A stretch of DNA of 64,000 nt. Source: a virus. The stretch is from the IMG/VR virus record IMGVR_UViG_3300043427_003402; one strand, given 5' to 3'. Under the pieces are notes generated by a model. That model had not been told where the DNA came from and made no database searches. It saw only the letters and a program-made list of their open reading frames with translations. A program made the position numbers and the translations under genes. Below, piece by piece: positions 1-64,000 of this stretch (positions within the stretch are counted from its first letter, which is position 1; each line of letters begins with the position of its first letter).

Positions 1-289
1 ACCGGTAGTACCGAAGGTTGGCCAGCTGCACCTCTTGCGGTGTGAGGCGCACCTGCGGCGGATTTATTGCGGAAAAGTTCGTCGCGAGCGCGGCTATATC
101 TGCGGCGCTACGCGCCTTGGCTAGGACGGTGAGCGGATGGCTGTTCAACCTGAATGCACGTAACTGCGACACGGGATCCCCATGCGCGTCTTCCGGAAAA
201 GGCGACGTGGCCGTGTCATTCGATTCCAAGAACCGGTTGGTCGGCAGGTCGACGGGGCGGAATATAGAGTAAGCGCTTTTATCTAGCAT
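1..289 (-). CDS. hypothetical protein, runs off the window edge
   Basis: ATG at 289 preceded by AAGGGG RBS; frame MLDKSAYSIFRPVDLP... stays open to position 1; not in the ORF track. Confidence 0.65.
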   Translation of the reverse strand, partial: MLDKSAYSIFRPVDLPTNRFLESNDTATSPFPEDAHGDPVSQLRAFRLNSHPLTVLAKARSAADIAALATNFSAINPPQVRLTPQEVQLANLRYYR

Positions 290-299
290 CGCGTCCCCT

Positions 300-683
300 T
301 TAAACAGTATTAGCCGTTCCACCGAACACGCCTAAAACTCCACCCACTATGCGCTGCTCCAGCTTCGGGCGCGCTGGGATAGGTTTACGTGTAGGGTCCC
401 AAAGTTTTTTCGCTGTCGCGTGATAGCCTTTTCCAAGTAAGGGGAAGGCGACACCGCCCAGCGCCCCGGCTGCAACGGCACCCCCGACGGCCCCCCTTAA
501 GGCGCGTTGCCCTAAACTGGTTTGCCCGTCGTCGTTTAGCGCGCCAGCCGCAGCACCGGTCACTGCACCTGTGCCGGTGTGCCGCGCAACGTGCGCCACC
601 GCCGAGCCAAAGCTCGCTTGCTTTACGGCGCGTGCACGGGCGAAGGCGGAACGAGCCAAGTAACCAGCAGTCTGAGAGTCCAT
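300..683 (-). CDS. glycine-zipper protein with K-x-A leader (putative internal virion protein)
   Basis: Leader ending KQA, then GAVTGAAAGAL and GAVGGAVAAGALGG zippers. Confidence 0.6.
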   Translation of the reverse strand: MDSQTAGYLARSAFARARAVKQASFGSAVAHVARHTGTGAVTGAAAGALNDDGQTSLGQRALRGAVGGAVAAGALGGVAFPLLGKGYHATAKKLWDPTRKPIPARPKLEQRIVGGVLGVFGGTANTV

Positions 684-685
684 GT

Positions 686-1489
686 CTAACTCCGTAAATA
701 ATCTACAGCGCGAGTATAGCGTTGCGTCTGCTCCGCAATTTCCGTGCGTAGCGCCTGGATGCGCGCGGGCGTTACCTTAAGCTTTTCCGCGAGTTGCTGC
801 CCGCTTAACACTGGCGCGCCCTTGTACCCGACGGTGTGTTCGAACACCACTTTGTGCACAGGGCTGAAATCGTGGTGCAAAAAGTCCAGCACCATTTCCC
901 GGTGGCCAGTTTGTTCCATAGCCGGCTGGTTCGCTCCCGCAGCTTCGGTGGCGGAATACAGGCTCGTTTGCGCCCGGTGCAGGTCGCCTAGCCGGTGCGG
1001 CGCAACACCGAGGCGCTGCGCAATTTGCGTCGGTGTCGGTTCCGTACCGAGCTCTAGGCGTAAGTCGGCTTGTGCTGTTATCGCCTTATTCCGCATATAC
1101 GCGCGATCAAGGGGCATGCGAACATCTGACCTGTGCGTCATTACAAACCCGTCTAACTTCCGTAAGTGGTTTGTAAAGTGCGTGCCCAGCGTACCTTTAG
1201 CAGGGTCGTAGCTGGGCAGGGATTGCGCCATCAAACGCTTTGCTTCCGCCTCCAAGACGACCCGCGGCAGCCCTGACGCCTCCCACCGCGAGACCTCGCG
1301 ATGCACTAACGGCGCGTACTGCTCAAAAACTGCGTTAGCTGAATTCTTTTTCGGCGCGGGGCTTTCCGTAGCCGCCGCTCCGGTGCTCGCCACACTATCG
1401 GCGCCTAACATCTGCTCCTCGAACGAGGGGCGCTTGACCGCAGGTTTGGCAGCCTGTTTCTTTTTAAGCTGCTCAATAAAATTAGCCAC
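686..1489 (-). CDS. phage sigma-70-family RNA polymerase sigma factor
   Basis: Region-2-like YAPLV...SYDPAKGTLGTH, region-3-like LGTEPTPTQIAQRLG, region-4 HTH LSGQQLAEKLKVTPARIQAL. Confidence 0.75.
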   Translation of the reverse strand: MANFIEQLKKKQAAKPAVKRPSFEEQMLGADSVASTGAAATESPAPKKNSANAVFEQYAPLVHREVSRWEASGLPRVVLEAEAKRLMAQSLPSYDPAKGTLGTHFTNHLRKLDGFVMTHRSDVRMPLDRAYMRNKAITAQADLRLELGTEPTPTQIAQRLGVAPHRLGDLHRAQTSLYSATEAAGANQPAMEQTGHREMVLDFLHHDFSPVHKVVFEHTVGYKGAPVLSGQQLAEKLKVTPARIQALRTEIAEQTQRYTRAVDYLRS

Positions 1490-2108
1490 TGGTAAGCCTC
1501 GGCGGCTCGGGTTGCAGCGCGGAGTAATGTGCCGCGCGCGCTAGCGCGCTGTCCAAGACCTGCCGTTTAGCGGCGCGCGCAGCAGCTGAGTCCGCGAAAT
1601 AGCCAGCGGCCAACGTACCGGCTACGGCGCCTCCGAGGCCGGCTGCGGGGCCCACTGTGCGGTAAAGTGGCACGCCCGCAGCGAGGCCGCCCGTTATGGC
1701 CCCCGCCAACGTAAGCGGGTAAAGCTCGCGTCGGCGCGCCATGTACTCTGCGCGGCTGGTAGGATCATTCGCTAGCGCGTACTGAAACAACGGCTCTTCT
1801 AAGTGTGGCGGCAACGCAGCGACTTTTTGCTGTGCTTGCGCGGGCGAAAGCCGCGCGGTTTTCTCCAGTACAGCTGCCCACTTTTCAAGCCTCGACAAGG
1901 TGCCATACGCTTCGCGCACAGCAGCACGGGACGCCACTTTTTCCACGTGGGTGGCCCGGTGCCAGTTAGCTACACAAGTTTCTTGCGCCTTCTTGGCAAA
2001 CTCCTGCAGGTGTGCCGCGTGCGCGGTATTCCGCTCGTCGAACGCTTCGCCTAGTCCGGCGGCCTTTATAACGCTGTCAGCGAGTACTTTTAAATCTGCG
2101 GAAGCCAT
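1482..2108 (-). CDS. glycine-zipper protein with multiple K-x-A motifs
   Basis: KAA, KKA, KVA, KWA, KTA, KVA in the N-terminal half; C-terminal GAITGGLAAG / GLGGAVAG hydrophobic zippers. Confidence 0.6.
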   Translation of the reverse strand: MASADLKVLADSVIKAAGLGEAFDERNTAHAAHLQEFAKKAQETCVANWHRATHVEKVASRAAVREAYGTLSRLEKWAAVLEKTARLSPAQAQQKVAALPPHLEEPLFQYALANDPTSRAEYMARRRELYPLTLAGAITGGLAAGVPLYRTVGPAAGLGGAVAGTLAAGYFADSAAARAAKRQVLDSALARAAHYSALQPEPPRLTSG

Positions 2109-2134
2109 ATACGCTCCTACCCCGTCAAGCGACG

Positions 2135-5100
2135 TTAATCGTTATGCGGCAACGCCTCGAACTGGCGCACGTGTAAATTATGCCTAAGAACTAGGCCCCT
2201 AATGTTATTATCGAACACCAGTACGGCCCCGGGGTCTTTGCGCACTCCGTTGGCGAAAATAGGAGGTTGCTTGTACACAACAATTTGCTCAGGGATACCT
2301 TTTACCCCCGTGGGTAGCTTAGCTGCGGTCTGGGTCGTTTTTTGTACCGTGGTCGCGTCGGCGGCTGCCTCCTCCTCGGCGGCGGTGTTCTCGATGTCTT
2401 CTTTTAACGCGTAATCGACTAAACTGGCGTTAGCAGCGGCTAGATTGTTTTGCCCTAAGCGCTGCACGCCCCGGCGGTTGTACGCGTAGGCTTGCTGGAC
2501 GGAAAGCGTACGCGACACGTTGCGGATGGTGTCCGCAAAAATAAAATTGGATTCCACGTTCAGTAAGGGCTTCTGGTTGTTGGCAGCTTGGTTGTACCCT
2601 AGATACACGGCGTAAGTGTTAAAGTTGCGCACGTTTGCTGTCAGGCCCGTTCGCGCCTTTTGTGCCGCCTTCTGGTCCACCCGCCCAAGACCGAACCCGC
2701 CATCGTAAACAAAGATGGGCGGCAGCTTCGTTTCGAGGTCATGAAGTTGGATCGGTAAGAACGTGCTGGGTATGACGCACGGCTTATCGGCAGTTTGGGC
2801 TAAGCGCTGGAGGTACGTGTAGTACAGCTCCGGGTCGCGCGCAATCGTCAAATTCGATAACGGCTCATTATCTGGTCCCTTTAACGGCTCTAACCCTAAC
2901 TTAGACATAATCGTGCCATTGTTGATCGGGGCCAACATAACAAACTGGTTCGTCAGCGTTTTACTAAAGGGAATCATGGCTTCGCGCTGCAGCATGTTAA
3001 AGGATGCTTTCGGCACCGTCCCTTTGGCGCGGTCCGTTTGCGTTTGTTCGTTTTGCGCGATCGCTTCAAACGCTTCTATGTCCTCCGCGTCCTCCGTGAT
3101 CGTTCGCCGCACGTGCGTCAGCGTCACTGTCGTCTGCATACCGGTGGGAGTAAAGTCGTGCGCCACGGCGTGCACGTAACCGACAAGGTCGTAGCCTGTG
3201 CGGGTGGTGTCAAGAACTAGCGCGGGGTAACCAGGCGTAACGTACGGGTGAAAAGGTAACGAGACGTTTAGCGTGTGCGGCGCGACCCGTGCTGAGTAAA
3301 ATTGATAGTTCAAGAACCCCCGCAAGAAGCCAAAAGTTATCTCGTTGAATTCGGGGATGTTTAGCTCTGCGGCGTTAGCCGGTGCTTGAACAAGGTCCTG
3401 GATGGCCGCTTGGGGCGCTTCGGCGGGCGCAGCACGTTTAGTGCCTGTACCTGTCGCTTGTGTAGGCGTGGGCGTAGCCGCGGCGCCGTTCGCTGCAGCC
3501 TCGGGGTACTGAGCAGAAAACTGGCGCGCGGCAGCGCTGGGCGCCGTGGTGCGCGATTCCGAAGCCGCCCCCTGCCGGCCTTCAGTTTGCGGTATTTTCT
3601 CGGCGGTAGCGGCGACGTCAGCCGGGGCAGTCGTCAGCGGGATGAACTGCGCACCCGAGCCAGAGCCGGTCAACCCTTTATCCCACGCGTTAAACTCCTC
3701 AAACAACTTGGTGCGAAAAGTGGAAATTAAAGATTGCAAGTCCTGCATGGCGGGCAAGTTATGCTGCCCGTTTAGCGCCGCCATCGACACGTTAAAGTAC
3801 TCATTTAGGGGCTTGACGGGTAAGGTCCCGGACTGCTTCGCGGGCTTGTCGAGAGTGCCGACTGAAGTCACCTGCAGCTCCTGAACCGCCGCAATTAACC
3901 TGGCGAGCGCGGTTTTCTGACTGTCGGTAACGCGGCCGTCTCGGCCTAAGTCGATTGCAATCGTTAAATTACGCTCGTTTCCGGTGTCCTCGACGACACT
4001 AAGGCCGAACTTAGACACGACAGCGCTTTTCGCGTCAGCGAGCAACCTGAAAGCGTTACGCACGCTGGTCGCTTTCCAAGCGCCGCTACCGGCTTGGCAG
4101 AAAAACCAAGGCTTCACTGTCGACGAGTCAGGTACCTTCTCAAGTGTGACGGGCGCGCGCGAGGGTAGCGCCGCGCCAGGCGCCTGCGCGGCCCCCGGTG
4201 CGTCAATGATGACGCGGTAAACGACTGCGCCTTGGTCGTCCTCTGCGGTCCCGACGGTGAGCACTTCGGCTCTCACCTCTTGCTGTGCTGCTTTGCCAAA
4301 CGGGATTAGGGCCCGGACGCGTCCCGACCTGAAGTCGTTAAGCTGCGCTGCACGCAGCGGGCGCTCAGGTGAAAAACTCCAGCCCCCGGTAGGCTCTAAG
4401 CGCCCGTCGCGTGTCTCGAACCTGAACACGAGCGCGTAGCGTTGATCGGCGCCCGCCAGCTTGACGATCTCGACATTAACCGCGTCGGCCCGTACAGTCT
4501 GGCTCCGCCATCCGGTGTATGACTTACCGTAAACAGGCGTGCTGTTATTGAGTGTCGCGTCGAGCGTCGGACTTGAGCCGGCTAGCTTAACTCCCAGCGG
4601 CACGGCGCTGGATTCCGCAAACCTGTGGTAGCTCCTAGAAAGCAGCTGCACCACCTTACCGTCCCGTAGTACCAAATAGTTCGTGTTGATGCCCTGCACC
4701 GCGGCGCGGCTAAGTGTTTCGTTTCTTTGAAAACTGTACCTGACGGGCACTAACGTGATACGCGTAGGCACGGCAAGAAAGTTGCTAGACGCGCTAGAAA
4801 AAACTCTGATTGACCCGCGAAGTGCCGCTGCGGTCTCATACGTCTTCGCGTCTAACCCGCCGTCGCCAAGCGCCACGCAAAGAAACGCCATGTACTTAGC
4901 GCGGCGGTCTTCGGGTTGCGCGGAGAACAGCTGCTGGGACAACGCATACTTTCGCTCAGTAGGATCGGAGTGCTTAGGCAGCTCCGGTAAGCCCGGTGCC
5001 CCATCGGTTTTTGACGTGCGCAGCGTCTGGCTGAGGACGACCGTATTCAGCAGCGGCGGCACCGTGTACTGCATCGTAACAATCCCGCGCCGATCCTCTT

Positions 5101-6349
5101 CGTGCGTTAGAAACGGCACGCCGTCCGCAGGTTTAAAAAACGTGAGCGGGCGCTTCTGCTCGTTCTTGGGCGGAGCGGGTGCTCCCGTAGCCGTTGCATC
5201 GAGTATTTTGCGCCACAGATACTGCAGCTCGGACGGCGCAAACATTGTGAGCTCTCGCTGAAACAACGTCAGGTCAAATTCGCCCGCGGTACCCAAGGGC
5301 GCGAACATCGTCTGCAGCCGTGTTGGCTGGCTGGCAAAATTTTCCCTAAACGCCAGTCCGCCAGTCATGCTGGGGAAAAACACGTTGCACCGCGGCACGG
5401 CATTAAAATGTGTTAAAGGTTTGATTTGAACCTGCTTGGTCACCGATTCCGCGTTTGGTATGACGTGTACCCCGTGCAGGAAGAACTGGCATATACCACG
5501 TATGACGTCCAGAAAAGTTTGCGAACCTCCTGCCTGCTGCGGGCCCTGAACAAGTAATTGAGCCATAAGCTTGGAGTAGACCTCCGACCAATCTATGAGA
5601 TCGGGATCGGGAAACTGGAAACGAGCAATCAGCTGGTGCATGTCCACTGCAACGCTGGTGTATGTGTCACTGAGCCGGCTGTTGCGGAATATCTTCCGGT
5701 AAAGTAGAAACGCGCCAAGAACAACGTCCCTGACCGTCAACTGCGTCGCGTTTGGCGTACGGTTAGGTGTTTTCACCGCGCTGGTCGCCGCAAGGGCGGT
5801 GTCCACTCTGGCCGTAGCCGAGAACTCGCGTAGGTCGGCCGTCAGCTGCTCGACGTTTAAAAGCTCTAGAATGTTTCCGGTGAACGCGGCGTTCACTTGC
5901 GTGCCGCCTAGGTTACCTGCGCCCCCTAACGCCTGAATTGAAGTCGTGGTATCGAGCGTGGTAATCTCGTACTGGTCTAAGTGCGAGGTGACGTGCACCG
6001 CGGTGAACGTCAAGTTTCGAGTATCGTCCCCCTTTTCAAACCCTCGTTCGGTAATCTCGAACTCGCCCATGACAATCACGTTGTGCGGGGGCGCCGGCTC
6101 CACAGCGATTAAGTGTACACGTGCGCGCGGGCCGACGTGACGCAGTTCTGGCGTAGCCGGCACGGTAATCGCGATGTAGGGTATTCCGCCCTCTTCGGTC
6201 ATCATCTGAACGGAGACAAACCGGCACTTCACGCCCTCAATGTACAGCGCTACTGTGTCGCGAGGAGCGAAGGCCGGGTTCGACTGGAAGCTTTCGGTCA
6301 TGTTTAAATAGCCTTGTTGATCACGGAGCCGTACTGTAGCCGCTCGCAC
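2135..6349 (-). CDS. large baseplate hub/tail-tip-like protein with degenerate amidase-like insert
   Basis: 1404 aa; hub-like C-terminal strands (LNVSLPFHPYVTPGYPALV...GYVHAVAHDF...TTVTLTHVR); downstream of the tape-measure-like gene. Confidence 0.5.
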   Translation of the reverse strand: MRAATVRLRDQQGYLNMTESFQSNPAFAPRDTVALYIEGVKCRFVSVQMMTEEGGIPYIAITVPATPELRHVGPRARVHLIAVEPAPPHNVIVMGEFEITERGFEKGDDTRNLTFTAVHVTSHLDQYEITTLDTTTSIQALGGAGNLGGTQVNAAFTGNILELLNVEQLTADLREFSATARVDTALAATSAVKTPNRTPNATQLTVRDVVLGAFLLYRKIFRNSRLSDTYTSVAVDMHQLIARFQFPDPDLIDWSEVYSKLMAQLLVQGPQQAGGSQTFLDVIRGICQFFLHGVHVIPNAESVTKQVQIKPLTHFNAVPRCNVFFPSMTGGLAFRENFASQPTRLQTMFAPLGTAGEFDLTLFQRELTMFAPSELQYLWRKILDATATGAPAPPKNEQKRPLTFFKPADGVPFLTHEEDRRGIVTMQYTVPPLLNTVVLSQTLRTSKTDGAPGLPELPKHSDPTERKYALSQQLFSAQPEDRRAKYMAFLCVALGDGGLDAKTYETAAALRGSIRVFSSASSNFLAVPTRITLVPVRYSFQRNETLSRAAVQGINTNYLVLRDGKVVQLLSRSYHRFAESSAVPLGVKLAGSSPTLDATLNNSTPVYGKSYTGWRSQTVRADAVNVEIVKLAGADQRYALVFRFETRDGRLEPTGGWSFSPERPLRAAQLNDFRSGRVRALIPFGKAAQQEVRAEVLTVGTAEDDQGAVVYRVIIDAPGAAQAPGAALPSRAPVTLEKVPDSSTVKPWFFCQAGSGAWKATSVRNAFRLLADAKSAVVSKFGLSVVEDTGNERNLTIAIDLGRDGRVTDSQKTALARLIAAVQELQVTSVGTLDKPAKQSGTLPVKPLNEYFNVSMAALNGQHNLPAMQDLQSLISTFRTKLFEEFNAWDKGLTGSGSGAQFIPLTTAPADVAATAEKIPQTEGRQGAASESRTTAPSAAARQFSAQYPEAAANGAAATPTPTQATGTGTKRAAPAEAPQAAIQDLVQAPANAAELNIPEFNEITFGFLRGFLNYQFYSARVAPHTLNVSLPFHPYVTPGYPALVLDTTRTGYDLVGYVHAVAHDFTPTGMQTTVTLTHVRRTITEDAEDIEAFEAIAQNEQTQTDRAKGTVPKASFNMLQREAMIPFSKTLTNQFVMLAPINNGTIMSKLGLEPLKGPDNEPLSNLTIARDPELYYTYLQRLAQTADKPCVIPSTFLPIQLHDLETKLPPIFVYDGGFGLGRVDQKAAQKARTGLTANVRNFNTYAVYLGYNQAANNQKPLLNVESNFIFADTIRNVSRTLSVQQAYAYNRRGVQRLGQNNLAAANASLVDYALKEDIENTAAEEEAAADATTVQKTTQTAAKLPTGVKGIPEQIVVYKQPPIFANGVRKDPGAVLVFDNNIRGLVLRHNLHVRQFEALPHND

Positions 6350-7767
6350 CAGATAGCGACCTTCTGTACTATATCACCTGCGCGATCAATAACTAAACTG
6401 GCATCGTAACTTTCCAGATCGGGGCTTTCCTGGCGAATAATCTTACCGAGATCGTGGGCAACAGGCTGAATCATATCCAAGAACGGATAGAGCGCGGCGG
6501 GCCGATGAATAATTTGTGCGCTCAACGGGGAACGGATACGCGTGTCGGTAGTGAACTGTAAGAAGTAGTTAAGCAGGTCACCCTGTAACCACACCGCCAT
6601 TTGCTGCAGAACAGGCCCGGGCGTCAACGTACCAGGTAAAGGCGGAACAGCGCTTATCACTGCATACGTCCGCGCGCTCAATGGGGCTGAGAACTGACCC
6701 AATCTACCTGCTGCGTTCACAGCGCGGGCGGTGAACGTGTACACCGTATCTGGCGTTAAATTGGTGTAAGTCTGCACGAACGGTAGCGGTTCGCGCAGCG
6801 TCAACCCGAGCCCTGTAAGGTCACCAAGGGCAACAGTTGCGGGGTCGTCCGGCGCCTGCTCGACCAACAACCTTATTGAGGTTGCGGACAGCGCCTGAAT
6901 AGTAATGTGGGGCGGGCGCGGGACAACGTTCCAGACCTGCGCCTCAGACACGACTTGGCGTTGCGCTAAGCTTGAATCAACTGCCGTTATGCGAAGTTTG
7001 AGTGTCCCGTCAAAAGCCGAGACTGGCACGAGCACCGGCTCCACAGCGTGGCCGCTAACTATAGGCGTCGCTTCCGCGCCTCGGGTAACGGACCACGAAA
7101 CCGTGGCAGCCGGGTCGTCGACGTCAAAGTTCGCGCGGGCTTCGGTTAGCGATATGCTCCATGGGCCTACCGTGATATTCGGGCCCGTTGACGCAGGTGT
7201 AAAACTTAATAGCGGAGAGGCGCCCGACTCGGCGCCCGTCGCGTCAGCGCCCCGCATGAACAAAGCATTTAAGTTAGCCGTGTTAAACGTCAGCGCAGCA
7301 GAGGTCTGCGCAACAGGGTACGTGGCCAGTAACGTGACCGTTCCGTTCCCAGTACGATGATAAAGCCGCCATGCAATGTTTGCCTCCGATACGGCAGCTG
7401 CGCCCCACGTAAGCTCAAGTCCCGTGCTGGTAAATTGGCTAAACGCCAGCCAATCCGGGGCAGCCGGCCGCGTGCGATTCTGGACGTCAAATTCGGTCGA
7501 GCGTGTGGTGGCTGTACCAAAAGCGTCAACGGCCGTAACCTCAGCAAAGACCCTACCGTCGAAGTTCGTCACGTCTAAGCTCGCCGTGCCTGTCAGGGCC
7601 GTACTGGTCACAGTGCTGGGCGTGTCGGTGACGCGCCACACCCTGTACCGCACAGAGCTTACCGGCGGTTCAGTATCTGAGTAGATCGTCCACGTGATTT
7701 CGGCCTGTGAGCTTGTGATTACCCAAGGTTCAAAAACGATGTTAAGCACGGGTACTCCTGACTTCAA
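6304..7767 (-). CDS. fibronectin type III domain virion protein
   Basis: FN3 signature TNLTPDTVYTFTARAVNAAG plus further beta-sandwich repeats. Confidence 0.65.
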   Translation of the reverse strand: MKSGVPVLNIVFEPWVITSSQAEITWTIYSDTEPPVSSVRYRVWRVTDTPSTVTSTALTGTASLDVTNFDGRVFAEVTAVDAFGTATTRSTEFDVQNRTRPAAPDWLAFSQFTSTGLELTWGAAAVSEANIAWRLYHRTGNGTVTLLATYPVAQTSAALTFNTANLNALFMRGADATGAESGASPLLSFTPASTGPNITVGPWSISLTEARANFDVDDPAATVSWSVTRGAEATPIVSGHAVEPVLVPVSAFDGTLKLRITAVDSSLAQRQVVSEAQVWNVVPRPPHITIQALSATSIRLLVEQAPDDPATVALGDLTGLGLTLREPLPFVQTYTNLTPDTVYTFTARAVNAAGRLGQFSAPLSARTYAVISAVPPLPGTLTPGPVLQQMAVWLQGDLLNYFLQFTTDTRIRSPLSAQIIHRPAALYPFLDMIQPVAHDLGKIIRQESPDLESYDASLVIDRAGDIVQKVAIWCERLQYGSVINKAI

Positions 7768-10700
7768 CCAATTGGTGGAAAGGTTTTCTTGAACCAGTCT
7801 ACGACAGTTTGCGCTGCTTTGCGCTTCTTGTCAGCGACTTCCTGAGGCGGCTTGCTTGTCGGGGCTTTTGTGTCCGCCTTCGTAGTCGCGGCCTGCCTTT
7901 GCAGGTCCGCTAAAAGTTTGGACACTTTTGCGGCGCGTTGGGCAGTGTCGCCTCCTTGGGCAAGCGGTAAAGTCGCCCAATTTGTAACAAGTATCTGCAG
8001 GGTAAACGGCGTGGCAGTTTGAACTTCCGGATTATGCTGCGGAACAAAAGCAACCGCGTACCCGTAGACTTTAATGCGCAAGGCGGGAATGACGATTACC
8101 ATTTTCTGCTTGTGCTCTGCAAGCGCGGTGATCCGCAGGAATTTCTCGTATAGCAGCCTGAACTTATTGAGCTGGTCGGAAACCACGTCGTTAATCAGCA
8201 CGCCCGAGATGCTCCACATCTCAGGGCGCGGGCCGAACGCGAACGCCATGAAACTATCTGAAAGCGTGTCAACCAGCTGAAACTTCTCCGTATGGGCTTC
8301 CTGTAACCCGGTGAGCTTAAACTGGTTGTACCGGAACCCGGAATGCGAGCTGTCTAGGCCCTCCAAACCTTCTAGATGGTGGCCAGCACTACTGCCCCGT
8401 AAGACGCCCTCATTACGGCCGTCGAAGTCACAGAGGGTGATGTGGGCGTAGTTACCTGCGTTGAATTGCGCGGCGTTCAACGCAGCGAGCGGTACAGCAG
8501 CGCTTATCATACGGAAGTCCAGAATGTCGCCGCCAAATAGGTTTGTGACGGGAAGCATCGGGGAGCTGTCTTTTGAGGGCGCAGGGGCAGGCGCGCTTTG
8601 AGCGGGGGTACCAGCCTTGGGCACCGGAGGCGGCGGAGGCACGGTGCCAGGTACATACGGCCGCACGGTAGGCGCTTCGGTTACATTTGCGCTCACCAAT
8701 TCGACTGTCTCATTTGTCGCGTTCTCGACCGCAGTCTGGTCGAGTTCGGGGGCGGGCCGCGGGGCAGGGAACGCAATACCGCGCGCGGCGCCCTCGGCGG
8801 CTTTCGCGTCCTCTGCTGGCTGGTCGGCTGCTTTACGAGCCTGAACCGCAGCCATTGCGTTCTCCAGTAACCGGCGGCTTTGCGGGTCGGTAGTCTGCGC
8901 GTAATGATTTTGCAAGTCGGCCAACGTGATAGCCCGCGAGCGTTGCCGCGCGCGTATCCGTGTGTAGCTCCGCTTCAGCACCGCGACCGAAGTCTCGGGC
9001 GCGATGGCGACGAAGTCCTGCACAGCCTTTCGCCGGGCGCGTGCATCGTCGGACTTGAGCCCAGTTAACAACTGCGCCGGGTACACGGGCAGTGCGCTAG
9101 CGAAGTCCACGCCGTTTCCGGTGACAAAAAATGTGCGCTTATCCGCGCCGAAATCTGCCGGTATAGCGGGCTGCATGGCGTTAAACAAACCCGTGATAGC
9201 CGTGTCTGCTTGCGTTGCGACGGCCGTGCGACCCAGTGCAATCAGCGCTTCTTTAGCTGAAGTTTTCATCTTCTCCGCCAAGAATAAGAGTGCCGAAATT
9301 CGATGCTTGGCACCGGGCGAGAGTACTGGCACCGTGTTACTAAGCTGGGCGCTGTACCCTAATACTTGCAAGCTGGCGTCGACGTACAGGTTTTTGATCT
9401 TCGTGACGCTTTTACCTTGCTCTTGCTGAGCCACTTGGCCGGTGCCGTTTAAGAACGTCTTGCTGTACGACGCCGTAGCGACAATCCCCATGATGTCTTG
9501 GAACCACGGCTGCTGTGCAACATTCGCGGTTGCGACACTCGTTTGCGTCATAGTGGCGTACGCGCGCGGTGTCGTCTCTAGGCTCTCGCCGACAAAGCCA
9601 CCGCGTATTGTAACAGGCAGCTCAGGGATAACATCCGCCACCTGCGCGGCGACGGTATGAATCGTTGATACGATGTCCCCTTGAGAGACAGTGGGCGAGT
9701 AAAGGCGTGCGATGACTTGGTCTCCTGCTGTGCGCAAGGCGGCTGGCAGCTTGGCAGTAAAAGCGGCCAACTGCGCCGTCACGTTCGCCAGCGCGTCGGT
9801 ACGGGTCTGGAACCTTACGCGTTCGATGGCGGTAGACCGTTGTTCCGGGAAATCGTAAGTGGCAGTGGGGCTGACTGTGTATACATTGTTTACAACCGTT
9901 ACCTGCGCCGTGCGGAGTTCGACGCTAGCTTGAGTGGGCGAAAAACCTAATACTTCAAACACGTAGTCCGCGCTCGTGGGCGCAACTCCGAGGGTGAGTT
10001 TGGCAAACATGTCCAGCGTGATCGCAGAACTAGACAAGCCCTCCAAGCGGATAAAGTCAGTCCGGGCAGCTGGCCGCATGCAAGCCGCATTGGCGGCCAG
10101 CGAAAACGACGAGAGCTGCACAGGATTTAAACCGGTGACGGCCTCTAGATCAATCGCGCTCACGGCGCTCTCGTTCTGAACCGTCGGTTTTAACGCCATA
10201 GGCGCCGCGGCGTTCAGCACTAGGACTTTGCGGTCGGCAGACACGCTCTGTACCGAGAAGTAACGCGGGGTAACTGCGGTCTGTATGGCGACCCTAGCTC
10301 CTAGGCCAGCCGCATCAGCCGCGCTAGGCGGCAGCGCGTCGATCAAGATGCGGTCTGCCGCTTGTACACCAGTAGCGAACTCCCCGCTGCCTGCGTGCAG
10401 CACGAGCCTGTCATACTCGTTAAGCTGTACCTGGACCACCGAAAAGTTCGCAGTGCGCGAGCCCGGTGCGGTAAGCACTGGCGGAAGAGCCGATGCTGTA
10501 TACGGTGCAAACATTGAACCCGCGCCCTCTAACGCGCGTCCGTCTAGCCGCGTGCTTGCCAGCAGTAAAAAATTGGGTACCGGTTGCGCAGTGACCCGGT
10601 GCGCGGCGTAGTAGGGCGACGGGGCCGTAACGCTCAGTTTGGCGTACGTCGTGGGCGTAAAAGCCGTGCCTGCCGGTAAGTTTGCGCCCGGACCGTGCAG

Positions 10701-12338
10701 GAACAAGTTTTCTGTAAAATTGGCCCGGATGACGTCAACGTCGAAGTGATCGTCCAACAGCGCGAAGTCGACGCTTGCCGTAATTTCAGACAGGTTACCC
10801 AGCTCGTAGTTCGCTGCGTCATAATCGCGGTACCGCGCCTGGCGCAAAGTGGCGGTCGTAGACGTAACACTTTGCACTTCGTACAAGATAGGCTGCGCAG
10901 GTGCGCTGCCAACCGCCGGCGCTTCCGAAAACGGATGGGTAACGGTCGAACGGTAAACTTGGCAACCTGCAAGGTCGGTCAGCGTGGCGTACGCCTTTCC
11001 TACGCTGACAAAAGCTTGGCCCACCAGCTCAGTTTTCTCGTTGTCCAAATGTAGCGTCGGGCCTGCTATGTTCACTATTTTATAGTATTTACCGGCAAAC
11101 ACGGCGGCGGACGCGGTACCTGCCTGCGCAGTCAGCATTACGTAATCGCCAATGCGCGCCTGCGTAAAAGTTCCTGTTGAATTTGTTACAGTAAAGACTG
11201 CCAGCTCGTCAGTCGGCGCACGTGACACGGTGAAAGTGCACGTGGTCGCGGGAAGTGTACCGAGGAGCGCACCTGCGGTGTACGGCGCAGTTCCGCCCGG
11301 GCCGGCGTTATACAGCGTGGGCTGGAGCAACAGTAGCGTTGGCGTCGGTACAGACGCGGCTCGGAAAATCCGCGAAGTTCCGGACGTAGAGGTTGTCTTT
11401 ACATAGTCGTCGGGTAACACCGTACTAAAAACTGCGCTGTTAAACCTTAAGTACACCACGTCTGTGCGAACGCGCAGCACGCGCCAGTCGAACTGGTCGT
11501 TGATTTCAGTGGGGAGTGTAACACCCGTTCGCAGCGAGAAGGTGCCCTCGGCGGTTCGTTGGTATGGTGTCAGTTCAAGGCGCAGTGCGGTCGAAAACAC
11601 TTGAACAACTTTGTAGAACCCAGAAACCGTAGTTTGCACGGTGATAGGCGCCCGGGTACGGGCAATTAGCTCGACGTAATCGCCTGGCTGCACTAACCCG
11701 CTTACGGTGCCCGTAGTGGTAATCGTGAACGGGGCCGTACCTGTCCGTAGGACAGTTGCTTGTGCTCCCGCAGCCACCTCCCACTCAACGTTTCCCCGGG
11801 CTACTGTCCCGTTGCGGCGGAGGCTTACGGCCGTGTTCTCCCGCGCCTGTATCTGCACGCCGCAGTTGCCGACGGTTGGTCCCTGTGGCAGCAGGGTTCG
11901 TACGCCCGTCGTGTTGGCCCGGTGCCGAACGCGTAAGTAATCCCCGGTCTGCATTGCGGGTAAGGCCGCGCCAGCTGGCGGCGTTACGGCTACCGTGGCC
12001 GGCGCGGAGCCGGTGACCCCTTTGAAGCCTAGGTTCGTCGCGGTCGAAGTCACCACGCCAAGCCGTGTGGCGTACCGAAGCGTGGCGGTGGCCGACGGGG
12101 TAGGTATCGGTAGCTCTTTCAGGTACGCGCGCAAAGTTAACGTAGATGAGCCAAGTGCGACAGGTTGCAGGGTCCGAAGGGCCGTGAACTTCACACCGCC
12201 GAACACAGTGTCCGCGTAGTTGCTTGCGTTTAGCGACTTGAGCCGCGTAATGACGTAGTTTGCCGTCGCGCGGGCGGTCTCGTTGTTGTCGAGCCACGTC
12301 TGAATGATGTTTTCGTAATCTGTCTGAGTCTGGGGCAC
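7764..12338 (-). CDS. large beta-rich tail/baseplate-associated protein
   Basis: 1524 aa with repeated GDY-type beta modules; directly downstream of the tape-measure-like gene. Confidence 0.45.
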   Translation of the reverse strand: MPQTQTDYENIIQTWLDNNETARATANYVITRLKSLNASNYADTVFGGVKFTALRTLQPVALGSSTLTLRAYLKELPIPTPSATATLRYATRLGVVTSTATNLGFKGVTGSAPATVAVTPPAGAALPAMQTGDYLRVRHRANTTGVRTLLPQGPTVGNCGVQIQARENTAVSLRRNGTVARGNVEWEVAAGAQATVLRTGTAPFTITTTGTVSGLVQPGDYVELIARTRAPITVQTTVSGFYKVVQVFSTALRLELTPYQRTAEGTFSLRTGVTLPTEINDQFDWRVLRVRTDVVYLRFNSAVFSTVLPDDYVKTTSTSGTSRIFRAASVPTPTLLLLQPTLYNAGPGGTAPYTAGALLGTLPATTCTFTVSRAPTDELAVFTVTNSTGTFTQARIGDYVMLTAQAGTASAAVFAGKYYKIVNIAGPTLHLDNEKTELVGQAFVSVGKAYATLTDLAGCQVYRSTVTHPFSEAPAVGSAPAQPILYEVQSVTSTTATLRQARYRDYDAANYELGNLSEITASVDFALLDDHFDVDVIRANFTENLFLHGPGANLPAGTAFTPTTYAKLSVTAPSPYYAAHRVTAQPVPNFLLLASTRLDGRALEGAGSMFAPYTASALPPVLTAPGSRTANFSVVQVQLNEYDRLVLHAGSGEFATGVQAADRILIDALPPSAADAAGLGARVAIQTAVTPRYFSVQSVSADRKVLVLNAAAPMALKPTVQNESAVSAIDLEAVTGLNPVQLSSFSLAANAACMRPAARTDFIRLEGLSSSAITLDMFAKLTLGVAPTSADYVFEVLGFSPTQASVELRTAQVTVVNNVYTVSPTATYDFPEQRSTAIERVRFQTRTDALANVTAQLAAFTAKLPAALRTAGDQVIARLYSPTVSQGDIVSTIHTVAAQVADVIPELPVTIRGGFVGESLETTPRAYATMTQTSVATANVAQQPWFQDIMGIVATASYSKTFLNGTGQVAQQEQGKSVTKIKNLYVDASLQVLGYSAQLSNTVPVLSPGAKHRISALLFLAEKMKTSAKEALIALGRTAVATQADTAITGLFNAMQPAIPADFGADKRTFFVTGNGVDFASALPVYPAQLLTGLKSDDARARRKAVQDFVAIAPETSVAVLKRSYTRIRARQRSRAITLADLQNHYAQTTDPQSRRLLENAMAAVQARKAADQPAEDAKAAEGAARGIAFPAPRPAPELDQTAVENATNETVELVSANVTEAPTVRPYVPGTVPPPPPVPKAGTPAQSAPAPAPSKDSSPMLPVTNLFGGDILDFRMISAAVPLAALNAAQFNAGNYAHITLCDFDGRNEGVLRGSSAGHHLEGLEGLDSSHSGFRYNQFKLTGLQEAHTEKFQLVDTLSDSFMAFAFGPRPEMWSISGVLINDVVSDQLNKFRLLYEKFLRITALAEHKQKMVIVIPALRIKVYGYAVAFVPQHNPEVQTATPFTLQILVTNWATLPLAQGGDTAQRAAKVSKLLADLQRQAATTKADTKAPTSKPPQEVADKKRKAAQTVVDWFKKTFPPIG

Positions 12339-12354
12339 GCTACGTCACCTCCCT

Positions 12355-15300
12355 TTAAGGCTTGCCGCCCGCCGGCGGCGTGGGTACGTTACCTGCCGGT
12401 AGCGGCTGCTTAGCACCTGTACCGGGGCGCGCCGGCGCCGTACTTTGCGTGTTTGCAAACTTGTCGACCGCGTCCCCGAACCGCTTCGCAAACCCGTGCA
12501 GCGTCTCGTCGTTGGCGCTGTCGCTACTCTTACCCACCACGCCTTTTAGCGCCGTCTTTATAAAGTCGTTGTCTTGGCCTAGCTGCTTTGACAACTCCGC
12601 CAAGCTATTTGCGACTTCTGTCTGCTTTTTAATTGACTCCTGCACGCCGGCCAGCTGTTGCGTAGACTGTGCGGCGCCTACCGCGGCCGTAGCCTTCTCG
12701 AGCGAGGGGCCGCCAAACGCACCGTGCACGAGCTGCGCCGCAAGCATCTGTTTACGGTTCGCCGATGTTACACCTTTGGCGCCATACGAAGCGAGGCCCA
12801 AATCGGCCGCGGTTTGTGCGTCTTCTTCGGTCGGGTCTTGGTTGACCCGGTCCAACAGCTGCCGTACCGAAATCGCGTTTTGTTTACTGCCAGTTTCGGT
12901 CGAGATAAGCGTGTCTGCCGCGCGCTTCAGCCCTTCAATGTCGGTCCCCTCAAGCTGCCGCCGCAGCGCCGTGACATCCACGCCTTTGCCGCGTAATACT
13001 TCAAGATTGGACTGTTGCGCCTCGTCCAGCCTGTAGCCCGAGGCGTTTAAGTAATTGTTGATGCTCCGGCGTGCGTTGTACATCACCTTTAAAAAGGCGC
13101 GCGGGTCTTTCCGCGCGTCGTTCATTAGCGCCAAAGCCTTTGCGTCCCCGCCCTTGCCGTTACCGCCACTCGCGTTCGCAGAGACCTTCCCCATCTGTTC
13201 CCTTAGTGCGTCGCGGTCCTGCGCAAAGCTGCCTCTATAGAGCCCGGCCTCGCTGAGCATGCGCTCCGTAGCCGCGTCGTCAAAGCCTGTCGCGTCTTTT
13301 GCACGGGCAACCAAATCATCATAAGACATGTGGTTGCCGCCCTCCTCAATCATCCGAAGGAGCGCCTCGTTAATGCCCGCCGTCAGCCTCCCGCCGGCTT
13401 TACCCTTATCGTCGTCGACTACTGCGCTGAATGACTCGTTAGGCTGGCTGAACATGCTGTCCACGCCGCTCCCGAGAAAGTTTCCTACAGCTGCTCCGGC
13501 CGCTGCGCCAGCCGCCAGTCCGACGCCCGCCCCTATAGCGGTTCCCAGCGGGCCGGCCATGAAAGTGCCTCCAATACCGCCTAGTGTCGTCCCAAGCATC
13601 CGGCCCGCCAATCCGGCTACCATTCGCACACCGCCGCCGATCATCGTCCTCGCAATGTTTTGGCCCGCTAGACCCGCAAACGTCCCAACTGCGGTACCGC
13701 CAAAAATACCGATGTTTTTACCGTAAGCCGCGCGCCCTCCTTCCTCTTTCAGCGAACCTAAATACTTTGTCAGCTGCTCGTTCGTTGAAGCCTCGCCGTT
13801 GTCCCCTGCGGCGTCCAATACTTGCTGCGCAGACTTGTCGCCGGTCTCAGCCGAGTAAGCTTGAACGTACTTGCCTAAGGTATTAGCCAAACGAGAGTCG
13901 CTCACCACCTCGTCGTACGACTTGCGCTCGAACACTTCCGGCATAGTTGCAACGATGGCGCGGCCGGTGGCCTCTAAAGAAGACACCGCGTCCCCGCGGT
14001 TTGCCTGGTCGCGTTGTGCGGCGGCCTTAATCGCGCCTACGGAATCCCGTACCCGTCCCCTCAGCGCCTGCGCCATGTCCCCTGACGCCCCGTCATTAAG
14101 CTCTCTAAATCCCGACAGCACGTCGCGTAAGCGGGACTGCCGGTTTTTGTACAGGTCCAACGCCGCGCGCTCGACCGCGTCACGGGTTGCACCCGAAAGA
14201 CCTGGTTGCCCTTGCGCCTGCTGGCGCACCTGCGCGAACGCGCGCGAGTTCTGCGCCGCCGTTACCACGTCATCCGCGTTGTAGCGGGTACCGGCGGATA
14301 AAATATCTTCGACGTTATCCGTGGTTACTCCCGTAAGCCCGGTGCGGCGAAGCGCCGCGACGATCTGGGCGCGCGACGTGGGGTCGCTTAGCGCTGTGCT
14401 TACCTCCGGGGCCAACTTACGCGTGTCTTCAGGCGGCTCCAACTCAAAACTGACGCCAAGCTCCGCGGCGTAGTCGCGCGCTTCCGCAGATTTCTGCGCG
14501 CGGCCGCCGGGGTCAAGCAAAGACCGGTCCGTAGCGCTAATCCGGTACTGGCGTACGCCAGTGATTAGCTCCTGCGCGTCTTGCACGTCCCTACCCGTGA
14601 GGAGGCGGCCAATGAGCCGCGCGCCGCCATCGGCCATGTCAATGGCGGACTCTCGGGCGCCCGTCGTAAACCGTGTGATTGGCTCGTCTATTTTGCGCTC
14701 TAAAAATTTCTCAACAACGCGGCTGATCGACATGTGCCGGAGGCCTTCCATCGCCTGCATACTCAGCTGAGCGCCCGCGGACTGCCGAATGTCTTGCGCG
14801 GTCTTCGGCGCGTTTTGCAGCGTCTCCACCATAGCCAAAGCTTCGTTCTGCGGTAAATTAAACTTTGTGGTTAGCAGCGCGATCAACCGGGTCGGATTTA
14901 TTTTTCCGTCCTCGTCCAACTGTAAGCCTAACTGCCTGTACGCCGAAATACCCATCTGCATTGATTGGTACTGCAGCTCGGGCCCCAAATTCTTAGTAAG
15001 CTGCGGCATGCGCGCCATCAGGCCCGCATACATCAGCGGGTCGCCCGCAAAGCCGCCCACACCCATCATCGCCTGAAGCGGGCTGACGCCACGCTGATTT
15101 AGCACAGAGCTAAGCACGTTTGAGCCTGGCGCGAACATGCCCCCGAGCATTGCCTGCCCAATCGGGCTGCGCAACATCGAAAGCTGCGCGCTGCTGAGGG
15201 TGTTTGCAAAACCTTGCGTCCCCCCGAAGTAAGCGTTGTCAAAGTCGTTTAGCGAACCTTGCCTAAACATGGCCCCCGAAACTGCCAAATTCTGTGCGCC

Positions 15301-16644
15301 TAAAATGCCGCCGGATCCGATGCCTTGAGCCATAGCCGCCTGCGCGATCGGCGCGGACGCTTGCGCCACTTGCGTGGTGCTCATGCCTGCGCTCATGGCA
15401 GAGGTGGCGAAAGTCTGGAACAGATTAGCCAAACGAGCGGGGTCCGTGCCTGCCGCAACACCGAACTGGTTAAATGCCAAGTCTATCGCCTGCAGCTGCT
15501 CGCGAGACTTGATGCCCAACGAAAAAAGTGTCTTTACCGACTTACTCATATTTTCAAGCGTCTTCAGCGCTTGGTCTTTTGAGCCCACCATCTGAAACAT
15601 GCCGGTGTCGCCAGCCATGTTAATCAGCGTGCGATAGTCGCCGGCGGTGAAAAAGTTGTCGTTGGCCACCTGCTTTTCCAAGTCGCGCTGTAGCCTTAAG
15701 GTGTCGCGGTAGTTTAAGGTGCCGCCGAGCCCCGTGCCTCGTACGTACGGCGCCATATAGTCGCGCAGGTCTTGGGCGCCCTCTAAGTACGGGCGGTTAC
15801 GGTTTGCTGCAAAATTGACGCCTGCGCCGATCGCTGCTGACGCCAGTAACCCGCTCCCTAAACCTGCGCCGATCGTGGCTATCCGGCCGAAGCCGAGGCC
15901 CGCGGCCGCCTTTTCGGCGAGAAACCCGCCGGCGAGGCCCGCAGCTGTCTCTGCACCAAAGCTAGCGATACCTGCGCCCGTCTCGTAAATGTTTTCAGCA
16001 AAATACTGGTTGTACCGCGACGCCATACGGTACATAGGGTCTTCGAGGTTATCGTTCGTAAACCCGAGGCCGGTTCCCCCAAAAAGCCCGCGACGCACTA
16101 CGCTTGAGACGCCGTGAAAACCTAAATTGAAAATTGACCCCTCACCCGTACCAAAAAACAAACGAGACCGCGCCGGCTCGTTGGGTTGGCCTGGGCCGCC
16201 GAACTGCTGAAGGCTGCCTGTCGGAAGTTGATAAGACGCGGGTGCGGGCGTCAAAAACGGGTTAATCGTCGGCGTGCCGGCGGGCGTCGTCATCGAGGGG
16301 CCGAAGCCGCTACTGGGGCCCATTGCCATCACCTGGCGCTGGTACATGTCTTGCGCGATCATGTTCTGCGATGAAAACGGCATCGTCGAGCCGGCGTACA
16401 TCGCCGCCTGCATGGCGTTCATCTGCGCCATGGGGTTGCCCATCATGCCCGCTTGCGCACCGGCTGCCCCGAACGCGCCCGCCTGCATTTGCGCGATCTG
16501 ACCCAGTACGTTGCTACTCATGGCGGTGACTGATTGCGCAGACTGCTGTGCACGCTGCTCAATCTCGTTGATCGCTTGGTACACATCCGAGCGATCAACG
16601 TTCACCTTATAATTCAACTGTTGTTGAAAATCGTCGTCTGCCAC
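12355..16644 (-). CDS. tape-measure-like protein
   Basis: 1429 aa, helical and A/G/Q/M-rich, with glycine-zipper hydrophobic segments; heads the tail operon. Confidence 0.6.
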   Translation of the reverse strand: MADDDFQQQLNYKVNVDRSDVYQAINEIEQRAQQSAQSVTAMSSNVLGQIAQMQAGAFGAAGAQAGMMGNPMAQMNAMQAAMYAGSTMPFSSQNMIAQDMYQRQVMAMGPSSGFGPSMTTPAGTPTINPFLTPAPASYQLPTGSLQQFGGPGQPNEPARSRLFFGTGEGSIFNLGFHGVSSVVRRGLFGGTGLGFTNDNLEDPMYRMASRYNQYFAENIYETGAGIASFGAETAAGLAGGFLAEKAAAGLGFGRIATIGAGLGSGLLASAAIGAGVNFAANRNRPYLEGAQDLRDYMAPYVRGTGLGGTLNYRDTLRLQRDLEKQVANDNFFTAGDYRTLINMAGDTGMFQMVGSKDQALKTLENMSKSVKTLFSLGIKSREQLQAIDLAFNQFGVAAGTDPARLANLFQTFATSAMSAGMSTTQVAQASAPIAQAAMAQGIGSGGILGAQNLAVSGAMFRQGSLNDFDNAYFGGTQGFANTLSSAQLSMLRSPIGQAMLGGMFAPGSNVLSSVLNQRGVSPLQAMMGVGGFAGDPLMYAGLMARMPQLTKNLGPELQYQSMQMGISAYRQLGLQLDEDGKINPTRLIALLTTKFNLPQNEALAMVETLQNAPKTAQDIRQSAGAQLSMQAMEGLRHMSISRVVEKFLERKIDEPITRFTTGARESAIDMADGGARLIGRLLTGRDVQDAQELITGVRQYRISATDRSLLDPGGRAQKSAEARDYAAELGVSFELEPPEDTRKLAPEVSTALSDPTSRAQIVAALRRTGLTGVTTDNVEDILSAGTRYNADDVVTAAQNSRAFAQVRQQAQGQPGLSGATRDAVERAALDLYKNRQSRLRDVLSGFRELNDGASGDMAQALRGRVRDSVGAIKAAAQRDQANRGDAVSSLEATGRAIVATMPEVFERKSYDEVVSDSRLANTLGKYVQAYSAETGDKSAQQVLDAAGDNGEASTNEQLTKYLGSLKEEGGRAAYGKNIGIFGGTAVGTFAGLAGQNIARTMIGGGVRMVAGLAGRMLGTTLGGIGGTFMAGPLGTAIGAGVGLAAGAAAGAAVGNFLGSGVDSMFSQPNESFSAVVDDDKGKAGGRLTAGINEALLRMIEEGGNHMSYDDLVARAKDATGFDDAATERMLSEAGLYRGSFAQDRDALREQMGKVSANASGGNGKGGDAKALALMNDARKDPRAFLKVMYNARRSINNYLNASGYRLDEAQQSNLEVLRGKGVDVTALRRQLEGTDIEGLKRAADTLISTETGSKQNAISVRQLLDRVNQDPTEEDAQTAADLGLASYGAKGVTSANRKQMLAAQLVHGAFGGPSLEKATAAVGAAQSTQQLAGVQESIKKQTEVANSLAELSKQLGQDNDFIKTALKGVVGKSSDSANDETLHGFAKRFGDAVDKFANTQSTAPARPGTGAKQPLPAGNVPTPPAGGKP

Positions 16645-16773
16645 GGAGTTAGCGCCGCCCTCGTAAACCTACCGCTTCTTAAGTTATACCCTTTCACCGG
16701 CGCCATGCGGTAGCGCGGTTAAAGTGAAGCCGAGGTGCGGGGCGGCTGCGCGACTGCTAGAAAGGAAGTGCCT

Positions 16774-16830
16774 GTGACCCTGATCTACCTGATTCCGGTG
16801 TTCTATCTTTTGCTTGTGTTACAACGCTAA
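16774..16830 (+). CDS. putative 18-aa hydrophobic peptide (MTLIYLIPVFYLLLVLQR)
   Basis: AGAAAGGAAG RBS, GTG start, intergenic position, followed by a hairpin. Confidence 0.4.
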   Translation: MTLIYLIPVFYLLLVLQR

Positions 16831-16831
16831 C

Positions 16832-16871
16832 AAAAAAGTCGCGCGGCATCACGTAACGTGGTACCGCGCGA
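16832..16871 (-). terminator. Rho-independent terminator of the Ig-paralog operon
   Basis: TCGCGCGG...CCGCGCGA stem followed by T6 on the minus strand. Confidence 0.7.
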
Positions 16872-16933
16872 AATGCGCTTTAGTTTTAATTTTGAGCCCG
16901 CCGCGCATTCACCGCGCTGAGCTAACACCTGTT

Positions 16934-17701
16934 TTATTCGTAGAACTCTAGTTCAAAAACACGGAATCGGTCAATCGTTGGTGCCCCTTGGATGCCATAG
17001 TAAGTACCGGGAATAGGCGTTGCATTAGCTGGACGCACGGCAAAATAGGTTGCAGCTGCATATGCGTCAACCTCCCATTCGAGCCAGTTGAATGCAGTAT
17101 TTTCAGGATTGGCATACAATCCGACCGTGACAGTATCGACGACTGTCCAGTTGACGCCATCGCTTGACTTGATAAACTCCAAGTTAAGCGGAACTGTAGC
17201 AAACAGCCCACGCACCTTCCTGACCTGCTTCTGGCTAGCGTACTGTTGACCGACATAGCTTTGCGTAATGTCTCCGAAGGTAGTGAATGACTGCCAGTAA
17301 CTACCTTCGGCAGAATCAAACGCATTTTCAACGCCTTGGCCATTGTAGCCGATAGTTCCAATGGCCGTCTGGGAAGTAATCAGCGTGTAAGACGGCGGTG
17401 CAGATACAGCGGCAAACTCAACTGCCAACTCTTTCGTGCCAGAATCCAAATCCGCTTGGACTGCAAAATCGGCGGCACTTAATACTTGAACAACAATTGA
17501 TCTCAATAAATTACCAGAAGCATCCTTAACCTGAACAATCGCCGTACCAACTGCTAATGCTTCAACAACACCAGCAGAAGTAACTGAGATTGTGTCTTGT
17601 TGATCAACAGGTACTGAGTAAGTGACTGAGGTATCAACCGCGCCGCCATCAAATGCGGCATTAATATCTAATTCTGAACCAAGTTCTAGTTTTAGTTTCA
17701 T
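16934..17701 (-). CDS. Ig-like (Big_2-type) anchor + discoidin/F5-8C-like domain protein
   Basis: Shared N-terminal DINAAFDGGAVDTSVTY...GVV.A..VGTA module; NAFD...YWQS, SSDGVNWT. Confidence 0.7.
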   Translation of the reverse strand: MKLKLELGSELDINAAFDGGAVDTSVTYSVPVDQQDTISVTSAGVVEALAVGTAIVQVKDASGNLLRSIVVQVLSAADFAVQADLDSGTKELAVEFAAVSAPPSYTLITSQTAIGTIGYNGQGVENAFDSAEGSYWQSFTTFGDITQSYVGQQYASQKQVRKVRGLFATVPLNLEFIKSSDGVNWTVVDTVTVGLYANPENTAFNWLEWEVDAYAAATYFAVRPANATPIPGTYYGIQGAPTIDRFRVFELEFYE

Positions 17702-17758
17702 TATTTTCTCCTACAAAATGCGCCCCAGCCGAAACTAAGGCGCATTGATTAATGCTAT

Positions 17759-18535
17759 TTATTCAAACATTTCGATTTCATAGACGCGGAATCGGTCAAT
17801 GACGCCGCCATTTGCAGCCCAATAAGTACCAGGGAGTGCGTTATAGGTATTCGGACGCAGAACTAGCTGAGTGCTAGGCGTGTATGGAGGGAGAATAATC
17901 TCCTGCCATACCCATTGACCCGCTGGGGCGTTCTCAGTATAGACCGGCGTAAAGTCGTAAATACTAGGCTGCTCCCAACCTTCAGTACGCACGCTAACGC
18001 TATCCGGTGCTGTCACCCACTGAATGCGCAACTTTTTGACCATCTTTGGTGAGTCAAAATTCAAGCCAACAAATGCAAGCGTAGTTGACCCAAATGTGGC
18101 TTGAGACACGTACAGTGTTGGCGTTGCGCTATTGCCGTCGAAACCATCAAACGCTTTATCTGGCCCCTCTAAATACATGCCAGATGTGCCATGGGGGGTT
18201 CCGTTACTAATAAGAGTATAAGCTGGCGCAGCCACCACTTCAGCAGTCTCCACGCTCAAGTCTGTTACACCAGCATCCAAATCTGACTGAACCGCAAAAT
18301 CGGCGGCGCTCAAAACCTGAAACACGACTGCTCGAAGCAAATCACCCGAGGCAGCATCTTTGATTTCAACCGTGCCTGTACCCACGGCAACCGCTGTGAC
18401 AACGCCATTGGCGTCAACGGTAATAATGTCCTGCTGATCGGCAGGCACCGAATACGTTACTGACGTATCAACTGCTCCGCCGTCAAATGCAGCGTTGATG
18501 TCTGCCTGTGATCCAACTTGAAGTTTCTTTTTCAT
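17759..18535 (-). CDS. Ig-like anchor + discoidin-like domain protein
   Basis: Same N-terminal module; KAFDG motif; C-terminal IDRFRV.E.E shared with its neighbour. Confidence 0.7.
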   Translation of the reverse strand: MKKKLQVGSQADINAAFDGGAVDTSVTYSVPADQQDIITVDANGVVTAVAVGTGTVEIKDAASGDLLRAVVFQVLSAADFAVQSDLDAGVTDLSVETAEVVAAPAYTLISNGTPHGTSGMYLEGPDKAFDGFDGNSATPTLYVSQATFGSTTLAFVGLNFDSPKMVKKLRIQWVTAPDSVSVRTEGWEQPSIYDFTPVYTENAPAGQWVWQEIILPPYTPSTQLVLRPNTYNALPGTYWAANGGVIDRFRVYEIEMFE

Positions 18536-18546
18536 AATTCAATCCT

Positions 18547-20853
18547 TTACTCAAACGAACCGTAGCCGTAAGCCTGCAAAGACATCTCGCCAAGCGTAGT
18601 AGTGACTCCTGCATACGCACCCAGGGCTGTCACGTAAATTCGGTAGTACGCATAATTAGCCGGTTGAGCCAGTATATAAGTACGCAAGTGGGCGCGGCCG
18701 CCAACAATTCGGGATTCGCCCGTTCTGGTATCAAGCGCGGTCCAATTTATGCCGTCACTTGACCCCTGAAATTGCCAGTCTGTCCAGTGCGTGCTGCCAT
18801 CAGTGGTGCCGTAAAGCGTATAAGCCTCAATCGTAGTTGTAGACTCAAACTGATAACCAAGCCACTGAGGCGATCCCGCGCCCGAGCGCCAGGCTGTTGC
18901 GTCGTTAAAAGTCCCATCAAAAGCAACGTAGGCGTCGTGAGTAGCGCTGGAGATAGAGCTGGCTGAAGCAACCCCGCTTGAGACTGAAGCAAACTGCGCG
19001 TAAGGCCCTTTTTGCGTGTTAGAAACCATATACGGATTGACTCTCACCAAAGTGGGAGGCGTTACAAAAGCAAGGACCTCAGAGGCTGTTTCACCTGTTG
19101 TATTGTCTGAAACGTAAACGACGTAATTCCCGCTTGTGTAATTGCTGGGCAGCGTAAGCGTGTTGGTGAACGGTCCCGTACTGGCAACCGTCACGTTGTT
19201 AATTACATCCAAGACGGTGTTTGAATATTGTGGCCGGATTCCAATTTGATAGGTGCGGCCCGCAATCACTGCGCCAATTCCCCAATTAACGTCAATTGAA
19301 TATGAGCGAAATTGCTGGCTAACGCTTGAAACTTGCGGAAAACTGTCCGGCTGGGGCACGCTAATTGACCGCGTTGTCTGGCTTTCAAACCCATCTGCAT
19401 TGGCGGATTTAAAAGTCACAACATAAGTCTTGCCGTCTTTGGCGTGCGGCAAAACGAGCGTGCTATCAACGTCGCTCATTACGTCTTGGTTATTCAACAA
19501 AATTGTGCTGCCGTCGCTGGTTCTAATATCCAGTGTTTTACTCGCCACCGCAGTCTCAAGGTCACTTGCAGACCACGAAATTGTAAACTGATTGGCTTGC
19601 CACTCAGCAGACAAAGAAATGGTGGGCGCTGTGATGTCGTGCTTGACGTAAGAAACTGACGCGTAGCCCAATTTTTCAGAATTGAGGTCGTATGCAAAAA
19701 TCTCATAAACACCGGTTGGTACCGATTCTGGCACAATTAACGTATAACTAAGCGGCCCAACCGTGGTCTGCGCCTCTGGCAGCGTAAAGCCTGGTGAGTA
19801 GCCCAACACGGTGGCAAGCGTGTAAGACGGTGCGCCATTTGGGTGGCGTATGCCGACTTGATAAGAATCGTATTTGGCCCAAACTGAGTTTGTCCATGAA
19901 ATCGTAATTGTGTTATTGCCGTTATCCACACCCGAAACCAGTGTAGGTTGATTGGGTATAGGTGGCACAACCGCCGTGGCGGTAACCGTTTTGCTGAGAC
20001 CGTCGCCATTGATGACAGTCAGCGTAGCGGTGTAGGTCGTGTCGTTTGGCTCAATGTAAGCCGTCATGGTACTGTCGGCGTCAGCCGTGACGCTCTGGTT
20101 GTTAATCAGCACGCTGGCGCCGTCCTGAGAGCGCAGGTCCAGGGTCTTGCTGGTAATTCCGGTCTCAGGATCGCTGGCAGACCAACTTACCGTAATCAAA
20201 TTTGTGTACGGGGACCAGTTGGCGGAAACAACGGCAATCGGGTCGCTAAAGTCTTCCGTGTTGATCGTGACCAAAGCTGAGCCAATCGTCATATTTACAA
20301 GGTCTTGAACGTAAACCTCGTAAGCCCCGTCTGCAACGGCAGACAGCAGCTGAACCGTGTGCGGCCCAATACCTGAAAAAGTGCTGTTTTGGTGCTCAAA
20401 TCGTCCGGACCCGGAAGTTGAGCTCGCGGCCGAGCCGACGGCACGAATACCAACCTGAAACGCCCTAGCCGTAACTGCCATCGTGTTAGAAAAGGTAACG
20501 CTGACGTAGTTATTGCCCGCGTCCGCGCCTGACACGTCAACCGGTGAGTTGATGTCAATAATCTCAACCTGCAGTTCAGTTTCACCCGCGCCTAAGTCTT
20601 CCTGCGCCGCAAAGTCTTCAGCGCTCAAGACTTGGATTACAATGGCCCGCAACAGGTCGCCGGTCACAGCGTCGTTAATTTCAACTGTGGCAGTACCGAT
20701 CGCCAAGGCGGTTACAACACCGGCGGTATCGACCTCAATAACATCCTGCTGATTCCCCGGCGGCACCAAGTAAGTGACTGACGTATCAGCCGCGCCGCCG
20801 TCAAAGGCGGCGTTGATGTCTAGCTGAGACCCAACTTCAATTTTCTTTTTCAT
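18547..20853 (-). CDS. Ig-like anchor + FN3-like repeats + F5/8C domain protein
   Basis: N-terminal module; duplicated SWSASD.ET...SKTLD.R..DG repeats; AFDG...WQFQGSSDGINWT...YRIY. Confidence 0.7.
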   Translation of the reverse strand: MKKKIEVGSQLDINAAFDGGAADTSVTYLVPPGNQQDVIEVDTAGVVTALAIGTATVEINDAVTGDLLRAIVIQVLSAEDFAAQEDLGAGETELQVEIIDINSPVDVSGADAGNNYVSVTFSNTMAVTARAFQVGIRAVGSAASSTSGSGRFEHQNSTFSGIGPHTVQLLSAVADGAYEVYVQDLVNMTIGSALVTINTEDFSDPIAVVSANWSPYTNLITVSWSASDPETGITSKTLDLRSQDGASVLINNQSVTADADSTMTAYIEPNDTTYTATLTVINGDGLSKTVTATAVVPPIPNQPTLVSGVDNGNNTITISWTNSVWAKYDSYQVGIRHPNGAPSYTLATVLGYSPGFTLPEAQTTVGPLSYTLIVPESVPTGVYEIFAYDLNSEKLGYASVSYVKHDITAPTISLSAEWQANQFTISWSASDLETAVASKTLDIRTSDGSTILLNNQDVMSDVDSTLVLPHAKDGKTYVVTFKSANADGFESQTTRSISVPQPDSFPQVSSVSQQFRSYSIDVNWGIGAVIAGRTYQIGIRPQYSNTVLDVINNVTVASTGPFTNTLTLPSNYTSGNYVVYVSDNTTGETASEVLAFVTPPTLVRVNPYMVSNTQKGPYAQFASVSSGVASASSISSATHDAYVAFDGTFNDATAWRSGAGSPQWLGYQFESTTTIEAYTLYGTTDGSTHWTDWQFQGSSDGINWTALDTRTGESRIVGGRAHLRTYILAQPANYAYYRIYVTALGAYAGVTTTLGEMSLQAYGYGSFE

Positions 20854-20898
20854 TGTTAACCTCTAAGCTTTTGGTAGCTACAAGACCTAGGCTAAAAT

Positions 20899-21858
20899 CT
20901 AAGCGCCGTAGATTTTGATGTTGTGCACCGTAATGTAGCCTTTATCCATGAGTTCAGTACCGCCTACGGTAAGCGGATAAAAATTGATATTAACTCTAAT
21001 TTTTCTAAATTCCTCGTTTTGTAGCTCAAAGTTTAAGCTAGGAGTCATACTCTGCAGACTCGTGGTTGCACCGAAGTCAACGTCTAACGGAGAACCTAGC
21101 TGCACCCAGCTCCCACCGTAGTCCGGGCCGTCTGCGGTCTGTATCATTCCGGCATACATACCCTCTACTACAACCCGGACTAAACCGTGTCCAGTAGCCT
21201 CTACCACAAGTGCTGTTATGTTTTTAGCTACAGGAAGCGCGATGCCAACCATAAAACTATCTACAATAATTTCAGATTGCGCACCGTAACCGTCGCCGTA
21301 GTAGCCGCCGTGACTCAACGCATAAATACCGCCGCTTTGGGTGTTTGCGTCAAACGCCTCGTACGCCTCACCCGTGCTTGTTTCAACATTCCAGTAACGG
21401 TTGCCGTACAAGTAAGCGTCACTAGCGTTCATAGAGGTCATAAGCCACGCGCTGTAGCCATTTGAGTTATTGCTTGTCATGTTGGGCAAAATTAACTCGC
21501 CTGCCCCTACGCCGCCGCCACTGTTATCGTTACCGCTGCTAAGCGTAACAAAGGAAGCAAGAAACTCGGTGCCGGGGCCGCCTGCAAGTCCAGAGTCAAG
21601 TGAAACTTGAATCTCGTGAGCAGCCTCTGCGAGCACCTGGATGACGACTGCGCGAAGCAGTCTGCCCGTGATGGCGTCTTTAACTTCAATCGTAGCAGTG
21701 CCCTCTTCCAGCGCAGTAATCACGCCAGAAGGGCTAACACTGACCACGTCCTGCTGCTGGGGTGAAGGCACCACGTAGAGCACGGAGGCGTCTATCCCGC
21801 CGCCCTCAAAGTCTGCGTTAAGGTCTATCTGGTCGCCGACCGCCAATTTTTTCTTCAT
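20899..21858 (-). CDS. Ig-like anchor + discoidin-like domain protein
   Basis: N-terminal module; PNMTSN...AYEAFD motif. Confidence 0.65.
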   Translation of the reverse strand: MKKKLAVGDQIDLNADFEGGGIDASVLYVVPSPQQQDVVSVSPSGVITALEEGTATIEVKDAITGRLLRAVVIQVLAEAAHEIQVSLDSGLAGGPGTEFLASFVTLSSGNDNSGGGVGAGELILPNMTSNNSNGYSAWLMTSMNASDAYLYGNRYWNVETSTGEAYEAFDANTQSGGIYALSHGGYYGDGYGAQSEIIVDSFMVGIALPVAKNITALVVEATGHGLVRVVVEGMYAGMIQTADGPDYGGSWVQLGSPLDVDFGATTSLQSMTPSLNFELQNEEFRKIRVNINFYPLTVGGTELMDKGYITVHNIKIYGA

Positions 21859-21994
21859 GGTACAGCCTTTCTTTGTGCTAACTTCAACAGTAATTATCTT
21901 CGCTTACAGTATAGCACTTGCAGGTAGGCATATCGGCGCGTGTGCGAACGCTTTTACGAAGGTTAATTTGACAAGCTATAAGCCGGCACCTGCC

Positions 21995-22029
21995 AAAAAA
22001 CAACGACCCCAGCCGAAGCTGGGGTCGTC
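21995..22029 (-). terminator. Rho-independent terminator
   Basis: ACGACCCCAGC/GCTGGGGTCGT stem with a T-run on the minus strand. Confidence 0.75.
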
Positions 22030-22062
22030 AGTCAGACTACCATTAGGAACTTTAGCTTACCC

Positions 22063-22395
22063 TTAGAATACCTGAGGTGGCTCCTCTTCTTCTTCCTCCT
22101 CAAGCCCGTCAATCGTAATGTCGAGCAAGCCTCGGGCTTCCATTTCAACTGCTTCCAGTTCTTCGTCTGTCAAAACTTTAACAATAACCGTTGCAATGGG
22201 AGCGTCGTTGGCAGTCTCGGTTACATACACCACCGCAGTGCCATGATCAAGTGCCGTTACTACGCCTGCGGCATCAACTGAAATAATGGCTTGTTGTGCT
22301 TCAGATACCGAATACGTAAGCCCGGCGTCTTCCTCATTTTCACCAAGTTGAAAGTTTAAGTCGAGCGTGTCGCCCACACTAAGTTTATACTGCAT
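22063..22395 (-). CDS. stand-alone Ig-like anchor module with acidic tail
   Basis: Contains only the shared N-terminal module plus a poly-Glu tail. Confidence 0.65.
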   Translation of the reverse strand: MQYKLSVGDTLDLNFQLGENEEDAGLTYSVSEAQQAIISVDAAGVVTALDHGTAVVYVTETANDAPIATVIVKVLTDEELEAVEMEARGLLDITIDGLEEEEEEEPPQVF

Positions 22396-22406
22396 TTGTT
22401 TGCCTC

Positions 22407-23807
22407 CTACAGTCCGCTAACTAGGGTATCGTCAAAACCTGAGATTTGCAAAAATGCAATCTCCATGTTCTGGACGCTAGACACGATTCTAAACGCCCCG
22501 TATTTTGTAGATTTTTCAATAGGGAATGTCATAAGCGTATTTACTTGCCAGGACGAATTGCCGCCCGCATAAATACTTTCCCAAGTACCAGACGAAGTAA
22601 ACCCTTGTAGCGTGAAATACTTAGGAATTGCAGCGGCGGTAGAGCCAGACTTTATGCTAATTACTTTTGCCACCATTTGTTTATTTAAACCGAGCGGCGG
22701 CATAAAAGTTAAAGAACTTTTCCAGCTGTTAGGGAGGGCTTGGTTAAAAGCGTTAGCTGAATCTGCAATAAACGGGAGTGCAGCGTTTGACGCAAACGCC
22801 AACCACGGGAAATTGGCACCCAAGTAAGGGCCAGACATAATAAGGCCGCTACTTGTGTGTGTAAAAGTACCGGAAGAAGGCTCAGTGACACCAGTCCCGT
22901 TTGCGTCAATCTCTGGTGAAAGAACCGTCATCTGGTTTGAAAATACTTCAAGTTTTGTAATTGCCATCTTGTCCGGGCTATGCAGCCGAATAGCCTTAAA
23001 CGTCTTTAGCGAGTTTGGACCGCGCGTCAAAAATTCGCGCGTTTCGTTTGGCTTCCAGACTTTACCGTACGTGCCCAGCGAACCTGCTACCTGAAGGTCA
23101 ACCCAAGTACCGTCTTTACCGTTAGTGGTGTCGTTTGAGCCCTCAAGATAAAAGCTGGTAGGCGCCATGTTGGCAATCTCTTGTGATCCCGAACATGTGA
23201 TCCTAATTTTATAAATCACCTTGGCCGAGCCAAAATCTATACCCACGTAAAAACGCTTCTTAGGGCTAAAGGTAGCCTTTTCAAAAAACGCGCTGTCAGC
23301 AGAACGAAAGTAGTCAGCGTTAGTGTTAAACATTGCGTGCGCGCCGTTAGCGGCAGCAGTGCCTTCGCCAAACAATTTTACAGACGAGTTTGAAACGGTA
23401 TAAACTCCTGCTGAGCCCGGCGTACCCGCCAGAGTCAGGTTAGTTGGTGAAATCAGTACGGCGCTTCTTGCTAGCTTAGCCACTGAAGTGGCCGCTCCAG
23501 TCGTCACTGTCGCTGCTTTTGCGGTTACAGTAGCGGAAGGGGCGACGACAGGAGCTGTAACTTTAATAATAGCGGTCCCGATAATCAGCGGGTTTGGTCC
23601 TGGCGTCGAAATTGTAACTGTTGTAGTCCCAACAGCTTTAGCCGTAACAACACCCGATGCGTTGACTGTAGCTATGCTTGAATTTGCGGTTGTGTAAACA
23701 ACGCTGGAGTCTTGGGCCGCGTTAGCGTCTGGATACTTATAGTTTAAATCTTTAGTTTGATTCAAGGTCATGTCGTATGTGACTGACGTAGACTTCTTTT
23801 TTGCCAT
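22407..23807 (-). CDS. Big_2 domain + two discoidin-like domains
   Basis: SSIATVNASGVVTAKAVGTTTVT (Big_2); PTSFYLEGSND and PKYFTLQG motifs. Confidence 0.7.
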   Translation of the reverse strand: MAKKKSTSVTYDMTLNQTKDLNYKYPDANAAQDSSVVYTTANSSIATVNASGVVTAKAVGTTTVTISTPGPNPLIIGTAIIKVTAPVVAPSATVTAKAATVTTGAATSVAKLARSAVLISPTNLTLAGTPGSAGVYTVSNSSVKLFGEGTAAANGAHAMFNTNADYFRSADSAFFEKATFSPKKRFYVGIDFGSAKVIYKIRITCSGSQEIANMAPTSFYLEGSNDTTNGKDGTWVDLQVAGSLGTYGKVWKPNETREFLTRGPNSLKTFKAIRLHSPDKMAITKLEVFSNQMTVLSPEIDANGTGVTEPSSGTFTHTSSGLIMSGPYLGANFPWLAFASNAALPFIADSANAFNQALPNSWKSSLTFMPPLGLNKQMVAKVISIKSGSTAAAIPKYFTLQGFTSSGTWESIYAGGNSSWQVNTLMTFPIEKSTKYGAFRIVSSVQNMEIAFLQISGFDDTLVSGL

Positions 23808-23920
23808 TTTTTACTCCTTAGTAAGGTAGTGGGGCTCGCCATTTTATTGCCATGATGAAGTTTAACAATGGCGGCCCCTGTGGAGCACAAACCTTTCGGC
23901 TTAGCCGAAGGAACCTAGTT

Positions 23921-25894
23921 TTAAAGAAGTCCTGACGGTGGGGTCCAGACTTCTTCTGTTTCTTCTTCAGGTGCAAAACCAAAGAGCTTAAAGCTGGCGT
24001 AGCCGTTCCATCCATTTACGTGATCTGAGGCGCCTGCCTGAAGCCTGAAGTGGGTATAAGCTCCCGCGTTTACAACGTCAAACGACCTAACTTCGCCGGC
24101 CGCTAAAGGTTGCTCGGTCGTGTCATACTCCGCTAGCGTTGTCCAGTTTGTAGACGAGTAGTATTTTGCATCTTCAGTGTCAATCCAGTTGTTTGTGCCC
24201 TGGAGCTTGTAGCTCTTAGGCGTAATCGAACCATAGGCAGCCCAATCGTTGTTTGTGTCCGTCCCAGCTGTAATTTCAAACCGAGTCGGTATTTTTTGCG
24301 TGCCGGTTGTGCTCTTTAGCGCAATCAGCGTTCCGTACCTAGAATAAAACGCAGTTGCGGGATCGTCATCCATGGCGAAGTGCGCAGACCCGTAGGGCGC
24401 GTACCAGGTTGCATCGAGCATGTAAATGCGATAACCACCAGCCTCGACGTAAACCTGGTTCTGATCCCCTGCATCTGTAATAACCGGGCCCCACACATTG
24501 CCGCTGTAGTCTGCCGCGTAATTCCAGACGCCGTACGGACTGAGCAAGGTTTCTTCCTGCGTGTCTACGCCGTAGAGCTTAAAGCCGGAAACTGCTACCC
24601 AGTCATTTTGATGATCACTGTCGCTCATTATGACACGGAAATGTTTGTAGGCCGGTGCGCCTGTTTGCACACTAAAAGCTTTGGTTTCACCAAGCTCCCA
24701 GGCTTGACCTTGAATGTCTATGTAGTCAATGGCGTGCCAATTCGTAGACGTAAATTCACGGGCATCGGCAAGATCAACCCAGTCGTTTGTTCCTTGCAAG
24801 CGGAAAATCTTAGGCACCTTAGACCCGTAAGTCGGAATTTCGTTGCCAGGATCAAGCGGTGCCGTTACCTCGAAACGAGTCAGAATTTTCTTAGCGGCGC
24901 CCTGGAAAATCATCCAAAGGCTATAACGCGTCCAAAAGTCTGTTGCAGTGTCGTTATCAAATGCGTTCCAGGCTAAGCCCGAAGGGTGATACGTGTTGGC
25001 GTCATAAATGGTGTAGCCATTTGCCTCTAAAGGCTGGCTTCCGGGTGTGCCGTTATACGCAGGGCCGGTGATGCCAAGCGGGCTGATCAGGTGGTCTTGG
25101 AAACCAAACACGCGCAGCTCTTTAATGTTGACCACGGGCTGAAGCCCGTTCGACTTGGTAACAATAAGACGATAGTGCTTAAACGCTTGAGGAACCAATA
25201 TAGGGTAGGTTTTTTCGTTGCCCGAAATCAGCATCTGATTGGTTTGCTCGTCAAGCGTAGTCCAGTTTGTTGAGGCAGGGTCCGCAAAATCGGCTTCACT
25301 GACCCACGTATTGGAGCCTTGAAAAATAAAATCGCGGGGCGCATTAACTCCCAAGTGGGCATACGCGTCGGCATCTGGCATAATGCCGTACATTACGGCA
25401 AGTTTTTGACTTTGACCCTTATAGCCAACAGCCGCCGGTAACCCGGCTTGCCAGCAAACAGCTTCGCTATGGGAGCCGTTGAACACCGTGTAAGGCGTTG
25501 CAGAAGAGCCGCTACCGTAGGCCGTGAAGTACGGGTTAATGTTGCCTGTCATGCCGGTAGGGCTGATCACGCTCACACCAGCCGGGACAATCGGTTCGAC
25601 GGCCGTTGACTCGACAACTACGACAGCGCCGCTGGCGATAGCTTTCTTAAGCTCCAGCTGCGCCGGCGTGTATACCGTGAAAACAATTTTTTTAAGAATT
25701 TTGTTGGTCACAGGGTTACGGATATACACAATACCAGTGCCAGGATTCAAAGCTGCGACGTTACCTGCGGCGTTAATTGAAAGTACCGCGTCGGATCCCG
25801 GTGCAAGCTCATAGATAACACTTTCATCTACAGGGCCGCCGTTAATAGCCACGTTAAGGTCAATAATTTGACCCACCGCTAGGTTTCGTTTCAT
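23921..25894 (-). CDS. Ig-like anchor + three discoidin-like repeats
   Basis: Three P+.F..QG(S/T)N.W......STNW...KH(Y/F)R-type repeats. Confidence 0.7.
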   Translation of the reverse strand: MKRNLAVGQIIDLNVAINGGPVDESVIYELAPGSDAVLSINAAGNVAALNPGTGIVYIRNPVTNKILKKIVFTVYTPAQLELKKAIASGAVVVVESTAVEPIVPAGVSVISPTGMTGNINPYFTAYGSGSSATPYTVFNGSHSEAVCWQAGLPAAVGYKGQSQKLAVMYGIMPDADAYAHLGVNAPRDFIFQGSNTWVSEADFADPASTNWTTLDEQTNQMLISGNEKTYPILVPQAFKHYRLIVTKSNGLQPVVNIKELRVFGFQDHLISPLGITGPAYNGTPGSQPLEANGYTIYDANTYHPSGLAWNAFDNDTATDFWTRYSLWMIFQGAAKKILTRFEVTAPLDPGNEIPTYGSKVPKIFRLQGTNDWVDLADAREFTSTNWHAIDYIDIQGQAWELGETKAFSVQTGAPAYKHFRVIMSDSDHQNDWVAVSGFKLYGVDTQEETLLSPYGVWNYAADYSGNVWGPVITDAGDQNQVYVEAGGYRIYMLDATWYAPYGSAHFAMDDDPATAFYSRYGTLIALKSTTGTQKIPTRFEITAGTDTNNDWAAYGSITPKSYKLQGTNNWIDTEDAKYYSSTNWTTLAEYDTTEQPLAAGEVRSFDVVNAGAYTHFRLQAGASDHVNGWNGYASFKLFGFAPEEETEEVWTPPSGLL

Positions 25895-25907
25895 GGTTGT
25901 CTCCTTT

Positions 25908-25938
25908 AAAAAAGGAAGGCCCCCGTAAGGGCCTTCCT
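25908..25938 (-). terminator. Rho-independent terminator
   Basis: AGGAAGGCCC/GGGCCTTCCT stem followed by a T-run on the minus strand. Confidence 0.75.
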
Positions 25939-25957
25939 CTGCTTACCACTTACAGAA

Positions 25958-28861
25958 TTACGCGAAGTAACGGAGTTCGACCATCACGCCCGCGTCAAGA
26001 GCCGAGAACGTGACCTTGGAGCCGTCTTCAGCGACTTCAAAGTGTACGTCGCGGCGCATCTTGCGACCGTCAATGTAGAATTCCACTGCCGCGCTGTTGG
26101 GGATTGCCGGAGCGCCAACGGGCTTGAGCAATTCCACTTCGCCGCCCACGGAGTTGTCGATGAACACCTCGCGGAAGGACTTGGCTTCCAAGGTGTCCAA
26201 GCGACCATCCAAAGCAACTTCTGCCGCTTCGGCGCGGGTCTGCTCGGCGCTGATCGCGTTCAACACGGTGGTGCTGAAGTTGGGGTCGTCACCCAACGCA
26301 GCCGCCAGCTCGTTCAAGGTGTCCAGCAACGCAGGCGCGCTGTCCACCAAGTCAGCGATCTTCTGGTCGGTGTACGCTTCCGCGCTCGAAAGCGTGGTCG
26401 CATCAGCCGCAGCAAAATCCGCGCGAATGTCAGCTTCTTCGTTCTGCGCACGCAGCACTTCGTTGTCAACGGCTGTTTGCAGCAGAGCGTCAGCAGCAGC
26501 GAAATCCAAACGAATGTCCGCCTCTTCGGCCATGGCGCGGGTTTCTTCCGCCATAATCTTGCCGTCCAAGACCAAGTCAGCCGCAGCAAAGTCGTTACGG
26601 ATGTCGAGCTCTTCGGCCATCGCGCGAGTCTCTTCAGCCGTAATGTTGGTTTGCAGCACGCCCTCAGCGGTCGTCGCACGAAGCTCTTCCGCTTCAACAT
26701 CCGCAACGCGGTCCAGGACTTCCTGCGCCAAGTTCGCGGAAATCACACCCTCGGCCGCAGTGGCGCGAAGCTCTTCATCCGTAATCTTGCCGTCCAAAAC
26801 CAAGTCCGCAGCGATGCGGGCAGCGGTTTCAGCAGCCAAGTCGCCGTTAGAAGACGAGTCCAACGCGGCGATCGCGTCATCGACGTACTTCTTGACAACG
26901 AGGTGCTCGTCAGCCTGAGGCATGACAGGCGCAAGGGTCTCGTCAAGCATGCTAATGCCGTCAGCAAGGAAGTTAACCGATACAAAGGTCTGATTATTAT
27001 CTGCGCTGGTCTCAACGCTGAGGCCACTTTGCTGAAGCATAAAATTGACGCCGCCGCCAAGCGTGCTATCGGAAATGCTCACTTCAAAATGATTTGTAAG
27101 CTCGTAGTGGCTGACGTGGGTTTCTGCCTCATAATGAAGTTGAATGCTTTCAGCACCAAGCGAAAGAGTGGAGTTGTTTGCGGAGCTGTCAAACGTAACA
27201 ACTCCATCGGTATCAATCGCGCCACCAGCCTTGTTGAACTTCAAGTCGATGTTAGCTTGCAAGGCGTCGCCTGCATCGTCAACATACTTCTTGACAACAA
27301 GGTGCTCGTCGTTAAGCGGCATCAATGGGTTGTTGGCACCATCGCGCAACTGCACACCATCCGGGTTAATGTCGAATTGGCTGTAGGTTGCATAATTGTC
27401 AGCAGTGCGCTCAATGTGGAATTCGTCTTTTTTAAACAGCGCATACACGCCGTTAGTGAGGTCATAACTGTCCAAGGATATACCGTCAATTTCGACCTGA
27501 AAATCACCCGCTTCGTCGCCGTTATTGAAATGGGTCTCAAAACGACCAACAGAAGCTTCAATATCACAGCTAGCCGGACCGTTTTCTGTAATCAACCGCA
27601 GGGTTTCACCCATGATGTTTTTGGCTTCAAAGCCCAGTTTGGTGCTACCGGCCGCGTCCGCGTCCAGCATCTGGAACACAAACTTCTGGGCCGCTTCATC
27701 CCACACCATGCCGGCATGCTCGCGCTCAACGCCAGCATCGCTACCACGGTGAATCGAGACACCCGCCAAGCCCGTAGGAACAGGATCATTTGCGCCAGCA
27801 GTCGCGGGCTCGTTCAGGTGAACCAAACGGTCGTTAACCACCATGTCCACGCTGTTCACGCTGGTCATGTTGCCGTTGATGACCAAGTCGCCCTGGACCG
27901 TCAGATTGCCCGAGGCCGTGACATCACCCGTGAAGGTTGACGTGCCAGCCACTTCCAGTGTGCCGGTAATTTCAACGTTACCGTCAATTTCGCCGCCAGC
28001 CTTGTCGTACTTCAAGCTGCTAAGGTCGGCTTCAGCCGCCAGCGCACGCGCAATTTCCTCGGCCAAGTCGCCGGCAATTTCGCCTTCTGCGGCAGTTGCA
28101 CGCTGAGTTTCGCTGTCGATCAGGCCCTGCAACGCGGTTTCGGCGGTTGTGGCGCGAAGCTCTTCCGCATCCACATCTGCAACGCGATCCAAAATCTCTT
28201 GAGCCAAGTTGGCAGCAATGACGCCTTCGGCAGCCAGCGCGCGAGCTTCCTCATTACTGACAGCTTGCTGGCGGTCAAGAACTTCCTGAATCAAATTGCT
28301 ATTGATAGTCGTTTCAACGGTTATGGCGCGAAGTTCCTCGGCATCCACATCTGCGATGCGATCCAAGATCTCCTGAGCCAAGTCGGCCGCAATGACGCCC
28401 TCGGCGGTCGTTGCGCGAAGCTCTTCGTCTTCAATCATGCCTTGCAGGACGTTATCCGCCGCAGCAAAATCCGCACGAATGGAGCCTTCCTCGGTCATTG
28501 CACGAGTCTGCTCTTGCTTAACTGAGTACGCAACCGAGCCTTGGAGGCTGTCAGCACCCTGCAAGGTGTCCAAACGGCCCTCGAGCGCTTCTTCCGCGGC
28601 CAACGCGCGGGTGACTTCTTCCGAAATCTGCACGTCAAGCGCGGCTTCAGCGGCCGACGCACGGTTCACTTCAGCCGTAACCGAAGCGACAATAGCAGCC
28701 AAGTCCGAAACCAGACCTGCAATTTTAGACTGTTGAATTGCAGCGTTTGCAGCAACCTTGCTGTCGCTGATAACACCCGCTGCAAGCAGACCTGCAACGA
28801 CGGAAGCTTCCTTACCGTGAAGGTTAAGGTCCATCTTCCTTACTGGAAAAAGTTGCGGCAT
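25958..28861 (-). CDS. coiled-coil fibre protein
   Basis: EE.RA..AE coiled-coil repeats; fibre motif LVDSAPALLDTLNELAAALGDDPNFSTT; KKYVD motifs. Confidence 0.75.
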   Translation of the reverse strand: MPQLFPVRKMDLNLHGKEASVVAGLLAAGVISDSKVAANAAIQQSKIAGLVSDLAAIVASVTAEVNRASAAEAALDVQISEEVTRALAAEEALEGRLDTLQGADSLQGSVAYSVKQEQTRAMTEEGSIRADFAAADNVLQGMIEDEELRATTAEGVIAADLAQEILDRIADVDAEELRAITVETTINSNLIQEVLDRQQAVSNEEARALAAEGVIAANLAQEILDRVADVDAEELRATTAETALQGLIDSETQRATAAEGEIAGDLAEEIARALAAEADLSSLKYDKAGGEIDGNVEITGTLEVAGTSTFTGDVTASGNLTVQGDLVINGNMTSVNSVDMVVNDRLVHLNEPATAGANDPVPTGLAGVSIHRGSDAGVEREHAGMVWDEAAQKFVFQMLDADAAGSTKLGFEAKNIMGETLRLITENGPASCDIEASVGRFETHFNNGDEAGDFQVEIDGISLDSYDLTNGVYALFKKDEFHIERTADNYATYSQFDINPDGVQLRDGANNPLMPLNDEHLVVKKYVDDAGDALQANIDLKFNKAGGAIDTDGVVTFDSSANNSTLSLGAESIQLHYEAETHVSHYELTNHFEVSISDSTLGGGVNFMLQQSGLSVETSADNNQTFVSVNFLADGISMLDETLAPVMPQADEHLVVKKYVDDAIAALDSSSNGDLAAETAARIAADLVLDGKITDEELRATAAEGVISANLAQEVLDRVADVEAEELRATTAEGVLQTNITAEETRAMAEELDIRNDFAAADLVLDGKIMAEETRAMAEEADIRLDFAAADALLQTAVDNEVLRAQNEEADIRADFAAADATTLSSAEAYTDQKIADLVDSAPALLDTLNELAAALGDDPNFSTTVLNAISAEQTRAEAAEVALDGRLDTLEAKSFREVFIDNSVGGEVELLKPVGAPAIPNSAAVEFYIDGRKMRRDVHFEVAEDGSKVTFSALDAGVMVELRYFA

Positions 28862-29017
28862 ACAAACCTCCTATAAAAAAAGGGAACGAGGCCGGCGGGA
28901 TGACCGGCCGCTATAAAATTATCGGCTAATGCTGCTAGCTTTTGAGCAATTTCGCGGTACGATTCCCTAGCCGCAGGGGCGCTCCGCACAAATTAACTAT
29001 CTTGCTATAACCTATGC

Positions 29018-29371
29018 TTAAGCGCCGTAAAAGCGAAGCTCAACGTCCTGACCAGGTAGCAACGGCGCAAAGTTAACGGAACCTCCGCCCGCTGCCACAG
29101 TAAATACCTTATCCGCGCCGCGCCGCACTTTCCGTCCATCTATGTACAGCTCGGTTGTCTCATTGTTAGGAATGGGCGGGCTAGAGGGCGGCTTAGCCAG
29201 TGACGTTTCTCCGCCGACGGCGCCATCAATGAACGCCGTGTACAGCTGAAGCGCTTCGGTCGTGCCCCCGCCGCCAGAGCCGCCAGAGCCGCTTGTTGCT
29301 AGGCTGTCCCCAGCGAGCGCTGTCGATGAGACAATCGCGTTGCCCTGTTCGTCAACAAAATAAAGCGGCAT
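29018..29371 (-). CDS. small virion protein paralogous to the C-terminus of the coiled-coil fibre
   Basis: FID..VGGE..L.KP...P.IPN....E.YIDGRK...VELR shared with 25958-28861. Confidence 0.65.
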   Translation of the reverse strand: MPLYFVDEQGNAIVSSTALAGDSLATSGSGGSGGGGTTEALQLYTAFIDGAVGGETSLAKPPSSPPIPNNETTELYIDGRKVRRGADKVFTVAAGGGSVNFAPLLPGQDVELRFYGA

Positions 29372-29383
29372 CGTCTACCCCTC

Positions 29384-29842
29384 TTAAAGGGTCTCTCCAG
29401 CAACGGAATAGGAGAACGCGCCCGCGTACTGTGAGACGTCAATTTGTAGCTGCAAGTGCCGGCCCTCGATGCCGTCCGTCGACATAATGTACGATCCGGT
29501 GTATGCGGGCAGTAGAAACCACGTGCGTGGCTCGCCGTCAATTATAATACTAACCCGCACGTCCCGTGCAACATCGTTATCAAACATCAACGACACAATC
29601 TTAAAATCGTTCTGCCGAGTGGCGTCGCCGACAACAATAGTCTGCGGTGCGGTGGCGCAGTCAATCGGGCCAGCAGCGGCTACAAAGTCTTGCTTTGCGG
29701 TTAATGTACCGCTCGCGTCAACCGGTAGGCCGCCCCCTACAATCGAGTAGTATAAGAACGTCAGAAGGTCGAGAATTTCGTTAAGCGACTTTTCCGAGCT
29801 GTAACCGTGCGAACGGTAATTAAATGAAGGCGGATTGTGCAT
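29384..29842 (-). CDS. hypothetical virion protein
   Basis: Beta-rich ORF tightly packed in the fibre operon. Confidence 0.55.
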   Translation of the reverse strand: MHNPPSFNYRSHGYSSEKSLNEILDLLTFLYYSIVGGGLPVDASGTLTAKQDFVAAAGPIDCATAPQTIVVGDATRQNDFKIVSLMFDNDVARDVRVSIIIDGEPRTWFLLPAYTGSYIMSTDGIEGRHLQLQIDVSQYAGAFSYSVAGETL

Positions 29843-29845
29843 GCG

Positions 29846-30418
29846 TTATATCACCAGCCACTCGTCGCCGGCAAAAACAAATGTCCGGCTGCCATAGGCT
29901 TCCGCCAGCACCAAAGCCGTCTGTCCGTCAATCCTTGTCCCGTCAACCGTGCTCACAGCGACAGGATTTACGTCTGCGTCACCTTTTGCGTCCTTTACGA
30001 CCACCTGCGTCCCGGTCGCAGCGGCCGCGGGCAAGCGCACGGAAAAAGGCTGCGGCTGCGAGCTCTTGCAGGCGACTACAGTTGAAGCGGCCGCAGAGTG
30101 TGGCGAGGTGGTCGCCACCGTGATGCTCGGTCCTGTGGTAGCGGGGTTGACCCCCGTCAAGGTGACCCAAGTCGTGCCGTCCCACATGTCGATTCGTGGG
30201 CCTGTGGGAGCCGCTTCGACCAGTACCCACTCGCCGGGCTGTAGGCCAGTCAACGTGCCGCGTGCCGTAAGCGTGGCGACGTTCCCGCGGAACTTACGCC
30301 GGGCGTCCATAAAATGTTGCACGTTGCCGACTGCCGCGCCGTCCCCTACCTCTACAGCTGTGAACGGTATGATGCGGTTAATGCCGATTATGCCGGCGCG
30401 TGTAGGATCGTAAGGCAT
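29846..30418 (-). CDS. short fibre/adaptor protein
   Basis: C-terminal LP....G..VVVKD.KG...IDG...YG..FV...W domain shared with 35801 and 37260. Confidence 0.6.
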   Translation of the reverse strand: MPYDPTRAGIIGINRIIPFTAVEVGDGAAVGNVQHFMDARRKFRGNVATLTARGTLTGLQPGEWVLVEAAPTGPRIDMWDGTTWVTLTGVNPATTGPSITVATTSPHSAAASTVVACKSSQPQPFSVRLPAAAATGTQVVVKDAKGDADVNPVAVSTVDGTRIDGQTALVLAEAYGSRTFVFAGDEWLVI

Positions 30419-30725
30419 GCTACGCTAAAGCCCTCAAACCGCCGGTACCTGCGAGCCGTTAAGAAGAGAAAAAGCGGTTAAGGTAATTATCATCAGCCTC
30501 GGTATGGTGTAACGGTTTAGCCCCGGTGGCGCCGCGTAGGTGTTGCGAGTCTCGGGTTCGCTTTCTAAACGTGCGGCTAAAGGGCATGCGATCCGCGGGG
30601 TAGCGGCTAGATTGTAAGCGTTCGGACTCAAGTTCTTCCCACGTAAAGTCTGACATACTTCCCCCCAACCTGCAAGCATACAAAAGGGGGCCGGAGCTTG
30701 CGGCCCCGGCCCTTGCGCTTTAAAC

Positions 30726-31037
30726 CTATTGAGGCTGCGCGTCCGGCGCGGGGGCAGGTGGCACGTGATTGTAAGTCGCCACGGCGGAAGCGTAGATGAT
30801 GATTGCGTTACACGCTTCCGTAACGAGCTGCGGCCAGTCCAGGCTTGAGAGCGAGCCGGCCAACCACGCGTTCAGGACGGCGCAGAGGACTGCCAAAAGC
30901 ATAGTGGTGGCTCGGATCGCCATCGCGTTACCGGAATTTACCGGGATGCTAGGCGCGTCTTTCACCTTTTGCGTCACAAGCGCAACAACGGGGCCCATCA
31001 ACAATGGCAGCACTGGGGCGAGGGAAGAGAAGTCCAT
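30726..31037 (-). CDS. putative holin
   Basis: ATG at 31037 with AAGGAG RBS; 2-3 hydrophobic segments; immediately downstream of the amidase. Confidence 0.6.
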   Translation of the reverse strand: MDFSSLAPVLPLLMGPVVALVTQKVKDAPSIPVNSGNAMAIRATTMLLAVLCAVLNAWLAGSLSSLDWPQLVTEACNAIIIYASAVATYNHVPPAPAPDAQPQ

Positions 31038-31065
31038 TTGTAGTCTCCTTCTAAAGTAAGGCGCG

Positions 31066-31764
31066 TTAACCGAAGGCCGCTGAGAATTCAAATTTGCGTG
31101 TACCGGCCTTCAATTCGTCGTAGAACTTTAGCGTACGCTTACGGTAGTGCTCGGTGACTGTCAGGCCGCTTGCGCCAGGTAGCTTCCAGTTGCAATCCCA
31201 CCTGAACCGACCGTAACCGTCAGCTTTTGCATACTCGGCGTGGTCGGAAACAGCGGGCATTGACGTCTGCTTACCTGTAAACCAAGCATTATCCGCAGAC
31301 GCATCACACGCCATCTCCGGTAGAATTATCTTCGCGCGGGGGTCGATCCGCTTCCACGCACAATACTCCGCGTTCCATTGTGCAATTAGCTCCACTTGCG
31401 CCAACGTAGGCTCGCGGCCAGGTACGGTAGGGTCAGCGCACAGCGCCCAGCCATCAACCATCCCGTTACGCTTCCATAAATGGGCCTGCCGCTGGTTACC
31501 GCGAATCGCTTTCACCAAGTACGCCTTACCGTCGGCGCCCTGAATCGCACTGACCATATAATCGTTGTACACAACCAAACGGCGGTCCGCCGTCCAGTGC
31601 AAGCACGTGCCTTTGCCTGTAGTAGGTTCGGACTCATTTACTTGATGGTTAACCCAGCGGAACTCTACGCGGTTCCCTTGCCAAGTAACTTCGCGCGTGC
31701 CAAACCACGGCTTACCCGTGGCCGGGTTCGTACCTGAGACGTCAAGTATCCGTGACGGTGCCAT
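31066..31764 (-). CDS. endolysin, N-acetylmuramoyl-L-alanine amidase (amidase_2-like)
   Basis: CLHWTA, AHLWKRN, PTLAQVE, DHAEYA, RWD motifs; flanked by membrane proteins. Confidence 0.65.
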   Translation of the reverse strand: MAPSRILDVSGTNPATGKPWFGTREVTWQGNRVEFRWVNHQVNESEPTTGKGTCLHWTADRRLVVYNDYMVSAIQGADGKAYLVKAIRGNQRQAHLWKRNGMVDGWALCADPTVPGREPTLAQVELIAQWNAEYCAWKRIDPRAKIILPEMACDASADNAWFTGKQTSMPAVSDHAEYAKADGYGRFRWDCNWKLPGASGLTVTEHYRKRTLKFYDELKAGTRKFEFSAAFG

Positions 31765-31769
31765 AACAT

Positions 31770-32075
31770 CTACCTCGTAAAGTGAAAAACTTCGGAAACC
31801 TTACCAATAAGCGCGCCGAGTACCGCCACCGCGACGCCGTGCCACCACGTGATGCGCCGTTGCGTTGTGCTTTTTGCGTGCTCTTCTAACGCGTCAATAC
31901 GCGCAATCTGCTCGCGAAGCAAAGGGGCGATTCCGGGTCGCCACTCGTTGCCTTCAAACGAACCTTTCAGCACGTCCATCACCTCTGATTGAAACGCCAT
32001 CGACTTCTCGCTGTGCGCTACAATCGACGCCTCCAGCGCGTCCAATTTATTAAACAAGCGGTCCTCGTTCGCCAT
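31770..32075 (-). CDS. coiled-coil protein with C-terminal TM helix (lysis-associated, holin/antiholin-like)
   Basis: WWHGVAVAVLGALIG segment; upstream of the amidase. Confidence 0.5.
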   Translation of the reverse strand: MANEDRLFNKLDALEASIVAHSEKSMAFQSEVMDVLKGSFEGNEWRPGIAPLLREQIARIDALEEHAKSTTQRRITWWHGVAVAVLGALIGKVSEVFHFTR

Positions 32076-32167
32076 ATCCGCACCCCTCTACGCCCCGCAG
32101 CCAAACCCGCGATTAAATTATCTGTAAAACGTGACTGCGTTGGCGCGTTTTCGCGAGCGAGGTGAGC

Positions 32168-33025
32168 TCAAGTTCGGATATACGTGGGCTCAAATCGCTC
32201 CCACACGTACTTCCACGACCGCCAAGACCAGACCCACTGGTACCACGTGTTATAACTTACGTGCGCCACGAAGCGGCCCTGCTTATTCTTAAACTGCCAC
32301 CAGCCGGTAGCGTCGCCTCGCCACTCCAGCGTACCCGGCTCAATACCAAAAGTCGCGGTGTACGCGCAGGTCTCAGGGAGAATATCGAACTGCTTGCGCC
32401 ACGGTGCGCCGGCCGGGTCGACAATTTCAGGGGGCGTCAAGTCTGAACCTTGGTTAGCGGTGCCAGACACACCGCGCGTCACTTTGCTTCCCTTCAAGCA
32501 GCGCCAAGCGTTAGCGAAAGCCTCGTATACAGACCAGCCGTCTGGGTACGTTCCCGAAGGGCAAAACTGCCGGGCGAAGAACTTTTTAAACTCCTCGCCC
32601 CAAGTAGCGTCCTGGTACCAACCGCACCAATTGTGGTACGCGTGACCAAACTCGTGGGAGATAGACGCGGGGTAGCGATACATTAAGTTGCGGGGATCGA
32701 GGCCCATGTACCGGATGTGAATCTCAGACTTATCCGGGCCCGCGACAAACGCCGCGAAGCCCCAGCTGAGCGCGTCGCCTAAAAAGTTGGCGACGTGTTC
32801 GGGGTAGGGAACGTCAGGCCCGTATACGTGCAGCGTAACCGAGCTTAAAAATTTGTTGGTACCGTCAGGCTGGTCATAATGCTCTAAGGAGCCCTGCGTT
32901 AGCTCCAGTACGAACCTAGAGTAAAAGACAACGCGGCCACACTCTTGGTCGGCGTACTGCTTAAAATACCGTACAAGCGTCATACCGCACGGAAAACGGT
33001 CACTGCGGCTGAGAATCGTAGCCAT
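32168..33025 (-). CDS. zincin-like metallopeptidase
   Basis: HEFGH motif and downstream YEAFAN third-ligand helix. Confidence 0.65.
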   Translation of the reverse strand: MATILSRSDRFPCGMTLVRYFKQYADQECGRVVFYSRFVLELTQGSLEHYDQPDGTNKFLSSVTLHVYGPDVPYPEHVANFLGDALSWGFAAFVAGPDKSEIHIRYMGLDPRNLMYRYPASISHEFGHAYHNWCGWYQDATWGEEFKKFFARQFCPSGTYPDGWSVYEAFANAWRCLKGSKVTRGVSGTANQGSDLTPPEIVDPAGAPWRKQFDILPETCAYTATFGIEPGTLEWRGDATGWWQFKNKQGRFVAHVSYNTWYQWVWSWRSWKYVWERFEPTYIRT

Positions 33026-33046
33026 CGTACCCTCGTTAAATCGTCG

Positions 33047-34705
33047 TTATACCGGATACCCGTAAACCCTAAAGCCGTTTGACCCCGGTACGAAAATGTT
33101 GTCGTCCGTACTGTTAGAGCCGTCGCCAAAAATAACTTTAAGCCAAATCTTTTTAAAAGCAGTGCGGGTGTCTAAACTTGGGAGCTCTACGCCAAAGAGG
33201 CCTGTACTCTGAGTAACCTGAGTCGATGCGAGCAAAACCGGCGTGCCAAGGTCATTCAGCTCCTTAGCGTGCGCGCTCCCGCGCGCCACCCCGTACACTT
33301 CAAAGCGCATAGCGCCTGAACTAACGTGGCCGTAAAGCGCGATACGGGTCACGACCGCCGCGTCGTCGGCTTGCGCCGAGGGTATAACAAAGCCCACGTT
33401 GAAGAAGCTGCCCAGTACGTCGCTGCTGTACCGGCGCTCGTCGCCTTCCCCGTTTACCCCCGTGTGAATAAAATACTTGGGCGCCAGCTCTTTGAAGGTG
33501 GCGTCCCCGGAGGCTAACGCAAACTGCGCGGCATTGCTTGACTGCCACAAGCAGTTATGCCAAATTCCATAATTGTACTTAGGCGCGGTGCCGGTTGCGT
33601 ACGCCTTGTAGTTTAGCACGCCATTTTCGTCCGCAACGGAAACAGGGTTCAGGCCGTCAGGGCTAAGCAACCCAACTGTTGCGCTGGTCCCGCCAAACCA
33701 TAAAAGGTTAGCTGCGCCCGCCAGCACGTGATATGTGTAGCCCGCCCTGTAATACGTATAGTTCTTAACGTTGTTACCCTCTTGGTACGCGCCGTAAGGG
33801 TGCCGAATCTCTGCTTTAGGGGGGCCGGCGTACCTTACAATAACCACGCCGTCGCCGCCATGGCCGTGCATATAAATGCCCGAGTCACTGTTACTAAGCT
33901 TGCACGCGCCGCTGCCCCCACAACCTGGCGCGTGGGCCGTAATCCCATGCCCGTCGCTGCTAGGTGCGTCTGCGCCGCCACCTGCGCCGCCGAATGAGCC
34001 AGGTGCGCCACTTGCGCCGCCCGCGGCGTACACGCCGGTGATCACGTGCCGGTGCTCGGTCGGCAGGTAGTTTAAGTCTTCGCGCCAGTACTCATGCACG
34101 TCTTTAAAGTCGGGGGCGAACACGACACCCGGGCCGCCGTTGCCGCGGTCTGTCTCCGGGGAGAAACTGCCTGAGCCTGCTGCTCCGGCGCCGCCGCCGG
34201 CGCGCAACCCGATAACCGTCCCGTCCGTACCATATAATGTCCGGCCCTCGCCGCCGTTGCCGCCTGTTGACCCTTTTCCGCCAGCCCACGCGTTAGCGCC
34301 GGAAAACCAAAAAGAGCCGGCGGAACTTGGGTCCCATGTGTAAGGGTCTGCCTCGCCCGTGCCAACCGCCCCGCCACCTGCGGCGCCCGCCCCTCCCGGG
34401 CTGCCTTTGGTGCTAAAGTTGTAGGCTAGGCTTCCGCCCTCGCCGGCTGCCTGCAGGTAAGACGTAAAATAACCCGTAGGCAGGCCGACTGAAAACTGAG
34501 ATGAGGCGTTTACTTCAGACGCCAGCAGGGTAGAGCCGCCGGGCGTCTCCGGTACCGTTATAAAAAAGTGTTGCACCTCGCCGCCGCCGCCGCCGCCCGC
34601 AGTTGCGCCCGCCGTCATCTCAGGGGGAACGTAGGTTATCATGCCTCCGGGGCCGCCGCGGCTAACGGCAAACACTTCCACTTCAGTCTGGTTAATGTAA
34701 GCCAC
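33047..34705 (-). CDS. glycine-rich domain fibre/adhesin-like protein
   Basis: GGGGGG.V, GGGAGA, GG.GVVIVRY glycine-rich domain motifs. Confidence 0.65.
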   Translation of the reverse strand: MAYINQTEVEVFAVSRGGPGGMITYVPPEMTAGATAGGGGGGEVQHFFITVPETPGGSTLLASEVNASSQFSVGLPTGYFTSYLQAAGEGGSLAYNFSTKGSPGGAGAAGGGAVGTGEADPYTWDPSSAGSFWFSGANAWAGGKGSTGGNGGEGRTLYGTDGTVIGLRAGGGAGAAGSGSFSPETDRGNGGPGVVFAPDFKDVHEYWREDLNYLPTEHRHVITGVYAAGGASGAPGSFGGAGGGADAPSSDGHGITAHAPGCGGSGACKLSNSDSGIYMHGHGGDGVVIVRYAGPPKAEIRHPYGAYQEGNNVKNYTYYRAGYTYHVLAGAANLLWFGGTSATVGLLSPDGLNPVSVADENGVLNYKAYATGTAPKYNYGIWHNCLWQSSNAAQFALASGDATFKELAPKYFIHTGVNGEGDERRYSSDVLGSFFNVGFVIPSAQADDAAVVTRIALYGHVSSGAMRFEVYGVARGSAHAKELNDLGTPVLLASTQVTQSTGLFGVELPSLDTRTAFKKIWLKVIFGDGSNSTDDNIFVPGSNGFRVYGYPV

Positions 34706-34732
34706 GTGTCACCTCAACATTACACATAACCA

Positions 34733-35788
34733 TTAAGCAATAATTCTGTAACTTGGCGCAAGCGCAAAAGTAGGGTAAGTGCCGCCCGTATAACCGGCGT
34801 CTTTATACTCAAGAACGTGAACGCAAAGCGAGCCTAAACTCAAGGTCGACCACCCGTCGCTTTCGCCGCTCAGTAAAAGCTTTTGTTTGCCAGTGTAAGA
34901 AATCACTAAAATGCCGTTACCGCCAGTGCCCGGTAACGTATAACCTGAGCTTGCGAACACGCTGGAGGCGCGGGCGCCGCTGCCGCCGCCGCCTGTTCCG
35001 TCTACACCTGGCAAACCCTCAACAACGCCCGTGCCGCCCGTGTCGATCCCTGCGTCTGCGCCGCCCCCTGCGCCGCCGCTCGACCCTGTGGTGCCGCTGG
35101 CACCGCCGCCGCCGTAAAACCCGCCAAAAGCAACTTTCAATTCATTGACTTCGTCTCTGTACACACGGATAAGGCACCGCGCGCCCATCCCGCCATGGCC
35201 CTTACGGTTATGGCTTGCGTATTCGCCCAATCCGGCTGCGCCACCGCCGCCGCCATTATACGCGAGATTGGAGGGTGCATCGCCCGTTGCGCCGTGGCCG
35301 CCGGCGGAGCCCTTGCCGCCTGCGAAATTAAGTAAGACATTATCGGGGCCGTAAAACCCGCCGCCGCCGCCGCCGGTTGCTCCGTTAATAAACAGCGTGC
35401 GCCAGGCTAACTCCTCGTCAACTGGGCGGCCAGGCAGTGTGGGCCACGAAGGATTACTAGCCACGAGGTCGGAACCCACGCCCCGGCCGCCGCCGAGCGC
35501 CTGAAACAGATAACTTCCGTCCGCGCGTTGAATTGTAGAAGCTTGCCCGTAAAGGGGCATGCGATTAGCTGTCCCGGTTATTTCTTTGTAGCCCCCACGG
35601 CCGACCGCGGCGGTGTACGACTCGTTGGTAGCTAGCCGCATACGGGCCACAACCACTTGCCCTCCGCCTCCGCCTCCGCCAGCGCCGCCGTAGCCGCCGT
35701 CCAAACTGCGCATAGGGCCGCCAGCACCGCCGCCGCCCACAAGCAGGATTTCAATTTCGTCGGCTTCAAAAGAAGGGATGTAAGTCAT
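34733..35788 (-). CDS. glycine-rich domain fibre/adhesin-like protein
   Basis: ILLVGGGGAGG...GGGGGGGQV...VG.GG...GGNGILVISY. Confidence 0.7.
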   Translation of the reverse strand: MTYIPSFEADEIEILLVGGGGAGGPMRSLDGGYGGAGGGGGGGQVVVARMRLATNESYTAAVGRGGYKEITGTANRMPLYGQASTIQRADGSYLFQALGGGRGVGSDLVASNPSWPTLPGRPVDEELAWRTLFINGATGGGGGGFYGPDNVLLNFAGGKGSAGGHGATGDAPSNLAYNGGGGGAAGLGEYASHNRKGHGGMGARCLIRVYRDEVNELKVAFGGFYGGGGASGTTGSSGGAGGGADAGIDTGGTGVVEGLPGVDGTGGGGSGARASSVFASSGYTLPGTGGNGILVISYTGKQKLLLSGESDGWSTLSLGSLCVHVLEYKDAGYTGGTYPTFALAPSYRIIA

Positions 35789-35800
35789 TGTTAGGCGCCC

Positions 35801-37141
35801 TTAAATAATCCACCAGCCGCTGGAAGCTTTGACGAAGGTAACTGACATGAACGGTATCTGTAGACGGACTTCGGTGCGGCCCTCGACACTGTCGGGCACA
35901 GAGCCGCCATAGTTTTTTACTATTATGTCTTTTACGTCAAAGAGCCCTTTTACGTCTTTTACTATTACGCGCGTGCCCACCGGCGCTGCGTCCCACAGCA
36001 TAACGGTGAGCGTTTGGCCGGCTGGAAATTCGGTAAGGTCGACCAGTGCAATGGTGTCTCGAGTTTGTGAAGCTGGTAAGCTTGGCAGCGTTCCAGTGTA
36101 CTCCACAATGACAGGCTTTTGCGCGTACTCGGTCCCGGCCACCCCACCCAAATGTGTTGCGTTCGTGATGTCCCCACCTGTAGCAAACGCTACAAGCGGA
36201 CTGAACATAAAACTACCGAGCGACGCGCCTGCCACAAACCATTGGGTACCGGCGTTCACAGCGCCGCTACGTACAAGTACGGTGTTACCGAGAACTGCGT
36301 CGTCCGAGGCGAACGCGGGATCGCGGGTCAGCACGAACGGAGTCGTAGAAGAGCCTTTGTCAGTTACTGTGTATGCGCCGTTGCCGATCATACTTGAGAT
36401 GCCTGCAACCGTACCGTCCTTAACGAGTACGCGCTGGCCGACTTGCAGGTCAACCCCGTCCACGGTGAGCGCGCCGTTATCGACAGCGGTATGGACACCG
36501 TTGAGGACAGTCATCGCCAGCACACCTGTGGTTGCGGCCGTGCATGGCGCGAGGGTGTAGGTTGGTACGGCGGGCGGCGGGTCGCCCGTCCCTGCGACGG
36601 GCACCTGCGTAAAAATCATCACATCGGTGTTTAAGTTAGGTGGATTGGCGTCGGTGAACGGCTGCAGCCGCCAGCACGTGCCAGCGAAAGTCGTGCCTTC
36701 AGTGACCCACACGATTGCATGCTTTACCATTTCGTGGTTTGCGTCCGCGTCCGCTGCGCGGGTCAGCACAAATGCCGCTGAAGCCGAACCTACTACGCTT
36801 ACGGTGTAGATTCCGTTGTCACGGCCGTGCGCGCCATGGTTCAGCAGCACGCGGTTGCCAACAGTCAGGTTTGTTACACCGTCAATACCGGCGTCATTCA
36901 GTGACACGTTTTGGTCGCTGGTGATGACGTTGCCTGTCCGAGTGTAGGCAGGTAAGGCCGCAGCGGTCGCTACGCGGCAGGGCGCTTTCAGCATACGGCG
37001 AGCGTCCGCAAATGTCTGCAAGTTACTGCTGCCGCCCTTTGTCGAGTCCCCCACAAAGTCTGCCGTGATCGGCTTGACCCGTGAGACCGGTACGTAAGCT
37101 CCTGTGCCATTTGGATCGAAAGGCGACATGCGCGTCCTCAC
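35801..37141 (-). CDS. tail fibre protein
   Basis: Two VAT...IDGV.L.VG.RVL......NG.Y.V...LTR modules; shared C-terminal VIVKD domain. Confidence 0.7.
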   Translation of the reverse strand: MRTRMSPFDPNGTGAYVPVSRVKPITADFVGDSTKGGSSNLQTFADARRMLKAPCRVATAAALPAYTRTGNVITSDQNVSLNDAGIDGVTNLTVGNRVLLNHGAHGRDNGIYTVSVVGSASAAFVLTRAADADANHEMVKHAIVWVTEGTTFAGTCWRLQPFTDANPPNLNTDVMIFTQVPVAGTGDPPPAVPTYTLAPCTAATTGVLAMTVLNGVHTAVDNGALTVDGVDLQVGQRVLVKDGTVAGISSMIGNGAYTVTDKGSSTTPFVLTRDPAFASDDAVLGNTVLVRSGAVNAGTQWFVAGASLGSFMFSPLVAFATGGDITNATHLGGVAGTEYAQKPVIVEYTGTLPSLPASQTRDTIALVDLTEFPAGQTLTVMLWDAAPVGTRVIVKDVKGLFDVKDIIVKNYGGSVPDSVEGRTEVRLQIPFMSVTFVKASSGWWII

Positions 37142-37259
37142 TTAGTGTAACTTACAACGAGGCGTGCTACCCACTAGAGTTGCACGCCACGCGAGATTTG
37201 ATCTCTTTAATTATAACGCCTTACGCATAAAAGTATTACGCGTAAGGCGCTAGCTTGTC

Positions 37260-39287
37260 CTACAGGACGTTCCACTCCGAACCGTTGTACACAAACATCC
37301 GCGCGCCGTAGTCGCCGTCAATAACCTGCGAAGAGGCGCCGTCAATCGTGCCACTGTCAGCGCTGACCGTGATGTTGTTGGTCGAGGCGTCGCCCTTACC
37401 ATCCTTGACCACAACTTGCTTACCAACCGCAGGCGAAGCAGGCAACGTGACAGCGGTGGCTTCGCCGGTACCCTTATTGACGATGACGACGTCATCGCTG
37501 GCGCCGCACGTCACCGAACCCGACGCCGTGACGACGTTCACTGCACGCAGCGCGCTTCCGAAGTCGACGCTGAACGCGCCCGCCGAAACCGCCAACCCTG
37601 CGCCCGCCGAAGCGACGCCCAGTTCGGACGCGGTTGCCGCCGGCAGGTCAGCCGCCACCAGTGCACGGAATTCAGGTGCGCCGGCAGACCCGTCAGGCGC
37701 AGCGAACACCAGGTTCGCAGATTGCGAAGCGAGCTCCGCAGTCAGCGTTCCGGAATCCGTCACCGGGTTTCCGGTCACATTGAACATTGCCGGCATCGAC
37801 AAGTCGACCGAAGTCACCGAACCGTTACCGGCGCCAAACTGGACGGAAGTGCCGTTAATTTGCGCAAAGAAACCGGCGGCGGTCGTCCAGACGTCGCCAT
37901 CAACTGGGGCCGACGGCGCGGAGCCGTGGGGGACGTTCAACCCGGCGCCGGCAGAGCCGGACGGGATAACCGTCAGCTTACTCGCCTCACCTGTAAAGGT
38001 CGCGGCGGCGTCCTTCAGCACCACGTTGCTGGAGAGCGCCGAATCGCTCACCTTGCCGGGGGTGCTGATGGTGGCCAACTTCGTGTCGGAGATTTCAGCG
38101 CCCGCCGCAATGTCCGCGTCGACGAGCGAACCGGCGATGCTCAGTTTGGAGTAATCAATCGTAGCCGCAGCGATGTCCGCGCCGACGATCGAGCCGGCCA
38201 GGCTCAATTTGGTGTAGTCGATCGTACCCGCTGCAATATCGGAACCAACGATCGAACCTGCCAAGTTCAGTTTGGCGTAGTCGATCGCACCCGTGGCAAT
38301 ATCGCTGCCCATGATCGAGCCCGTCAGATTCAGCTTAGCGTAGCCGATCATGGCCGACGCGGCAATGTCGCTGTCCACGATTGCGCCCGCCATGTTCAAC
38401 TTCGTGTAGGAAATCCCCGCCGTAGCAGCGATGTCGCTGTCCGAGATTGAATCCCACAAGTTCAACTTGCTATACGCAATCCCCGCGCCCGCCGCAACGT
38501 CGGCATCCACCAACGAGCCGGCCAGATCCAACTTGCTGTACGCAATCGCAGCGTCGGCCGCGATGTGGCCGTTCCCCAACGAGCCTTCGCCCACCTGGAT
38601 GCTGTCCGCATTAACGGTAATCGTACTGTCGGCAGCCACCACTTCCAGCATGTTGCCCGTCTTGCTCAGGCCTCCGCCTGCTACAATCTGCGCTGCGCCC
38701 GAAAACTGAACAAACGTCAACGCCGTCGTGCCAAGCGTAATGGCGCCGGACGTCGTCAGGACCCACGAAGTCGCGGCGTACGTGCTGCCTTCCGTCACAA
38801 GGACGTACATGCCGGAAGTAACATCGGCCGACACCTGCGCGTCTTCCGAACGCGGCCACGCTCCCGAGTCCACCACGTAAATACCATTTTGCGAAGCGTC
38901 GGCCTGCCCCGTAACCAAAATACGATCGCCAGTCACAAGTGCGATACCGTCAACCGTCTGCTCACCGCTCAAGGTGATGTCGCTGACCGACACTGCGCGG
39001 ACGGAGTCCTTAAAATCGCGCAAGCCCTGTGCAAGCGTGTCCACGTACTGCTTGGTCGCTGCGTGCAGCGCGTCAGTAGGGTCGGCGGACAAAGTCAGCA
39101 TACCAGTCAGCGCGTCGCCGGCTTTGTCGATGGGCGTGAAGCCGAGCGCGGCAGTCACGTTGCCGCTCACCAAGCTGATCGTGCCAGCCAAGTTAGTGAT
39201 GTTTTCGCCGATCAAGACGGCGCCCAGGTCCGACGCAGTTGCGACGGGCAAACGGGCGGGACTGAGTTTTATACCTTCATAAGACAT
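37260..39287 (-). CDS. tail fibre protein with 21-22 aa repeats
   Basis: HAATKQYVD, DSVRAVS...GDRILVTGQ...NGIYVV, I.Y.KL.L.GSI...DIA repeats, C-terminal VVVKD domain. Confidence 0.75.
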   Translation of the reverse strand: MSYEGIKLSPARLPVATASDLGAVLIGENITNLAGTISLVSGNVTAALGFTPIDKAGDALTGMLTLSADPTDALHAATKQYVDTLAQGLRDFKDSVRAVSVSDITLSGEQTVDGIALVTGDRILVTGQADASQNGIYVVDSGAWPRSEDAQVSADVTSGMYVLVTEGSTYAATSWVLTTSGAITLGTTALTFVQFSGAAQIVAGGGLSKTGNMLEVVAADSTITVNADSIQVGEGSLGNGHIAADAAIAYSKLDLAGSLVDADVAAGAGIAYSKLNLWDSISDSDIAATAGISYTKLNMAGAIVDSDIAASAMIGYAKLNLTGSIMGSDIATGAIDYAKLNLAGSIVGSDIAAGTIDYTKLSLAGSIVGADIAAATIDYSKLSIAGSLVDADIAAGAEISDTKLATISTPGKVSDSALSSNVVLKDAAATFTGEASKLTVIPSGSAGAGLNVPHGSAPSAPVDGDVWTTAAGFFAQINGTSVQFGAGNGSVTSVDLSMPAMFNVTGNPVTDSGTLTAELASQSANLVFAAPDGSAGAPEFRALVAADLPAATASELGVASAGAGLAVSAGAFSVDFGSALRAVNVVTASGSVTCGASDDVVIVNKGTGEATAVTLPASPAVGKQVVVKDGKGDASTNNITVSADSGTIDGASSQVIDGDYGARMFVYNGSEWNVL
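38075..38555 (-). repeat. about seven tandem 21-22 codon repeats within the fibre gene (approximate bounds)
   Basis: IAYSKLDLAGSLVDADVAAGAG, IDYAKLNLAGSIVGSDIAAG etc. Confidence 0.75.
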
Positions 39288-39349
39288 ATAGCGGCCCTCC
39301 TACGGCCTAAACGGAAACGTACCCTCTCTCAAATAAATTATCGGTGCCC

Positions 39350-39436
39350 TTAGCTGTTTTTTGAATTGTCGCTAGGGGCCACCAACGCGCAAAGCAACGT
39401 GGCGAGCGTAACCAATCCTAAAATTATCAGGTCCAT
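39350..39436 (-). CDS. 28-aa single-TM peptide (MDLIILGLVTLATLLCALVAPSDNSKNS)
   Basis: AGAGG RBS; ATAATT motif about 60 nt upstream (39497-39502). Confidence 0.5.
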   Translation of the reverse strand: MDLIILGLVTLATLLCALVAPSDNSKNS

Positions 39437-39572
39437 AGCATCCGCGCCTCTTATCTGCCGCAACACGACTCGTTGCAGCGACGGGTGTCACTATGAAATT
39501 ATAACCAAGCGGCACGGTTCGCGGGCGCTCTCACCGAGCGTATTGTGGGGCGCGGGTGGCGAAATTGAGCTG

Positions 39573-40046
39573 TTACGTGCGGGGAGGGGCAGTGGGCAAC
39601 AGCGTATCCACAAGATACTTTGTCTGCGGAAAAAGCTTTTCAGGTAATGCGTCAGGCTTGAACCAGCCGTAACGCGAAACCTCCCGCTCAGGGAATTTTA
39701 TGTCGCCGGCGGGATGACGGAAAAGGAACGCGTGGCCCGTACCGCGGGCTTCAGGCATGAAGTTATACTTATACTTGCGCTTGAGGTATTCTGCCTCTAG
39801 CCCCGTTTCTTCGCGTAGCTCGCGGTGTGCGCCTTCAAGAAAACTTTCGCCCGGGTCCTTCTTGCCACCTGGAAGGTTCCACGTGCCGGGGTACAGCAGC
39901 GCAGTTTCAGGTCGCTGCAACAACAAGATTTCGCCGCGGTCGTTCTGCACGACTGCGCGGACGCCCGGTGGGCGGCGCGGGAGGTCGTCCTGTACGCGGG
40001 CGGCCGCCTTAGCCATAAAAGCAAGGTAAGCCTGGTAAGGTGTCAT
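39573..40046 (-). CDS. Nudix hydrolase with K-x-A leader
   Basis: Nudix box GGKKDPGESFLEGAHRELREETG; N-terminus MTPYQAYLAFMAKAA. Confidence 0.9.
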   Translation of the reverse strand: MTPYQAYLAFMAKAAARVQDDLPRRPPGVRAVVQNDRGEILLLQRPETALLYPGTWNLPGGKKDPGESFLEGAHRELREETGLEAEYLKRKYKYNFMPEARGTGHAFLFRHPAGDIKFPEREVSRYGWFKPDALPEKLFPQTKYLVDTLLPTAPPRT

Positions 40047-40122
40047 AAACGTTCCCCGTTACTGCCGCCCGCGCTTATAATCAACCAAGGCTCTGTCAAA
40101 CTGCTCCTTGGCGCCTACGCCC

Positions 40123-40584
40123 CTAAAATCCGTCAAACTGCGCCAACCGCTGCTCGTACAACACTTGGGCTGCAGACTTCTGTACCACAACCTGCTGCTT
40201 GTTACCGCCTGAGCCCAGCATGTACCCGGCGCCCAAGCCCACGGCGCCTACGCCAGCTCCCGCCGCGACGTGGCCGTAGTTAACGGGCGCGCCGCCGACG
40301 GTCATCCCCGTCTCCTTGTTGAAGAAAGGTGTCTTAGGCGCCGCGGGTGCCGCAGGCACCGGAGTTGCCTTAGGCTGCGCGATAGCCGCACGGCGAACCT
40401 TTTGCTGAAGCTCCGGAGTCGACTTTGCGAGCGCCGTTGCTTTGTTAACCGTTTGTTTACTGAGTTGGGCGGGCATGTCTGCGACCCCCTTTAACGCACG
40501 TACAGCCACAGCCTCTTTCGCGAGCTCAGCGTACGTGAGCTCACGGGCGTACTTCAACATCAATTCGGTATTAGGATCGTACAT
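40123..40584 (-). CDS. K-x-A leader, glycine-zipper protein
   Basis: ELMLKYARELTYAELAKEA leader; GHVAAGAGVGAVGLGAGY; paralog of 40605. Confidence 0.65.
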   Translation of the reverse strand: MYDPNTELMLKYARELTYAELAKEAVAVRALKGVADMPAQLSKQTVNKATALAKSTPELQQKVRRAAIAQPKATPVPAAPAAPKTPFFNKETGMTVGGAPVNYGHVAAGAGVGAVGLGAGYMLGSGGNKQQVVVQKSAAQVLYEQRLAQFDGF

Positions 40585-40604
40585 TTGAGCTACCCTTTCT
40601 CGTG

Positions 40605-48439: not shown

Positions 48440-48862
48440 TCAAATAAGCGGCGTGTTGTCGGGATTTTTAAATTCGGATAACTGAACCTCGAGCGACATA
48501 ATCTGCCGCTGCAAGCACGCGATCTCATCCGTCCTGTCCCGAAACATTCGGGTCAACGCCTTCAGTTCTTGGTCTAGCGCCACCGGGTCCTGCGCGTTCA
48601 AATGCTTTCGCACGACCCTTAACCACGCGTCGTTATCGCGCGCGGTGCTCAGCGACCGGTTCAGCTTCACAATGCACACTGCCTGCTCGTTCAACTGCTG
48701 CTCGTCGCTCGTTGCGCGGGCGTCGAGCTGTTGAATGTGCTTAAGCAGCGCCGTAATCTCGCGCTGTGCGCGCAGGCACCGTTCCTGCCAGAACACGAGC
48801 GCACCTTCGCTGGCGGGCTCGGGTGCCTCCACTACCACTGTTAACGATGATGACTGTTCCAT
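48440..48862 (-). CDS. coiled-coil hypothetical protein
   Basis: Heptad pattern; upstream ATAATT motif. Confidence 0.55.
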   Translation of the reverse strand: MEQSSSLTVVVEAPEPASEGALVFWQERCLRAQREITALLKHIQQLDARATSDEQQLNEQAVCIVKLNRSLSTARDNDAWLRVVRKHLNAQDPVALDQELKALTRMFRDRTDEIACLQRQIMSLEVQLSEFKNPDNTPLI

Positions 48863-48937
48863 GCTTGGCTGTACCCGTGTGACTACCCGCTACACAAATT
48901 ATGCGCAGCGTAGACCGCTGAAGATTGGCGGGCCTGG

Positions 48938-49564
48938 TTAATGGCCCATAGCGCCACGTGGCGCCTCCGGGGCTGCGAGTCCCGTCGTTTTACCGATTAC
49001 ACTGTCAATAAAACCTAACTCCAACGCAGTTTGGGGCGTCATAAAATAGTCGCGATCGCACAAGTCGTACATCTTCGCGTACTCCATACCGCAGTTGTCC
49101 GCCATCGTCTCAGTCAGCAACTTCTTCAAGCGCTGAATTTCAGCACTTTGAATAAGAATGTCTGTCGCTTGTCCCTTTGCGCCACCCAATGGTTGGTGTG
49201 CCATAATGGTTGCGTTAGGCGTTGAGTGACGCTTGCCCTTCGCACCCGCAGCCAAAAGGAAACAGCCCATGGAGCAGGCCTGCCCTACGCAGATGGTCGA
49301 GACGTCTGCGCGCACCAAGTTCATCGTATCGAAGATGCCCAGCCCGGCGGTAACCGAACCGCCAGGTGAGTTGATGTACATCATGATGTCCTTATGCGGA
49401 TCCTTATAATCCAAAAACAACAACTGCCCAATCACGATGCTCGCCATCGCGTCGTCGATAGGGCTCGTGATCATGACAATCCGCTCGTCCATGAGCCGGC
49501 TCCACAAGTCCATAGACCGGTCGCCGTTTGCCATGCGTTCTAAGACCATCGGTACCAGCGGCAT
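48938..49564 (-). CDS. clpP: ATP-dependent Clp protease proteolytic subunit
   Basis: SRLMDERIV, YINSPGGSVTAG, ACSMG (Ser), AHQP (His), DRDYFM (Asp). Confidence 0.95.
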   Translation of the reverse strand: MPLVPMVLERMANGDRSMDLWSRLMDERIVMITSPIDDAMASIVIGQLLFLDYKDPHKDIMMYINSPGGSVTAGLGIFDTMNLVRADVSTICVGQACSMGCFLLAAGAKGKRHSTPNATIMAHQPLGGAKGQATDILIQSAEIQRLKKLLTETMADNCGMEYAKMYDLCDRDYFMTPQTALELGFIDSVIGKTTGLAAPEAPRGAMGH

Positions 49565-49685
49565 GTTAACTCCTTATTACGTAGTCAAGTGTGTGCGAAG
49601 TATTCGACGTAAGCGAGTGCGCTAAGTGCAAAACCAACTAAAGCCCCGAACACGACAGGGAGCAGCTCGAGAAAAAGCTCGGTCT

Positions 49686-49838
49686 TCAAGGCTTGCGCTC
49701 TTTCAGCTGGCTAAGGTCAACGAAGCCGTCCGCCTCGGTGCCTGCCTGCGTGTCCGACTCGGTGACCCCGCGCTTAATCATGCCCTCGGTGTCCGAGTCG
49801 GGGAGCGAAGCCGCCTTGTCAAAGCCGGTTTTCTCCAT
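49686..49838 (-). CDS. 50-aa acidic hypothetical protein
   Basis: ATG 1 nt after the upstream stop; MEKTGFDKAASLPD... Confidence 0.45.
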   Translation of the reverse strand: MEKTGFDKAASLPDSDTEGMIKRGVTESDTQAGTEADGFVDLSQLKERKP

Positions 49839-49839
49839 G

Positions 49840-50466
49840 TTAGCGGCCGCCCTTCCGCTTCTTGGGACGGGGCGCGCCTGCAGGTTTTGCAGCAGGCTTG
49901 GGGGCAGGCGCCTTCGCCGGGGCCGGAGCCGCTGCCGCCTCCACTAGCTCCGCCACCTCGGTTGCCAGCGTATCGGCGCTTTCCGCTTCGGTGGTTTCGG
50001 GGGCCGTTGTCGGTTCCTCCGCAAGTGGCTCGGTAGGCGCGTCGGGCGCGGGGGCAGCTGCGCTCCGGGCAGCTTCGGCCGCCATCATGCGCAACGCTTG
50101 CTGTGCCGCGTCCTGCAGCAGCCCCACAAACACGTGGGTGTTAACTAAGCCAGGCTGAAAGTTAAAGTCGACCAAAGGCCGCTGACCCGCGTTTAGCAGC
50201 GCAACCCGAAACGCGTCGGTTTCACGCGACTCCGCGGTGGCGAACTGGCGCAGAACGTCGGGGATAGTACTGCGGATGGTCAGCACCGGCGCAGTGCGCA
50301 CACGCTCCAGCAAAAACTGCTTTGCGAACTCGAGCATGATCAGGCGTACGTTCTCGTTGCTGTCGGTCGCGGTGCCGCGAACGTAGAAGTTGCCCTCAGC
50401 ATCTACCGACAGCACCTCAGCACCTGCCGGCGTGCGCAGTGTGAAAATCTTATCGGCTTGGCTCAT
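49840..50466 (-). CDS. hypothetical protein with Ala/Pro-rich and basic tail
   Basis: ORF with AAGGAG RBS overlapping the upstream gene. Confidence 0.6.
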   Translation of the reverse strand: MSQADKIFTLRTPAGAEVLSVDAEGNFYVRGTATDSNENVRLIMLEFAKQFLLERVRTAPVLTIRSTIPDVLRQFATAESRETDAFRVALLNAGQRPLVDFNFQPGLVNTHVFVGLLQDAAQQALRMMAAEAARSAAAPAPDAPTEPLAEEPTTAPETTEAESADTLATEVAELVEAAAAPAPAKAPAPKPAAKPAGAPRPKKRKGGR

Positions 50467-50821
50467 TCTTTGCTCCTTTACTCGTACTGTACGCGCTCAT
50501 AAACTTCTGCAGCGCTGCGATGTCTGACTTGGTCTTGTCGGCGGACGAACCTGCCGGCTTGTTGTAAGGGAACGCGCGGTTAAACGCACTGCTGAGAACA
50601 TCTTGGACTTGGTTCAATAACGTGTCTCTGCCGTCGCCAGCAGCCGCCCCTACAAAGGTCGCGTAAATCTTAGCATAAAGTTCATCAAACTGAGCTTCGT
50701 GTTCTAACAATAAAGCACGCTGCAAATATGTGTCGCGGGCAGACCCTCGCGGGGGCAGGTCAATCCCGCGAAGCGCAAGTTTGCTTCGCAGGCTGCCCCA
50801 CGGGGTCTTTAGAAGTTTCCC
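50450..50821 (-). CDS. -1 frameshift extension of 50809-52035 (GT-like portion)
   Basis: Frame is -1 relative to the upstream gene and open from GGGAAAC (50815-50821) to the stop at 50450. Confidence 0.65.
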   Translation of the reverse strand, partial: GKLLKTPWGSLRSKLALRGIDLPPRGSARDTYLQRALLLEHEAQFDELYAKIYATFVGAAAGDGRDTLLNQVQDVLSSAFNRAFPYNKPAGSSADKTKSDIAALQKFMSAYSTSKGAKNEPSR

Positions 50822-52035
50822 ACCATGGCGGGCTCCGCAGCCTTGAAGGTGCGTAGGCGCCAGATGTTGCCGGCCCGGACATAGAGGTAGAACAGGGGCA
50901 TGGGCAGCTCCATCAGATACGCGACGCGGTCTTCAAAAGCGCTATCGTCCGTGAACCGCTGGCGCTGGTCGCCCCGGAACTCTGTGGCCAACAGGGCCAG
51001 CGTCTCGATGTCTTGGGCGCGCGGGCGGAGGATCATGCCGTTGTTCTCTTTGCGCACTTCACGCGTAAGGTTATCGGCCCACTCGCGGGCGCGGTCGACC
51101 TGTTCCATTCCGGCGTTAGTAAAGAACACTTTGCCTTGGCCGTTAAAATACCGCACTTCAGACAGTACTTTACAATTGGTGGCCAAGTCCTCGCACAGGT
51201 TCAGCAGCTCCGCCTCGGTGTAGTGGTCCGCAAGGTTTTCGGCGCAAACCTCCTCGATCAAACTGTCCATTCGCCGAATCTGCTCGAGCAGGATCCGGTA
51301 AGCGCTGTCGGAGTAGTCTTTAAAGAAGGCGGCCATCAGCTTGGTGCGCGCGGGCGATGGTAAGTTTTTGTGGTCTTCGGTCAGCGCCTTGAACGGGCTG
51401 TTGCCGGAGCCGTCGTCGTCCAACGCATACGCGGCGTGCACCCTGGCCTCGTGCTCTGCGTAGTAGGTGATCGAATAGTCTTTCGCCGTCCCGATGAACT
51501 CCTGCTCCCACTCGCGCTTGGCGTCGTTCTCTGCGAAGGTCGTGCTGTGTATCGCCACTTTGCGCTTCGCGTTAAACAGTGGCACGACCATGGAGAACGC
51601 GCCGGTTTCCAGCAACTCTTTCATCGCGCGCTCCCGTTGCGCGGGGCTGAAGGCGTGGGGGTAAGACAGGGACAGGCGCTCGCGAGTCAGTTCACAGTGC
51701 TTGTGGTCCGACTCCTCGAACAGGCCGGCGCGCTCGCACACCGGGCACGCACGTTCAAGCGTACGCCAAATTTGAAGGTCGATGGGTACGGCGGTGAGCG
51801 CAGCGTCGAACCCTTCCGCGTGGACTTCCACCAAGTCGTCCTCGAGCAGGCGTACGCACTCGACATCGGGGAGCGTCAGCTTCGGTGTGCCGGGCGTGGC
51901 GTCGGCGGGAGCCGCCGGTAAAATTACCAACTTGTCACGGTTACTGACGCGCAGGCGCGTAAAGTTTGCGCCCTTCGCGTGGAGTGTGTTGCCGGTAATA
52001 AACTCCGCCGAACCGGACCATACTTTTACTAACAA
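50809..52035 (-). CDS. putative tail assembly chaperone (G-like)
   Basis: Ends MVGNF* with in-frame G GGA AAC slippery heptamer; function inferred from the G/GT arrangement. Confidence 0.5.
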   Translation of the reverse strand: MLVKVWSGSAEFITGNTLHAKGANFTRLRVSNRDKLVILPAAPADATPGTPKLTLPDVECVRLLEDDLVEVHAEGFDAALTAVPIDLQIWRTLERACPVCERAGLFEESDHKHCELTRERLSLSYPHAFSPAQRERAMKELLETGAFSMVVPLFNAKRKVAIHSTTFAENDAKREWEQEFIGTAKDYSITYYAEHEARVHAAYALDDDGSGNSPFKALTEDHKNLPSPARTKLMAAFFKDYSDSAYRILLEQIRRMDSLIEEVCAENLADHYTEAELLNLCEDLATNCKVLSEVRYFNGQGKVFFTNAGMEQVDRAREWADNLTREVRKENNGMILRPRAQDIETLALLATEFRGDQRQRFTDDSAFEDRVAYLMELPMPLFYLYVRAGNIWRLRTFKAAEPAMVGNF

Positions 52036-52224
52036 AGTTTGGCTCCTTTCTTAATTAGAAATTTACATTTTTAATTAAAATTTAATGTTACGAATTGTTA
52101 AGACTTGCCCGGCCCTAAAGTTGCTGCCGCGAAGCATACCTGCAACTGCGTTTTGACCGATTTTAATAATTGATCTTAGCAGAATTTTATGGAAATAATA
52201 GTGCGAAACTAGCGAGGGCTGAAA
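52036..52224. promoter_or_regulatory. AT-rich divergent control region at the strand switch
   Basis: Genes diverge from here; visibly AT-rich. Confidence 0.5.
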
Positions 52225-52587
52225 ATGTACGTGCTTTCTGTGCACACCCCAGACCAAGTTATAGACTACCCTTTACGGGAAAAGTCATTAAAGAACATCA
52301 AGATTAACGCTGGTGGTGCGACAAATTGGATTATAGCCACGCCTTCTGAGTTCTACAGCGTGCCTTCGACGCAGCTGTGGTGTGTGAAAGACTCGGTGGG
52401 CCAATCAGTATCTGGCGTAGAGCTTATACGCGACAGCAGTACCGCCGAAGAACTAGAAGCGCTCGCAAAGCTGCTGCGGGAAGGCCTAGCCGCAGCAGAG
52501 TGCCCCTTCTCTCGCGTAGGCACCGCGAAGTCGCTTCTTGAAAAGATAAATGTTTTAATCAAAGAAACGGGCACGCAGGCCACCTAG
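52225..52587 (+). CDS. hypothetical protein
   Basis: GAGGG RBS, ATG. Confidence 0.6.
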   Translation: MYVLSVHTPDQVIDYPLREKSLKNIKINAGGATNWIIATPSEFYSVPSTQLWCVKDSVGQSVSGVELIRDSSTAEELEALAKLLREGLAAAECPFSRVGTAKSLLEKINVLIKETGTQAT

Positions 52588-52617
52588 TAGCACTATAAAG
52601 AAAGTGAAGGAGCGCGG

Positions 52618-53007
52618 ATGCAAGAAATCACAAAACTACTTGGCGAGATTACCCCGGGCGAATGGTTATATATAAAGAATGAGGAGTCCATCAGCGTCTG
52701 TGTTGCCGACGCCGAAGGTGACGAGAACCAGGCTCGTGTGTTCATGGAGGTAGGTGGGCGGTCTATTGCTGAAGCAGAGGCAAACGCTAAGCTTGTCATG
52801 CTCGCGCAATCGGCTATCCCTACTGTACTCGACGCCAATAGCAAGCTGAGTGCTGCGCTGACCGCCGCGTTGAACATCCTTTCCGTGGCTGAAGTGTCGG
52901 TGCCCCAAGAAGCGGCAGGCGCTTGGCAAGAGCTGAACGACAGGTTGACGGCACTGAACATCACGGTTGAAGCGCTTGAAAGTTCTAAAGATGGCGCTAT
53001 CGCGTGA
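52618..53007 (+). CDS. hypothetical protein
   Basis: AAGGAG RBS; TPGEW...EAEANAKL pattern common in phage proteins. Confidence 0.6.
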   Translation: MQEITKLLGEITPGEWLYIKNEESISVCVADAEGDENQARVFMEVGGRSIAEAEANAKLVMLAQSAIPTVLDANSKLSAALTAALNILSVAEVSVPQEAAGAWQELNDRLTALNITVEALESSKDGAIA

Positions 53008-53914
53008 AGTTTTAGCGGCGCTAAGCGATCAGCACGTCGTCTCGCAAGAAACGGACAAGCTGATCACGCGGTACTGCACCACGCTACGGACTGACAAGTC
53101 CAACGCGGGCACCGCGATTACGTTCCTTAAACAATACACCTTGTGGTTGCGCTCGCGGGGGCTAGACCTGCAAGAGTCCAACATGGCTGTGCTGGAACGC
53201 TACACAGACTTGCTGAACACTTGCGGGTTCACCCTGTCGCGTAAAGCTGACCGCCTGCTCCGTATCGTCAAATTCTTAGACTGGTGTAAGCACCATAACT
53301 TCCTCGTGTGGGACAGCGCCGGTAAGCCGCTCTCGAAGGACGACCTACTTAGCCGGGCGCCTTTCAACGTCGAACCAGAACCGCCAAGTCCCGGCGTCTA
53401 CAAAACCGCTGCCGACGCGCTGGCGCGGGGTACAGTAGAGCGCGGGTTTGCAATCTTCCGGCAGAACGGGGCATCGTACGCCGCGTTTACCCAGCTCCCG
53501 ATAAAAGACCTAAATTTACACTCTAGGCTGCGGATCACATTCCCTGGCGGTGTCATCGAGACGCCAGAGTTTGCTGACCGGCAGGACGTTCTTGCATTCC
53601 TTAATAAGGAAGCTAAATTAAACCTAACCGAGCCGCTCCCATCGCATATTCAGGCGCGGGCGGTGTTTGCCCGCAGCGGTACCGTGGCGGCCGCAATGAA
53701 CGGGCGGTACGACGCGTTAATCAAGATCGTTGCCGTGTACGCTACGACACAGGACCCCGATGTCGCGTTATTCGCCGAACTGCACGCACCTTCGCGTGGC
53801 AACCGGTACAAAAAGTGTAAATGGCTCAGCGCCGGACGACAGGCGCTCGCAGCGGTAGGACGCATGTCCTCGTCCCAGATCGTCGCGTTATACAGGGAGC
53901 GCTTACCATGGTAA
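52991..53914 (+). CDS. protein with integrase core-binding (SAM-like) N-terminal domain
   Basis: LWLRSRG...ERYTDLL..CGFT...RLLRIVKFLDWC resembles Xer/Int N-terminal helices; no clear RHR-Y motifs; start taken at ATG 52991. Confidence 0.4.
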   Translation: MALSREVLAALSDQHVVSQETDKLITRYCTTLRTDKSNAGTAITFLKQYTLWLRSRGLDLQESNMAVLERYTDLLNTCGFTLSRKADRLLRIVKFLDWCKHHNFLVWDSAGKPLSKDDLLSRAPFNVEPEPPSPGVYKTAADALARGTVERGFAIFRQNGASYAAFTQLPIKDLNLHSRLRITFPGGVIETPEFADRQDVLAFLNKEAKLNLTEPLPSHIQARAVFARSGTVAAAMNGRYDALIKIVAVYATTQDPDVALFAELHAPSRGNRYKKCKWLSAGRQALAAVGRMSSSQIVALYRERLPW

Positions 53915-54657
53915 CCTACACCCGATCACGAAACGCAGTCTTCTTTACGGTCGACAAGACCCTTCGGCGCTTTAAACTGTCCGCCGCCCAGAAGCACGTT
54001 GAGTTGTACGGCATGGCGCCACCTGTCCCTGTTGAAACAGGCGAGCAAGAGGTTATTGAGCCGGTCGCAAAATATATTGCGCGGCTCTGTAACGAGCGAA
54101 AAGCCGTGCCGATTATGCTCGACACCGCGCCTTACTTGGAGGCTCAGCAGCTGAGCGCGGGGCAGTACGAAGCTGTCATAGACGAGCTTAAAGATATTTT
54201 AGGGGACTTTGGCATCAAAGATGTAAGGCACTACACCTGCGCGCACGCGCCGACCGAGATTCCCATCGTGGACCCCAGTAGCTTTGCGAAAACACGGTAT
54301 GAGTACAGGCCCAACTGCGAGTGCCGGTTTCCGAACAACGGGCTAATCCGGCGTGCGTGTTCCGAAAATGGTATCCGTTCCGCAGTCGACAAGTTTGGCA
54401 AGTTTGCAGTGTTCGCGCCCTCCGTTATGATCGGGTCAAACCAAGACGAGCGCGAAGCGTCGATCATGAAATGCAACATGTCATTCATTTGGGCAGAAGC
54501 TATCATCGACGGCTCTATAGATTGGGAAAGCCAGATCGACCACACGCACCTTAAAGCAGCGCGCGAAATTCAGAAAGAAGCTAAAAGACTCGGTAACTCG
54601 ATCGGCAGCAAAATTGAAATTTCACGTGCCGCGCAAGACATGTTACCTACAAATTAA
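53908..54657 (+). CDS. GmhB/HisB-like HAD-fold protein, degenerate active site
   Basis: AVFFTVDKTL, YTCAHAP, CECRFPNNGLI, SVMIGS; start ATG 53908 after GGGAG. Confidence 0.6.
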   Translation: MVTYTRSRNAVFFTVDKTLRRFKLSAAQKHVELYGMAPPVPVETGEQEVIEPVAKYIARLCNERKAVPIMLDTAPYLEAQQLSAGQYEAVIDELKDILGDFGIKDVRHYTCAHAPTEIPIVDPSSFAKTRYEYRPNCECRFPNNGLIRRACSENGIRSAVDKFGKFAVFAPSVMIGSNQDEREASIMKCNMSFIWAEAIIDGSIDWESQIDHTHLKAAREIQKEAKRLGNSIGSKIEISRAAQDMLPTN

Positions 54658-54676
54658 CAACTAAACGTGTTTGTTA

Positions 54677-54705
54677 TTGACTTGATAATACCAAACAACT
54701 AAACT
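54677..54705 (+). promoter_or_regulatory. sigma70-type promoter
   Basis: TTGACT-17 nt-TAAACT upstream of 54746. Confidence 0.6.
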
Positions 54706-54745
54706 CGGTGCAGTTTCGGTGACATAATTAGGAGGTCTCAACAAC

Positions 54746-55039
54746 ATGGCGTTTGCAGAAAACGAAGCCAAAGCATTTTTGATGGACCTGGTAAAGAAGC
54801 CCGAATTTCCGGCCGCTGCGATTGCCACGGTGTATCGCGAAGTCATTACCTTCCATAATGAAATGTTTCCGTGCGATCCCGTGGAAGCGGAGCTGAAGCG
54901 CAAAAAGCGTCGTCGCGCGGGCCCAAGCTGGCCAATCGACGCAGGTCGTCAAACTTCGGCCCAGCGTACAGTTGCTGCCGCCGACCCGGATCAGGCCTCG
55001 TTGTTTGACGCCATGGAAACTGAGCCTGTAAACGCTTAA
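54746..55039 (+). CDS. hypothetical protein
   Basis: AGGAGG RBS, own promoter and terminator. Confidence 0.7.
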   Translation: MAFAENEAKAFLMDLVKKPEFPAAAIATVYREVITFHNEMFPCDPVEAELKRKKRRRAGPSWPIDAGRQTSAQRTVAAADPDQASLFDAMETEPVNA

Positions 55040-55057
55040 CGCCGTATACCCTCTCAC

Positions 55058-55098
55058 AAAATGCACAAGGGCCGAGCTGTTCGGTCCTTGTGCATTTT
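55058..55098. terminator. bidirectional terminator hairpin
   Basis: AAAATGCACAAGGGCCGA...TCGGTCCTTGTGCATTTT. Confidence 0.75.
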
Positions 55099-55112
55099 GC
55101 GCATCCGCCCCC

Positions 55113-55141
55113 TTGACACATAACCTAAAACCGCTTAAGAT
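55113..55141 (+). promoter_or_regulatory. sigma70-type promoter
   Basis: TTGACA-17 nt-TAAGAT. Confidence 0.7.
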
Positions 55142-55180
55142 GGGACCCTATTAGGCCCCCATTGCACTAGAGGACTTCAA

Positions 55181-55726
55181 GTGAGAGTTTTGGTTGCGTG
55201 TGAGTACAGCGGGCGCGTGCGTGACGCGTTCATACGAAAAGGCCACGACGCAGTCAGCTGCGACATTTTGCCCACCGATGTACCCGGGCCTCATTTAAAC
55301 TGTGACGTGCGCCTAGTCCTTGATGACGGCTGGGATTTAATGATCGCGCACCCACCATGCACGCATCTGGCCGTGAGTGGTGCGCGCTGGTTCGCTGATA
55401 AGCTGGAGGAGCAACAAGCGGCTATTGAGTTTTTCATGACGCTTGCCAGTGCGCCGATTAAAAAAATTGCAATCGAGAACCCGGTCGGAATTATGTCGTC
55501 AAAGTGGCGCAAGCCCGACCAGTACATCCAGCCTTGGGAGTACGGCCACGGTGAAACTAAGAAGACGGGCCTTTGGCTCAAAAATCTGCCGCTGCTAGTA
55601 CCGACCAACATCGTTGACGGCCGGGAAAACCGGATTCATCGCATGGCACCGTCGGATGATAGGTGGAAGCTGCGTTCTTTAACTTATACAGGAATCGCGG
55701 AGGCGATGGCGGAACAATGGGGCTGA
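55181..55726 (+). CDS. small DNA cytosine methyltransferase-like protein
   Basis: VLVACEYSG (motif I-like), HPPC catalytic motif, IENP. Confidence 0.8.
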   Translation: MRVLVACEYSGRVRDAFIRKGHDAVSCDILPTDVPGPHLNCDVRLVLDDGWDLMIAHPPCTHLAVSGARWFADKLEEQQAAIEFFMTLASAPIKKIAIENPVGIMSSKWRKPDQYIQPWEYGHGETKKTGLWLKNLPLLVPTNIVDGRENRIHRMAPSDDRWKLRSLTYTGIAEAMAEQWG

Positions 55727-55749
55727 TTGCTGCAGGAAGGAGGCGTTAT

Positions 55750-55908
55750 GTGGCGCTACAAAAACACAAGCTTAGTCTAAGCGAAGAACAGTGGGGAGCT
55801 CTAAGCGCGGAGAGCAAAAGAAAGCACACATCGGTAAGCGCGCTAGTCAGAGAATTGGTAGAAGATTGGTTGACGGGTTTGCGAAAGGAAGCAAAAGAGA
55901 ATGACTGA
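55750..55908 (+). CDS. CopG/ribbon-helix-helix DNA-binding protein
   Basis: GTG 55750 after AGGAGG; KLSLSEEQW.AL...SVSALVRELV. Confidence 0.7.
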   Translation: MALQKHKLSLSEEQWGALSAESKRKHTSVSALVRELVEDWLTGLRKEAKEND

Positions 55909-56989
55909 CACATTGAACACCTTGTCGCCGCTGGGGCAGCTCAAGCAAATGGCGGTTAGTAATCTGAACGGTAAAGCGGTACCTACCGCAGACGCCCTGC
56001 TGAACCGTGCGCACCGTGACGCGACAGACCGCGGCCTAGTCTTGGTGGGCTTGCGCAGTGAAGTTATTTTGGCGCCGACCGGGCCGCAGTCGCTCTGTAT
56101 CGTCAAGGTCACGGTACAAATGAAGTCGCTCTACGAAGCAGGCCAACCGATCTATGAGTTTGAAGGTTTGGGCGACGCCGACTCGACAACTGGTGGCCGC
56201 GTTAACGGTAGGCTGCTGGCCTTGGCTGAGACGCGTGCGCGGACCCGTGCGCTGGGTGCTGCGTTGAACGCGGATGAAGAGGCCAGCCATCAGAGCGTAC
56301 CCTCGGCGGCGGCCGCGGTTGGCGCGTACAACCCGAGTGCCGGCGCGTTCAATCCAGGTGCTGCAATGGCGGCAGCGGCGTCTGTGCCTCAATCTGCACC
56401 AGTAACTGCAAGCGCGCCCGGGCAGTATCAAGGCTTTCAGAACGGCATCATCCCGTTCGGTAAGCACAAAGGTAAGCACCTGACCGACCCCAGCATCGCG
56501 TTGAGCGACCTCTCGTGGATGGTCAACTCATTGACGATGCAAGACAAGGTCACCCCGGATGCGGCCAAGCGGGCTGACGCGCAAGCAGAGATCAACCGGC
56601 GCACTGGTGGCCCGGTTCAAAGCAGCGCACCTGCGGCTTTTGCCCCGCCGGCTCCCAGTCCTGCAGCCAACGCACCGGTGGCTTTCCCGTCGCCTGCTCA
56701 GTCCGTTGCGCACATGCCGGCTCCGGCGCCGAGCGTACCGGGTACAGGTGTTTTCCCCAACGCGTTGCCTACTAACGTGACGATCACTCAAGTACTTCCG
56801 AGCGCCGCAGCCGCTGCACCTGACACGGCGACTTTGGTGCGGTTGGCGCAATCGGCAGCCATGAGAGGTTACGACTGGCCCGCTTTTGAAAAAGTGATTG
56901 CGCAAGTGTTTAACGCCTCTCTTAACCAGTTGAGCCCGGTGCAGGTTCAGCAGGTTGAGCAATGGTTGACCTCGTTAGCCGCAGCGTAG
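55901..56989 (+). CDS. Rad52/Sak-like single-strand annealing protein
   Basis: FEGLGDA...LALAETRARTRAL; PFGKHKG module; Pro/Ala linker. Confidence 0.6.
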   Translation: MTDTLNTLSPLGQLKQMAVSNLNGKAVPTADALLNRAHRDATDRGLVLVGLRSEVILAPTGPQSLCIVKVTVQMKSLYEAGQPIYEFEGLGDADSTTGGRVNGRLLALAETRARTRALGAALNADEEASHQSVPSAAAAVGAYNPSAGAFNPGAAMAAAASVPQSAPVTASAPGQYQGFQNGIIPFGKHKGKHLTDPSIALSDLSWMVNSLTMQDKVTPDAAKRADAQAEINRRTGGPVQSSAPAAFAPPAPSPAANAPVAFPSPAQSVAHMPAPAPSVPGTGVFPNALPTNVTITQVLPSAAAAAPDTATLVRLAQSAAMRGYDWPAFEKVIAQVFNASLNQLSPVQVQQVEQWLTSLAAA

Positions 56990-56996
56990 GTGGTGT

Positions 56997-58058
56997 ATGT
57001 CGAAAGCAGATGAGGACGCGATGGCGCATTTAATGATCGAAACCTTTGCGCTCCTGTCCGCTTGGAACGGTACTCGGGCAAAGCTGGCTGCAGCCGAAGG
57101 AGGGTTTGCAGCCGGCACCCTGGGAACCTTGAAAGACGTCGCGTACTACAAAGACAATAAGGAAGTCGTTGCGGTATTTTGCCCTGACGATGCAGCTGAG
57201 TCACAAGGTTGGTGCGTCTCGATGTCTGCGTTACTGGACGAGAGCGGAAACCCTTTGCCGCAATTCTATATAGGAGAAGCCCCCATGGAACAACTAGCTG
57301 GTCCGATGTACCCCCAAGCTGGCGTAGACGCTGTAGCGCAGGTATTTGCTCAGTTTGCCCCAGACCACCCAATCACAGAACAATTTAAGGAATGGTACGT
57401 GCGTACGCTCGGTGCGGACACCGGCTTTCTTTACGAATACATCCAGACGGCCAAACTTAACACCAAAAAGTGGACGCTACAGGAGACTGCAAGGTTTTAC
57501 GCCGACTGCCTGACGATGTACTTGCAAGAAGTGCCGCCGTTTGTCGCGCTGTTCGCGGCGTCCGGTAACAGCTTACCGACAGCAGCCGCGGTGGTGGCAC
57601 CCGCGGTTACGATCACGCCGGTAGCGGCGGAGCCCACGACTGCCCTCCCCACTACGCCTGTTCCCTTGTCACAGGTTGCAGCGGCCTCGAACGAAGAAGC
57701 TTTGCCGTGGACAGAACCGAAAACAGTTCCTGCTCAGGTAGCGGCTATTGCGCCAGGGCCAGTGGTGGTGCCGGACGTGGTAGTGGCGACGCCCGTGAGC
57801 GTGGTGGCGCCGTTAGTGGTTTCGGACGCTGCCGCTCCTTACGAGCCCGTAACCGCGCCTGCTCTCGTAGCTGAGGCGGCTGAGGCTGAAGAGGACAAGG
57901 CGCCAAAGCTGAAGGACAGGCGGAGGAAAAAGAAGCGGGAAGCGGGGGCGGTGAACCTGCAGCTCGTGGGTGCTTTGATCCCTTTCCTGACCGACGCAGA
58001 AACGTTCGAAGAAGAAGTCAACGCGGCTGTGCAGGCGCTGTTGCTGATTCACGCGTAG
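56997..58058 (+). CDS. hypothetical protein with Pro/Ala/Val-rich linker
   Basis: Long ORF in the operon with RBS. Confidence 0.6.
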   Translation: MSKADEDAMAHLMIETFALLSAWNGTRAKLAAAEGGFAAGTLGTLKDVAYYKDNKEVVAVFCPDDAAESQGWCVSMSALLDESGNPLPQFYIGEAPMEQLAGPMYPQAGVDAVAQVFAQFAPDHPITEQFKEWYVRTLGADTGFLYEYIQTAKLNTKKWTLQETARFYADCLTMYLQEVPPFVALFAASGNSLPTAAAVVAPAVTITPVAAEPTTALPTTPVPLSQVAAASNEEALPWTEPKTVPAQVAAIAPGPVVVPDVVVATPVSVVAPLVVSDAAAPYEPVTAPALVAEAAEAEEDKAPKLKDRRRKKKREAGAVNLQLVGALIPFLTDAETFEEEVNAAVQALLLIHA

Positions 58059-58105
58059 TTTGAGTGGTGGCGCCGTCGTAAGGCGGCGCGATCTTTGGAG
58101 GTGTT

Positions 58106-58726
58106 ATGGCAGAGGGACAAGAACTGCAAGCCGCGCTCGATGCGGCCGAAACGGACCTTAAAGCGGCGTGGCAAGCGTTAAAGCTGTGGTGCCAAGAAAA
58201 CACCCTTGGTGTGTCCGCCCAGAGGGCGTACATGTTGGACGGTGTCCGCAGTGACGCCGAGTGGCCAGCGGGCCACTGGTCGGCATGGTACGGTCTATCC
58301 AACGAGGAGGGCCTGCGGGACGAGGGTCGCCCCTTCGTTGCAGCCGTGTATGAAGCAGCGCTGGCCGCGGATATTGCAGCGGAAGCGTTACACTACGCAA
58401 CACACTATCACGTCTACTACCGGACGTGGTTCAGCCTGGCCGGCTCCTATGGGGGTCAAGTCACGCAGGACCCGAGAGGGTACGACTCCTTAGAGCAGGC
58501 GGTGGAGCGCCTAAAAGACCGAATCGCCGCCGCCACCTCAGCTCACGAGCCTGTGTTGGGCTTTGTGTACTTTGGTACGGAGGGAGGGCTGGACGAAGAC
58601 GGTTTTCTGCACGGGGAGCCGCTTGCGACAGTGGTCGCGAGCGACGCGACGCTGCAAAAAAACCACGGGGCCACGTCCGAGTTGACGATTACCGGTGCGC
58701 TTCAGCGCCCGTTTGTGGAGGTTTAA
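58106..58726 (+). CDS. hypothetical protein
   Basis: GGAGGT RBS. Confidence 0.65.
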   Translation: MAEGQELQAALDAAETDLKAAWQALKLWCQENTLGVSAQRAYMLDGVRSDAEWPAGHWSAWYGLSNEEGLRDEGRPFVAAVYEAALAADIAAEALHYATHYHVYYRTWFSLAGSYGGQVTQDPRGYDSLEQAVERLKDRIAAATSAHEPVLGFVYFGTEGGLDEDGFLHGEPLATVVASDATLQKNHGATSELTITGALQRPFVEV

Positions 58727-58900
58727 ATGAACTGGACGTTTCACAAAGGGCGCAAAGAGTGGTACTGCGAACACGGCGTTGGGCACTATGACCCCCAACT
58801 CTCGAACATCGACGTGCACGGATGTGATGGGTGCTGCGGCCGTGACGACTTCCCTGGCAAGCCTAATACAAATGAAGGCTTAGAGACTCAAAATGAATAA
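58727..58900 (+). CDS. 57-aa Cys/His-rich protein
   Basis: MNWTFHKGRKEWYCEHGVGH...HGCDGCCGRDDFPGK; GGAGG RBS; below the track cutoff. Confidence 0.65.
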   Translation: MNWTFHKGRKEWYCEHGVGHYDPQLSNIDVHGCDGCCGRDDFPGKPNTNEGLETQNE

Positions 58901-59027
58901 GCTTTTACCCGTAGGCAACAGCAACGGCAGAAATGGTTACGGCTACGGCTACAGCAGCGGCTACGGAAGCGGCTACGGAAGCGGCTACGGCACTCCGTGG
59001 CTGCGGGCAGAAATGCGGAGATTATGA
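58893..59027 (+). CDS. LPV-leader Gly/Tyr-rich peptide 1 (44 aa)
   Basis: MNKLLPVGNSNGRNGYGYGYSSGYGSGYGSGYGTPWLRAEMRRL; overlaps both neighbours. Confidence 0.6.
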   Translation: MNKLLPVGNSNGRNGYGYGYSSGYGSGYGSGYGTPWLRAEMRRL

Positions 59028-59536
59028 TGGACCCTAATGAAGAAATTTGTGTCATCAAATGGACGCTGCAGGACCTTGTTTGCGCGTTTCAAGGTGAAAA
59101 CATTGAACCCACAGAAGAAGCCCTTAACGCTGTAATTGACCACATAAACGGTGATTTAGCAGACCTCTGTATTGAACGCGGCTGGGAAGTCATTGAAGAC
59201 GCCATTGCCAGAAAACCCTGGCTAGCTACGACCCGCGCCTGGTGCAGCGGCTGCGACGGCTGCTGTGCCCGTGATGACTTCTCTGGCAAGTTGCAAGAAA
59301 CAACTCTGACGTCAAAAAACAAAGATTGTCTTGATCAAATGTTGTTTGCCGAGATTGACTGGCAACTGCTTAGAAAACAAAAGTTACAGCTGATAAATTT
59401 TATTGAAGCCAACAGCAACAACCAAAACATTGAATTTTTAAATGGAATACTGGCTTTGGTAGACCACTTCCAGGATTGTGCCGTTGACAGCAGTTGTGCG
59501 AGTGAGGACGTGGTTTTTGGGCACTTGTTTGACTAA
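59024..59536 (+). CDS. hypothetical mosaic protein
   Basis: ATGA overlap start; contains GCDGCCARDDFSGK also seen in 58727-58900. Confidence 0.6.
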   Translation: MMDPNEEICVIKWTLQDLVCAFQGENIEPTEEALNAVIDHINGDLADLCIERGWEVIEDAIARKPWLATTRAWCSGCDGCCARDDFSGKLQETTLTSKNKDCLDQMLFAEIDWQLLRKQKLQLINFIEANSNNQNIEFLNGILALVDHFQDCAVDSSCASEDVVFGHLFD

Positions 59537-59759
59537 CTTCTTGCCTGTCGGCAACAGCAACGGCAGAAATGGTTACGGCTACGGCTACAACCACGACAGT
59601 TGGGGCCACGGCTGGGGTGACGGTGGCGACAACGATTACGGCAACAGAGACGCCGACAGCGACGGCGTCTGTGAATTTTATTACGGCCACGCTTACGACA
59701 ATGGCGCCGGTAGCGGGAGCGGCTACGCCACGCCGACAAGCGCGGTCCGGAGGAAATGA
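59529..59759 (+). CDS. LPV-leader Gly/Tyr-rich peptide 2 (76 aa)
   Basis: TTG start gives MTNFLPVGNSNGRNGYGYGY...GYATPTSAVRRK. Confidence 0.6.
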   Translation: MTNFLPVGNSNGRNGYGYGYNHDSWGHGWGDGGDNDYGNRDADSDGVCEFYYGHAYDNGAGSGSGYATPTSAVRRK

Positions 59760-60013
59760 TGGACAAGTTTTTGCCAGTAAAACAACCCGGCGCTCTCTAC
59801 TACGACTACGGCGACGGTTCAAATAATGGAACAGGCTACGGATTTTGTGTCTTAACTTACGGCTTCTACAATGGCAACGGACGCGGAACCGGGTACGGAA
59901 CTGAAAGCGGTCACGGTGAGGGCAACGGCAATTACTTTTGCCCAATCACAATGTACGGGGCGCATTTTGGACTTGGTGGTTGTACGGTATCGACCGGCAC
60001 TCGGAGGCGCTAA
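59756..60013 (+). CDS. LPV-leader Gly/Tyr-rich peptide 3 (85 aa)
   Basis: MMDKFLPVKQPG...GCTVSTGTRRR; GGAGG RBS. Confidence 0.65.
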   Translation: MMDKFLPVKQPGALYYDYGDGSNNGTGYGFCVLTYGFYNGNGRGTGYGTESGHGEGNGNYFCPITMYGAHFGLGGCTVSTGTRRR

Positions 60014-60270
60014 TGCGTAGATTCTTGCCGGTAGGCTATAGCGCAATAAGCAACTTCTGGGGCGACTTCGGGGGTGACTTCGGGGGCGGCGAAGGCGACG
60101 GTGGCGATGGCGGCTACAGCGAAGACGACGGTAGTGGTTACGGGCAAGGGTACGCTGATTACGGGGACGCCTGGGGTGATAGTGGCGGCAGCGAGTATGT
60201 GGATAGCTTTCATAGCTGTAATGGGGCTGGAGTAGGTACTGTGTCGTCAACGAAGCGCAAACGGTTGTGA
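60013..60270 (+). CDS. LPV-leader Gly/Asp-rich peptide 4 (85 aa)
   Basis: TAATG coupling, GGAGG RBS; MRRFLPVGY...GVGTVSSTKRKRL. Confidence 0.65.
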   Translation: MRRFLPVGYSAISNFWGDFGGDFGGGEGDGGDGGYSEDDGSGYGQGYADYGDAWGDSGGSEYVDSFHSCNGAGVGTVSSTKRKRL

Positions 60271-60275
60271 AAAGC

Positions 60276-60318
60276 CACTCCAACCGTTTGAGTAGCACTC
60301 CAACTGTTTGAGCAGCAC
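60276..60318. repeat. two 20-bp tandem repeats, each an imperfect palindrome
   Basis: CACTCCAACCGTTTGAGTAG CACTCCAACTGTTTGAGCAG CAC. Confidence 0.8.
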
Positions 60319-60478
60319 CTTAGCTTAGAAAGGCGCATACTATGCGTACCTGGCAAGCTTGGCGAAACGCCTGGCTTAGCTTACTATAGACCAAAGTGGG
60401 AAGATATGGAGCTAATCGGGCAAGCTGCGTGGACTATCGGCGAGGAACCGGTAACGCAGTAATTTAGGGAGGCGTGCG

Positions 60479-60805
60479 GTGGAAGAATACGTTTTAGATT
60501 CAAACGCGGAAATGAAACTGATCAGGGTGCACCCCCTTCACCTCAATCCAGAGGGCCAAGAGCTGCTTTCAAAAATTATCAAGTCGGTCGGTTACACCTC
60601 TTCTGAAGGTTTGCTGTGCTACGTGTTTGACGCTATCGAACTAATCGCAGAGCATCGTGCAGAAAGTAACAACCCAACTGCGGCAGACAACCTCATGAAA
60701 ATAATGATCGCCGCAGATGAAAAAGAGATTGATGTAGTCTGGTTTACGGACAAGTCGTGGCGGTTTTCCGGAATCCCTTGGTTTGGTAGCGACAACGAAG
60801 AGTAA
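60479..60805 (+). CDS. hypothetical protein
   Basis: GGGAGG RBS, GTG start. Confidence 0.6.
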   Translation: MEEYVLDSNAEMKLIRVHPLHLNPEGQELLSKIIKSVGYTSSEGLLCYVFDAIELIAEHRAESNNPTAADNLMKIMIAADEKEIDVVWFTDKSWRFSGIPWFGSDNEE

Positions 60806-60810
60806 CACGC

Positions 60811-62331
60811 ATGCTGCAGATCACTTTCTACCCCGTCACCTCAGTTGTCACAGGTATTCCGTTCAATAGCGAGCTGGAAACATTTTTCACTACCCAGCTC
60901 AGCTACGTGATACCGGACGCAGAAAACCACCCGCACGTGAAGCGCGGCGAGTGGGACGGGCGCGTATCAGTAATGCAGCGGTACTACCCGCACACAAACA
61001 CGCACACCTTACCGACCGGGATCGTGCAGCGCTTTCTGCGGTGCGCAGATATGTACAAACTGCCGTGTACGTTCATGACCGGAATCCAACCCTTGCTGCC
61101 AGACCCAAGCCTGGCGTACCTGCAAGCAAATCAAACATGGCAGCTACGTGACTACCAGCAAAAAGCGCTGGAAAAAGCTGTGACGGGTTACGAACTTGAA
61201 CCGTACGGTATCAAGCACCCTCGCACGGGCGGCGTACAGCACATCTGTACGGGTGGCGGTAAGAGCGCGCTCGCTGCAAAAATTATTCAACATCTGCAAA
61301 ATAAGGCTGTGGTCCTCGTGCAGAGCGGCGACCTGCTAGAACAAATGCTAGACGACCTCAAGGCAGTCTTGGGCGAAGAAGGCGTCGGCTTCATCGGTGA
61401 CGGAACCGCAGACGTAAAAGACGTCAACGTCTGCATGGTACAAAGCCTGCACCGCTACTACAAAATGAAAACTGCGCCGCAAGCACCGGGGGCTGCGCCA
61501 GATAAAAAGAACACGCATAAGTGGGAAACTGAGATTCAACAACTGCTACAACAGACAAGAGTCGTAATCTTTGATGAGGTGCATGGGGTGGCCGCGCGGC
61601 AGCCGTTTGAAGTGCTCTCCATGTTCGGTAACGCTGCGCACGTGACGGGGCTGTCGGCCTCCCCGTGGCGCGATGACGGTACGGGCATTCTTATAGAGTG
61701 CGCATGCGGCCCAGTAGTCGAACACGTCTCTGCCACCGAGCTGATTAACGCCGGATGGTTGGTGCCGCCTACTATTTATGTGCACGAACTGCCCGTACCC
61801 GAAGGCGCCGCCAAATACGGTGACTACGACACCGCCTACAAAACTTTCATATTAGACTGCGAACCCCGGCACAACTACATCGCGCGGTTAGCGAATTCGC
61901 ACCTTGCGAAGGGTGACGTCACGCTGGTGCTGGTGAAGTTCATTGAGCACGGTGAAGCTCTGCAGCAACGCATACCTGGCAGCGTCTTCGTAGAAGGCAA
62001 GCTAGCCAAAACGAAACGAAAAAAGCTCTGGCAAAAAGTGCGCGACGGTGAGCTCAAATGTATCATCGCCACCTCGCTCGCGGATCAAGGCCTCAACATC
62101 CCGGTGCTGGACACGCTAATCCTAGCCGGAGCGGGCAAGTCATCTACGCGCGCGTTACAACGGGTGGGGCGAGTACTGCGTAAGCCTGAAGGTTCTAATA
62201 AAACTCAGGCAACGGTGCACGAAATAGCCGACGCACATAGTATACTGAAAGCACACACAAAACGTCGTATTGGTATTTACACTACGGAACCTGCGTTTAA
62301 GTTTGAAGTTGTTACGGTGAAAGAGTTTTAA
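60811..62331 (+). CDS. superfamily II DEAD/DEAH helicase (UvsW/XPB-like)
   Basis: LRDYQ, TGGGKS, DEVH, LSASP, QGLNIP, QRVGRVLR. Confidence 0.9.
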   Translation: MLQITFYPVTSVVTGIPFNSELETFFTTQLSYVIPDAENHPHVKRGEWDGRVSVMQRYYPHTNTHTLPTGIVQRFLRCADMYKLPCTFMTGIQPLLPDPSLAYLQANQTWQLRDYQQKALEKAVTGYELEPYGIKHPRTGGVQHICTGGGKSALAAKIIQHLQNKAVVLVQSGDLLEQMLDDLKAVLGEEGVGFIGDGTADVKDVNVCMVQSLHRYYKMKTAPQAPGAAPDKKNTHKWETEIQQLLQQTRVVIFDEVHGVAARQPFEVLSMFGNAAHVTGLSASPWRDDGTGILIECACGPVVEHVSATELINAGWLVPPTIYVHELPVPEGAAKYGDYDTAYKTFILDCEPRHNYIARLANSHLAKGDVTLVLVKFIEHGEALQQRIPGSVFVEGKLAKTKRKKLWQKVRDGELKCIIATSLADQGLNIPVLDTLILAGAGKSSTRALQRVGRVLRKPEGSNKTQATVHEIADAHSILKAHTKRRIGIYTTEPAFKFEVVTVKEF

Positions 62332-62332
62332 C

Positions 62333-63574
62333 ATGAACGAATCAAAGTCCGCTGTACAAAGCGGCTTTAGCTTGTCTCCTGAACAGGACGCAGCTAGGGC
62401 CGCTATTCTGCGCTGGTGGAAATCCGCGTCGTCCGCAACTGCTGCGACCAGAGCCGCACGTGGATCACAGATATTCTGTGTGGCGGGTTACGCGGGCACG
62501 GGGAAAAGTACGATTGTGAAAGCGGTGGTCGCGGAGCTGGGCCTCCCGGATGCCGCGGTGGCGTACGTCACGTTCACTGGGAAGGCTGCGCTGGTGCTGA
62601 ACCGAAAAGGTACGCCTGCAGTTACAATACACCGGTTGATCTATATCCCGGTGATCACAAAGTATATCGACAAAGACGGCCGGCCCAAAGAAAAGGTGTC
62701 CGGCTTCAAGCTGCGCAAACCGGACGACGAGTCGCTCGGGACTATTTCCCTCATTGTAGTAGACGAAGTGTCGATGGTCGGCGGGTCGTTACTCAGTGAT
62801 CTCCTCAGCTTTGGTATCCCGGTACTCGCGCTCGGTGACCCCGGGCAACTGCCGCCAGTCTTGGACAACGGGAACCGGCTGTCAGAAAAAGCAGACGTTT
62901 TTCTGACAAAGGTTCACAGGCAAGCAGCAGACAACCCGATCCTCTGGGCCTCGATGCGTATACGCGAAGGCCACAGTCTGCCGTACGGTGTATATGGTGG
63001 CACACACCCTGGCGACGCGCCGTTAAGCGTGGTGCCGCAATCCTACATCACTCATGAAATGCTGGCCGCTGCAGACCAAGTTATATGTGGGCGGAACGAG
63101 ACGCGGCAGTTTCTGAACCAAGGTATGCGTACGTTTCTCGGGCGCTCAGGGCTACCGGAGGTTGGTGACAAACTAATTTGCCTCAAGAACAACTGGACCG
63201 AAGCGTCGTCGACGTTAGCCCCTTTGATCAACGGGTGGCTGGGTCGCGTGTCTAAGCTTGGACGCGTAGACCGCCGACGCCGTACATGTATATTGAACGT
63301 CGAGGACTGGGACGATTCCGCAAACGAGTTCTTCGCGCTCGAAACAAACTTGGATTTCTTTGAGCAGGCCAAGGGCTCAACTGAAAAGCCCAACACGCAC
63401 AGTAAGGTGGAACACTTCGACTACGGTTACGCAATCACGTGCCACAAAAGCCAGGGCTCGGAGTTCGACTCCGTGGTCTACGTCCACGAGCCGTTCGGCG
63501 GCGCGGACATCGCGCGCAAGTTACTGTACACTGGTATTACTCGTGCGTCGCGCTCGCTGGTGATCGTAATCTAA
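62333..63574 (+). CDS. RecD/Dda-like superfamily I helicase
   Basis: GYAGTGKST, VVDEVSMV, GDPGQLPPV, YAITCHKSQGSEF, LYTGITRA. Confidence 0.92.
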   Translation: MNESKSAVQSGFSLSPEQDAARAAILRWWKSASSATAATRAARGSQIFCVAGYAGTGKSTIVKAVVAELGLPDAAVAYVTFTGKAALVLNRKGTPAVTIHRLIYIPVITKYIDKDGRPKEKVSGFKLRKPDDESLGTISLIVVDEVSMVGGSLLSDLLSFGIPVLALGDPGQLPPVLDNGNRLSEKADVFLTKVHRQAADNPILWASMRIREGHSLPYGVYGGTHPGDAPLSVVPQSYITHEMLAAADQVICGRNETRQFLNQGMRTFLGRSGLPEVGDKLICLKNNWTEASSTLAPLINGWLGRVSKLGRVDRRRRTCILNVEDWDDSANEFFALETNLDFFEQAKGSTEKPNTHSKVEHFDYGYAITCHKSQGSEFDSVVYVHEPFGGADIARKLLYTGITRASRSLVIVI

Positions 63575-63689
63575 CAGGCGCCACGTTTACATATAATGTA
63601 CGTACAGCACCCGCCAAGGCTATGCACGCAAGTGTACCCTCAAACTGGCGGGTCACTTTTTAGCGGACCGAATAACGCGTAGCGCTAAG

Positions 63690-63718
63690 TTGACAACGCT
63701 TGTCTGCTACTTTACACT
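63690..63718 (+). promoter_or_regulatory. sigma70-type promoter
   Basis: TTGACA-17 nt-TACACT. Confidence 0.7.
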
Positions 63719-63767
63719 AGCGCTTGTAGGAAGAGTATTTGGCGATGCGCTTCGAGCTACGAATTAA

Positions 63768-63806
63768 GAATCCCCTAGCGGTCACCGACTCCGCTAGGGG
63801 ATTTTT
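63768..63806 (+). terminator. Rho-independent terminator
   Basis: AATCCCCTAGCGG...CCGCTAGGGGATTTTT. Confidence 0.8.
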
Positions 63807-64000
63807 AGTTTGCGCGCTTTTGTCTACGTCGTTGCACCTGTTAAAACAGTCAAAAATCCACGTGCGGCTGCTGTGATTTCTCGTCAGCAGAACTGCGCTG
63901 CTTGTTAGCACAGTCAACAAAATGCTGTTTCAGTTTCAGAAACTATCATTTCCTGGTAGTTTCTGCGACTCAACAAGCTGCCCGCTAAGGGGGGGGGTGC

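Follow-up and report, generated by a model that had tools for sequence, protein, structure and literature searches.

Organisation of the peptide locus

The 64-kb stretch of virus record IMGVR_UViG_3300043427_003402 analysed in this work (hereafter, the window) contains four small ORFs on the same strand, c1 to c4, which encode peptides of 44, 76, 85 and 85 aa and are linked by start/stop overlaps (Table 1). All of them share the N-terminus M-x-x-(F/L)-L-P-V, followed by Gly in c1, c2 and c4 and by Lys in c3, and continue into a core of Gly, Tyr, Asp and Asn residues that ends in a basic tail. The original prediction had described four translationally coupled ORFs with an LPV start and a basic tail; we found that starts and tails read as quoted, and the coupling was supported, with the overlaps forming a chain. 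In particular, the start of c1 overlaps the stop of an upstream 57-aa ORF by 8 nt, an ATGA is common to the c1 stop and the start of a 170-aa ORF, and the TTG start of c2 lies 5 nt ahead of the stop of this ORF. The junctions are formed by ATGA at c2/c3 and by TAATG at c3/c4. GGAGG-type Shine-Dalgarno sequences are located ahead of c3, c4 and the 170-aa ORF, and the TTG start of c2 was also chosen by an independent gene caller on the near-identical contig L171.

Table 1. Genes and repeats of the peptide locus, with the c2 orthologs of two other phages
Feature	Position	Strand	Description
57-aa ORF	58727-58900	+	Cys/His-rich, directly 5' of c1; motif G-C-D-G-C-C-x-R-D-D-F-x-G-K
c1	58893-59027	+	ATG start, 44-aa Gly-Tyr peptide, net charge +4; tail T-P-W-L-R-A-E-M-R-R-L
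170-aa ORF	59024-59536	+	between c1 and c2; same Cys motif; stop overlaps c2 start
c2	59529-59759	+	TTG start, 76 aa, net charge -4; tail A-T-P-T-S-A-V-R-R-K
c3	59756-60013	+	ATG start, 85 aa, net charge +1; tail C-T-V-S-T-G-T-R-R-R
c4	60013-60270	+	ATG start, 85 aa, acidic, net charge -7; tail G-T-V-S-S-T-K-R-K-R-L
40-nt identical stretch, in c1	58914-58953	+	identical to 59550-59589
40-nt identical stretch, in c2	59550-59589	+	second copy, identical to 58914-58953
Two helicase genes	60811-63574	+	phrog_16 type, Dda-like; just 3' of the peptide cluster
c2 ortholog, locus L004	5095-5340		
c2 ortholog, locus L008	2342-2584		

A six-frame translation of the window (about 94,500 residues) contains the motif [FL]LPV seven times; four of these occurrences are the starts of c1-c4, within 1.4 kb. 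This clustering at the four ORF starts exceeds chance. The c3 peptide is predicted to be disordered because its AlphaFold2 model reached a mean pLDDT of only 33.6. Promoter/terminator and Rfam scans of the peptide region revealed nothing above background, and a match of c1 to the KRTAP model of Pfam (E 0.0025, below the cut-off) was rejected as compositional.

The Cys motif of the 57-aa ORF recurs in the 170-aa ORF with 12 of 14 positions identical, and in a related locus (L172) the N-terminus of the 57-aa ORF is fused to the C-terminal part of the 170-aa protein. Pfam and PHROG searches with the 57-aa ORF gave no match. For the 170-aa ORF only two database relatives were found, and an Atlas search with its product yielded no usable match. 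Two helicase genes just downstream of the peptides place the cluster in a replication module, as in the related loci, whose context includes helicase, Erf, exonucleases, polymerase, SSB and thymidylate synthase. A DNA methyltransferase is also encoded in the window. The segment from 56 to 64 kb had no megablast match among cultured phages; the window helicase, used as a query, retrieved nothing from IMG/VR and only distant relatives from cultured phages.

A phage family of Gly-X repeat peptides

Scanning about 160 fetched phage loci for composition and motifs, we detected 149 peptides, 133 of them distinct, with the general pattern aromatic-x-P-V/I-G at the start, a (Gly-X)n core in which X is mostly Tyr, Asp, Asn or Ser, and T-(V/I/P)-(S/T)-x-x-R-R-R at the end. 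In the N-terminal motif, Pro is present in 130 and Val or Ile in 126 of the 133 peptides, while the C-terminal positions are rich in Arg and Lys. Both end motifs stand in frame in more than 130 genes spanning 35-60% GC. An HMM built from ten members found further members only downstream of a 103-aa gene. The window copies and the canonical members are recovered by one and the same HMM, and the window peptides align with the family at both ends; the leader and tail on which the original prediction had based a peptide family are thus conserved across many phages. The tails of c2, c3 and c4 fit T-(V/I/P)-(S/T)-x-x plus two to four Arg/Lys directly, and that of c1 is a variant that recurs in an 86-aa gene of L008 and in L001 (E 4e-12 for c1 with the family HMM).

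The window copies show a related composition but a degenerate repeat: Gly makes up 22-27% of their residues, against a family mean of 38% (family mean for Tyr, 17%), 41-70% of the core Gly residues have another Gly at +2, and only about half of them are in the alternating register. Judging by these comparisons, c1-c4 are very probably paralogs that have diverged within a large family of small glycine-X proteins of phages, predicted to be disordered. Neither Pfam nor PHROGs offered a model matching the peptides or the subfamily of their usual partner (see below). Peptide alignments used as queries in IMG/VR, GTDB genomes and JGI metagenomes gave no confirmed relatives because the peptides are too low in complexity. 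Literature searches yielded no description of the family, and no paper was retrieved by a full-text search for DUF6948.

Each peptide copy has its own ortholog in unrelated phages. The c2 orthologs (L004 and L008; Table 1) are 68-71% identical, with dN/dS of 0.10, and stand in canonical modules with a gene for an Sm-like protein; c2 itself matches the family HMM with an E of 8e-26. Orthologs of c3 were found as P0001 (87% identical), P0003 and P0005 (dN/dS 0.07-0.22), and the c4 ortholog is P0002 in L007 (dN/dS 0.19). The phages carrying the c2, c3 and c4 orthologs have a GC content of 38-49%, as compared with 56% in the window. Over all orthologs, amino-acid identity is 65-87%, synonymous sites are heavily changed, and dN/dS ranges from 0.07 to 0.22, which indicates purifying selection on the peptide copies. 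By the same substitution patterns, c1-c4 are real protein-coding genes.

It is extremely unlikely that the ORFs are spurious, with frames left open by a GC-rich hexanucleotide repeat or the true gene on the other strand. Throughout the region, long ORFs are also open on the antisense strand and in alternative frames, and over c4 the gene caller took an alternative frame in contig L171; however, selection acts on the frame given in Table 1, the end motifs are kept in frame across the whole GC range of the family, and the low-GC orthologs do not keep the antisense ORFs intact.

The cores had been called hypervariable in the original prediction. This description holds between paralogs but not within each paralog, where the core is conserved among orthologs. 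The window cores contain unique segments that are conserved between orthologs, and their conservation goes beyond what a pure spacer would require. The window is an atypical case for the family, with more complex and more conserved cores, four paralogs and no detectable Sm-like gene.

Origin of the diversity between copies

The cores had been proposed to form a peptide library diversified by adenine-specific DGR mutagenesis. In agreement with this proposal, they are rich in AAC, GAC and TAC codons beside GGC, and the differences between copies are concentrated in the core, as in DGR variable regions. Moreover, a genuine DGR (RVT_1, bAvd and an Lcl_C target) is present in a phage (L176/L177) that shares a ClpP clade with the window phage; its target, however, is a lectin-fold protein and not a peptide of this kind. 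The codon pattern taken as a mark of DGR activity turned out to be the codon bias of the window: the share of NNC codons is 0.69 against a window background of 0.68, and it is 0.48 in the low-GC orthologs. A GGC-NNC pattern alone is therefore no DGR signature.

Other observations also contradict DGR activity. The differences between orthologs and between copies are not A-specific, and the low dN/dS values and conserved cores of the orthologs are unlike DGR variable regions. Contig L171, a second assembly of the same phage, agrees with the window at 99.98% over 6094 nt; the one mismatch (59282) falls outside the peptide genes, and the cores are identical. In the window no core has a second, template-like copy, and the only repeat is a 60-mer shared by c1 and c2 with mixed types of differences. 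An RT domain was detected neither in a Pfam scan of 20 selected ORFs at 48.4-63.6 kb nor in a PHROG scan of much the same set. For ORFs at 1-48 kb the check for RT consisted of a Y-x-D-D regex, applied throughout the window to ORFs of at least 200 aa; its only match was a repeat in a 970-aa ORF (also outside the Pfam and PHROG scans) that is unlike the RT motif. No RT was found in the 5 kb beyond the window in L171 either. Within the coverage of these scans, the statement of the original prediction that no RT is present in the window was borne out, and the DGR reading itself, contradicted by these data, is left with next to no probability.

The 40 identical bp reported for copies 1 and 2 are indeed present (Table 1) and lie within the 60-nt repeat, which is 88% identical. 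The 40-nt stretch is taken as a trace of recombination or gene conversion involving the two genes. A 55-aa gene of L001 combines a c2-type start with a c1-type tail, and L008 keeps both genes. Most probably the copies diversified by gene duplication, combined with slippage and unequal recombination at the hexanucleotide repeats, after which each copy came under purifying selection; the diversity between them is not a product of targeted mutagenesis. Taken together, the family assignment and this origin of the diversity are proposed with high confidence.

Sm-like partner and possible role of the peptides

As a rule, the peptide gene of the family starts at the stop codon of a gene for a protein of about 100 aa with a predicted Sm/LSm-like fold. 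Among 146 Sm-like genes with enough downstream sequence, 108 have a peptide start at -60 to +400 nt from the stop, and in 74 the peptide start overlaps the stop. For the partner gene by itself, 342 relatives in IMG/VR were confirmed by a pattern scan. The model of the partner protein has a pLDDT of 89.2. The top 50 Foldseek matches of the model were mostly Sm/LSm proteins (TM 0.4-0.66, E 0.03-0.1), and VIA-align gave a Z of 7.4 to Lsm1-7 and about 35 Sm/LSm rows at Z of at least 5; a Z below 8 is middling, and the Sm-like match speaks for the fold only and not for function. With this reservation, the partner is predicted to have an Sm/LSm-like fold. No significant match was found between PF22253 and the partner family (2 of 88 members, E 0.07).

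The orthologs of c1, c2 and c3 in L004 and L008 sit in the Sm-like module, and this position holds for the orthologs in L001-L010. In the 64-kb window no Sm-like gene was found in a profile search run with --max and with E up to 10, and hhalign of the Sm-like profile against the neighbouring 206-aa, 170-aa and 108-aa proteins gave probabilities of at most 1.4%. It follows that the usual partner is either missing in the window phage or encoded outside the 64-kb window. It should be mentioned that the 170-aa ORF occupies the place of the Sm-like gene in related modules. Its product was considered as an Sm-like candidate and rejected: a faint E-R-G-W / W-x-S-G-x-D-G resemblance was not significant, and homology to the Sm-like profile was not detectable by hhalign (probability 0.4%). 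The 170-aa protein and the L004 Sm-like protein had no tblastn match in cultured phages. The complex predicted for the L004 Sm-like protein and its 75-aa peptide received a score of 0.00 and was counted neither way.

The composition of the neighbourhood bears on two further readings. The constant ends had also been compared with the leader and follower of RiPP precursors, in which they would flank an enzyme-modified core. Small size, conserved ends, a variable core and several tandem copies are consistent with such precursors, and Gly-rich RiPP or microcin precursors, for example McbA, are likewise small Gly-rich peptides with constant ends. The peptides studied here, unlike those of the McbA type, have no leader of the usual length (the 'leader' comprises only 7-8 residues), no double-Gly site and no maturase or exporter genes. 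No maturase-type or RRE gene was revealed among the scanned window neighbours, and none is recurrent in the approximately 160 loci, where the recurrent neighbours are the Sm-like barrel and replication genes. With a small barrel protein instead of an enzyme as the conserved neighbour, the RiPP reading was abandoned as very improbable.

The second reading ties the peptides to a phage ClpP as its substrates, decoys or regulators, for which the N-terminus or basic tail would provide a degron or a docking site. Between the phage of L001-L009, which is unrelated and low in GC, and the window phage, the peptides and ClpP (66% identity) are the only genes found in common, and in L001-L009 ClpP is encoded 0.25-0.9 kb downstream of the peptide cluster. 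Both ClpPs belong to a metagenome-only clade at 65-87% identity, whereas cellular ClpPs reach at most 61%. However, the window ClpP lies 9.3 kb away on the opposite strand, no ClpP was found in the other family loci (0 of about 160), and none of the five loci with a ClpP of this clade (L173-L177) has such a peptide or an Sm-like gene within 10 kb. ClpP was therefore rejected as a general partner, its co-occurrence being limited to the window and L001-L009, and a functional tie to it is improbable.

A third alternative is that the peptides act alone, without an Sm-like partner, as acidic decoys, that is, as early nucleic-acid mimics or sponges for host factors such as Hfq, an SSB-binding protein or a defence sensor. 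The acidic charge of c2 and c4, the location of the peptides in an early/replication block, and the presence in the window of four copies under purifying selection without an Sm-like gene are in line with this possibility. On the other hand, c1 and c3 are not acidic, the tight linkage of the peptide start to the Sm-like stop across the family speaks for a shared role of the two genes, and no similarity to a known anti-defence family was revealed by Pfam and PHROGs. We consider this alternative unlikely, though less so than the tie to ClpP.

The explanation that we favour as a whole, by a modest balance of probability, is that c1-c4 are diverged paralogs of the Gly-X family with docking ends and a sticker core. 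From the original prediction it retains the idea of a docking signal, inferred here for the ends. Our best guess is that the peptides may serve as a disordered multivalent partner of a nucleic-acid-handling protein. Through its hydrophobic N-terminal motif the peptide would dock on a protein, namely the Sm-like barrel where present and another or a host partner in the window phage. The binding partner of the Arg-rich tail would be nucleic acid or an acidic surface, and the core rich in Tyr and Asp would be a flexible multivalent 'sticker' by which, early in infection, a complex that handles nucleic acids is tuned or clustered. This mechanism, drawn by analogy, is put forward tentatively and is less probable than the explanation as a whole.

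A close counterpart is the phage module of an Sm-like barrel (DUF6948-like) and a Gly-X protein. The window peptides resemble it in their end motifs, Gly/Tyr/Asp/Asn composition, tandem amplification and replication-module context, and differ from it by the lack of a detectable Sm-like gene and by the Cys-motif proteins encoded upstream instead. Low-complexity Gly-dipeptide tails are found in Sm-fold proteins such as SmD1, SmD3 and SmB (Arg-Gly repeats), LSm4 and the C-terminal domains of Hfq, where they modulate nucleic-acid binding or assembly. The phage pairs are similar in that a predicted Sm-type barrel goes together with a putatively disordered segment of Gly dipeptides that has charged ends. 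In the phages, by contrast, barrel and tail are encoded by two genes and the repeat has Gly-Tyr/Asp/Asn in place of Gly-Arg, and the window lacks a detectable barrel gene.

Tyr/Gly low-complexity 'sticker' domains include the [G/S]Y[G/S] domain of FUS and the YG domain of PEX13. The peptides are similar to them in being rich in Gly and Tyr, in their Arg-rich ends and in their predicted disorder. For phages, it was shown with SPO1 Gp27 that phase separation organises a phage programme (PMC13401047). The peptides described here differ from all three in being very short (44-85 aa) and acidic, and show no homology to them. By extension, short Tyr/Gly/Asp sticker peptides tailed with Arg, which are encoded by many phages and also by this jumbo phage, might assemble with an Sm-like ring, or with a host protein that binds RNA or ssDNA, into a gel-like compartment or condensate in which early replication or recombination is organised. 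The window would then represent a derived form with four specialised, sequence-conserved peptides and no phage-encoded ring. We regard this extension as speculative and rather unlikely, about as unlikely as the decoy alternative.

The Gly-X family is very common in uncultured phages, and the conserved pair of an Sm-like barrel and a disordered Gly-Tyr peptide in their replication modules could point to an unrecognised step in the handling of nucleic acids by phages. The window provides a natural variant of this arrangement, in which four paralogs with slowly evolving, non-repetitive cores have been exchanged between phages of very different GC content and are apparently uncoupled from the barrel gene. 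Thus, it may be a good place to ask which parts of the peptides carry the function.

Peptide genes and their surroundings in the window

The four small plus-strand peptide ORFs (c1-c4) of the original prediction, with their LPV starts and their tails of Thr followed by basic residues, were confirmed by reading of the sequence at 58.5-60.7 kb and by an ORF listing. All N-termini read M-x-x-(F/L)-L-P-V and all C-termini carry a Thr-containing motif, then Arg/Lys. Among ~94,500 six-frame window residues the string [FL]LPV was found just seven times, including the starts of c1-c4. The 40 identical nt reported for c1 and c2 are present and form the end of a 60-nt stretch with 88% identity. Disorder is predicted for the c3 product (pLDDT 33.6, shallow alignment). 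The motif G-C-D-G-C-C-x-R-D-D-F-x-G-K is common to the 57-aa and 170-aa ORFs of the same overlapping chain.

Coordinates of the peptide genes, the ORFs overlapping with them and the ClpP gene
Feature	Position	Strand	Length	Remarks
c1	58893-59027	+	44 aa	ORF listing
c2	59529-59759	+	76 aa	TTG start; ORF listing
c3	59756-60013	+	85 aa	ORF listing
c4	60013-60270	+	85 aa	ORF listing
57-aa ORF	58727-58900	+	57 aa	Member of overlapping-ORF chain with c1-c4
170-aa ORF	59024-59536	+	170 aa	Member of overlapping-ORF chain with c1-c4
ClpP	48938-49564	-		66% identity to ClpP of L001-L009

The cluster is located in a plus-strand gene block, downstream of a DNA methyltransferase gene and upstream of two helicase genes (phrog_16 type and Dda-like). 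No close relative of the window was found among cultured phages. Contig L171 (JGI sample 3300047510) is 99.98% identical to it over 6094 nt, the sole mismatch being at 59282, outside c1-c4; its gene caller independently used the same TTG start for c2.

Several repeats were also revealed in the window. Directly past the c4 stop (60276-60318) there are two-and-a-bit tandem copies of the 20-nt unit CACTCCAACCGTTTGAGYAG, for which no Rfam or terminator matches were found; they lie in a 208-nt gap that separates c4 from the following gene. Four adjacent minus-strand genes (17554-22317) share two segments with 61-84% identity, a conserved one of 92 nt at the 5' end and an internal one of 70 nt, which suggests that they are paralogous. 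A 63-nt repeat (21-residue period) is present six times at 38102-38551 within a 675-aa minus-strand ORF (37260-39287).

A phage peptide family coupled to a predicted Sm-like gene

In contigs L001-L010 a 100-103-aa gene is located immediately upstream of the peptide cluster. Using it as a search handle, we fetched 80 loci each from metagenomes and IMG/VR, and 342 relatives were confirmed in IMG/VR. Same-strand Gly/Tyr/Asp-rich ORFs lie immediately downstream of this partner gene in 113 of 166 loci. Of the partner genes, 146 are followed by enough sequence for a peptide gene to be seen; in 108 of them a peptide start falls between -60 and +400 nt from the stop, and in 74 it overlaps the stop. 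Up to seven tandem peptide copies were found per locus. The 149 family peptides with assigned start codons (133 distinct; median 84 aa) are composed of an aromatic-x-P-V/I-G N-terminus, a core in which Gly alternates with other residues (Gly 38%, Tyr 17%, Asp 9%, Asn 7%, Ser 6%) and a T-(I/V/P)-(T/S)-x-R-x-R-R-(R/K) C-terminus. The window peptides align with the family at both ends; the proposed leader and tail are kept in homologs. No paper describing the family was found in the literature.

No Pfam or PHROG matches were found for the partner protein, and a weak match to DUF6948 was detected in just two of 88 members. AlphaFold2 modelled it with confidence (pLDDT 89.2), and the top-ranking structures were consistently those of Sm/LSm proteins (TM 0.4-0.66 with Foldseek; Z up to 7.4 with VIA-align), so the partner is predicted to be Sm/LSm-like at the level of fold only. 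Recurrent neighbours of the pair encode the phrog_16 helicase, an Erf-like annealing protein, RecE/Cas4-type exonucleases, DNA polymerase, SSB, thymidylate synthase and DNA methyltransferase. c1-c4 belong to a family that is mostly coupled to the predicted Sm-like barrel gene and resides in a replication-module context.

Inheritance and selection of the peptide cores

A profile search with the four window copies matched only three protein clusters, and a search of 1.84 billion representatives gave two more. The matches sit on L001-L009 (a different phage, 38-44% GC), L007 and L010 contigs. Every window copy has its own ortholog: P0001 (87%), P0003 and P0005 for c3, P0002 for c4, and genes of 80-81 aa in L004 and L008 for c2, while the tail of c1 is matched by that of an 86-aa gene of L008. 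In codon alignments with the orthologs dN/dS is 0.07-0.22, with synonymous sites close to saturation; the window peptides are coding and under selection.

The cores had been proposed to be diversified by a DGR, with the GGC/NNC codon pattern as its mark. The NNC share of two-fold codons is, however, 0.69 in the peptides versus 0.68 in 17 long window genes (0.48 in the low-GC orthologs), and C/T and A/G changes predominate in the substitution spectrum, not changes at A. No second copy of any core, and hence no template copy, was found across the window. A Y-x-D-D scan of the longer window ORFs revealed nothing RT-like; the Pfam scan covered just 20 selected ORFs (48.4-63.6 kb). The DGR library was not supported: even if an RT is encoded in the part of the genome beyond the window, the pattern that it should leave is absent from the window cores. 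Taken together, the separate orthologs, dN/dS, spectrum, codon share and lack of core copies argue that the cores are inherited and selected, not remade by mutagenic retrohoming. Reading c1-c4 as RiPP precursors was not supported either.

A seemingly standard DGR (RVT_1, bAvd and an adjoining 506-aa Lcl_C lectin-fold protein) was revealed in L176 (9647-14467) and L177 (9312-12552), from a phage whose ClpP is 79% identical to that of the window and falls in its clade; this DGR has no relation to the Gly-Tyr peptides.

The copies recombine, as is evident from the 40-nt identity of c1 and c2 and from a 55-aa gene of L001 with a start of the c2 type and a tail of the c1 type, which belong to two separate genes in L008.

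ClpP, distinctive features of the window cluster and a possible role

The window and L001-L009 have only the peptides and ClpP in common, the latter closely downstream of the peptide cluster in L001-L009. These ClpPs belong to a metagenome-only clade of 207-208-aa proteins (65-87% identity), clearly apart from cellular ClpPs (61% or less). ClpP was rejected as a general peptide partner: it was found in none of the other ~160 family loci, and no peptide of this kind or Sm-like gene was found within 10 kb in five loci with clade ClpPs. We read the common genes as exchange between co-occurring phages; L005, L008 and L171 come from the same sample, 3300047510.

In L175 (8972-10627) a full-length ClpP is preceded by a 73-aa ClpP fragment, 82% identical to the N-terminus of the window protein, with a DUF723 gene on the opposite strand between the two; this arrangement looks like a mobile-element insertion with ClpP duplicated or replaced. 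Between the peptide cluster and ClpP, L001-L009 carry a conserved, very acidic Tyr/Glu/Asp-rich ORF of 34-35 aa (e.g., L004 5782-5889), with no counterpart found in the window. In the low-GC phage, the L002 copy of the gene for DNA polymerase III alpha (6142-9456) has intein/homing-endonuclease domain matches and an adjoining HNH gene; the L001 version lacks these matches.

No Sm-like gene was detectable within the 64-kb window, where the upstream positions are taken by the 57-aa and 170-aa Cys-motif proteins, with relatives only in L171 and L172. In L172 (1509-1802) the Cys motif links a 57-aa-type N-terminus to the C-terminal portion of the 170-aa protein in one fusion, and the N-terminal portion of the latter is encoded separately; the motif has the appearance of a joint at which modules recombined. 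The window cores are less repetitive than family cores and keep unique segments between orthologs.

Sm proteins and Hfq carry low-complexity tails in cis, whereas the family peptides are encoded by a gene separate from the barrel; Tyr/Gly sticker domains offer a second analogy for the core. By these analogies we infer that the conserved ends may serve as docking elements and the Tyr/Asp core as a flexible multivalent segment. In one phage programme, that of SPO1 Gp27, organisation by condensates has been demonstrated (PMC13401047). On the best reading, c1-c4 represent an atypical, partner-less, four-copy case of a widespread phage Gly-Tyr peptide family.
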